Source: a virus (taxonomy: Duplodnaviria; Caudoviricetes). From it: a stretch of DNA of 33,608 nucleotides. How positions within the stretch are numbered: the first letter of the stretch is position 1; each line of letters begins with the position of its first letter. Location: positions 1 to 33,608 of the IMG/VR virus record IMGVR_UViG_3300042807_000483. The stretch is one strand, 5' to 3'. Under the pieces are notes generated by a model. It worked only from the letters and a program-made list of their open reading frames with translations, searched no databases and had not been told where the DNA came from. The translations under genes and the position numbers were made by a program. Below are positions 1 through 33,608 of this stretch, piece after piece.

Positions 1-52
1 GAACTTGACATACATTGCGTAGGCTAGGGCGTGGCATTGGCCACTAAGAAAC

Positions 53-394
53 TTATTCATTGTCCTTAGACAACTCCTTAGCCCGAGCGATAGCCTCAAA
101 CAGATTGTGAAAGACCTCGCCCTCGTCTCCCGAGTCCTCGGTATCAAAAACTTCGAACCAAGGATTATCTACAACAAGGTAGTCCGCGCTCTCGTAGACT
201 GCCTGAAGGTCGTCCTCTGTCGTGATACCAGCCTCGACAAGGTCGCTGGTGTATCGGTAGACGTCCTCGCGGACATTGTCCCTAATCCGCATTTCACCAT
301 TACGGCAGACGCGGAAGCGAGAGCCCTCGGCCCAGACAACTTCGTACCCAGGGGCATTGACGTAGAACTCCGCGCTGTGGTTTTTGGTTTCCAT
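53..394 (-). CDS. Acidic hypothetical phage protein (113 aa; start revised to METKN...)
   Basis: ATG at 394 is preceded by AGAAAGGA (401-408) and a consensus promoter (421-449); no recognisable domain. Confidence 0.75.
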   Translation of the reverse strand: METKNHSAEFYVNAPGYEVVWAEGSRFRVCRNGEMRIRDNVREDVYRYTSDLVEAGITTEDDLQAVYESADYLVVDNPWFEVFDTEDSGDEGEVFHNLFEAIARAKELSKDNE

Positions 395-420
395 AGCAAA
401 TCCTTTCTTGTGGTACTCCA

Positions 421-449
421 AGCATAGTGAAAATCTGTGACATTGTCAA
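421..449 (-). promoter_or_regulatory. SigA/sigma70-type promoter
   Basis: Minus strand TTGACA (444-449) - 17 nt - TATGCT (421-426). Confidence 0.8.
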
Positions 450-543
450 TACGGCACGCCTGCAGCGCAAGACCTGCAGCCAGCACCCGCCAACTTCTTA
501 TATACAAAGTTGGCCACGCACGGGACAAGTCTTATGGTCGCCC

Positions 544-565
544 GTACACTTTCTTTACGTTCGTG
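544..565. repeat. Copy 1 of ~20-bp motif GTACAnnTTCTTTACGTTCG (also 5352-5373, 7595-7614)
   Basis: Copies 1 and 2 match at 21/22 nt; copy 3 matches at 18/20. Confidence 0.7.
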
Positions 566-583
566 CTTCGTCCCCGCAAAAAC

Positions 584-607
584 AAAAAACCCCCGATTGC
601 TCGGGGG
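584..607 (-). terminator. Intrinsic terminator after 626..1102
   Basis: CCCCCGA-GCAA-TCGGGGG stem-loop followed by a T-run on the minus strand. Confidence 0.8.
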
Positions 608-625
608 CTTCTTGCTTCGGGTTGG

Positions 626-1102
626 TTAGGCGGAAACGGTATCGAAGGGGACAGTCGCGACCAGTCCAGTCGCTTCCCTGAACAAGCGCACTCCGTCTCC
701 CCACTCAGAGGGCGAGCCGTCTGAGGAAATCCGTACAGCGCTCCCGTAGGCTTCCCGTGCTGCGAGTAGCAGAGCGGTCACCACGACATCGTAGGGCTTC
801 TGAGCGGTCTTACAGAAATCGAAGTATCCGACTTCCCTCGCCCACTCCTGCGTTTCGGGGCAAACCTTCTCCCAGACAAAACTCTCGTAAGAGTCCTCGC
901 CGTATCCATTGAGTCGCACAGACTCGCCGTCCACGCGCCAAGCACCTAGGTGCTCGCCACTAGGGTCAGCAAGTTTGATACCTTGCTTTTCTGCGGTCTG
1001 GATTACCTTGACTGCCAAGCGAGTGAACTGCGCGTAAAACTCGCGATAGTCCTCTGGCGATAGCAGACTTTCGTCTCGGTTCCAGTAGTGTGTGTATCCC
1101 AT
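626..1102 (-). CDS. Conserved phage hypothetical protein (MGYTHYW...FCKTxxKPYD type)
   Basis: N-terminal MGYTHYW and FCKTAQKPYD motifs resemble a widespread uncharacterised phage/mobile-element family; GGAAGGA RBS. Confidence 0.75.
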   Translation of the reverse strand: MGYTHYWNRDESLLSPEDYREFYAQFTRLAVKVIQTAEKQGIKLADPSGEHLGAWRVDGESVRLNGYGEDSYESFVWEKVCPETQEWAREVGYFDFCKTAQKPYDVVVTALLLAAREAYGSAVRISSDGSPSEWGDGVRLFREATGLVATVPFDTVSA

Positions 1103-1130
1103 TTTTTTCGTCCTTCCGTTGCGGTTGTGG

Positions 1131-1301
1131 TTAGTTTAGAACTTTGTGGCGAGTAGAGAACAGAACAAGTCCCTCGCCCTCTAGGTAGTCAAGGCAACCT
1201 GGGCAGACATCACCTTTGGTCATGTCCGTGAAGGTCACGCCGTACTCTGACGAGTCGAAGCAACCCTCTGCATCGCACTCGAACGGGTCTAGTTGTGACA
1301 T
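1131..1301 (-). CDS. Small Cys-rich (putative zinc-binding) protein, 56 aa (start revised)
   Basis: ATG at 1301 follows the AACCACACGAAAGGACGA leader; CxxxxC...CxxC pattern. Confidence 0.65.
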   Translation of the reverse strand: MSQLDPFECDAEGCFDSSEYGVTFTDMTKGDVCPGCLDYLEGEGLVLFSTRHKVLN

Positions 1302-1350
1302 TTTTCGTCCTTTCGTGTGGTTACGGTTACACAATAGCACCGATTGGCTA

Positions 1351-1632
1351 CTAAGGCAAATCGACTCGCCTGAGCACTATGTCTTTCTGTGACACATAGT
1401 CAAGCACCGTTATGACAACGACCTCGCCGTCTTGGTCGTAACGCTCCGCTACCGAGATTGCGCTAACCTTTCGGTTATTGACTGGCGGATTACTCCACCG
1501 CAATTCCTCAACAGCGTCGCTGTAGTCCTCGTCCGTTACCGTCATTACCGTCAGGCCGTCTGAGACGTCTACCCAGTTACCGTGACTGTCGAAGGCAAGC
1601 ACCTTGCGCATAGGCGGTTTCACTCGTCTCAC
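1351..1632 (-). CDS. Hypothetical protein
   Basis: 93-aa ORF starting 2 nt after the vWA gene stop, same strand. Confidence 0.6.
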   Translation of the reverse strand: MRRVKPPMRKVLAFDSHGNWVDVSDGLTVMTVTDEDYSDAVEELRWSNPPVNNRKVSAISVAERYDQDGEVVVITVLDYVSQKDIVLRRVDLP

Positions 1633-1634
1633 CG

Positions 1635-3458
1635 TTACACCCGACTTCCAGCGGTTGTGAGTGCTCGCTGAGCAAGCCGTCCAATCTGGTCAGCGGCGTC
1701 CGTTACACTCTCGCCGATTGGCACATACGAGGACGAGGGAGTCGAGCAGTAGCGCTCGCCGTTCCTGCCGTAGTGTCCAGCCCCGAGCCAGAGCACAGCC
1801 ACGCCTGCTCGGTCACATTGCTTGACGAAGTCCTCAGCAATCCGTTGCTGGTCAGCGGTGTAGTGTCCGTCAGAGACCACCACAAGCAACCTCGCCCCCG
1901 AGCCGTTGAGCAAGTCGAGCGCTCCGTCTAGTGCTTGGAACGCCTTGCCAAACTCCTCCGTCGAATCGCTCGCCGAGTAGACCCGAACCTTGTCTAGGTG
2001 CTGGCCTGCCTTGAGCGTGGGGAAAACGTCATCACCGTAGTAGACCATCGCGGTCCGTCCATGTACTCGCCGAGTTGCCTCAGAGAGAATCCATGCGGCG
2101 CTTGCCAACGGTTCCATCGCGGAGCGCATTGAGCCCGAGATGTCTACCATCACGCCGATGGTGAGGTTCGGGTCATCAACGTGCTTCCGTTGCACGCGGT
2201 TCCAAGGAGTGGCGGTGTCCATCACGCCTCGAGCACGCATGGCACGCCCTTGCACGACAGCGCGAGTGCGAAGCCGTCCTGGGGGAGTGGCGCTTGCCGA
2301 CTCGGTGCGAATACGGTCACGATACTTAGCACGCTCCAGAGCTTGGGCAATCCGCACAGCGCTCGCCCTCTCGAGAGGTGTGGGCAACCGTTCCGAAGTG
2401 AGCCGAGAGGAAGTCCTTTGGACTCCCGAGGGACCAGAGGAGTGCGAGAAAACTTTGCTGGCCACCTGCTGAGCCTGCTTCCGAGATTCGGCTTGGCTTG
2501 CCCTTTGCTCGACAGCCTCCTCGTTCTCCTCGGTGGTCTGCTGCTCCATGGCCTCGGCGGTTGCCTCGAACTCGGTTTCCTCGGCAGCTTCGGCAAGCGC
2601 TCCCATAATCTGGCGAGCAATCTGTCGAGCTTCCTCAGAGCCCTTGCCACCTTCGCCACCTTCGCTAGGCTGACCAGTCTCGGACTGAGCGTCCTCACCA
2701 GCCTCCTCGGAGTACTTGGTGACAATCTCAGCCCACTGGCGAGCGATGTCATACATTCTCGGAAGTGCGAACTTGGGGTCAAGAATCTGGAAATGAGTCC
2801 ACAAAGGACGAAGCTCCTCAAACAGGCCCTTCGGCGCAATCACGTCAAAGATGTCAGTCAGAGGTTTGATATCCTCGTTGGTCAAGACGCCAGCCTGAAC
2901 TCGAGCGCAAGACAGAGCCATCAGCTTGGCAACGCCACGCACAGAGGAGATGGACTCGGCGTCAACCTCTGAGAGGTCTCCGAGCACAATCCCGAGAGCG
3001 CAAGCGCGTAGGAAGGCTTTGTTGTTGGGCATAAGCCGAACGCCGAACGCCTCGATACGTCCCTCCTCGAGAAGATAGAAACCTTCCCACTCGAGGGGAT
3101 TGAGGTCAAGCTGGGCCTGCCTAATGTCGAAAGTTGAGAAGCGAGCGTGCAGTGCTTCGTGGAAAATCGCGCCAGTTCCCTTGGGGAACTCGAACTGCTG
3201 AGAGCGCTCAGTAAGGTCACCAATCTGCTCGGGAGTAGCTCCAGCAAAAGCAATCTCGGTGTTGACCTCAACCTCGCTGGTCGCAGGAGTGTAGAGGGCA
3301 GGAGCGCCTTGGGTAATCGCAGCCTTGCTACCAACATATGCAACAAGGTCGTGGCGGTCGGCCCAAGTGTTGACCAGTCGGCCAATACGAGCACCAACGT
3401 GAAGCCACTCGGTGGGCGTGGTACGCGAGAGAGTCGCGCTGTCTCCAAAGTGTGTCAT
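1635..3458 (-). CDS. vWA-domain protein with N-terminal HExxH zincin-like domain (CobT-like partner of MoxR/CbbQ ATPase)
   Basis: IFHEALH plus downstream LLEEGRIE; acidic/Gly-rich linker; MIDAS motif DISGS...T...SDG in the C-terminal domain; adjacent to AAA+ ATPase. Confidence 0.85.
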   Translation of the reverse strand: MTHFGDSATLSRTTPTEWLHVGARIGRLVNTWADRHDLVAYVGSKAAITQGAPALYTPATSEVEVNTEIAFAGATPEQIGDLTERSQQFEFPKGTGAIFHEALHARFSTFDIRQAQLDLNPLEWEGFYLLEEGRIEAFGVRLMPNNKAFLRACALGIVLGDLSEVDAESISSVRGVAKLMALSCARVQAGVLTNEDIKPLTDIFDVIAPKGLFEELRPLWTHFQILDPKFALPRMYDIARQWAEIVTKYSEEAGEDAQSETGQPSEGGEGGKGSEEARQIARQIMGALAEAAEETEFEATAEAMEQQTTEENEEAVEQRASQAESRKQAQQVASKVFSHSSGPSGVQRTSSRLTSERLPTPLERASAVRIAQALERAKYRDRIRTESASATPPGRLRTRAVVQGRAMRARGVMDTATPWNRVQRKHVDDPNLTIGVMVDISGSMRSAMEPLASAAWILSEATRRVHGRTAMVYYGDDVFPTLKAGQHLDKVRVYSASDSTEEFGKAFQALDGALDLLNGSGARLLVVVSDGHYTADQQRIAEDFVKQCDRAGVAVLWLGAGHYGRNGERYCSTPSSSYVPIGESVTDAADQIGRLAQRALTTAGSRV

Positions 3459-3487
3459 TGTCGTCCTTTCGTTGTGGTCGTCCTCTG

Positions 3488-3516
3488 ATGATACTAAAAA
3501 ATATTGATATTGTCAA
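3488..3516 (-). promoter_or_regulatory. SigA/sigma70-type promoter for the vWA gene
   Basis: TTGACA (3511-3516) - 17 nt - TATCAT (3488-3493) on the minus strand. Confidence 0.85.
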
Positions 3517-3524
3517 GCTAGATA

Positions 3525-3558
3525 CTGAGGAGGGAGGGGACGACTCCTCCCCCCTCAG
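3525..3558 (-). terminator. GC-rich hairpin after the AAA+ ATPase gene (probable terminator)
   Basis: CTGAGGAGGGAGG...CCTCCCCCCTCAG imperfect inverted repeat; weak U tail. Confidence 0.5.
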
Positions 3559-3563
3559 AGTTT

Positions 3564-4595
3564 CTAGATTCGCGCTGGAAGCGCGGTCTCTCCGTAGGTC
3601 CGACTGAACACATCGGCAACTACAGGTCGGTCCATCTCGGGAGCTGCTGCGAGCAGATTGGCTACTGCCCACTTGGTCCCGAATACCTTCTCGAGGTCGC
3701 GGAAGGCGAGGAGCTCGCGGAACTGCGGAGACCACGAGACTTCCCCAGACTCCTGCTTGCGAGCAAGGTTCTGCGCCGCAGTCACAGCTGGAGTCGGAAC
3801 GCCGAGCTTGCGAGCAAGTCCCCAGTCGGTGGTCATCTCAACCTGAACAACGAACCTCGAGAGCAGAGCCTCAGAGAGGCGGACTCCGGGGGCGTTGGGG
3901 TTGGTCGCCGCGATGACGTAGAAACCATCCTGAGCCTTGACAGTGCCACGCTCTGGATTGGCAGTCACAGTGTACTCGCGACGTCCATCCATCAGGCCAT
4001 AGACAATCGACAGGACCTTGGGGTCAATGAGCCCAATCTCGTCAATCAGCAAAGGCTTGCCAGCTTCCGCAGCTTTGACCAGAGGCCCATCAGTCCAGAT
4101 GAACTCTCCACCAGGGAGCTGAGAGTAGCCACCAACAAGGTCAGAAACCTCGGTGTCGCCAGAGCCGAGCACAGTGTAGAGCTCGTCTCCAAAGGCTGCC
4201 TCAACAAGCGCAGTCTTTCCACAGCCTGGTGCGCCATAGAGCAGAATGAAGTGCTGGTTGTCTCGCGCCTTGCGCAAGACCAGAACGTCATCGTGCTCGC
4301 CCCATGCTCGAGTGAAGTAGTGCTCGCCATTTGGACGGAGCCACTTCTTCGTCTCGTGCGAGAGGTCAGCAGAAGCGTTGCCCTCAGTCGGAACGGAGCC
4401 CGAACGTCCACGTGCTCGAGACGCTGGGTTAGCCAGTCCCTCAAGAACGTTGTCAAAGTCCTCGAGAGAGTGCTGTCCAAAGACAGAGGCTAGGTAGGTG
4501 GGAAGCTCGGGGTGGAGCTTCTCCATGGAGTAGATGGCGCTGGGGCTCATAATTTCCCCTAATCTGCCAAGTACTGAGGTGTTTAGGTCATTCAT
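3564..4595 (-). CDS. MoxR/CbbQ/NorQ (CobS-like, AAA_5) AAA+ ATPase
   Basis: Walker A GAPGCGKT, DLVGGY, Walker B LLIDE, sensor ATNP, ALLSRF Arg finger. Confidence 0.9.
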   Translation of the reverse strand: MNDLNTSVLGRLGEIMSPSAIYSMEKLHPELPTYLASVFGQHSLEDFDNVLEGLANPASRARGRSGSVPTEGNASADLSHETKKWLRPNGEHYFTRAWGEHDDVLVLRKARDNQHFILLYGAPGCGKTALVEAAFGDELYTVLGSGDTEVSDLVGGYSQLPGGEFIWTDGPLVKAAEAGKPLLIDEIGLIDPKVLSIVYGLMDGRREYTVTANPERGTVKAQDGFYVIAATNPNAPGVRLSEALLSRFVVQVEMTTDWGLARKLGVPTPAVTAAQNLARKQESGEVSWSPQFRELLAFRDLEKVFGTKWAVANLLAAAPEMDRPVVADVFSRTYGETALPARI

Positions 4596-4622
4596 GGTGT
4601 CGTCCTTCTTTCTTTCGTGTGG

Positions 4623-5081
4623 TTATACGCTTGGAGTTGATTCAGTTGTGAACAAGGATTCGTCATATCCTGCCCCAACGCGAGCTCTGTTGAGTCGGCG
4701 CATAAAAGCTTGGGGAGTGTTGTGTGTCGAAACCTCGCGAATATCTTCGTAGGTTAGCTCAATCGCAACAGGAACCTTGTAGAGGTCCCAGCTGGCGTCT
4801 GCAAATCCTCGGAAGTAGTGCTCGATGTCCTGGATAAACGGAACTGTCTGAGAAATGCCTAGTTGCACTTCCTCAGTCTTGTAAATGTTCGTGGGAACAT
4901 TGGAGCTGTAGAACCTCCAAGACTTCCTTGGATGGGTCGCACTAATCTGCCTAGTCAAAACCTGCATGGGTACTGACGGAGAAGTAGAGCTCTCTGCAAA
5001 TCCAGGTATAACAATAATCTGCGCAGTGCGATATCCCTTGCGAAGCTCGAGATAGAGCGCCTTACCTACTGCTTTGGTCAT
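4623..5081 (-). CDS. Hypothetical protein
   Basis: 152-aa ORF with AACCACACGAAAGGACGA leader. Confidence 0.7.
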   Translation of the reverse strand: MTKAVGKALYLELRKGYRTAQIIVIPGFAESSTSPSVPMQVLTRQISATHPRKSWRFYSSNVPTNIYKTEEVQLGISQTVPFIQDIEHYFRGFADASWDLYKVPVAIELTYEDIREVSTHNTPQAFMRRLNRARVGAGYDESLFTTESTPSV

Positions 5082-5101
5082 TTGGTCGTCCTTTCGTGTG
5101 G

Positions 5102-5341
5102 TTAGGTTCCTAGGATATCATCTCCTAGAGTCTGTGTCAAGCAGCCAGAGCATAAAACTTGTGAACTCTGCTCGTCAACAACTATAAATAACTTTTCGTC
5201 TTTTGCTAACAATAGCATCTGTCTGCACTTATCGCAAGTTGGCTGGATGATTATCTGTTGCCAGTCGTCAATGAGCCCAGCCCTGTAAGCAAGGTTTAGC
5301 TCTTCAGCAGAGCTAAGAGTGTGAATTTCTAAATGTCGCAT
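5102..5341 (-). CDS. Small zinc-ribbon protein (79 aa, leaderless start)
   Basis: CDKC...CSGC; TACACT -10 element 7 nt before the ATG at 5341. Confidence 0.6.
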   Translation of the reverse strand: MRHLEIHTLSSAEELNLAYRAGLIDDWQQIIIQPTCDKCRQMLLLAKDEKLFIVVDEQSSQVLCSGCLTQTLGDDILGT

Positions 5342-5444
5342 GTGGACAAGTGTACACATTCTTTACGTTCGTGTAGCTGCAGAGATTGCAGGGGTTGCAG
5401 GGTCATTCGGAAAACTTTTACGGGGATGCACAACTTTGTACATA

Positions 5445-5513
5445 AAAGGAGAACTCCCGCTGGCGAAGGAAGGAAGGGGGGTGGGCCAGCGGGAGTCGCA
5501 CATCAATGTGCTC
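5445..5513 (-). ncRNA. Candidate small RNA with a C/U-rich loop
   Basis: Extended -10 TGcTAATCT (~5520-5528); GCACA/TGTGC hairpin; perfect 12-bp stem ACTCCCGCTGGC/GCCAGCGGGAGT (5453-5496) with a 20-nt nearly all-pyrimidine loop; TCTCCTTTT tail. Confidence 0.45.
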
Positions 5514-5529
5514 GATATAGATTAGCACA

Positions 5530-5829
5530 CTAGAAAGGTGGTGGTTCAGAACTCCAACTTCGAATAATTTCTAAGTAATCAAAAAGAACATCATGGACGG
5601 TCTCTGAAACATCGTAATATTCTTGCACGTGTTTGGCATCGGGTCTCCAAGAAATCGGGGTGACTTCTCTTCGGTCAACATTAACCAGCGCACCATATCC
5701 GTTATCGAAGCGCAGAATCGAATCCCCGTTTGAATCTATGGACTTTAGGTAATATCGAAAGTTGTCAAGCGGGTGCTCATCACTCAACCGTGGTTCACGT
5801 AACAACTCCGCTTTGGTGAGGGGTTTCAC
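5530..5829 (-). CDS. Hypothetical protein
   Basis: 99 aa; 4-nt overlap with the upstream ORF; GAGGAG RBS. Confidence 0.65.
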   Translation of the reverse strand: MKPLTKAELLREPRLSDEHPLDNFRYYLKSIDSNGDSILRFDNGYGALVNVDRREVTPISWRPDAKHVQEYYDVSETVHDVLFDYLEIIRSWSSEPPPF

Positions 5830-6140
5830 TCGTCGTACTCCTCCTCGTAGAGGAGCTCCGTTACAACAAGCATCCTCCTCTCGCGTACAACGTCAACGTA
5901 GTCCGTCACTTCTTCCTCCGTTAGCAGGAGCTCCGGTTCCCCAACCTTGCTGTAGTTGTGCGGGTTCGCTCCAGGGAACGTGGGAATCACAACGCGGGTG
6001 CACTCAAAGCGGGTGGCATTGGCGCTCGCCGTTATGAGCACGCCGTCTGTCTTGGAAAGCACAAACAGCTGTTCGTAGCGCTTGCCGTTATCGAACTCGC
6101 GGGAGAAGAAGGGGGTCAGTTCAGGATGCTCGTAGGTCAT
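5826..6140 (-). CDS. Hypothetical protein
   Basis: 104 aa; ATGA overlap with the upstream gene. Confidence 0.65.
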   Translation of the reverse strand: MTYEHPELTPFFSREFDNGKRYEQLFVLSKTDGVLITASANATRFECTRVVIPTFPGANPHNYSKVGEPELLLTEEEVTDYVDVVRERRMLVVTELLYEEEYDE

Positions 6141-6964
6141 TGCTCAACTCTGAACTTCCGTGACGTGTACGGGCTCATGCTCAACTTCTCAAGCGCTCTG
6201 GGGTCTGGGTTACCGTCACACTCGTGAGACGGGTACCCGCAGAAACGTTGGAAGGACGCGAATGCAGAACGGGTCACGCCGTTAAATACAAATCGGTCAG
6301 CATTGCGAAGCCTACACGCAGGATGTTCAGCAAGCGCAAGCTGAACGAGCTCCGTTGAGAGACGGTAGGCACTTTGGGCGCTTGCCGTCTTCTTCGCAGA
6401 GGAGCACCGTTCAAGATGCGCTGGACGCACGGGTGGTGAATCCGTGGGTGGATAAACGGTCTCGCCGTTTACTCGGAAAAGTCTTTGAGGAATTCTAACA
6501 AATGCAAACACATCCGTTGAGTACCTCGTCCGTTCGTATACCCCGTTGAGTTCCCTCGGGGCTCGAGGCAATCCGCTATGGGTCTGGCCTTCAATTGCAC
6601 GGAAGGTACCGTTGACTTTCCAGCCTTTGGTGCTGGTAACAATCCCGATGCGTGGCGCAAGGTACCGTTGCACTTGTGCTTTGAGCGGTGCGGTGTAAAA
6701 GACTATGTCCCCTGGTTTAGGGGCTCGCCGTGTCCACCCGTTACGGGTGTAGAAGGAGAGGGCACTGGTTGTGTTCGCGTGTTTTGGGAGCAGGCCGTTC
6801 GCTAGAGTCTTGTCAACAATGACGTCAAGGAACGAGCCGTCCCACTGGTAGTCACCCGTTACCTTCGAGAACGCCATAAAGTCGTTGGCAGTAGGTCTTG
6901 CCGTATAGCCAACGTAGGCGCTTGCCGTTTCTACAAACGGGTGAACTTCATTCCTTTTGAACAC
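6137..6964 (-). CDS. CHAP-like domain plus C-terminal peptidoglycan-binding domain; catalytic residues substituted
   Basis: A..YVGY, WDGSF (canonical WCxxF), PKPGDIVFY, RIGIV (canonical HxGIV), IEGQT; C-terminal VQLAL...TRSAFASFQ...DGNPD resembles PG_binding_1. Confidence 0.7.
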   Translation of the reverse strand: MFKRNEVHPFVETASAYVGYTARPTANDFMAFSKVTGDYQWDGSFLDVIVDKTLANGLLPKHANTTSALSFYTRNGWTRRAPKPGDIVFYTAPLKAQVQRYLAPRIGIVTSTKGWKVNGTFRAIEGQTHSGLPRAPRELNGVYERTRYSTDVFAFVRIPQRLFRVNGETVYPPTDSPPVRPAHLERCSSAKKTASAQSAYRLSTELVQLALAEHPACRLRNADRFVFNGVTRSAFASFQRFCGYPSHECDGNPDPRALEKLSMSPYTSRKFRVEQ

Positions 6965-6995
6965 ATCGCTAGTGTATCACGTTGGGGGGTGTGTA

Positions 6996-7238
6996 CTAGT
7001 AGGAGTACTCCTCGGGTTGAGGCAGGTCCATATCGTACTCGCCGTTGCACCGTTCGCATGTCCAACGGAAGTTTCCTTGACCGTCATACCAAGATTCGGT
7101 TCCCTCTTGGTCAGCCCACTCCTCAAAGAGAGTGCAGTCGTCATTACGGCAGTAGTCTTCGTGCACGCCGTTACGTTCTAGTTGCGGGCCTGCAATTGCG
7201 TACTCGAGACCCGTTACGCCTTCTGGGTAGTTGCTCAT
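6996..7238 (-). CDS. Small acidic zinc-ribbon protein (80 aa; start revised to MSNYP...)
   Basis: ATG at 7238 after the AACCACAACCGAAGGACG leader; CRNDDC...CERC. Confidence 0.7.
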   Translation of the reverse strand: MSNYPEGVTGLEYAIAGPQLERNGVHEDYCRNDDCTLFEEWADQEGTESWYDGQGNFRWTCERCNGEYDMDLPQPEEYSY

Positions 7239-7378
7239 CGTCCGTCCTTCGGTTGTGGTTGGTGGGTGGCGCTTATATCTTCGGTCACGGTCGCGCCACT
7301 TCCGTGCCATAGTCCGGGGCGCTATGCCCCCTCCCCTGTTCGGTGTTGGACATACCACCTAGCAGAGGTACCCCCAGT

Positions 7379-7570
7379 TTACTCGCCGTCGGTCGGTTTG
7401 TCAAGTAGCACACGGTCTATCTTGTTAGATAGTCTTTGTGCCTCAAGTGCAAGCTGTGTCAAGCGGATGTGCTCAATGCGGGTTGATGCATTCTTGATGT
7501 CTTTAGATATGTTGTCCGCTAGTTCTTTTGCTTCGCGGGATATTTCCTCATGCATCGGTTTCGTCTTCAT
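7379..7570 (-). CDS. Small coiled-coil hypothetical protein
   Basis: ATG at 7570 (alternative 7555) overlapping the end of the upstream gene; helical composition. Confidence 0.55.
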   Translation of the reverse strand: MKTKPMHEEISREAKELADNISKDIKNASTRIEHIRLTQLALEAQRLSNKIDRVLLDKPTDGE

Positions 7571-8456
7571 CTTCCTGTTGGAGGGTTTTAATTTGTACAA
7601 GTTCTTTACGTTCGGGTTCGGGTTCCTCAATATCAAGGATGCTTATGGCGTTGGGGCGTAAACGGGCTAGCCGTTCGTTGATAAGTTCGGATGCTGGACG
7701 GACAGAGATGTCAACCTTTGCATCTATCTCAATTCCACCACGGACACCAGCACGGTCAAGTATCTCCGTTGCTGCTTTGAGCTTGACGGGTTCGGACTCA
7801 GCGGACTCCATCAGCTGTTCCAGAATCTCAACAGCAATGGGGGCAGCTTGATAGGCTCTCGCCCTCGCTCGTGCAACAGCACCCGTTATGTTGTTGTTCT
7901 TTGTTCCAAGATGCTTTTGGCACAGGCCGTCATCCGTTACACGATTGGCAGACCAGAGCAGGCATCGGGTGTTATCAGATTTGATAAGTCGACACCGTTG
8001 GGGCGGGCCGTGCTGAATCGGCATCGCCTTAGGGTTACCGTTCTCCCTCGAGGTACGGATACGAATCCAGGTTCTCGTCGCTGCGACAACCCACAGCGGT
8101 GCGAGAGAGTCAGCGGTCTCCTCGAGAAGGAGAGCCTCCTCCGTTAGGTAATCGGAGTCCAGGTTCCTTGGGTCGACCAGAATTGTCTTGCGGTCTTCCG
8201 CACGCCGTTCCGACATACGAGATGCCATCTCGGGTGATAGTGCCAAAATGTTACCCGTTGGCTCGCCGTTCTCGTCATAGATAATTTGCCAGTTGAGTCG
8301 GTTGACACGAAGAACTGAACGGTTTTCATATGTGTCTTCACAAACACCACGGTCTATTTCTTCGAGACCGTAGAAAGATAGGTCAGGCCTGAAGTCTCGG
8401 GGAGCGGAGTCGTATACTATATCAGGCATATGACTTTTGTCAAGTTCGTTTGACAT
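7548..8456 (-). CDS. Putative terminase small subunit-like DNA-binding protein
   Basis: C-x9-C...C-x2-H zinc motif followed by AAPIAVEILEQLMESAESEPVKLKAATEILDRAG, a helical motif typical of phage small-terminase-like proteins; GGAGG RBS. Confidence 0.55.
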   Translation of the reverse strand: MSNELDKSHMPDIVYDSAPRDFRPDLSFYGLEEIDRGVCEDTYENRSVLRVNRLNWQIIYDENGEPTGNILALSPEMASRMSERRAEDRKTILVDPRNLDSDYLTEEALLLEETADSLAPLWVVAATRTWIRIRTSRENGNPKAMPIQHGPPQRCRLIKSDNTRCLLWSANRVTDDGLCQKHLGTKNNNITGAVARARARAYQAAPIAVEILEQLMESAESEPVKLKAATEILDRAGVRGGIEIDAKVDISVRPASELINERLARLRPNAISILDIEEPEPERKELVQIKTLQQEDEDETDA

Positions 8457-8578
8457 ATTCCTCCGAAAGAATTTTTGGCGCGAGGAGAGAGGCGGGAGCC
8501 TTTCTTGCCGTTTGTGGCCATTTCATCTCGTTTTAATATACCACAGCTCTGGTTGAGTTACATGCGATTTTTGATATA

Positions 8579-8908
8579 CTAGAGTTGAGTAATGACATGC
8601 TCAGCGACTGCCATTTGAATGACAGGACGAGGCTGTGCCCCAACGATTCTTTTTACAAGGGAGCCGTTGACATAAAGAATCATGGTCGGGATTCCCTGAA
8701 CCTTCAGCTCTTCGACGAGCTCAGGATTGGAATCAGCATCAACTTTTGCAACTAACAACTTGTCGCCAAACTCATCAGAGACTGAGTTGAGAATTGGGTT
8801 CATCCGTTTGCATGGGCCACACCACTCGGCCCAGACATCGACAAGAACTACACCGTTGCGGTCTAGAACTTCCGATTGAAAATTTTCTGACGTTACATCT
8901 TTTATCAT
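8579..8908 (-). CDS. trxA: Thioredoxin
   Basis: WAEWCGPCK active site, cis-Pro GIPT, 109 aa. Confidence 0.95.
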   Translation of the reverse strand: MIKDVTSENFQSEVLDRNGVVLVDVWAEWCGPCKRMNPILNSVSDEFGDKLLVAKVDADSNPELVEELKVQGIPTMILYVNGSLVKRIVGAQPRPVIQMAVAEHVITQL

Positions 8909-8912
8909 GGCG

Positions 8913-9560
8913 TCAGTCTACAACAACATCAAGTCCTTTAGGGTAGGGTTTTACTTCGTACTTAAGTTTTTCAAGTAGCTCACGTTTACGCCATTTGTTT
9001 CCGCGAAACATTACATACCTATGTTTCCGAGGACGCTCGTGTCTTTCCATCCGTTCACCATAAAAAGCTTTTGCACCGTTGACTCCACCATGCTCGTCAA
9101 ACAAGTGACGAGAGTGTGACCCAGACTTACCGTCTAATCTCCACTCAACATGTCTGTCCGACATTCCCGTGTATAACCAGTTGGTCGCTTGGTACACCAC
9201 CCCAACATGGCCAGCACCAATCTCGGCATACGAGACAACAATGTCTTTATCCGCAGGCAACATCCGAAGCGACTGACCGATAAGAAACGATTCCGCATTC
9301 CTAGGTGTCACATCAGCAATCCACAGCCGAGTCAACTCAATGACATTAACGGCTTCTTCTGGGCCACAGACTCCTTTGCATAGCGAATGCGATGCGGGTT
9401 TTCCATAGATAATACATCCGACCATCTCCTCGGTCACAGAATCAAATAATCCGAAGGTGTACATGGAGGGTGCCCGACGGTGGAGGTAGTGAAACTCCAC
9501 TACCATCTCTGTCGCTACTCGAGAAGAAATCTCTCGAACCACGTACTTCTCTAATGCCAA
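8913..9560 (-). CDS. Mom-family GNAT (putative DNA adenine-modifying acyltransferase)
   Basis: HYLHR, IELTRLW, RNAESFLIG, VSYAE, GHVGVVYQATNWLYTG, KHRY motifs characteristic of Mu Mom-like proteins. Confidence 0.8.
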   Translation of the reverse strand: MALEKYVVREISSRVATEMVVEFHYLHRRAPSMYTFGLFDSVTEEMVGCIIYGKPASHSLCKGVCGPEEAVNVIELTRLWIADVTPRNAESFLIGQSLRMLPADKDIVVSYAEIGAGHVGVVYQATNWLYTGMSDRHVEWRLDGKSGSHSRHLFDEHGGVNGAKAFYGERMERHERPRKHRYVMFRGNKWRKRELLEKLKYEVKPYPKGLDVVVD

Positions 9561-9589
9561 CGTCTTCCCTGTCTCTGCCCCCGAACTAG

Positions 9590-10141
9590 CTAATCAGATT
9601 TAGAACTACCCTTGTACCTCTTCCAAAAGTCAAAGAAAGACTTTTTTGGTTTCGACTCTGACTCCGCCTTTTCTTTATTTTTTTCTGCAATAAGAGGTTC
9701 AAAATCAGAAAGTTGTTTATTCAACTCGTCGAGAACATCCTCAAAGTTCACGTCGGGGTCTTCCAGCATTTCAATAATCCTTTGTGGATTAAGACGACTA
9801 TCCAGCTCACCAAAAGAATCAGGAGAAGAAGCACTACCAACCGTACTTTTAAAAGTCCACTGCCCAAGGATTTCTGCAATGCCATTGAAAGACATAGCTT
9901 CAAGTTCCTCGCGCTTCTTCTGGTCTATAAGCGCCAACTTAAAAATATCCAGCATAGCCATCAACTGCACAGGGCCATGGGGAGCTGTCAAAGCAGAGAT
10001 GACAGACTGGTGTGGCATTTCGTACATCCCGATAACTTCACCAGAGAAGTACTCCGTCTCTATGAGAACAGTCGGAATTGGTTTGAACTCAGTAAATAAA
10101 CCGACCACTTGAGTCTCGCTTTCGTTCCCTCGTAAGTTCAC
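9590..10141 (-). CDS. Hypothetical protein
   Basis: 183-aa ORF in the minus-strand operon; start uncertain. Confidence 0.6.
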   Translation of the reverse strand: MNLRGNESETQVVGLFTEFKPIPTVLIETEYFSGEVIGMYEMPHQSVISALTAPHGPVQLMAMLDIFKLALIDQKKREELEAMSFNGIAEILGQWTFKSTVGSASSPDSFGELDSRLNPQRIIEMLEDPDVNFEDVLDELNKQLSDFEPLIAEKNKEKAESESKPKKSFFDFWKRYKGSSKSD

Positions 10142-10421
10142 TTCTTTTTGTCCCCTTCTTTTTTCCCTTGTTAAATTTTAGCTTAATTGAGCCACTACCT
10201 CCGAAATATCCAAGGGTGTATTTCTTACCAGCTTGAGCTTCTTCGGGTGTTGCGTCCTCCCAAAGGAGAGCAATCAGTTCATCTACCGTAAATTCTTCAT
10301 TAGAAAACCTAAGCACATCGTAGAGAAAACTATGAGTCCCAAGGCTCTTTGTCATAAACCCAGCCTCTTCGATATCTTCTAAAAACTTTTCAAGGTCCAT
10401 CTGGGTCTCCGTCCACATCAA
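10089..10421 (-). CDS. Hypothetical protein
   Basis: 110 aa, basic C-terminus, overlaps neighbours. Confidence 0.6.
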   Translation of the reverse strand: MMWTETQMDLEKFLEDIEEAGFMTKSLGTHSFLYDVLRFSNEEFTVDELIALLWEDATPEEAQAGKKYTLGYFGGSGSIKLKFNKGKKKGTKRSELTRERKRDSSGRFIY

Positions 10422-10698
10422 AATCTAAACTCGACAAAATAATCTCTTCCCTAGTTTGGTCCATCAGTCTAGGTAACTCACTAAAGCTATCTAAGTACAT
10501 TGCGCAGTATTGCGCAACCTCGACACCAAAACGCTCGAGGGATACTGCCAAAAAGTGGGCGACTGACTTTTCTTTGAAGCAAAACAAGACCGTCCACATT
10601 CCGACTTCTGCACCGAACTTTTTCTTAAGCTCAAAGCCAAGATGCTCAGCAGAGCCATAAGGGAAATGGTTATCCCCGTTCAATCGAGCAAATGCCAC
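10390..10698 (-). CDS. Hypothetical protein
   Basis: 102 aa; GGAGGT RBS upstream. Confidence 0.6.
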   Translation of the reverse strand: MAFARLNGDNHFPYGSAEHLGFELKKKFGAEVGMWTVLFCFKEKSVAHFLAVSLERFGVEVAQYCAMYLDSFSELPRLMDQTREEIILSSLDFDVDGDPDGP

Positions 10699-11056
10699 AG
10701 ACCACCTCCGCTTCTAAAACTCCTCCCCTAGCTATACGACCATAGGCAGTAGGAGCTCCCTCTATATCTAAACCACAAGACTCACACTCTGCCGTGAGCC
10801 AAACATATTCACCACCAGATTCGAAGCATTTCTCTACGGCTCGATTCAAGGTTGCGTATCTCCCACGTTCATCGAATCGCATTTCCCGTCTAAAGAAACG
10901 AGACACCGTTCCAAAGCTACGACCAACTACTCGGACCCCACCTTCGCACCGACACAAGGTAGTGCTCCCGTGGCATCTCGCGTACTCAGTATCCGCCAGT
11001 ACATGTTTGGACACAGGGTGTCCGCACACACAAATGTCTACTCCGAAGTTGTCCAT
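10670..11056 (-). CDS. Cys/His-rich zinc-binding protein (paralog B)
   Basis: ICVCGHPVSKH...C...CRC and C-terminal CESC...CGIC; start may be 11056 or 11077. Confidence 0.65.
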   Translation of the reverse strand: MDNFGVDICVCGHPVSKHVLADTEYARCHGSTTLCRCEGGVRVVGRSFGTVSRFFRREMRFDERGRYATLNRAVEKCFESGGEYVWLTAECESCGLDIEGAPTAYGRIARGGVLEAEVVCGICSIERG

Positions 11057-11517
11057 GATGTATAGCACCCCATGCAAATAAGTTTATCAATGCCAGTAGA
11101 AGAAATAGCAGGTCTATCGAAAGCAATATCCACTGCCACAGGAATAGGTTCCAACATTTCTGTCAGACACATATCGCACCGAGGTCCGTCTACTCCTTTG
11201 TTTCCCGTTACGTCCAACCACTCAATAGCGACGTCATCTGCTCTGCATGATGTAATCGCTTTACCTAAAGCGTGATTGACTCCGACTCCTTCAGTCGTAT
11301 ACATGAACTTCCGAAGGTTATTAGTCTTGAGGATTTCTCTACTTTTATTACACCGACAACGACCTTTAGCAGGAGTACAAATTTCAATATCTCCTGCCTT
11401 TCCGTGGTACGTCATTGGGTGTCCACAGACGCAAACTTTCTTGTCCTTGACCTTCTTCAATCTCCCACTTCGATACATCTCGAGTGCTTCATCACTCATC
11501 GGACTGATGACTCTCAT
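11038..11517 (-). CDS. Cys/His-rich zinc-binding protein (paralog A)
   Basis: VCVCGHPMTYH...C...CRC and C-terminal CDMC...CMGC. Confidence 0.7.
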   Translation of the reverse strand: MRVISPMSDEALEMYRSGRLKKVKDKKVCVCGHPMTYHGKAGDIEICTPAKGRCRCNKSREILKTNNLRKFMYTTEGVGVNHALGKAITSCRADDVAIEWLDVTGNKGVDGPRCDMCLTEMLEPIPVAVDIAFDRPAISSTGIDKLICMGCYTSWTTSE

Positions 11518-11586
11518 ACCGTTCTCCGTCTCTTTTCTAGGATATCACTAATATACTACAAGACCCTTTTTAGGCCATATTTCTAC

Positions 11587-11848
11587 ACTAATGTCTACTA
11601 ATGTCTACTAATGTCTACTAATCCTACTAATCCAGACTAATACGACTAATCTGATTGAAAAACCTAATTACGCATGATGTGCGCACGTGTATATAGAGAA
11701 AATCAATTAAATTAGTAGCTTTAGTCTACATTAGTCTACATTAGTCTTCAATAAAATTAGTAGGATTAGTGCGTTTTAGTCTGCTTTAGTCTACATTAGT
11801 TGCTTTAGGAACATTAGTAGGATTAGTCTGCTTTAGTCTACATTAGTC
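11587..11848. repeat. Inverted array of ~10-bp iteron-like repeats (candidate replication origin)
   Basis: 7 ACTAAT cores at 9-10 bp spacing (11587-11650), a ~60-bp spacer, then ~14 TTAGT cores in the opposite orientation (11712-11847); no ORF. Confidence 0.8.
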
Positions 11849-11909
11849 CACCCACCACCGCAATCCAGAAACCAAAAAAGGGGGGCTGTCTACTTGACAA
11901 CCCCCCTCC

Positions 11910-11929
11910 ACTTGACAAGTTTGTCAAGT
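11910..11929. promoter_or_regulatory. Palindrome ACTTGACAA-GT-TTGTCAAGT (operator-like; two opposed TTGACA)
   Basis: Perfect 9-bp inverted repeat; another ACTTGACAA at 11892-11900 lies inside a GGGGG/CCCCC hairpin. Confidence 0.5.
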
Positions 11930-11942
11930 AAGGATGACCTAA

Positions 11943-12041
11943 TCAGCCACCGTTACGCTTCTTATACATCGATGCAGCCACAGCAAACATCACCAGAAAC
12001 AAAACCGACACTGCTGTCACGAAACCAAACATAAAACTCAT
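11943..12041 (-). CDS. 32-aa single-pass membrane peptide (not in ORF track)
   Basis: MSFMFGFVTAVSVLFLVMFAVAASMYKKRNGG*; TAATG coupling to the upstream stop. Confidence 0.65.
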   Translation of the reverse strand: MSFMFGFVTAVSVLFLVMFAVAASMYKKRNGG

Positions 12042-12637
12042 TACGTCCATCTTTCACCTCCCTCTCCGAAGTTGGAATCTCCATAGCTACTGCCCCCCTC
12101 TGTCCCTTTTGAAGTTTTCCTCATCTTTCCAGACGACAACTCCCCTCGCAAATATCTCATCAAAGAAGGTGTAATCCCCACCACCTCAGACAGAGGTGGA
12201 ACAAATCCTCCACCCCCGTCAACTAACATCCGTTGCACATAAGCACTCGACTGCAACACATCATCCGACACAGGGTCCAACCAAATCCAGCCGTCACCAC
12301 TTAGAGGATTGTCCATGACGTCTTGTAACAGCACATCAGCTTTCTCAAAAGGAGTTGACCCAATGCCAACTTCTTCCACTACTCGACCCTCCGCCCCGAT
12401 ATGTCCAAAGCCCAGCAAACGCGCCAAGACAGGAATGTCTTCTGACCACCCCGTTAGCCACACAATCTCAGCACCAAAATCTTCACACAGGGCCACCAAC
12501 TCAGCCACAGCCGACGTTGACCAGACAAACGTATATCCGCCAAAGTCTATGGAATCAAAACTTTTTAAGCCCCACAAGTCCGCAGCCCTAGGAGCGTTGA
12601 TGGCTCCATCTATTTCTAGGTATATGCGAAAACTCAT
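12041..12637 (-). CDS. HAD-superfamily (Swiss-Army-knife RNA-repair HAD-like) protein, degenerate motif I
   Basis: IYLEIDGAIN (canonical LDxDGVL), IVWLTGW, WIWLD, VGIT. Confidence 0.6.
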   Translation of the reverse strand: MSFRIYLEIDGAINAPRAADLWGLKSFDSIDFGGYTFVWSTSAVAELVALCEDFGAEIVWLTGWSEDIPVLARLLGFGHIGAEGRVVEEVGIGSTPFEKADVLLQDVMDNPLSGDGWIWLDPVSDDVLQSSAYVQRMLVDGGGGFVPPLSEVVGITPSLMRYLRGELSSGKMRKTSKGTEGGSSYGDSNFGEGGERWT

Positions 12638-12646
12638 ACAACAATT

Positions 12647-12961
12647 CTAGTCCTTAAAGACCAAGGTGTATCGCTCACTATCAACATCTAAGCTATGTCC
12701 AATGTTTGCATACTCTTCCACATCTCCACGGCCTCTAACCAAAAATACCCGCTCACCAGATTTCAACTCCACACCGATTCCGTTCCCCGCATACTTAGCA
12801 AGAACCGTCCAGCACTGTAGTTCCACGTCCCACTCAACAGGTTCGGAGATATGCCAGTAGAACTCCTCACGACCCTCTACAACAGCTTCCAGCCATTCAA
12901 AGACAACAGCGTCCTGCCTGTCCTTAAGACTCTTGCTCAGCTCTTCCCAATAGTTACCCAT
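12647..12961 (-). CDS. Hypothetical protein
   Basis: 104 aa; TAATG coupling. Confidence 0.65.
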   Translation of the reverse strand: MGNYWEELSKSLKDRQDAVVFEWLEAVVEGREEFYWHISEPVEWDVELQCWTVLAKYAGNGIGVELKSGERVFLVRGRGDVEEYANIGHSLDVDSERYTLVFKD

Positions 12962-13491
12962 TACCGACGTTTTCCTTTCCCAGGAGAATTCAACAGCCCA
13001 AGCTTACGCCCGTAAGCCAGACGCTCATGTACAGTCTTGACCGAACTCAAACCTTCTGCCTGCGCTATCAGCGCTGCAGGATTGTTGATATTGAATCCCA
13101 ACGCCAAAAGGTACAGAGCACACGTCTTTTCTACGGCTCCAGAAACCCCAGAACGTTCCAAAGTTTCATAGTGCTCCATTAAATGTGACAAACAATGCGC
13201 CCTGCGACCTTCATCTGACGAACCAGGCACCCCAGAAACACCATTTCCTGACCACACAGCGAATTCTACGACCCCCTGAGCGATATGTCCGCACCTTTGC
13301 TCTGCCTCTGCAACCGTATAACCGAGAATAGGAATCAAGAAATTACCCACTACCCGTAAGTTTTTCTCAGAGTTATGGGAAACCCACCACTCAGTACAGT
13401 TGCCAGAGTCCAGCGGAATCACTTTTACCGTTGCAAACGACTCACCAAGGTGGTACTTCAGGAGTCTTTGCTCATACAACGGTCCAGACAT
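12961..13491 (-). CDS. Putative DNA-binding protein with C-terminal HTH
   Basis: PAALIAQAEGLSSVKTVHERLAYGRKLGLL..PGKGK is HTH-like; GAAAAGG RBS. Confidence 0.6.
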   Translation of the reverse strand: MSGPLYEQRLLKYHLGESFATVKVIPLDSGNCTEWWVSHNSEKNLRVVGNFLIPILGYTVAEAEQRCGHIAQGVVEFAVWSGNGVSGVPGSSDEGRRAHCLSHLMEHYETLERSGVSGAVEKTCALYLLALGFNINNPAALIAQAEGLSSVKTVHERLAYGRKLGLLNSPGKGKRR

Positions 13492-13533
13492 CTAGTACCT
13501 TTTCTACAAAGTTAGGGGTTTACGAGCAAAGAG

Positions 13534-14274
13534 CTAGTCCACCCTTACCGCTGAAGCGAAGACTACGCGAGAAGCCATCTTCGAAATAGAGATAATTGCA
13601 AGCGGAGCGCTGATAGACAACACAAAACCCGCCCAAAAACGAGGCTCAGTGAAGTTCCACTCCCAAAAATCGCCAGTGTGGAAGCCATTAGCGCCCACTG
13701 CAACTGCAGCAAAGAAGACCATCCCCATAATTGCCCCAGCAGTGCTCTCCCTATTACCTTCATCATCTGTCCTAGAGGACAAAATCAGGTACGCCAGAAG
13801 AAACAGCAGGTACATCAGCTCGATAAAGAAGAAAAACAGCGAGGCCATCCACGCTTGCGACAATCCAACAAAGACTGCCACGGATGTGATGCCGTTGAAC
13901 GACACAATTGCGGAGGTTATGAAAGCGACGGCTACGGCGAATACCCAGCTTGCCAAGACAACACCTTGGTCAATCTGGATACGAGGAGCACGACGTGACT
14001 CTTGGACTTCATAGCGGTCAAGAGTTTTCTTCTTTGCCTTCTCGATGTACCTCTTCTTTGCTTTGGCCATCCTAATGTCAAAGGGTGACTCAGAAGTGGA
14101 AGGAGCAGATGCAGATGCAGACTCAGGCACAGGCTTAACAGCGGGGGCAATAATCTCTGCCATACCAGCCGTTGGTGCAGGAGGCGCAGGAGGTACGGAG
14201 CTGTTACTCAGCCCGACACTATCTTCTGAACCGTCTCCAAGACTTATAAATACTTCATTACGTGGATTGCTCAT
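13534..14274 (-). CDS. Multi-pass membrane protein
   Basis: Pro/Ala-rich N-terminus then ~4 hydrophobic helices; leaderless (TATACT 6 nt before ATG). Confidence 0.75.
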   Translation of the reverse strand: MSNPRNEVFISLGDGSEDSVGLSNSSVPPAPPAPTAGMAEIIAPAVKPVPESASASAPSTSESPFDIRMAKAKKRYIEKAKKKTLDRYEVQESRRAPRIQIDQGVVLASWVFAVAVAFITSAIVSFNGITSVAVFVGLSQAWMASLFFFFIELMYLLFLLAYLILSSRTDDEGNRESTAGAIMGMVFFAAVAVGANGFHTGDFWEWNFTEPRFWAGFVLSISAPLAIISISKMASRVVFASAVRVD

Positions 14275-14357
14275 AAGAAAAGTATATACTAGTTCCCACT
14301 ACTAGTGCAAGTCAGTGCTACACTTCAAGCTAACCACACGATAGAGAGGTAGATAAG

Positions 14358-14510
14358 ATGCAAGACACAGAGACTAAAGTTCCCTCCGACGACACCCCTA
14401 GCGGTTTCAATGGACTAACCTGGGGAGAGATACGAGAGTGGGAGCGGAAGAGTGCAGATTCCTGCAAGCGCTTCCACGAACAGCCCTGCAACTGCTCCCC
14501 ATGGGACTAG
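14358..14510 (+). CDS. 50-aa hypothetical protein (not in ORF track)
   Basis: MQDTETKV...CKRFHEQPCNCSPWD*; preceded by TAACCACACG and a GAGAGG RBS. Confidence 0.55.
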   Translation: MQDTETKVPSDDTPSGFNGLTWGEIREWERKSADSCKRFHEQPCNCSPWD

Positions 14511-14704
14511 ACGAAAACACAGTAGACTGGGCCGTCCAGTACAAAAAAGCCAGAAACAAGTACATCTGGACGACAAAAAATGCACCTGAAAAAGTTGCAG
14601 AGGCTAAAGAGCACTACAAGAAGATGGAACTTGCTTACCTCGTAGACCAACTTCTCCATGGAAAACCAACGGGACTAGAGAGAAAAACTTATTATGATTG
14701 CTGA
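14501..14704 (+). CDS. Hypothetical protein (start revised to ATG 14501)
   Basis: MGLDENTVDW...; overlaps upstream and downstream ORFs. Confidence 0.55.
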   Translation: MGLDENTVDWAVQYKKARNKYIWTTKNAPEKVAEAKEHYKKMELAYLVDQLLHGKPTGLERKTYYDC

Positions 14705-14909
14705 CATTCCAGAAAACACACTAATAGCGCTTGAAGCCTCGGAAATCCACGACGGTTGGTCAGCAGCGGTTCTCTCCAGTGGAGACATCATCAACCGATG
14801 GGACCCCGATACAGAGTCAGAGCAACATCTTCTTACCGTCAAGCTGATTCAAGTTTTTGTTGAGCAGATGGCATCTAAGGGCTTCGAAGAAATTCCAGAG
14901 ACGACTTAG
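14694..14909 (+). CDS. Hypothetical protein
   Basis: 71 aa; converges on whiB with a 4-nt stop overlap. Confidence 0.55.
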   Translation: MIADIPENTLIALEASEIHDGWSAAVLSSGDIINRWDPDTESEQHLLTVKLIQVFVEQMASKGFEEIPETT

Positions 14910-15220
14910 AAGTCTCTGTATAAATTCCAAGGACGTAGACCTCTGCGCTTCATTGAAGCTCGCTCACGCTCGGTTGTTCCGCCCCACACACCCATCTCGT
15001 TGTTTTTGACTGCCCACTCTAGGCACTCAGCAACATAAGGGCATTGCCTACATAAACTTTTTGCCTCTGCCGTACTTTCCCTGAACTCAGGCTCACTGGG
15101 CTCAACAAAGAATAGTTCTACATTTTTTCCTTGACAAGATGGTGGTCCCTTCTTAGGGTCTGCAAAATCAGGATACTCCCAAGACTCAGCGCCTTTTCCG
15201 AAGTAGCTTCCACTGGACAC
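14906..15220 (-). CDS. whiB: WhiB-family Fe-S transcriptional regulator
   Basis: C...FF...AKSLCRQCPYVAEC...GVWGGTTERER. Confidence 0.93.
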   Translation of the reverse strand: MSSGSYFGKGAESWEYPDFADPKKGPPSCQGKNVELFFVEPSEPEFRESTAEAKSLCRQCPYVAECLEWAVKNNEMGVWGGTTERERASMKRRGLRPWNLYRDF

Positions 15221-15555
15221 TAAGTCACCTTTTTCTTGTTTCGGCTGTTTACTCCCCCGACTAGATGAATGAGGGGGATAAATACTTTTCCTGTCTTAAT
15301 AATATCTCTACGTTGCCTCTGACTTGTCCCGCCCCACACCCCCACTAAATTTTCTTCAATTGCATAAGTGAGGCACTTCAGTTGGTATGGGCACGTGTAG
15401 CAAACCTTTTTTGCCTCGTTTGTTATGTACGTGGCGTTTACTGGATACTCGTCATCCAAGTCCGCAAAGAACATGTCTGGTGGGTAGTGAACACAAGGGG
15501 GTTCGCCCTCTTCTGAGAAGTCTGGGTAGTTATTGAATTCTATGTTGATGTCCAC
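15220..15555 (-). CDS. whiB: WhiB-family Fe-S transcriptional regulator (second copy)
   Basis: C...MFF...AKKVCYTCPYQLKC...GVWGGTSQRQR. Confidence 0.93.
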   Translation of the reverse strand: MDINIEFNNYPDFSEEGEPPCVHYPPDMFFADLDDEYPVNATYITNEAKKVCYTCPYQLKCLTYAIEENLVGVWGGTSQRQRRDIIKTGKVFIPLIHLVGGVNSRNKKKVT

Positions 15556-15575
15556 AGTAGAACACTATAGGAGAC

Positions 15576-16514
15576 CTAGACTTTGCGCAACATCTTCCGA
15601 ACTACAGCTACATCTACAACAAAGAAGGACATAGAGGCGTCATCTACGCCGTAGGAAATAACGAGCTTGTCCCCAACTTGCACCAGCCCCGAAGCGAATT
15701 CAATCCACCCAATATCAAAAATAAACTCAGAAGAGACTCCCACAAGATTCCCTTGCAGGTCATACTTAACAAACAGATGCGTGTAGTCCCTGAAGTGCGC
15801 ATCCTGATAACTAAAGGTTCCTGGATTAAGAACTCGCTCGGTGGTCTTGCTTGTAACATGCACGACTGCTAGGTAACCGTCTTCCCAGTCAATGAGCTGG
15901 GTTCCCCCTCGTATGTGACCATACTTCTTTCTTGGACGAGAGAGCTTGACTAGCTTCCCATTTTTATACACACGCTCAGTGTCATAGATAAAGTCAAACT
16001 CAGAGCTCTCTCCCATAGCCAAGGCTCCCCAGTTTTTCTCAGTCCTTTTTGGTTCTGGACCTTCGTACTTTTCTATAAGCTTCGCAACGCTTTTCTTTTC
16101 GTCATACTTAAACAGACCCACTCTAGGAACAGGAGTGTGTTTGGTTTCCCAGATTACCCCTAGAAAATGCCAAGAACCGTCTCTCCACAAAAGCCGACAG
16201 TCTTCCACTCCTCTTCTATATTCGCCAAGAAATTCCACCTCACGGAAATTCTCCATGTCCAACTTGTCATTTACGTCAGCAAAGAAGACTCTGTTTCTAA
16301 TAGCTGTTCCGACAGTCAGGTTTGCGTAGTTTTGATACTGACCCAAGAGATAGTTGCTAGAGCGGAAAACTACAGCAAGCTTTCCGTCTGGGTTCTTAGA
16401 GATAGATGGGTTAAATGAAGACCACATCTTGCCTTTTCCAGGTTCAGCAAAACGGAGTTTTTTTAGATTGACTCCCTCTAAAAGTGGAGTCTTGCCAGTA
16501 CGAGCTCTATACAC
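15576..16514 (-). CDS. Five-bladed beta-propeller glycoside hydrolase/phosphorylase-like protein
   Basis: FNPSI, GVEDCRL, EKNW, IRGGT, IEFASGL, ISYGVDD motifs typical of GH130-like propeller proteins in phages. Confidence 0.65.
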   Translation of the reverse strand: MYRARTGKTPLLEGVNLKKLRFAEPGKGKMWSSFNPSISKNPDGKLAVVFRSSNYLLGQYQNYANLTVGTAIRNRVFFADVNDKLDMENFREVEFLGEYRRGVEDCRLLWRDGSWHFLGVIWETKHTPVPRVGLFKYDEKKSVAKLIEKYEGPEPKRTEKNWGALAMGESSEFDFIYDTERVYKNGKLVKLSRPRKKYGHIRGGTQLIDWEDGYLAVVHVTSKTTERVLNPGTFSYQDAHFRDYTHLFVKYDLQGNLVGVSSEFIFDIGWIEFASGLVQVGDKLVISYGVDDASMSFFVVDVAVVRKMLRKV

Positions 16515-16542
16515 AGAACAATTCTACCTGTAAAATAAAGAT

Positions 16543-16770
16543 ATGGCCCTAACCACTGTGCAGTCCGAAACTCAATACCCCTCTGACTATCTAGAGCTTT
16601 CTGAGTTCCACAATTGCGACCAGTGCCCATCTCAGGCATACGTTCAAGTCTTCTTCGAAACGGGCTTCCTTCTCTTCTGCGCACACCACTTTGTTAAGAG
16701 CCAAGGGAACATACAAGCATCAGCCAAGTACATTAACGACCGCCGAGATTTACTCGAGCGCAGTAAATAA
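16543..16770 (+). CDS. Small actinobacterial-type zinc-finger protein
   Basis: CDQCPSQAYV...LLFCAHH; leaderless (TAAAAT-N6-ATG). Confidence 0.8.
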   Translation: MALTTVQSETQYPSDYLELSEFHNCDQCPSQAYVQVFFETGFLLFCAHHFVKSQGNIQASAKYINDRRDLLERSK

Positions 16771-16785
16771 TTGTAAGATAGTAAT

Positions 16786-16877
16786 AAGCTAGCAAGTAGT
16801 GCAAGCGCACCTCTGCCCGCCCGAGTAATTTCGCTACTCTTAGGCAACTAGGCCCCCGAGAGGGGGTTTAGTTGTCC
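16786..16877 (+). ncRNA. Candidate structured small RNA or leader upstream of the nrd operon
   Basis: TAAGAT -10 at 16774-16779; hairpins GTGC/GCAC and GAGTA/TACTC; 15-bp stem with GAGA tetraloop (16843-16876). Confidence 0.35.
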
Positions 16878-16938
16878 ATAAAAAATGTTATAGAACAAAT
16901 AATCCGTCTGCTAGACTAGAGTTTCTTCGACCCCAATA

Positions 16939-16971
16939 GGCCAAGATTCTGCGGTTTCTTGGCCCATTTTT
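16939..16971 (+). terminator. Terminator/attenuator-like hairpin in the nrd operon leader
   Basis: GGCCAAGA/TCTTGGCC stem followed by CATTTTT; extended -10 TGcTAGACT at 16909-16917. Confidence 0.45.
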
Positions 16972-16999
16972 ATCTTATTTCCGAGAAAGGAACCCCAGC

Positions 17000-17107
17000 A
17001 TGTCCACCTCCACCACCACCTCTTTTAGTAGCTCTGTTGATGTTGTCGACGGAATTGTTTGCCCCGTTGACCCCATGGAGCTTTTAAACTGCGAATCTTG
17101 TCAGTAG
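17000..17107 (+). CDS. 35-aa peptide resembling the C-terminal redox tail of class I RNR alpha subunits (not in ORF track)
   Basis: MSTSTTTSFSSSVDVVDGIVCPVDPMELLNCESCQ*; AGAAAGGA RBS at 16984-16991; terminal CxxCQ. Confidence 0.8.
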   Translation: MSTSTTTSFSSSVDVVDGIVCPVDPMELLNCESCQ

Positions 17108-17125
17108 TTTAAGAGGGTTAGGGGG

Positions 17126-18091
17126 GTGTCTAAGGTTTGGGGAGTTGTTCCAGAGACGTTAGTTCTCACTGAAAAGGGATATGAAACAATCTTGTCCCTA
17201 GAGGGCAAACCAACAAAAATTTGGAATGGCTACACTTTCGAGGAAGCAATTGCAATTAAGGCGGGCTCAGACACCCCCATAGTAAAACTTACAACTGAAA
17301 ACACACTGGAACTTTTGTGCTCAAGTAACTCTCTTGTATATCTTCAAAAAGGAAAAACACTTTCTGAGATAGAAACCAAGGAAGTTGGGGAACTGACTAG
17401 TGACCACAAAATATTGAGAGTTCCTAGTTGTCCTATCTCGGAGGGTGGTCAGGAGAATTTTCCCTTTGCCTATAGCCACGGTTTCTACTCAGGCTCCGAA
17501 AGGTACTGGCGCTCAAGACTAAAAGTCTCTCGAGCATCTATCTTTGGAGTTCGTAGGACAGCTTTACCAGAGCTAGCGCTTGACACAGAAAAAACCACAT
17601 CTACTTCACTGGTCTACAACAAAAGTCTCCCTCGAGACTTCGAAGTACCACTAGACCCAAAGTACAGTGTAGAAACAAAGCTCGAGTGGCTCGCGGGTCT
17701 ATTTGACTCAGGTCTTTTAAAAAGAAAGACGGGCCCAACGATATGGCATCTGCACTCAAACAACGTAGATTTTTTGTACCAAGTGAAACTTCTTTTACAA
17801 ACTTTAGGAGTTGACTCTAGGCATGTGGCCAACCAAGACCACAGGTTCCAGCTCTACTCTCTAAGAATTATTGCAAGGAATATAGAAAATCTTATTGATT
17901 TAGGAATCCCAACTCTAGTGAGAAAACTAGAGCGGTCCCCAAATCTGCCAAGTATTACAGGTCCACAGTCATCTCGCTCAGCAAGAGTTGTCTTGGTAGA
18001 GGATGCACTAAGAACTTCAGATATCTACAATTTTGAAACAACAACCAGAAAGTCAGCAATCCTAAACGGAATGCTAGCTGCAATTAACTAG
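17126..18091 (+). CDS. Free-standing, degenerate intein (Hint + LAGLIDADG) of the RNR-intein type
   Basis: GVVPETLVLTEKGY...IWNG (block A), AYSHGFYSG and WLAGLFDSG (LAGLIDADG-like), LLLQTLGV (block H), DIYNF...ILNGML (block F/G). Confidence 0.8.
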   Translation: MSKVWGVVPETLVLTEKGYETILSLEGKPTKIWNGYTFEEAIAIKAGSDTPIVKLTTENTLELLCSSNSLVYLQKGKTLSEIETKEVGELTSDHKILRVPSCPISEGGQENFPFAYSHGFYSGSERYWRSRLKVSRASIFGVRRTALPELALDTEKTTSTSLVYNKSLPRDFEVPLDPKYSVETKLEWLAGLFDSGLLKRKTGPTIWHLHSNNVDFLYQVKLLLQTLGVDSRHVANQDHRFQLYSLRIIARNIENLIDLGIPTLVRKLERSPNLPSITGPQSSRSARVVLVEDALRTSDIYNFETTTRKSAILNGMLAAIN

Positions 18092-18108
18092 GAAGGTACT
18101 ACCCCATA

Positions 18109-20526
18109 ATGACTAACATTTACGTCACCAAACGAGACGGACGCTCCGAGCAATACGACGCAGATAAAATTAATCAAGCTATCGAAGACATTACTTCTGA
18201 CCTTGACCAAAATATTTCGTGGGTTACCCAGATTGCCAGTGAGCTTGAACTCACGCTTTTTGATGGCATTACCACCCAACAACTTGACGAGGCAGTTGTT
18301 CAGGTTGCCCTTCAGAACATTAAAGATGACCCCGCTTTTGACAAGGTTGCTACCCGTCTTTTCTTGAAGAGTCTCTATAAGAAGGTGTTCGGAAAATACA
18401 ACAACAAAGAACAACTAAAGGCCCTCCACGTTGAGCACTTTGAGCGGGTTATCCGTACTGGCGTTGAGCAGAAGCTCATGGATGAGCGGTTTACTATTGA
18501 CGGTCTTTTCGACTTTAAGGCTCTTTCAGAGGCACTTGAACCAGCCAACGACGAGCTGTTTAAGTACATCGGCATCGTTACCTTTATGAATCGATACGCC
18601 CTCAAGGACCGTAGTCAGAGCCCTCTCGAGGTTCCCCAGTACTTCTGGATGCGTATTGCTATGGGGCTCAGCCTCAACGAAAAGAATCCTACCGAATATG
18701 CAATCCGCTTTTATAAGAAGATGAGCGCCTTAGAATACCTCGCTGCTGGCTCCACTCTGGCTAATGCTGGAACTGCCACCCCTCAGCTTGCTAACTGCTT
18801 TGTTATGGAGATGCAGGATGACATGGAGCACATCGCAAAGACCACCCGCGATGTCATGTGGCTCACGAAGGGCACTGGTGGAATCGGTCTTTCGGTTACC
18901 AAGCTCAGGGCTCAGGGCTCCCCAATTCGCTCAAATAACACCACCTCTACGGGGCCTATTCCTTTTTTGCACACCTTAGATAGCGTCCTACGGGCTGTTA
19001 GCCGTGGTGGGAAGAAGTTCGGCGCTATGTGCTTCTACATGGAGAACTGGCACTTGGACTTCCCTGAGTTCCTTGACCTTCGTCAGAACTCTGGTGACCC
19101 TTACCGACGTACCCGCACAGCCAACACAGCAGTATGGATTTCAGACGAGTTTATGAAGCGCGTCCAGAACAATGAAGATTGGTATCTTTTTGACCCCCTC
19201 GAGGTTACCGACCTCAATGAGCTTTACGGCTCCGCCTTCTCCGAGCGCTATGCCCACTATGTCGAAGAAGCCAAGGCTGGTCATATTGAACGGTACAAAG
19301 TTATTGGCGCTAGGGAGCAGTTCAAGGCAATCTTGATTTCTCTCCAAGGAACCAGCCACCCGTGGCTGACTTGGAAAGACACCATCAATAATCGTGCGCT
19401 GAACAACAACACAGGAACGATTCACTGCTCCAACTTGTGCACAGAGATTACTCTCCCGCAGGACGCAGAGAATGTCTCGGTCTGCAACTTGGCTTCCATT
19501 AACTTGAGTAGGCACCTGAATGAAGACAACAAGAGCCTCAACTATGTAAAGCTTGCCGAAAGTGCAAAGTTGGCCGTGCGTCAGCTGGACAACCTCATCG
19601 ACATCACCCGCTCCAGTGTTCCCGAGGCAGACAACTCCAACGAGCAGAATCGCGCTATTGGTCTTGGCTACATGGGATTTACCGACATCCTTGAGAAGTT
19701 CGGTATTTCTTATGAGTCCGAGGAAGCTTATGACCTCGCTGATGTTATTACTGAGCACATTTCCTACGCAGCCATTGAGGCGAGCATTGAGCTTGCCAAG
19801 GAGCGTGGAGCCTATCCCAACTTCGAAGGCTCCCGTTGGGCTCAGGGAATGGTCCCATTTGACAGCATTGACCTTGCTGAGAAGAACCGCGAGGTTCCCA
19901 TTACGGTTAAACGTGGAAGCACTCTCGACTGGGATGTTCTACGAAAGCGTGTCAAGCAACACGGTATCCGCAATGCAACCCTGATGGCCATTGCCCCCAC
20001 CGCCTCTATCGGTTTGGTCGCTGGCACGACTCCTGGTCTTGACCCTCAGTTTGCACAGATTTTTAGCCGTGCAACCAGCTCGGGCAAGTTCCTCGAGATT
20101 AATGAGAACTTGGTTAGGGACCTCAAGGCTCTCGGATTGTGGGAGTCCCACAGTGGAGAGATTCTTCGCAGTCAGGGTGACATCCAAAGCATCGATGAAA
20201 TTCCTGACACCATCAAGGCCGTCTATAAGACGAGCTTCCAGCTCGACCCACTTGCTTTCCTGCACGTTGCAGCGAGAGCGCAGAAGTGGGTTGACCAAGC
20301 GATTTCTCGGAACATGTACCTAGAGACTAGGGACATCGATGAGATTATGGCCATCTATTCATCTGCATGGGACCTCGGTGTTAAGACCACCTACTACCTG
20401 CACATGAAGCCACGCCACACTGCCGAGCAGTCGACCGTCAAGGTCAACAAGACCGAGCAGATTTCTACAAATGACACGGCTGGAGCACCTAAAAAGGGCT
20501 TTGGTTTCGCAGTAGCTAAAAACTAA
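18109..20526 (+). CDS. nrdA: Ribonucleoside-diphosphate reductase class I alpha subunit, with ATP cone
   Basis: N-terminal VTKRDG ATP cone; LANCF, SNLCTEI, VCNLAS, AIAPTAS, KTTYY; no Cys after the YY pair. Confidence 0.97.
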   Translation: MTNIYVTKRDGRSEQYDADKINQAIEDITSDLDQNISWVTQIASELELTLFDGITTQQLDEAVVQVALQNIKDDPAFDKVATRLFLKSLYKKVFGKYNNKEQLKALHVEHFERVIRTGVEQKLMDERFTIDGLFDFKALSEALEPANDELFKYIGIVTFMNRYALKDRSQSPLEVPQYFWMRIAMGLSLNEKNPTEYAIRFYKKMSALEYLAAGSTLANAGTATPQLANCFVMEMQDDMEHIAKTTRDVMWLTKGTGGIGLSVTKLRAQGSPIRSNNTTSTGPIPFLHTLDSVLRAVSRGGKKFGAMCFYMENWHLDFPEFLDLRQNSGDPYRRTRTANTAVWISDEFMKRVQNNEDWYLFDPLEVTDLNELYGSAFSERYAHYVEEAKAGHIERYKVIGAREQFKAILISLQGTSHPWLTWKDTINNRALNNNTGTIHCSNLCTEITLPQDAENVSVCNLASINLSRHLNEDNKSLNYVKLAESAKLAVRQLDNLIDITRSSVPEADNSNEQNRAIGLGYMGFTDILEKFGISYESEEAYDLADVITEHISYAAIEASIELAKERGAYPNFEGSRWAQGMVPFDSIDLAEKNREVPITVKRGSTLDWDVLRKRVKQHGIRNATLMAIAPTASIGLVAGTTPGLDPQFAQIFSRATSSGKFLEINENLVRDLKALGLWESHSGEILRSQGDIQSIDEIPDTIKAVYKTSFQLDPLAFLHVAARAQKWVDQAISRNMYLETRDIDEIMAIYSSAWDLGVKTTYYLHMKPRHTAEQSTVKVNKTEQISTNDTAGAPKKGFGFAVAKN

Positions 20527-20552
20527 AACAACTAATAAATAAGGAGAAAATA

Positions 20553-21533
20553 ATGGGAATCCTAGGAAAAGGAATCCAAGAGGGCTTGCTTCTCAAGCCA
20601 GTGCGTTACCAGTGGGCTATGGACCTCTACGACCAAGCTGTTGCTAACACCTGGTTCCCCAACGAAATTCAGTTGGGTGAAGACATCGCCGACTTCAAGA
20701 AGATGACGGACGAAGAGCGTCACGCTCTCGAGTTTCTTATGTCTTTTTTCAACCCCTCGGAACTCATCGTCAACAAGGCTCTGGCCTTTGGCGTCTACCC
20801 CTACATCAACGCTCCCGAGGCGCACCTCTACCTCGCCAAGCAGATGTGGGAAGAAGCCAACCACTGCATGAGCTTCGAGTACGTCCTTGAGACGTTCCCC
20901 GTTGACCGCGAGACGATTTACGCCCAGCACGTGGACTCTCCCGAGATTGCTCGTAAGGAAGAGTTCCAGACCAAGTTCATCAAGCGGATGACTGAAGAGA
21001 CTCTTGACATCAACACCGTTGAGGGTAAGCAGGACTTTGTCCGCAACTTGATTGCGTACAACATCATCATGGAAGGCATCTGGTTTTACTCAGGCTTCAT
21101 GGTGGCGCTTTCCTTCCGTCAGCGTAACCTGCTCCGCAACTATGCGTCTCTCATTGACTGGGTTGTCCGTGACGAGTCTCTCCACCTCAAGTTCGGCATC
21201 AATCTGATTCTGACAGTCTTGGAAGAAAACCCAGAGATTGCAACTTCTGAGTTCGTCGAGGAGGTTCGCAACATGATTATCGAGGCTGTTGAAATGGAGA
21301 TTGACTACAACAAGGCCCAGTTCCCGAAGGGCATTCTTGGTCTCAACGCCGAGTACGTTAGCCAGTACGTTAAGTACCTCGCTGACCGTCGCTTCGAAGA
21401 GCTTGGCTTCGAGCCGTACTACAACGTCACCAACCCCGCAAAGTGGATGGCAACCGCCAACGACACTCTGCAGTTGGTGAACTTCTTTGAGTCAACAAAC
21501 ACCTCGTATGAGGTCAACGCAAAGGCTAGCTAA
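20553..21533 (+). CDS. nrdB: Ribonucleotide reductase class I beta subunit with class Ic (R2c) signatures
   Basis: Ligands E70, E101xxH104, EGIWFYSGF, RDESLH; Phe108 at the radical-Tyr position; AAGGAG RBS. Confidence 0.95.
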   Translation: MGILGKGIQEGLLLKPVRYQWAMDLYDQAVANTWFPNEIQLGEDIADFKKMTDEERHALEFLMSFFNPSELIVNKALAFGVYPYINAPEAHLYLAKQMWEEANHCMSFEYVLETFPVDRETIYAQHVDSPEIARKEEFQTKFIKRMTEETLDINTVEGKQDFVRNLIAYNIIMEGIWFYSGFMVALSFRQRNLLRNYASLIDWVVRDESLHLKFGINLILTVLEENPEIATSEFVEEVRNMIIEAVEMEIDYNKAQFPKGILGLNAEYVSQYVKYLADRRFEELGFEPYYNVTNPAKWMATANDTLQLVNFFESTNTSYEVNAKAS

Positions 21534-21579
21534 TGTGCGGAGACAAGTGCACTTGCGGTAAAAAGTAATAACTAAATAA

Positions 21580-21613
21580 AAAGGGCCCCCTACCAAGGGG
21601 GCTCTTTGCTTTT
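21580..21613 (+). terminator. Intrinsic terminator after nrdB (possibly bidirectional)
   Basis: AAAGGGCCCCCT-ACCA-AGGGGGCTCTTT with A-run before and T-rich tail after. Confidence 0.8.
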
Positions 21614-21660
21614 CCGCCGTAAGTAGTTCTCCATGCGCTACCCTAGATAGTGGAGGTCTA

Positions 21661-22686
21661 ATGCGAAATATTGTGTTTGTAACGGATGCTTGGTACCCAC
21701 AGACTAATGGCGTTGTAACCACGATTTCCCATTTGTACGAAGAACTTTGTTCCTCAGATAAGTATCACGTTACGGTTATCCACCCCGGACTATTCGAACA
21801 AATCAATCTTTCTAATTTATATCCTGATATTTCTTTAGCTATCCCCGTCAAGCTGTGGAAGATTCTGGACTCTTTGAAATTTGATGCAATTCATATCTTT
21901 ACCGAAGGCCCATTAGGTATCTCTGCTAAGCAGTATTGCGCCGTAAGAAAAATCAGGCATACGACAAGTTTTCACACCAACTTTCCGATGCTTTTAAGCA
22001 CAATGTTTGGTATTCCCGAGGAGATTAGCTGGTCTTTGTCTGCTTTGTTTCATTCCTCCAGTTCTAAAGTTCTGGTGACAAACAAGGGTATGAAGTCTTT
22101 TCTTGTTGATAAAGGCTTTAAATCCGACTCCCTCCGCGTGTGGTCTCGGGGGGTTGACCGTTCTGATTTTCATTTTAGAGACAATGATTTCTCTGTCTCC
22201 CGTTCTCGCCCTCGAGTTATCTGCGTGAGCCGGGTCAGTAAGGAGAAGAATCTTAAGGATTTTTGTCGGTTGTCTTTGTCTGGCGAGTTTGATTGCGTTT
22301 TGGTTGGTGACGGTCCGCAGTTAAAGAAGCTAAAAAATAAGTTTCCAAAAGTAACATTTACTGGACGAGTTCCTCACGAGGAACTCTTCACCCACTACCA
22401 AGATGCTGACGTGTTCTTCTTCCCCAGCAAGTTTGATACTTTTGGTGTGGTGATGATTGAGTCTCTCGCTTGCGGAACTCCTGTTGTAGCTTTTGATGAG
22501 GTTGCGCCCAATGCTGTCATCGAGGACGGGGTAAATGGTTTTATTGTAGGGAACTCCTACACATCCCCTGAGCAGGCAATTGTTGCAGCAACATACCTCT
22601 CTCGTAAAGATTGTTATAAGTCCTCTTTAAATTTTTCGTGGGCTAATGTAGCTAACATCTTTTTAAGTACTTTGGTGGGACGGTAG
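21661..22686 (+). CDS. GT4-family (GT-B) glycosyltransferase
   Basis: TDAWYPQTNGVV, HIFTEGPLG, VSRVSKEKN, VGDGP, FPSKFDTFGVVMIESLACGTPV. Confidence 0.92.
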   Translation: MRNIVFVTDAWYPQTNGVVTTISHLYEELCSSDKYHVTVIHPGLFEQINLSNLYPDISLAIPVKLWKILDSLKFDAIHIFTEGPLGISAKQYCAVRKIRHTTSFHTNFPMLLSTMFGIPEEISWSLSALFHSSSSKVLVTNKGMKSFLVDKGFKSDSLRVWSRGVDRSDFHFRDNDFSVSRSRPRVICVSRVSKEKNLKDFCRLSLSGEFDCVLVGDGPQLKKLKNKFPKVTFTGRVPHEELFTHYQDADVFFFPSKFDTFGVVMIESLACGTPVVAFDEVAPNAVIEDGVNGFIVGNSYTSPEQAIVAATYLSRKDCYKSSLNFSWANVANIFLSTLVGR

Positions 22687-22687
22687 A

Positions 22688-23482
22688 GTGTCTTTCCTTG
22701 TTGGTATGAGCACTAGCTGTGTTTTTCCGTCTAAAACAGAGACTGCCTTTAAAGTTGCTTCTGAATTAGGCTATGACGGTATCGAGATTATGGTCACCAA
22801 AGACCCGTCTTCTCAGGATGCACGTTCTCTTAATAAGTTTTCTAAGAAGCACGGTATTCCTATTTTTTCGATTCATTCTCCGGTGTTAATGCTTTCTTCG
22901 CATGTTTTTGGGCGCAATCCTCGAGAGAAGTTAAGGCGTTCGTGTGAGTTGGCGGTTGCTGTAGGGGCGTCTACTGTTGTGGTCCATCCCCCATATTTTT
23001 GGCAACCTGTCTATGCGTTGACGTTTTCTAGTTTTGTTCGTGAGCTTTCTGCCGAGTTTGATTTAAGAATTGCTGTCGAGAACATGTTTAATCCCGAGTT
23101 TTTTGGTGTAAGTCTCCCTGTTTTTGCTCCGAGCTGGGACCCCTCTGCCCCCTCTATGGACGTTGACTATATGACGTTGGATTTTTCGCATTGTGCTTAT
23201 CAGGGCGTGAGTGGTTTAGATTTGGCTAAAAGCATGGGCGACCGTCTGCAACACATCCACTTGTGTGATGGTACCCACCACCACCAGCGTTTTCATTTGT
23301 TGGATGAGCATTTGGTTCCCGGTAGAGGCACTCAGCCCGTTGCTGAAACGTTGCAGTATCTTTCGCGTGAAGGAACATCTTTTCTTGGTTTTGTTGTTGC
23401 CGAGGTGCATACTGATTCGTATTCTAAAAAGAAACGTCGCCGTAAGCTTGTTGAGACGTTGGAGTTTGCGCGTAGGTTTTAA
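22688..23482 (+). CDS. Sugar phosphate isomerase/epimerase (xylose-isomerase-like TIM barrel)
   Basis: GYDGIEIM, SIHSP, VVVHPP, AVENM, TLDFSH, HIHLCDG, DEHLVPGRG. Confidence 0.88.
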   Translation: MSFLVGMSTSCVFPSKTETAFKVASELGYDGIEIMVTKDPSSQDARSLNKFSKKHGIPIFSIHSPVLMLSSHVFGRNPREKLRRSCELAVAVGASTVVVHPPYFWQPVYALTFSSFVRELSAEFDLRIAVENMFNPEFFGVSLPVFAPSWDPSAPSMDVDYMTLDFSHCAYQGVSGLDLAKSMGDRLQHIHLCDGTHHHQRFHLLDEHLVPGRGTQPVAETLQYLSREGTSFLGFVVAEVHTDSYSKKKRRRKLVETLEFARRF

Positions 23483-23532
23483 AGTAGCTTGGGCTTTTTT
23501 GTTTTTCCCTGTAAGACTGATAATCTATTGCT

Positions 23533-23865
23533 ATGAGTTATCAATTTAAGCACTACGGAAATAAGGACGCCTACAAGCGACTTAAAAAAGTTATTGGCAA
23601 GACGCTTGACGAGGCCTACTCCGACGGCTATAGCGATGGAGAAAATGACACAGAGCATGATTACGAAGTCGGCTTTGAGGCTGGAGTTTCCGCAGAGCGA
23701 GAACGCATTAAAACAGTCTTTGACATGAACATCCAGTGGGCTCTCGAGAGCAACAAGGGCTCTGATGTTATTTTCTTCACTAAGGCCAAGCAAATCATTG
23801 AGCCTATTGATGTTGACCTAAGCCCCGAGGCCTACCAACGCAGCCTAGAGAACGACGGTTTTTAA
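23533..23865 (+). CDS. Hypothetical protein
   Basis: 110 aa, YSDGYSDG / GFEAG repeats; leaderless. Confidence 0.7.
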   Translation: MSYQFKHYGNKDAYKRLKKVIGKTLDEAYSDGYSDGENDTEHDYEVGFEAGVSAERERIKTVFDMNIQWALESNKGSDVIFFTKAKQIIEPIDVDLSPEAYQRSLENDGF

Positions 23866-23866
23866 C

Positions 23867-24442
23867 TTGACCACACAGGACAGAATTTTAGAAGTCCCCG
23901 TCCTCCACTTGCTGGCGGAGGCAGACAAGCGTGCTCGAGAGATGCCTGATATGTTTCAAACAGTTAAACAAGGTAACCGCCTTGGTGCAAAACAGACTGG
24001 CTGTCTTGGGGAGCTTGTTGGTGAAGAATACCTGAAAAACCTAAACACTCTTTACACACCGTTTTTTACCACAGAATTTGATGTGATGGTTCACCTCCCA
24101 GAGGGCGACAAGAAGATAGAGTTTAAAACTAAAGAGCGCACGGTACCCCCTTTGCCAAAATATGAGTGCTCTGTTTACGACTACGTCAAAGACTTTCAAA
24201 ACGTGGACTACTACATGTTTATTTCTTTGTTCTCAACCGACAGCGATTCTTCAGACATTAATAGGTTTACTCGAGGTTTTATTGTTGGCTCGATTACCAA
24301 ACAGGACTTTGACAAAAAAGCTAAGTTTTGGAAAAAAGGAGACATAGACCCAACTAACGGGTGGGCTGTTAGTAGAGACACATGGAGTGTTTTTGTTTCG
24401 GAACTCTCCTCCCCAGTTTTTAGAGAAAGCGTGACGTTATGA
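23867..24442 (+). CDS. PD-(D/E)xK restriction-endonuclease-fold protein
   Basis: GCLGELVGEEYL...FDVMV...KIEFKTK pattern. Confidence 0.6.
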   Translation: MTTQDRILEVPVLHLLAEADKRAREMPDMFQTVKQGNRLGAKQTGCLGELVGEEYLKNLNTLYTPFFTTEFDVMVHLPEGDKKIEFKTKERTVPPLPKYECSVYDYVKDFQNVDYYMFISLFSTDSDSSDINRFTRGFIVGSITKQDFDKKAKFWKKGDIDPTNGWAVSRDTWSVFVSELSSPVFRESVTL

Positions 24443-25533
24443 GTATTGATGGCCCACAACCCCTACAGCGTTCTACGACTCCTCTTAAGTCCTTTGTTGA
24501 AATGGACGAAATTACTAGTAGTTTAATTTTGCCTTTTGACTACGCCTCCGAGGGTTCAGGAACCTTTTACCCGTACCTTCTTCCCGAAGACCTCCCTCAG
24601 GACTTTCAGCTTGGGGTTATTGTTGGTGCGTCTGGTACAGGCAAGTCAACTCTTCTGAAAGAATTTGGCTCTTCCGAGGAAATTGTATGGCAACCCAATA
24701 AGTCCATCGCTTCGCATTTTTCTAGTGCGGTGGAGGCTAATGAGAAGTTTTCTGCATCTGGTTTGATGAGTGTCCCCACGTGGGTTAAGCCCTACAGTGT
24801 TCTCTCTAACGGCGAGAGGTTTAGGGCAGACTTGGCGCGTTTGCTTAGGGACGGCGCTGTCATTGACGAGTTTACTTCTGTGATTGACCGAAATGTTGCC
24901 AAGGCATCCTCTACTTCTATGTCTAAGTACATCCGAAGAAATAACGTTAAGGGTGTCGTTCTTGCTACAGTCCACAGGGATATTCTTGAGTTTTTGGACC
25001 CCGACTGGATTATTGACACCGACAAAGGGCAGTGGACTAACGGGAGGTGGCTTCATCGACCAGAACTGGTTATCGACGTATATCCTGCCCACAACAGCAT
25101 TTGGAGCTACTTCGCTCCGCACCACTATCTCTCCGAACAAATCAACAAAGCCTCACACAGCTACGTGGCAGTTTGGGAGGGACGCTTAGTCGGTTTTGCT
25201 TCGGCTATGACGTACCCATCTGGCACAGTAAAGAATGCTTGGCGAGAGCACCGTTTAGTTGTTCACCCTGACTTTCAGGGTTTTGGGTTTGGACCCCGTA
25301 TTTCTGAGGTTGTTGCCCAGCACTACCTCGAACAGGGTAAGCGCTACTTTTCTAAAACTTCCCACCCCCGTTTGGGGGAGTATCGTGATAATTCTCCTGT
25401 TTGGAGGGCTACATCTAAGAATCATATGAAGCGACGGGACGGAGTTAACAATGCTCAGAAGCTCCGATGGGGCATGAACCACGAGCGTTGGTCTTACAGT
25501 CACGAATATGTCGGAAGTATAATAGAACTTTAA
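24439..25533 (+). CDS. ABC-type ATPase fused to a C-terminal GNAT acetyltransferase
   Basis: Walker A GASGTGKST, signature LSNGE, Walker B VIDEF, H-loop TVH; GNAT part HHYL...RLVVHPDFQGFGFG. Confidence 0.88.
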   Translation: MSIDGPQPLQRSTTPLKSFVEMDEITSSLILPFDYASEGSGTFYPYLLPEDLPQDFQLGVIVGASGTGKSTLLKEFGSSEEIVWQPNKSIASHFSSAVEANEKFSASGLMSVPTWVKPYSVLSNGERFRADLARLLRDGAVIDEFTSVIDRNVAKASSTSMSKYIRRNNVKGVVLATVHRDILEFLDPDWIIDTDKGQWTNGRWLHRPELVIDVYPAHNSIWSYFAPHHYLSEQINKASHSYVAVWEGRLVGFASAMTYPSGTVKNAWREHRLVVHPDFQGFGFGPRISEVVAQHYLEQGKRYFSKTSHPRLGEYRDNSPVWRATSKNHMKRRDGVNNAQKLRWGMNHERWSYSHEYVGSIIEL

Positions 25534-25573
25534 GCACTTAATAACCTCTACAAAAGTAAAGTATTATTAGTGT

Positions 25574-26239
25574 ATGCACATTGGCACTAGAGTACTTATT
25601 CTTGCCTCTGGTTCAGGTGAGCGCTGGGGGAATTATCTTGGCGTTCCTAAGCATCTCATTGAGATTGACGGTAAAAGACTTATAGAAAGAACCGCTCATC
25701 AGTTTGGAGAATACGCTGACGAAGTGGTCATTGTTGGACCAAAAGACCCTCGATACGGCACTAACTATGCAGTCCACTACACGCCAAAAGCAAATCTTGA
25801 GACAGAGATAGACAAGTTTCTTTCCTCAATGTTGCTGTGGGGTGACCAAAACGTTGTGCTTGTCTTCGGGGACGTCTACTTCACCGATGAGGCAGTCGAG
25901 ACAATAATGACCCACTCTGGGGACTGGACTTTCTTCTGTAGACCTAGTGGCTCGAAAATTACTGGGAAAAAATGGCGAGAAATCTATGCCTTCTTTGTTC
26001 CGCCACACAACCACCGAGTCGTTCGTGACGCTATCAAGAGCCTCTCCCTCGTGGACGTCGACGCTGGTGGTTGGGCGCTTTTTCGAAAACTAGTAACTGG
26101 AAATCACACTAAAACCAATGAAGCAGATGAAGCCATATTTGTAGCTGGGCACCACGTCGTTATTGATGACCTAACAGAAGACTTTGACTATCCCAGTGAC
26201 TATGACAACTGGTTGCCTGCAAAAAACGCACTAAAGTAA
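25574..26239 (+). CDS. Nucleotidyltransferase (NTP_transf, LicC/MobA-like)
   Basis: ILASGSGERW...PKHLIEIDGKRLIERT, FGDVYF, DFDYPSDY. Confidence 0.8.
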   Translation: MHIGTRVLILASGSGERWGNYLGVPKHLIEIDGKRLIERTAHQFGEYADEVVIVGPKDPRYGTNYAVHYTPKANLETEIDKFLSSMLLWGDQNVVLVFGDVYFTDEAVETIMTHSGDWTFFCRPSGSKITGKKWREIYAFFVPPHNHRVVRDAIKSLSLVDVDAGGWALFRKLVTGNHTKTNEADEAIFVAGHHVVIDDLTEDFDYPSDYDNWLPAKNALK

Positions 26240-26251
26240 AAAACTTATTGG

Positions 26252-26983
26252 CTACTGGTGCTCGTTACGCACGACAATAAATCCGTCTCGTATTTCGTTT
26301 AAGTACCCATTTGCCCTGTGTCGAGACATTTTGGGGTCTGTATCTGGAATCAACTCCCCCATTGGGAATTCGCTTTCGTTCTCCCACACTGGATAGAGCG
26401 CTGTTCCAACTGGCAAATCTTTAAACATTAAGTCACCTGGTCTTAGGTGTATTTCTACAATATGCTCGCCCTTTAGTTCCACATTAAAAAAATTAACTTC
26501 GGACTCTGACAACCACTCGAGCTCCAAAGGCAGTTCATAAGGAGATGGGGCCCCCCTATTAGAAAGTCTGGTCCAAGATTTAAACTTAGTTAAATTCGTA
26601 TCAGAGTAGTGTCTTCCTTGCCAGACGGAAGATACCTCCCATGTTCCATTGTCGTATCTTTGATAGTCAATTGATAGGTGGTCCCCCGAAAGCCACTCGC
26701 ACCAAAAATAACCAGGTGGTACAAAATTATGTGCCACCATCTCTTCATACATACTCGTCTCGTATGTGAACTGTGTCGCTCCAATCCCCATCCCATACAG
26801 ATTGTATATTGGACGCGAAATAAAAAGACCCTCGTGTGACGGGGGAACACCAGCAGGCCCAGCATGAAGTCCTTGACGCAAAGCAACTTCAAGCTTATTA
26901 AATGACCACCTCCACTGGGTGTGGCTATACTGTTCCCAAGCTTGATAGTCCTCCCAAATTACTACAGGGAGGGGTTTTCTCAT
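26252..26983 (-). CDS. Divergent ATP-grasp-fold protein
   Basis: NKLEVA, ISRPIYNLYGMGIGA, FWCEWLSGDHLSIDY, FNVEL...IVEIHLR. Confidence 0.6.
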   Translation of the reverse strand: MRKPLPVVIWEDYQAWEQYSHTQWRWSFNKLEVALRQGLHAGPAGVPPSHEGLFISRPIYNLYGMGIGATQFTYETSMYEEMVAHNFVPPGYFWCEWLSGDHLSIDYQRYDNGTWEVSSVWQGRHYSDTNLTKFKSWTRLSNRGAPSPYELPLELEWLSESEVNFFNVELKGEHIVEIHLRPGDLMFKDLPVGTALYPVWENESEFPMGELIPDTDPKMSRHRANGYLNEIRDGFIVVRNEHQ

Positions 26984-27030
26984 AGTATAATTTTATCTTA
27001 TATCTAAATTTCAAGAAAAAGGAATTAGAG

Positions 27031-27369
27031 TTGCCAAGAAGAAAAACCAAAAACATAACTCCCGACCTCAGTGCCGAGTGGGAAAAACTAGACAGCATTC
27101 AAATAAACGGAAGAAATGTTATACCTGGAACAGAACTAAAGATTAGCGGAGAACGAGGCAGGTTTAGATTTATCAAGTACGTCAAGACTCCCCAAGGCGC
27201 GGAGTGGATTGACGTGTGGGGTGGCCCCAAGAACTGTGAGCAATGGAGAAGCTTCACACTTGACAGAGTAAAGACGGTACACTACAAGAACCAGACCGTA
27301 CAAAACCTAGCTACGGAATATAAAGAAAAAATGACATCTAAGAAAGAAGAGCAGAGCAATGCGTTCTAA
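27031..27369 (+). CDS. Conserved actinophage hypothetical protein (SH3-like beta-rich)
   Basis: GTELKISGERGRFRF...WIDVWGG...WRSF; AAAGGA RBS. Confidence 0.7.
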   Translation: MPRRKTKNITPDLSAEWEKLDSIQINGRNVIPGTELKISGERGRFRFIKYVKTPQGAEWIDVWGGPKNCEQWRSFTLDRVKTVHYKNQTVQNLATEYKEKMTSKKEEQSNAF

Positions 27370-27475
27370 GTTAGGTTATCCTTGCTATAGACACCGTACT
27401 AGGTTCAAAGGAAGCTACTGCCCCGAGTGCTACAAAGAGAGGCGCGAGCGTGAACGCCGTGGCGGAAGAATTTAA
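27359..27475 (+). CDS. 38-aa basic zinc-finger peptide (not in ORF track)
   Basis: MRSKLGYPCYRHRTRFKGSYCPECYKERRERERRGGRI*; CxxH-x8-CxxC; overlaps the upstream stop. Confidence 0.5.
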   Translation: MRSKLGYPCYRHRTRFKGSYCPECYKERRERERRGGRI

Positions 27476-27500
27476 AAACTTTTAGTTTTACAGATAAAAC

Positions 27501-28160
27501 CTAGAGCGACAATAAATACTCTTTAACGTGTTGCACTTTAGCGAGCGGGTCCAACCAAAGCTTGAATCCAGCGTCTTTTATGTTGAGAGATGCAGAATAG
27601 TCCTCACCGTAGTTGACAGAAAAGTCGACCTTGTCTAAACGTGCTTTTCGGATTAGAAACCAAGGACGAGGAACTTTTTCAAATACGCCATATCGAACGG
27701 CTAACATTCCGAATCCGATACCGTCCACCTCTACAGGCTCTTCGTCAAAGATTAAGTCTTTCCACGAAAGTGTCTTTGGAATCATATTTCCATCTAAACG
27801 CATAGCTGTAATCATTCCAGAGTTGTTGACAGGGACCATTGCCCCAACCACATCTAACTTATGATTAAGCATACGTTCAAAGGTTTGAACATCCCAGACG
27901 ATGTCGCTGTCAATCCACATTAACTTCCCGTATGTAAAAGCGCCTCCTGCAATCTCGTTAGTGTCCCAGTTATGCTCATTAGAATCTGTTGCTGTTTTCT
28001 CTCTGGCACTGGGGACGAACGAGCTAAATTTGCTAAGAAACTTATATGAGAGTCCCTGTTTATTAAGCCAAGTGGTAGTCTCCACTAAAGACTTTATATA
28101 CTCCATTTTTGCACTATTGCCAGGGGTGGCTATCACGACGTCATAATACGGAAGGCTCAT
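27501..28160 (-). CDS. GT-A fold (GT2-like) glycosyltransferase (start revised to MSLPYY...)
   Basis: VVIATP, LMWIDSDIVW (DxD), GIGFGML, GEDY, VQHVK; TATACT-N6-ATG at 28160. Confidence 0.8.
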   Translation of the reverse strand: MSLPYYDVVIATPGNSAKMEYIKSLVETTTWLNKQGLSYKFLSKFSSFVPSAREKTATDSNEHNWDTNEIAGGAFTYGKLMWIDSDIVWDVQTFERMLNHKLDVVGAMVPVNNSGMITAMRLDGNMIPKTLSWKDLIFDEEPVEVDGIGFGMLAVRYGVFEKVPRPWFLIRKARLDKVDFSVNYGEDYSASLNIKDAGFKLWLDPLAKVQHVKEYLLSL

Positions 28161-28218
28161 ACACTTAGTATAAAGCGTTTCGCTTGCAAAACTGTAGACA
28201 CGAGAGTATTGTATAGCT

Positions 28219-28500
28219 ATGAATAAAAGCACTGAAAAATTCAAGACTTGGGAAGAAGAGTTCCAACCCTCATGTCTCTACGGCTACTCGGAAGAGAACC
28301 TCTACCTGCTCGACTCCGAGCTTGACAACCACAATTTGATTTGGACTAAGTACTCGACACCAGAAGCAAGCGAAGTACTTGCGAAAGGACTGATTGACTA
28401 TGGACCCGCAGACTCCAACAACCCCAACGGAAAGTTCGTATGGCAGTGGATTGTGTGTGAAGTTCCTTGGGGAGACGACACCGAGTCTCCCATCAGCTAA
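28219..28500 (+). CDS. Hypothetical protein
   Basis: 93 aa, acidic; leaderless (TATTGT-N6-ATG). Confidence 0.7.
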   Translation: MNKSTEKFKTWEEEFQPSCLYGYSEENLYLLDSELDNHNLIWTKYSTPEASEVLAKGLIDYGPADSNNPNGKFVWQWIVCEVPWGDDTESPIS

Positions 28501-28508
28501 GTAGCTAC

Positions 28509-28580
28509 GCCCTCTTAGCTCAGAAGCAGAGCACCTGTCTTGTAAACAGGAGGTCAGGATTGCAAAACTCCTAGGGGGCC
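28509..28580 (+). tRNA. tRNA-Thr (anticodon UGU), atypical D/T loops, no encoded CCA
   Basis: Acceptor GCCCTCT/AGGGGGC, D-stem GCTC/GAGC, anticodon arm CCTGT-CTTGTAA-ACAGG, T-arm AGGAT-TGCAAAA-CTCCT. Confidence 0.8.
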
Positions 28581-28593
28581 CGAGGAGTAAATT

Positions 28594-29481
28594 ATGATTT
28601 GGTATCTACGTAAAGACTACAAGCTTGACCACGAAGCAAAGCGCGTGGTTGAAGAAGCTAAGTTAGCTGACGTTCTTTTTAAAGTTGTTGCTCCTAAAGA
28701 CTTTGATTTGGTGGTCACTCGAGATGACCGTAGAAGTATTAGGTTTAAAGCGGGCACTGTGTCTCTTCCTGACGTCGTAATCCCTAGAACTGGTAGTGGT
28801 ACGGACTCCTACGCAAGAAGTGTGCTTCGGCACCTCGAGCGTTTGCATGTTCCTGTCCTTAACAACGCTGACTCTATAGACGCATCCATGGACAAGATGT
28901 ACTCAACTCAAATTCTGAGGCAACACAATATCTCTGTTCCGCAGACCATGCTAGTTCGTTTCCCTGTAGACGCTTCTTTTGTTGAAAAAGAAATTGGGTT
29001 CCCTTGCGTTATTAAAGTTCTTAGTGGCAGCTACGGAAAAGGCATCCACCTCGTCCGCGACAAGTCTGCTCTTGAAGAGCTCATGGAGTTTGTGAGTAGC
29101 CTCAACTCTCCACTAAACATTCTTATTCAAGAGTACGTGGACTTCTCCCCTGGAGTTGACATCCGAGTCTTGGTTGTCGGTGGAAAAGTTCTTGGTGCCA
29201 TGAAGCGTAGTAGCTCTGATGGAGATTTTAGGGCAAACATTTCTCGGGGAGGTACGGGCGAGATTTACCCTCTTAACGACCAGCTGGTTTTTATTGCGAC
29301 AGAAACCGCTAAAGTTCTCAACCTAGACATCGCTGGTGTTGACCTTTTAATTGATGAGAACGGTTATAAAGTCTGCGAAGCAAACTCTGCCCCTGGGTTT
29401 AAAGGTTTTGAGGAATACTGCGGAGTAAATGTCGCTAAAGAAATTTTAAACTACGCCATCTTTAAGTCAAATAAAGTCTAG
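28594..29481 (+). CDS. rimK: RimK-family ATP-grasp alpha-L-glutamate ligase
   Basis: PRTGS, DKMYS, GFPCVIKVLSGSYGKG, QEYV, DIRVLVVG, FRANISRGG, GVDLL, CEANSAPG. Confidence 0.92.
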   Translation: MIWYLRKDYKLDHEAKRVVEEAKLADVLFKVVAPKDFDLVVTRDDRRSIRFKAGTVSLPDVVIPRTGSGTDSYARSVLRHLERLHVPVLNNADSIDASMDKMYSTQILRQHNISVPQTMLVRFPVDASFVEKEIGFPCVIKVLSGSYGKGIHLVRDKSALEELMEFVSSLNSPLNILIQEYVDFSPGVDIRVLVVGGKVLGAMKRSSSDGDFRANISRGGTGEIYPLNDQLVFIATETAKVLNLDIAGVDLLIDENGYKVCEANSAPGFKGFEEYCGVNVAKEILNYAIFKSNKV

Positions 29482-29493
29482 TAGACTTCTACT

Positions 29494-30282
29494 GTGGAGC
29501 AGATAAAAACTACGACGTACAAGAACGTACAAGAGCTTGTCGAAGAAATAGCCTCCTCAACTAACTCCTACCACAAAACTCATTTAAAGCGTTATGGTAG
29601 GACTCTTAGCGTTCTCCTCGACCAGAAGCCTCTAAAAGGCAAGCTCCTCGAGATAGGAACTAGCGGAGTCTACCCTCTAGTCCTACAAGAGCTCGTGCCA
29701 GACCTCCAAGTCCACGTCACCGACTACGACCTTACCAAGGCTCCTAAGGGCTCTATGAGCGTTTCCTCGGGCGAGAGGTCCCGTAAGGTTCCCGTCTATC
29801 GTCTTAATATCGAGACAACCCCCTTGCCCGTCGAGAACGAGACTTTTGATTACGTTATCTGCGGAGAGGTTATCGAGCACCTAGAGCAAGACCCGATGTT
29901 TATGATGTCAGAAATTAATCGGGTACTTAAGCCCAACGGAACTCTTGTTCTTACAACTCCTAATATTGCAAGCGCACGAGGTATAGTTCGAATACTTAAA
30001 GGTTATGAGCCGTACTTTTACATGCAGTATCGCAATGCGGGAACCCTAGACCGCCACAACTACGAATACAGCGTTCACTCTATCTCCGAGGTAATGAAGG
30101 CTAGCGGGTTTAGTGGCTCTGTCTGGACTGAAGATAACTTTACCGAGCAGTCTGTCTTAGATGTAGAGGCTCTTCAAAAAATAGGCCACCCTCTCACTCA
30201 CATTGGGGACAATATTTTCTCCGTTGGAAAAAAGATTGGGCCAGTTGTTCACCGATATCCAGTAGGAATCTACTCCGACTGA
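29494..30282 (+). CDS. Class I SAM-dependent methyltransferase
   Basis: LLEIGT, FDYVICGEVIEHL, RVLKPNGTLVLTTPN. Confidence 0.88.
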   Translation: MEQIKTTTYKNVQELVEEIASSTNSYHKTHLKRYGRTLSVLLDQKPLKGKLLEIGTSGVYPLVLQELVPDLQVHVTDYDLTKAPKGSMSVSSGERSRKVPVYRLNIETTPLPVENETFDYVICGEVIEHLEQDPMFMMSEINRVLKPNGTLVLTTPNIASARGIVRILKGYEPYFYMQYRNAGTLDRHNYEYSVHSISEVMKASGFSGSVWTEDNFTEQSVLDVEALQKIGHPLTHIGDNIFSVGKKIGPVVHRYPVGIYSD

Positions 30283-30375
30283 AGTGTTCACACTACATAA
30301 TCTAGAACATTTGCTCTTCAGATAAAATAGGTGTACAAGTACATACCTATGACCACCAGGTCAGTAAGGAGTTGA

Positions 30376-30432
30376 ATGATTCAAATGTTCAATCGAAATC
30401 ATAGAGAAATGGTTTATTACTGGATTAACTAA
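30376..30432 (+). CDS. 18-aa peptide MIQMFNRNHREMVYYWIN (not in ORF track)
   Basis: TAAGGAG RBS 4 nt upstream; lies in its own intergenic unit ending in a terminator. Confidence 0.4.
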   Translation: MIQMFNRNHREMVYYWIN

Positions 30433-30450
30433 GGTGGTGGTCCAACATCT

Positions 30451-30497
30451 ACCAAAACGCTCTCCTGAATATATTGGCAGGGGGGCGTTTTTGGTTT
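30451..30497 (+). terminator. Intrinsic terminator
   Basis: AAAACGCTCTCCTG ... CAGGGGGGCGTTTT stem with T-rich tail. Confidence 0.75.
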
Positions 30498-30520
30498 GTA
30501 TAAAAAGCTTTTATATAACG

Positions 30521-30561
30521 TAAATACCCCCCGCAATCAGATTGACTACGGGGGGATTTAT
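30521..30561 (-). terminator. Intrinsic terminator (minus strand or bidirectional)
   Basis: TAAATACCCCCCG ... CGGGGGGATTTA inverted repeat. Confidence 0.7.
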
Positions 30562-30621
30562 TTTACGGATTAACCACTATCCACCTAGAAATAATAATAC
30601 ACTAAAAACTTCTAGTATGTA

Positions 30622-31590
30622 CTACTCGTAGCTAACTACGGTCTCTACCTTTTTAAAGGTTTCTCCTACAAACATGTAGTCATCGTAGTCTTCTTCACTT
30701 ACGATGATGACTTTGTAGGTTCCAAGCAACGGCAACGGGTCCACGTTTTCACCGTTGATGAACAGCTCGAAGTGAAGGTGGGGTCCAGTTGACATTCCGG
30801 TATTACCCACAGCTCCAATAGTGTCGCCACTCTTGACGACAGTTCCAATCATCATCCCCTCGGGGAAGGAGTCGTCTTTCATGTGTGCGTAGAGTGTCTC
30901 CCACTCTTCGATGACACCCTCAGAATTACCAATGAGGTGCTTCAGCCTCACGAAATTTCCGTAGCCTCCGTTGTTCCCCATGTCAATGACCATCCCATCG
31001 GCCACAGCAAAAATAGGCTTCCCAAACCCAGGGACAAAGTCAATACCTTGGTGGTCAGCACTGCAACCACGACAAGGAGGAGTTCTCCACCCATAGTCGC
31101 TACTTACTTCTGCCGATGTGGTTGGCATCACAGTATTAGCGACTTTAAGGTGATTAACAATCCTAGTAACGGTCACAAAAGATGTCTGATTCTGCGGGCT
31201 AAACACGTCGTATATATCGGAAGCTCCCTCAAACTCATCCGCCAACAGTTCAAGTGGTTCAACGCTACGCATGGGGGCCACCTCTGGACCACCCATACCA
31301 GTGAGCAGGTCGCCCATTGGAGTGGCCTCTGACAAAGCTCCTACGACCACAGGAGCTTGATTGTCTAGGAGTGGAGGGACAACCACCAGAGGCGTAATCG
31401 CAACTAAGCCCAAAAATAGGGCCACTGAATAGGTGTGGGTGCCATTCCTGAAGTCTCTAATAATCCGACGTATCCCAGACTTACTAGCTAACTTCTTGTA
31501 CTCGACTCTGCGAGGGTGGTTCTGAGGTAGGGTATTTATTTCGATTTTAGATTTTTGTGCTTTTGTTTCTGTTGTACTTCTTGAATGCAT
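30622..31590 (-). CDS. M23-family metallopeptidase with N-terminal transmembrane anchor (start probably ATG 31590)
   Basis: HQGIDF (HxxxD), LYAHM, GNTGMSTGPHLHFE; hydrophobic VALFLGLVAITPLVVV. Confidence 0.9.
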   Translation of the reverse strand: MHSRSTTETKAQKSKIEINTLPQNHPRRVEYKKLASKSGIRRIIRDFRNGTHTYSVALFLGLVAITPLVVVPPLLDNQAPVVVGALSEATPMGDLLTGMGGPEVAPMRSVEPLELLADEFEGASDIYDVFSPQNQTSFVTVTRIVNHLKVANTVMPTTSAEVSSDYGWRTPPCRGCSADHQGIDFVPGFGKPIFAVADGMVIDMGNNGGYGNFVRLKHLIGNSEGVIEEWETLYAHMKDDSFPEGMMIGTVVKSGDTIGAVGNTGMSTGPHLHFELFINGENVDPLPLLGTYKVIIVSEEDYDDYMFVGETFKKVETVVSYE

Positions 31591-31751
31591 TTTATTGCCT
31601 CTCGAGTCGTCCAAAGAACATTTGCCTCTGACACTAGGTGCCCGAAGTGGTAGCCGGTTGCTTCCGCGCTCTTTGCCGTGGTTCGATTTTTAGTTATAAA
31701 CAGTCTCTATAGTTTACCCTAGTAAGGTACCTAACTTGACATAGTGTGCGG

Positions 31752-31949
31752 TTATTTAACAAAGCCGTTCTTTACCATCACAGAAGTCTGATTCTTGAGA
31801 GCTCGAGGCTCTGATGGCGTAGAACTAAAAAACATTACCTGTCCATTAGGTGCTCGATAACGTAGGTGCCCACCCCTAGAGTGGTCAACAACCCATCCTT
31901 GAGCAATTGCTTTTGCTGCCAATTGTTTGGCTTCTTTTCGTGTGGTCAT
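31752..31949 (-). CDS. hicA: HicA-like mRNA interferase (dsRBD-like fold), no adjacent hicB
   Basis: GWVVDHSRGGHLRYRAPNG...SSTPS; 65 aa, basic. Confidence 0.65.
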   Translation of the reverse strand: MTTRKEAKQLAAKAIAQGWVVDHSRGGHLRYRAPNGQVMFFSSTPSEPRALKNQTSVMVKNGFVK

Positions 31950-31955
31950 TCCTCG

Positions 31956-31984
31956 AGGGTACTAAAAAAAGCTATATCTGTCAA
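31956..31984 (-). promoter_or_regulatory. SigA-type promoter giving a leaderless hicA mRNA
   Basis: TTGACA (31979-31984) - 17 nt - TACCCT (31956-31961), 6 nt before the ATG. Confidence 0.75.
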
Positions 31985-32724
31985 GTAGCGAAGAAAACTT
32001 TCTTATGCCACTGTCTGCCTTCCTCTACAGATGAGACAAAAGCTACATCTTCTTGGGCGACACCAATAGACGAGAGCCAGTCATACCATTTTTGAGGTAC
32101 GTCAACACTCTCAACCCCATCTGGAGTGTACAAAGCAAAAGGAACACCGAATGCGTGAGCAGTAATACAAGCGTGCATGGCTCCGCCAAGAACAAAATCT
32201 GCTCCACCTATGCGACTAGCCACTTCAATAATGTCTTCCCTAACTTTTACCTCAGGAGAAAGTAGATAGTCAGCGCCACTCTCTTCTAGGTTGTAGTTTT
32301 CGGATTGAATATGTGGAACAAGAAGAGTCTCTCCAGACTTTCTTGGCATGAGCTTTAGATAGTCAAAAGCAATATATGCAGTGTCCCCATAAATCGGAGT
32401 ATCGGGAACTCCAGCCCTTTCTAGAGCCTTCTGCGTCTCTGGCCCCCTACAACCTATATACATAGCCTGTTGCGCCAGCTCAGGGGTCAGTTCATTTCCA
32501 CGCCACCCACAACCAATAAAAATAGGTACAAGCCCCAAGCTAAGTGCACCGCTAATAACTGAGTCGTCTACAACGCTCCCAATAGGGAAGTACAAGACTT
32601 CGGGGTTATCAAAAGGACTTTCCCCATCAGACTTAAGTCCCTCAGTAAGGGCCTCAACAACAATCTCTCCTAGAGCATCCCCATAGTTTCGAAAATTTTC
32701 ATCGGGCATCCACTCATAAAGCAT
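31981..32724 (-). CDS. Polysaccharide pyruvyl-transferase-like protein
   Basis: NYGDAL, IGSV, RGPET, GDTA, VPH, MHACITAHAFGVP, KWYDW. Confidence 0.75.
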   Translation of the reverse strand: MLYEWMPDENFRNYGDALGEIVVEALTEGLKSDGESPFDNPEVLYFPIGSVVDDSVISGALSLGLVPIFIGCGWRGNELTPELAQQAMYIGCRGPETQKALERAGVPDTPIYGDTAYIAFDYLKLMPRKSGETLLVPHIQSENYNLEESGADYLLSPEVKVREDIIEVASRIGGADFVLGGAMHACITAHAFGVPFALYTPDGVESVDVPQKWYDWLSSIGVAQEDVAFVSSVEEGRQWHKKVFFAT

Positions 32725-32959
32725 TCTTTTGCTCTCCCTCGAGCCTTTCGATTTCCCAATTAAGATAAACCGCAGCTTTTTTTAAGTCTTCTAACTCATT
32801 GCCTTTATAGGGGGCCCGTAAAACATACTTTAAAACGTTCCCCCGCAGGAAGCTCTCATGCCGAGTAATCTGTATCGCCTCAATACCACTGGGGTGGTAG
32901 TAGTGGTTTGGGTGGTTAACAGCTTCTTCTTCCCCCTCCACTACCGCTCTTCCTTCCAA
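32714..32959 (-). CDS. DUF3310-family protein
   Basis: VNHPNHY...GIEAI...FLRGNVLKYVLRA..KG..EDLKKA..YL. Confidence 0.88.
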   Translation of the reverse strand: MEGRAVVEGEEEAVNHPNHYYHPSGIEAIQITRHESFLRGNVLKYVLRAPYKGNELEDLKKAAVYLNWEIERLEGEQKNAL

Positions 32960-33105
32960 TCTGTAATGTCCATAGCAATGACCGAGACCAAGTACTCCCG
33001 CTCCCCCAGAAAGTAACTTAGTGTTTTTCCATCTTCCATGACAATCCCAGCATCCACCATTTCATTTTTGATAAGTAGCTCTACGCCTTTATCTCCGCTA
33101 GTCAT
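32941..33105 (-). CDS. 54-aa hypothetical protein (not in ORF track)
   Basis: MTSGDKGVELLIKNEMV...WKEER*; TACGAT-N6-ATG leaderless start. Confidence 0.6.
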   Translation of the reverse strand: MTSGDKGVELLIKNEMVDAGIVMEDGKTLSYFLGEREYLVSVIAMDITDWKEER

Positions 33106-33121
33106 AGAGAAATCGTACCAT

Positions 33122-33203
33122 AACGAGAACCCCCCTCACGAGATACGCAAGGGGGGCTCTACTAATCGTTAACCACAACGAAAGGAGGCCTATAAGACCT
33201 TCT
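33122..33203 (-). ncRNA. Candidate trans-acting antisense sRNA (~80 nt)
   Basis: Extended -10 TGtTACTAT (33209-33217); 5' hairpin AGGTC/GGCCT; seed CCTTTCGTTGTGGTTA; terminator-like GAGCCCCCC/GGGGGGTTC; no ORF. Confidence 0.55.
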
Positions 33204-33237
33204 TAGGTATAGTAACACATTTTATTTAGTATTTAAC

Positions 33238-33534
33238 TTAATTAACACCAATTTGGTAAGTATATCTTACCCAGTGATACCCATCTGGGCCCATAATAGA
33301 AATCTTAAGACGACCGTCCACGTCAATCTCAAATTTGTCTGAGTCTTTGAACTCTAACCATGTACCGTCAATTTGAACAGCACCATTTTTAAAGTTAGTC
33401 ACTCTTCTCGGAGACTCCATGTTAACAACAAAACGCTCGACAAAGTTTGAGCTACGACTGTTCGCAACCTCATACTTTTTCAGCCAGACAGTGCTGGACC
33501 GCTTCAAGGCCTCTACGACCTCGTACTTATTCAT
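33238..33534 (-). CDS. Hypothetical protein
   Basis: 98 aa; GGAGG RBS followed by AACCACA-ATG. Confidence 0.75.
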   Translation of the reverse strand: MNKYEVVEALKRSSTVWLKKYEVANSRSSNFVERFVVNMESPRRVTNFKNGAVQIDGTWLEFKDSDKFEIDVDGRLKISIMGPDGYHWVRYTYQIGVN

Positions 33535-33553
33535 TGTGGTTCCTCCAGATTTC

Positions 33554-33582
33554 AGGATACTATTTCAAATCTTCCGTGTCAA
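33554..33582 (-). promoter_or_regulatory. SigA/sigma70-type promoter
   Basis: TTGACA (33577-33582) - 17 nt - TATCCT (33554-33559). Confidence 0.85.
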
Positions 33583-33608
33583 CTACATAGACTTCTGGGT
33601 GTCTCCAT

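Follow-up and report, generated by a model that had tools for sequence, protein, structure and literature searches.

Described split and shared redox tails

Turnover of a class I ribonucleotide reductase (RNR) leaves a disulfide in the active site, which is reduced by a cysteine pair in the C-terminal tail of the large (α) subunit; the tail is itself reduced by thioredoxin or glutaredoxin. The pair is mostly a CXXC motif (C695/C698 in B. subtilis), its role being set out in parts of PMC11903788 and PMC9669993, and a section of the former describes how a tethered, disordered tail has made the recharging half-cycle difficult to study. In the split class II enzyme of P. aeruginosa, NrdJa/NrdJb, the cysteine pair is provided in trans by NrdJb (PMC4520616, in part). 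A class I α chain encoded by two genes, NrdA-a and NrdA-b, with the endonuclease gene mobE between them, is described in a portion of PMC3045599, and in eukaryotic R1 the tail of one chain serves the other R1 chain (excerpts of PMC4078304).

The window analysed here is a whole stretch of viral DNA of 33,608 nucleotides (Duplodnaviria; Caudoviricetes; IMG/VR record IMGVR_UViG_3300042807_000483) and contains the following features.

8579..8908, − strand: thioredoxin gene (WCGPC; PF00085, TIGR01068), unlinked to the nrd genes
16543..16770, + strand: DUF7455 gene, upstream neighbour of the peptide gene
16984..16991, + strand: Shine–Dalgarno-like site AGAAAGGA, 8 nt upstream of the peptide ATG
17000..17107, + strand: putative free NrdA redox-tail peptide gene (35 aa, ATG start, net charge −5)
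17126..18091, + strand: free-standing intein-derived ORF, HINT plus degenerate LAGLIDADG (321 aa, PF14528)
18109..20526, + strand: nrdA, class I RNR large subunit (805 aa, PRK06539 family, one ATP cone)
20491..20508, + strand: KKGFGF basic-aromatic motif, at the NrdA end just before the split point
20553..21533, + strand: nrdB, small subunit, class Ic type by sequence

The locus shares with NrdJa/NrdJb a catalytic chain without a C-terminal cysteine pair and a second gene that provides the pair; it differs in being class I (Ic type), with a short peptide of no known family as the partner. By analogy it appears to work like NrdJa/NrdJb, its closest precedent, without being a member of that system: the NrdJ models for a B12-dependent class II chain fall below cut-off and nrdB directly follows nrdA. 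Peptides of 21–35 residues have no folded docking domain, unlike NrdJb, a point that speaks against a shuttle. As with NrdA-a/NrdA-b, from the phage that we take to be Aeh1, a class I α chain is divided between two genes with an endonuclease-type ORF between them; there the endonuclease insertion caused the split, which cuts through the catalytic core, whereas here only the tail has been separated off, the two genes stand in the opposite order, and hosts with no endonuclease nearby have the split as well. The tail would act on the active site of another polypeptide, as in eukaryotic R1, where it remains tethered to the dimer; the high local concentration that a tether gives is lost in a free peptide, which again speaks against a shuttle. 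Relative to a fused class I tail the sequence element is the same and the chemistry is presumed to be the same, but the element is a separate gene that is often multicopy, at times unlinked with NrdR boxes in front, and mobile, being found on phages and plasmids. Our literature search found no report of a detached tail peptide for a class I RNR, and the arrangement is apparently new in this class, a trans cysteine pair being already known for class II NrdJa/NrdJb.

The tail-less large subunit and the peptide gene

NrdA has the barrel, all-α and ATP-cone domains of a class I α chain (PF02867, PF00317 and PF03477) and matches NCBIfam PRK06539 with 1492 bits (cut-off 988), the match stopping at position 788 of the 822 in the model. 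Its nearest solved structural relative is P. aeruginosa 5im3, with which, and with human R1, residues C230, N442, C444, E446, C459 and Y762-Y763 align; the Cys triad, the N-x-C-x-E loop and the tandem Tyr of the active site are intact, and we assume their correspondence to E. coli numbering. The chain has five Cys residues (230, 308, 440, 444 and 459) and the final 346 residues are free of them, such that the canonical same-chain C-terminal pair is absent. A tail-less NrdA with a complete active site, as the preliminary description had it, is thus borne out. Assembly error is ruled out as the source of this end, because all 120 of the nearest NrdA proteins listed also end without Cys. A [KR]..GFG motif is present in 67/67 split NrdAs, 11/11 fused NrdAs and 120/120 nearest proteins; its KKGFGF form in the window could, speculatively, be where the acidic peptide docks. 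Complex prediction for NrdA(100–805) with the peptide gave a score of 0.31 against a mark of 0.32, which counts neither for nor against.

In NrdB, Phe occupies the radical-Tyr site and Glu is the first metal ligand in an alignment with PDB entries 1syy and 2ani (2ani has Tyr there), which we take to be C. trachomatis R2 and its F127Y variant, respectively. Judged by sequence, the RNR of the window is therefore of class Ic type.

The peptide gene, together with the ribosome-binding site ahead of it, stands as first described in coordinates, ATG and AGAAAGGA, and comparable Shine–Dalgarno-like sites precede the gene in phages L001 and L002. The CxxC motif of the peptide is C31/C34, with an extra Cys at position 21. 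The expected alignment with NrdA C-termini was obtained: the peptide aligns with the CxxC tails that related NrdAs of actinobacteria carry on the same chain, including the terminal C-x-x-C-[QE], with 62% identity to that of Actinotalea (alignment A1), and these matches show it, at the level of sequence, to be a homologue of the NrdA C-terminal redox tail. The terminal motif P-x-D-P-x5-C-x-x-C-[QE]-stop was found in 0/200 shuffled windows. Over the final 25 codons the window and its sister phage L001 show nine synonymous differences and one non-synonymous difference (binomial p ~1e-5), and the ORF is under purifying selection. The Ser/Thr-rich linker that had been proposed ahead of the Cys tail is a different matter: the tail part holds, while the Ser/Thr-rich start is not conserved (that of L001 differs). 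The peptide has no family in Pfam, NCBIfam or PHROG, searches of the PDB and the ESM Atlas yielded no name and the exact 35-aa sequence is absent from the protein collection searched. A search for longer proteins containing the Saccharibacteria peptide gave a single unnamed 119-aa match, which is weak evidence.

An intein-derived ORF, absent from the preliminary description, separates the peptide gene from nrdA. It is homologous over its full length to inteins of the RNR active-site loop, such as that inside NrdA of phage L002 (34% identity, E 1e-45), but it is free-standing, lacks exteins, ends at its own stop codon and has Gly where the first intein Cys is expected (alignment with L001, L179 and L002). 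It does not have the set of features of an active intein (first Cys/Ser, terminal Asn/Gln with an extein nucleophile, in-frame host gene) and, on these residues, is judged to be splicing-dead. The ORF is kept in three phages, one of them without an adjacent nrdA; in a metagenome scan the sole match was the window's own sequence. The DUF7455 gene lies ahead of the peptide gene in L001 and L002 as well. From the spacing, it is plausible that the peptide gene and nrdA form one operon. The thioredoxin gene noted previously is confirmed by PF00085 and TIGR01068, yet it lies 8 kb off on the opposite strand; its product is a possible reductant of the peptide.

Co-occurrence, regulation and origin of the split

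Tail-less homologues carry the small ORF, as would be expected if the two belong together: 64/65 tail-less nrdA relatives have a peptide gene. It is inside the fetched DNA at 62/65 loci, a contig end cuts through it at L055 and at L080 it is on a different contig from nrdA. At L060 no peptide was found in the genome and no nrdB follows nrdA; this nrdA may be a relic. L037, which appears fused only via a single-base shift, was excluded from counts and trees; L023, L041 and L044 stop at contig edges, and the tree also omits L005, L010, L016, L017 and L060. In a Microbacteriaceae sample the peptide is present in 74/74 genomes with this NrdA and in 2/87 without it (Fisher p 3e-44, the genomes not being independent); two genomes have the peptide and no match to this NrdA. 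Among Saccharimonadales the same 3/121 genomes have both, and among Actinomycetes the same 14/301, and in 12 of these the motif is read in frame with NrdA and is the only match; no free copy was found in the 12 genomes with a fused tail. Within the same NrdA clade, 11/80 genome loci have a fused tail. In 5/5 host genomes tested the tail-less NrdA is the sole PF02867 gene.

Across the family the peptide gene has 21–70 codons and is often present in 2–5 copies per genome. It lies 5' of nrdA in three phages and 3' of nrdB in several Saccharibacteria; in four genomes nrdB directly follows nrdA and a single peptide gene is at an unlinked locus. Many host stand-alone copies are preceded by the two 16-bp boxes at helix-phase spacing of an NrdR regulon. 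For unlinked copies hand-picked out of the match list, tandem NrdR-type boxes were found upstream of 13/21 with a matrix derived from nrdA promoters and a background of 837 windows, and the published NrdR pattern was found at 9/22 versus 4/401 background windows; the linker between the boxes is mostly 17 bp, against the usual 15–16. Upstream of the peptide gene in the window there is no intact NrdR pair and the matrix score is at background, while L001 and L002 have weak pairs by matrix only. The multiple copies and the NrdR-boxed stand-alone host copy are consistent with the earlier suggestion that the stoichiometry of peptide and NrdA can be set separately.

The NrdA tree requires two changes, with a fused actinobacterial clade sitting between two split clades; a constraint to a single split clade is not rejected (p-AU 0.52). 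The peptides are most like the nearest fused tails in 28/28 and 28/33 cases (one side with a single reference), and two independent fissions of the nrdA tail are favoured. The window NrdA groups with Aurantimicrobium/Alpinimonas enzymes, and the host is therefore likely to be a freshwater Microbacteriaceae species having the same split enzyme.

Probable function in trans and copies on mobile elements

We consider that the peptide is probably a free dithiol shuttle of 21–70 residues that re-reduces the class Ic-type RNR in trans. Homology, ORF retention and co-occurrence support, at the sequence level, the original proposal of a tail supplied as a micro-protein. NrdA without a C-terminal Cys pair would be served by the pair encoded separately in the 35-residue peptide: C31/C34 would enter the active site, reduce C230–C459 and depart oxidised, to be recharged by a thioredoxin-type protein of the phage or host. 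Speculatively, the [KR]..GFG motif at the NrdA end keeps the acidic peptide close to the enzyme. A free tail would let hosts retain additional copies under NrdR control, and phages and plasmids lacking an RNR may carry the peptide to aid host dNTP synthesis while they replicate. The wider reading, for which we see the case as evenly balanced, is that this class I RNR has a third component, the detached tail, which is free to diffuse, can be exchanged and has its own NrdR-controlled host gene, and that RNR-less phages and plasmids use it as a ~75-bp auxiliary gene to drive recharging of the host enzyme outside NrdR control, raising the dNTP supply available to their replication.

The peptide matches hundreds of viral records (an estimated 570–810 stored IMG/VR stretches) and 19 plasmid records; the RNR large subunit is absent from 15/15 near-complete viral records and 3/3 cultured phages tested, all of them peptide-bearing. 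It is possible, if rather doubtful, that the peptide is a shuttle in hosts and that these copies are passengers or have some other role, such as one in lysis or packaging. At its tiny size the gene costs little to carry, and phage copies frequently follow holin (25/96) or terminase (15/96) genes, a position that suggests late expression and is a poorer fit to a role in replication. Against passengers, the neighbours vary between phage groups, which indicates repeated gain of the gene; codons outside the search motif have pN 0.20 versus pS 0.52 (531 non-independent close pairs); Microbacteriaceae genera are the source of 19/19 plasmid matches and 5/6 cultured-phage records; and phages L179 and L200 retain the peptide with nrdB despite having no nrdA between.

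Alternatively, the peptide might bind the RNR system and regulate it, inhibit it competitively or help in metal binding (of a Mn/Fe cofactor, for instance), with a small thiol or dedicated redoxin re-reducing NrdA. A CxxC motif is able to bind metal, and the class Ic-type NrdB and the late-gene positions of phage copies would suit such a role. Tail-less RNR accepts electrons directly from small dithiols in vitro, DTT bypassing the tail (passages of PMC4520616 and PMC4078304), and another reduction route is therefore chemically possible. Phosphines, in mouse RNR, require the tail Cys residues in order to act (PMC4078304). We regard this as improbable, as the peptide is the missing tail down to its last residues, free copies are found alongside tail-less enzymes but not alongside fused ones, and thioredoxins and glutaredoxins are described as working via the tail (PMC4078304, in part).

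Covalent rejoining of the peptide to NrdA into an ordinary tail, by −1 frameshifting, read-through or intein trans-splicing, is extremely improbable: at most Microbacteriaceae loci the peptide begins at the nrdA stop in the −1 frame, which is open into nrdA, and in the window the intein-like ORF is in frame with the peptide, but the gene also lies upstream of nrdA, past nrdB or at unlinked loci only, Saccharibacteria frames vary and mostly contain in-frame stops, a slippery heptamer is present at 0/25 nrdA ends, the nrdA/peptide overlaps are of the TGATG/ATGA translational-coupling type, and the intein-like ORF, besides its missing Cys and own stop, does not share the frame of nrdA or, in L001, that of the peptide. 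Some genomes have an unlinked copy only, and many unlinked copies are NrdR-boxed; frameshift rejoining is therefore not needed.

If the shuttle reading is true, it names a probably essential gene, often missed in annotation, in Microbacteriaceae and some Saccharibacteria, a gene that would also rank among the smallest candidate auxiliary metabolic genes in phages. In a natural class I enzyme with a separate tail, recharging could be titrated, trapped and structurally solved with a synthetic 21–35-mer. The peptide gene is unannotated in phages phiPsal1, CMP1 and CN1A. A leaderless promoter ahead of phage copies was rejected as a general feature (14/139 versus 8.4 ± 2.9 in shuffles); the peak at −15 before these copies marks where the terminase frame ends.

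The cysteine pair missing from NrdA

The 35-codon ORF and the 805-codon nrdA singled out in the preliminary description are both present as described, in the following setting.

1635-4595 (minus strand): MoxR-type AAA ATPase gene, then a gene for a 607-residue protein that has a vWA-like motif close to the end (by eye)
8913-9560 (minus strand): Mom-family DNA modification gene, adjoining the thioredoxin gene
14906-15555 (minus strand): two tandem WhiB genes
17000-17107: peptide gene
17126-18091: intein-like ORF
18109-20526: nrdA
20553-21533: nrdB, 26 nt after nrdA
21661-32724: cluster of host-like sugar and modification genes (GT4 glycosyltransferase, TIM-barrel isomerase, ABC-ATPase/GNAT fusion, NTP transferase, RimK ATP-grasp, methyltransferase, polysaccharide pyruvyl transferase)

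The record is linear and ∼25% complete, and its WhiB genes and further traits point to a phage of actinobacteria. NrdA passes the PRK06539 cut-off with a match that stops at model position 788 of 822. Its cysteines lie at positions 230, 308, 440, 444 and 459 alone, confirming that the C-terminus has none, and the active site, claimed to be complete, aligns with those of P. aeruginosa 5im3 and human R1. NrdB has a class Ic signature by sequence, with Phe in place of the radical Tyr and a Glu ligand; the phage likely encodes an Mn/Fe RNR. The terminal motif of the peptide did not occur in any of 200 shuffled windows, and its last 25 codons differ from those of the sister phage L001 by nine synonymous changes and one non-synonymous change.

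The peptide is 62% identical to the tail of a fused Actinotalea NrdA (alignment A1). We compared 80 genome loci that encode the nearest NrdAs (the best 80 of at least 594 confirmed): 65 have complete tail-less ends, 11 carry the motif fused, three are cut by the contig end and one is ambiguous. Among the nearest NrdA proteins, 120 of the 120 matches listed are tail-less. Had such homologues generally lacked the small ORF, the proposal would have failed; a free peptide gene was found in 62 of the 65 tail-less loci, while one more is cut by the contig end inside the peptide gene and another has the peptide on a different contig. The sole exception (L060, a Cutibacterium MAG whose close relatives carry fused tails) gave no peptide match anywhere in the genome and lacks an nrdB following nrdA, and its tail-less nrdA is probably a truncated relic. 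Judged by these alignments and loci, the peptide is the tail that tail-less NrdA is missing.

The motif [KR]..GF[GA] directly precedes the split point in 67/67 split and 11/11 fused NrdAs. Split NrdAs end basic (mean charge +2.9 across the final 20 residues) and the peptides are acidic (mean −4.1), which suggests, tentatively, a candidate docking pair. The third cysteine of the peptide is optional (38 of 146 distinct phage variants). Saccharibacteria peptides (L048-L090) have a conserved, helical-looking N-terminal extension of ∼35 residues, absent from actinobacterial copies, which might mediate dimerisation or docking; at some loci of this group (L055, L068 and L088) a short Cys-rich ORF also separates nrdA from the peptide gene.

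The co-occurrence of this nrdA with the peptide sequence was borne out in three sampled sets of related genomes, of which many are incomplete. In Microbacteriaceae (family of G001, 161 genomes) the peptide profile matches all 74 genomes with NrdA of the window type, mostly two to five times each, and two of the 87 without it. NrdA and peptide occur together in the same three Saccharibacteria (order of G002, 121 genomes) and the same 14 actinomycetes (class of G003, 301 genomes); in these 14 the match is single and in the NrdA frame in 12 (two confirmed by translation), in a partial second copy in one and free in one. Thus, fused genomes have no free copy, split genomes have one, and genomes lacking this NrdA almost never do. 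In 5/5 host genomes tested the sole PF02867 gene is that of the tail-less NrdA, so there is no tailed paralogue from which a tail could be borrowed.

The observation of a detached tail in the window is real. Full-text searching, mostly of literature other than subscription papers and supplements, found no paper describing a class I RNR tail with a gene of its own. Small-ORF catalogues in supplements might list such peptides unnamed. In the accessible portions of RNR family surveys (10.1101/2022.04.23.489257, PMC9669993, PMC4390871) Cys-less C-termini are mentioned for class II only.

A separate molecule and its predicted role

In the window, L001 and phage L002 the peptide gene precedes nrdA, and in several Saccharibacteria it comes after nrdB; at other loci its frame relative to nrdA varies, with in-frame stops, and Microbacteriaceae nrdA/peptide overlaps are TGATG or ATGA. 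In the genomes G017, G073, G074 and G151 nrdA runs directly into nrdB and the single peptide match is unlinked (35 kb from nrdA in G017, a single contig). No slippery heptamer was found at any of 25 nrdA ends examined. The upstream position in the window, the unlinked copies and these 25 ends uphold the earlier argument that frameshifting or read-through cannot rejoin the two, and the gene layout predicts that the peptide must act as a separate molecule.

According to the portions of the sources available, the tail cysteine pair of class I RNR reduces the active-site disulfide and is itself reduced by thioredoxins (PMC11903788), the eukaryotic tail acts on the partner chain, tail-less eukaryotic mutants being active with DTT and not with phosphines (PMC4078304), and the P. 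aeruginosa class II enzyme has its cysteine pair on a separate chain that is required in vivo (PMC4520616). Because of this tail chemistry, the partner-chain action and the separate class II chain, we consider it quite likely, by analogy, that the peptide would serve as a free dithiol shuttle re-reducing NrdA.

Copies away from nrdA

Searching IMG/VR with two DNA patterns gave estimates of 570 and 810 matching stretches. We retrieved 175 viral loci, 99 of them with wide flanks and some of them duplicates; among these, nrdA lies near the peptide in the L002 contig only. A search of 34 whole viral records, chosen for length, found no PF02867 beyond the two already known to hold nrdA, and none in the 15 records at least 90% complete. 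The cultured phages phiPsal1, CMP1 and CN1A have the peptide, unannotated, and no RNR large subunit. Phage neighbours include holin (25/96), terminase (15/96), nuclease and other genes; plasmid matches (19/19) come from Microbacteriaceae genera. The phages L179 (6001-8077) and L200 carry the peptide and nrdB without nrdA between them, and these may complement a host large subunit. Phage Pan2 (L290, 7996-8079), deposited with a cyanobacterial host, also carries the peptide and falls off the host pattern; either the label is wrong or the family extends further.

With a matrix trained solely on the NrdR box pairs preceding 16 host nrdA genes, 13 of 21 hand-picked unlinked copies outscored all 837 background windows. 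The published NrdR pattern (PMC13584703, from the portion available) was found at 9/22 unlinked copies (one via a different pair) versus 4/401 background windows, and in 13/17 nrdA promoters. The boxes stay beside the peptide gene though its neighbours change; several boxed copies precede hadA/hadB-like dehydratase and murB genes, and five of eight unboxed copies lie near integrase, HTH, CHAP or LPD29 genes. This predicted regulation ties the unlinked copies to RNR. The window has no intact box pair upstream; its positions 16899-16947 share homology with a weak NrdR-type box pair in L001 but have decayed.

An intein-derived gene between peptide and nrdA

ORF 17126-18091 has 34% identity to the intein inserted in the active-site loop in L002 NrdA; it has lost the first cysteine and has its own stop. 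Homologues are intact in L001 (3035-3982; pN 0.25, pS 0.75) and L179 (6133-7083), the latter in a 77-kb record in which nrdA was not found. Judging by sequence, all three phages keep a free-standing RNR intein copy that can no longer splice; its LAGLIDADG motifs are degenerate, and it may act as a domesticated DNA-binding protein or as a free homing endonuclease. In the NrdA tree the protein from the window falls among those of Aurantimicrobium and Alpinimonas (support 99), and that of L002 branches below the family. We infer a likely history in which a host allele would have replaced an intein-bearing phage nrdA, leaving the intein behind as a stand-alone gene downstream of a peptide gene that would already have been in place.

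Follow-up and report, generated by a model that had tools for sequence, protein, structure and literature searches.

The stretch of DNA analysed here (33,608 nucleotides; hereafter, the window) is an entire virus record of 33.6 kb. Its WhiB, class I ribonucleotide reductase, Mom-like and M23 endolysin genes, together with its closest named relatives (Actinomycetia phage DSL-LC01, Microbacterium phages and Gordonia phages), point to a large, uncultured phage of Actinobacteria as the source. Relatives with complete genomes measure 130–160 kb; the DSL-LC01 genome is metagenome-assembled, according to the accessible text of its report (PMC10611076). The minus strand of the window bears a vWA-domain gene (1635-3458, 607 aa) with a TTGACA promoter of its own at 3516, and a gene for an AAA_5 (MoxR/CobS-like) ATPase (3564-4595) whose operon is headed by p152 (152 aa, start at 5081, promoter at 5140). 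The vWA domain is weak in the window protein, VWA_CoxE being recognised in 10 of 15 aligned homologues; searches for a solved relative by sequence or for an NCBIfam family gave no match for this protein. On the same strand lie an ORF for a HicA-like protein (31752-31949, 65 aa; weak PHROG toxin match, E = 8 × 10–4), which has a dedicated TTGACA promoter and no evident HicB partner next to it, and p98 (33238..33534, 98 aa, family unassigned), preceded by a TTGACA-17-TATCCT promoter. TTGACA-17-TANNNT boxes were found ahead of the genes starting at 394, 3458, 5081, 31949 and 33534, so the original prediction was right to assign TTGACA promoters to several of the targets it listed; it is from such boxes ahead of short genes that we infer these genes to be early. 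Elsewhere, the window contains a long intergenic gap with direct and inverted ACTAAT/ATTAGT repeats of origin-like appearance (11587-11851), a free-standing, intein-like ORF with a LAGLIDADG-like domain directly upstream of the gene for the large subunit of ribonucleotide reductase (17126-18091, plus strand), and a tRNA gene (28509-28580, plus strand).

Directly downstream of p98, the minus strand between 33219 and 33121 carries an extended −10 box followed by a 5′ hairpin, then a core of 26 nt and, finally, a strong hairpin at the end. The −10 box (33209..33219; TGTG-n-TACTAT, that is, TGTGTTACTAT beginning at 33219) marks a predicted promoter, and the 5′ hairpin behind it (33186..33200; AGGUC-loop-GRCCU) provides with its 3′ arm the first bases of a CCUCC run; the −10 box and 5′ hairpin originally described for this strand were confirmed. 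The spacing from the promoter and the position of the end hairpin predict a non-coding RNA of ∼82 nt (33121..33202). No ORF starting with ATG, GTG or TTG occurs on the strand of the unit, where the only frame is one of 31 codons that begins with ATA. The core (33163..33188) consists of a seed complementary to ribosome-binding leaders, followed by UAACGA, which has two possible partners: the seed itself, or the UCGUU(A) located behind the end hairpin. The seed had been presented as exposed, but it is partly closed: in three of the four homologues described below the lowest-energy fold contains a 6-bp UCGUUG/UAACGA hairpin with a UGGU loop, and in the window the open-seed form costs 2.1 kcal/mol over the lowest-energy fold. 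The end hairpin (33126..33160) is GC-rich, forms 15 bp in the window (13–15 bp among the homologues) and has a fold z of −5.0 to −5.9, in keeping with the terminator-like character ascribed to it, but no U-tract follows it and it was not called a terminator. A role in termination is suggested by a second −10 box of the TRTG extended type (33112..33122, minus strand) that stands directly behind it, at 33122, 6 nt ahead of the ATG of the next gene (33105), for which a leaderless start is predicted; a similar −10 box, 6 nt and an ATG follow the unit in the other three homologues. The predicted fold energy is −38.7 kcal/mol for the minus strand and −27.8 kcal/mol for the plus strand. The p98 gene precedes the unit in every homologue found, with no terminator between the two, and a p98 transcript started at TTGACA-17-TATCCT is predicted to read on into the unit.

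Homologues of the unit were found via the p98 gene. There are four distinct copies (the window, L001, L002 and L224), L002 being that of genome G001; L223, L225 and L226 repeat these. The 26-nt core is identical in all four. The neighbouring p98 gene retains a single invariant site among 24 four-fold ones and has a pairwise CDS identity of 71–75%, from which strong selection on the core can be deduced; the unit is non-coding and conserved beyond neutral expectation. The −10 box keeps the pattern TG-n-TA-n-TAT in the four sequences while the variable position of the hexamer changes; since it is retained throughout, and since the end hairpin, albeit with no U-tract, is followed by the −10 box of the next gene, the unit is predicted to be transcribed on its own. 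All five pairs of the 5′ hairpin are kept in the four sequences, with loops of different length; the 13–15 bp stem of the end hairpin is kept with an altered sequence in L002 and L224, and the UCGUU behind it is also retained. Six stem pairs vary on one side, every change passing via G-U; such changes are tolerated as pairs only on the minus strand, which favours a minus-strand RNA. Formal covariation of the stems, calculated with four sequences, was not above that of shuffles (251/500), yet it exceeded that of all slid controls. Since the seeds are identical in the four homologues, no compensatory changes are to be seen in the free-standing unit itself. On the plus strand of L002, an ATG with a frame of 10 codons comes after the motif copy, a start codon that the other three homologues lack; this segment (L002:1660-1690, with its Shine-Dalgarno (SD) sequence, ATG and 10 codons) resembles the vWA leader and start, and the unit may have arisen as an inverted copy of a leader.

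The Rfam covariance models did not match the unit (the window, L001, L002 and L224 gave only tRNAs). A scan of viral contigs for the exact 16-nt seed yielded 28 stretches, of which two were homologues and 26 lacked the layout, many of them being ordinary leaders; a promoter-plus-hairpin pattern gave three matches in the viral contigs, i.e. two homologues and one unrelated sequence. Scanning bacterial genomes with a pattern produced 33 matches, in 26 of which a start codon immediately followed the SD of the plus strand; these were discarded as ordinary leaders. When 48 relatives were scanned with CCTCCTTTC (a set that left out L061 and 14 short contigs), nine contained a match, none of which was taken as the unit. 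A second possible free-standing anti-leader element was observed at L208:7762-7838 (around 27783 of G050), followed by a terminator with a U-tract; its covariance score is weak (E = 0.73), and the relative that hosts it also has a tail after vWA of the kind described below.

The motif to which the seed is complementary, ACCACAACGAAAGGA, occurs exactly twice in the window: in the vWA leader (3464-3478, minus strand) and, on the plus strand, in the unit (33172-33186). The 15/15 complement to the vWA ribosome-binding region that had been announced is therefore real, and this leader, ∼30 kb from the unit, is the best predicted target. Allowing up to three mismatches, six matches were found where 1.2 were expected (0/100 shuffles as high). 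A variant one nucleotide shorter is exact at 1308-1321 and 5089-5102, at the two sites for which a 16-nt complement with one bulge had been proposed, and has one mismatch at 401, 4610 and 31933; its total of seven compares with 3.3 expected (4/100 shuffles as high). On the mRNA strand a start codon follows every copy except that of the unit and one internal to the HicA-like ORF. The unit had been taken to hold the only copy lacking a start: its copy indeed lacks one in the window, but so does that of the HicA-like ORF, and L002 has an ATG. Besides vWA, the predicted minus-strand targets are the leaders of p152 (5089..5104; complement 17/17 in G001), of a 56-aa gene (p56; 1308..1323, start at 1301) and of a 158-aa gene (p158; 1111..1125, start at 1102), and, more weakly, those of the AAA_5 ATPase gene (4610..4624, start at 4595), of a 113-aa gene (p113; 401..414, start at 394, promoter at 449) and of an 80-aa gene (p80; 7245..7259, start at 7238); on the plus strand, the leader of a putative ORF of 50 codons (14331..14346, start at 14358) is a possible target.

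Pairing was also assessed over all predicted start regions of the window. Nine of the 87 predicted start regions of the window paired with the RNA at ≤−20 kcal/mol (−27.1 to −20.5, followed by a gap to −17.8), namely those at 3458, 1102, 1301, 5081, 7238, 14358, 4595 and 394 plus an off-frame call at 357 that overlaps the gene starting at 394. In controls in which the anti-SD part was kept and the rest shuffled, the mean number of such sites was 2.0 and the maximum eight, none of 150 reaching nine. The three SD-led genes with a TTGAC promoter all rank among these top nine. With the full RNA folded, net energies were −18 to −20 kcal/mol for vWA, p152, p158 and the ORF at 14358, −12 to −17 kcal/mol for p56, AAA, p80, p113 and p98, and 0 to −6 kcal/mol for the HicA-like gene and nine other starts. 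The three strongest targets in G001 were p152 (17/17), p56 and vWA (15/15), and nine of its ten promoter-led starts fell in the top 31 of 218. The seed is hence complementary to the ribosome-binding regions of mRNAs encoded elsewhere, and with vWA it could pair only in trans since the unit lies 30 kb away in the window and 24 kb away in G001. The list of near matches originally proposed stood in part: 401 and 4610 differ by one mismatch, and the leaders at 1111, 7245 and 14331 belong to the top nine, but two sites did not hold. That at 31934 lies inside the HicA-like coding sequence, just after the ATG, with a net energy of −5.6 kcal/mol similar to that of non-targets; that at 33534, the start of p98, offers only AACCACA and the ATG, and the three homologous starts do not show this pairing. 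The seed includes CCUCCUUUC, which resembles the tail of actinobacterial 16S rRNA, but the idea that the RNA is a general anti-SD decoy against host mRNAs was put aside: the 5′ hairpin accounts for the leading CC, and the sequence of the 3′ half is particular to the phage.

An AAA ATPase query retrieved 64 related loci with phage-specific leader variants, and in most of them a hairpin located directly after the vWA stop codon displays an anti-leader loop. When the vWA proteins were grouped at 70% identity, an anti-SD word stood open in the 100 nt behind the vWA stop in 25 of the resulting 32 clusters. Between these 100 nt and the vWA, AAA or p152 leaders, the longest perfect complement averaged 8.6 nt for the phage's own leaders and 6.7 nt for those of other phages (32 clusters; permutation p = 5 × 10–5, a value that overstates independence because kin share sequence). 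The result was the same with 41 and with 19 clusters, and three controls (the end of the CDS, the region 200–300 nt further on, and shuffled sequence) were null. Thus, leader GGGAATAGGAA faces loop TTCCTATTCCC in L036, TTTTAGAAAGGG faces CCCTTTCTAAAA in L051, and TGACGGAAGG faces CCTTCCGTCA in L032 and L045; in DSL-LC01 the match reaches 13 nt. With a median of 25 leaders per locus, and with the window and G001 scored by their free-standing unit, the vWA leader was best or tied by match length in 16 of the 32 clusters (untied in nine) and was not the top match in the other 16; loop energy ranked it first in 6 of the 32, versus 1.3 expected. In L036, L043, L045, L051 and L068, whose vWA leader deviates from the shared motif, the loop stays with that leader. 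A TG-n-TAnnnT box was present near the vWA stop in just one of the 32 clusters, and the tails are therefore read as parts of the 3′-UTR; Rfam provided no family match at the loci of seven relatives. A check for a co-varying sRNA in related phages with other leaders had been suggested: their loops do co-vary, but they reside on the 3′ end of vWA and have no promoter of their own. A covariance model built from the four homologues of the unit and run on 99 loci (1.84 Mb) scored only its four training copies (best other, E = 0.2); as the vWA tails were undetected, this model does not support a common ancestry of unit and tails, and the free unit may be either a displaced tail or a fresh inverted copy of a leader. 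In L040, L051, L052, L057, L085 and L088, C-rich anti-SD words recur in the loops of the terminators that come after the first hairpin.

Another anti-leader hairpin of the window immediately follows the stop codon of AAA (3525..3558, minus strand). The loop, AGUCGUCC, which G001 shares, forms the complement of the GGACGAC present in the leaders of p152, AAA and vWA. Across the family, AAA tails follow the leaders of the AAA operon (8.1 versus 6.3 nt; p = 5 × 10–5, 32 clusters). An 11-bp hairpin with a 20-nt C/U-rich loop containing three CCUUC words ends the run of genes from 7238 to 5530 (5454-5495, minus strand) and is a candidate for a third anti-SD tail. In the cultured Microbacterium phages A3Wally, Cece, Big4 and Pumpernickel a hairpin stands at the same place after the vWA gene. 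The loop of this hairpin shares a TGTCCCGCA-like word in the cultured Microbacterium phages of loci L212-L215, three of whose four vWA genes look leaderless.

The vWA tail is absent from the window and from G001, where a simple hairpin terminator bearing a U-tract closes the vWA transcripts. Among 26 genomes or fragments scanned, an intergenic, structured anti-leader site of at least 11 nt with an extended −10 box was found only in the window and G001 (one each); in G005, G008, G014, G016 and G036 the site was the tail after vWA. No free-standing copy was found in the tail-less relatives G015 and G019, both of which are fragments. In a quick tree of vWA, G001 clustered with the window at an SH-aLRT of 100, and this pair shared an open fork with L036 and L043. 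Because these last two are tailed, and the Microbacterium outgroup has a hairpin at that place, loss of the tail in the clade of the window is the simpler reading. What appears to be new here is a conserved free-standing version of the element in a clade devoid of the vWA tail.

The conservation of the unit, its strand-specific G-U changes, the target ranking and the family-wide co-variation of loops and leaders make the prediction of a conserved, free-standing, minus-strand antisense unit directed against the phage's own ribosome-binding leaders well supported. We assign a probability of roughly 60% to the reading that the ∼82-nt RNA acts in trans, blocking ribosome loading on vWA and the AAA operon and probably on some five more genes. 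A host sigma-A-type polymerase would start at ∼33202, and read-through from p98 would add more RNA. Pairing would nucleate at the open CUUU/GUGGU bases, the seed would be freed as UAACGA pairs with the UCGUU behind the end hairpin, and a duplex of 15–17 bp would cover the Shine-Dalgarno sequence GAAAGGA. Since the RNA and its targets both have host-type promoters, it would likely act by negative feedback, capping the output of early proteins after a delay, rather than as a late-phase switch. MoxR-type hexamers may need far less vWA adaptor than ATPase, a possible reason for capping vWA. The ancestral design of the family was likely one anti-leader tail per transcript; in the clade of the window the vWA tail would have been replaced by a free-standing gene of wider reach. 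About five further leaders would come within that reach because the vWA leader of this clade is itself the consensus, and for the same reason a broad regulon is plausible for this clade only. The multi-target pairing may be a by-product, since the motif is partly a family-wide signature of strong leaders. A wider proposal, in which early transcripts obey an RNA-only feedback code, each ending in a loop that mirrors its own leader, and one tail has been freed as a multi-target trans sRNA, is tentative, and we regard it as doubtful.

The original prediction envisaged a master off-switch: the shared leader would be an address tag, and the RNA, accumulating later, would shut down the whole early class. 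This is unlikely. It would explain why the top nine of 87 start regions are motif leaders that include all three promoter-led ones, why the conserved GGUUA extension fits the TAACC of p152-type leaders (17/17 in G001) better than the vWA leader, and why the L059 tail loop matches 13 of 25 leaders by at least 9 nt. However, in other phages in which the motif is highly repeated the loop tracks the deviant leader of vWA (leaders matched by at least 9 nt: 0/25 in L043, 0/27 in L068 and 1/28 in L036), and the motif persists in complete genomes that have no free-standing copy; the shared leader therefore does not depend on a master RNA. In addition, the promoter of the unit is of host type with no sign of late timing, and two of the listed targets failed. 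As a family rule the address tag is not supported, since loops follow the vWA leader and the AAA loop follows the leaders of the AAA operon.

It is quite improbable that the unit is simply the conserved 3′ end of the p98 mRNA (a terminator or stability element, or a cis-acting tail) and that its complementarity to leaders is incidental. The constant position of the unit behind p98, with no terminator in between, would agree with this, as would the ability of the window seed to pair over p98's own start (net −13.7 kcal/mol); however, the remaining three homologues show no such pairing in cis, two of them being almost leaderless at the p98 start, and a terminator requires neither an invariant 26-nt core nor a conserved −10 box of its own. 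A very improbable explanation is that the motif is a protein-binding site (a DNA operator or an RNA site for a phage translation factor), the orphan copy being a decoy or operator whose pairing plays no part. Copies of a 15-nt repeat close to promoters might serve as an operator, and the orphan copy lies 20–35 nt downstream of the −10 box; yet in the relatives the complements sit in hairpin loops of the mRNA strand and track the leader of each phage, sometimes via G-U, and because these loops change so as to stay complementary to the leaders, RNA–RNA pairing is favoured. That the plus strand holds the remnant leader of a deleted gene, or the leader of a tiny peptide, is scarcely credible: its SD is strong, L002 adds an ATG and 10 codons, and the minus-strand −10 box also reads TATAnT on the plus strand, but three of the four homologues have no start codon, the core is invariant against saturated synonymous sites, and the G-U changes favour the minus strand.

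The antisense RNA favoured here can be compared with several known systems. Gram-positive sRNAs of the RNAIII and RsaE type, which are encoded by the host, use unpaired C-rich loops to pair with the SD of several mRNAs. The unit shares with them a C/U-rich single-stranded motif opposed to SD sequences; it differs in that no sequence family matched and in that its seed extends into the phage-specific leader. In the icaR mRNA of Staphylococcus aureus, a C-rich anti-SD motif in the 3′-UTR pairs with the mRNA's own SD and blocks initiation, and the ectopically expressed 3′-UTR showed no action in trans, as far as the accessible part of that report describes (PMC3868564). The tails behind the vWA and AAA stops of the relatives, and the AAA tail of the window, reproduce this same-transcript layout, although in the phages the tails form hairpin loops whose sequence changes along with the leader of each phage. 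The unit of the window does not: it is encoded apart, 30 kb away from its best target and under a predicted promoter of its own, and its cis pairing to p98 is not conserved. In the available text on OppZ and CarZ of Vibrio cholerae, which are chromosomal sRNAs processed by RNase E, RNA from the 3′ end of an operon pairs with its own transcript and inhibits translation, producing negative feedback (PMC7398697). This is a possible mode for the tails of the relatives; here, however, the genome is that of an actinobacterial phage, and the unit does not come from the 3′ end of the operon it would repress. Occlusion of the ribosome-binding site is proposed for the unit because it is established sRNA biology, as the accessible accounts of icaR and OppZ/CarZ illustrate (PMC3868564, PMC7398697).

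The C4 antisense RNA of phages P1 and P7 (Rfam RF01695; PMC2864571) is, like the unit, a short phage-encoded antisense RNA acting on the phage's own genes; it controls icd/ant in its own operon, for lysogeny, according to the part of the source available (PMC8198154). The targets of the unit would instead be distant leaders bearing one motif, and neither RF01695 nor any other Rfam model matched it. A literature search, from which subscription journals were mostly absent, retrieved no description of a phage RNA aimed at its own early leaders in this family. The start-associated sequences (SAS) of cluster K mycobacteriophages are repeated motifs located just before the start codons of non-structural genes, and their function is stated to need experimental verification (PMC12699233). 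The window motif has the same placement just upstream of start codons in an actinobacterial phage; it differs in that the SAS consensus GGGATAGGAGCCC had no match at ≤2 mismatches, and in that the accessible text on SAS mentions no antisense partner (PMC12699233). If the proposal made here is correct, the phage would limit its early protein output with no protein repressor, its natural seed/leader pairs would lend themselves to compensatory tests, and the hairpin after vWA in cultured Microbacterium phages would open part of the system to bench study. Pairing in cis by 3′-UTRs would then be linked to the birth of trans sRNAs. Under the wider, doubtful proposal of a feedback code, the window would capture a cis element as it becomes a multi-target trans sRNA, and the start-associated motifs of actinophages would acquire a testable mechanism.
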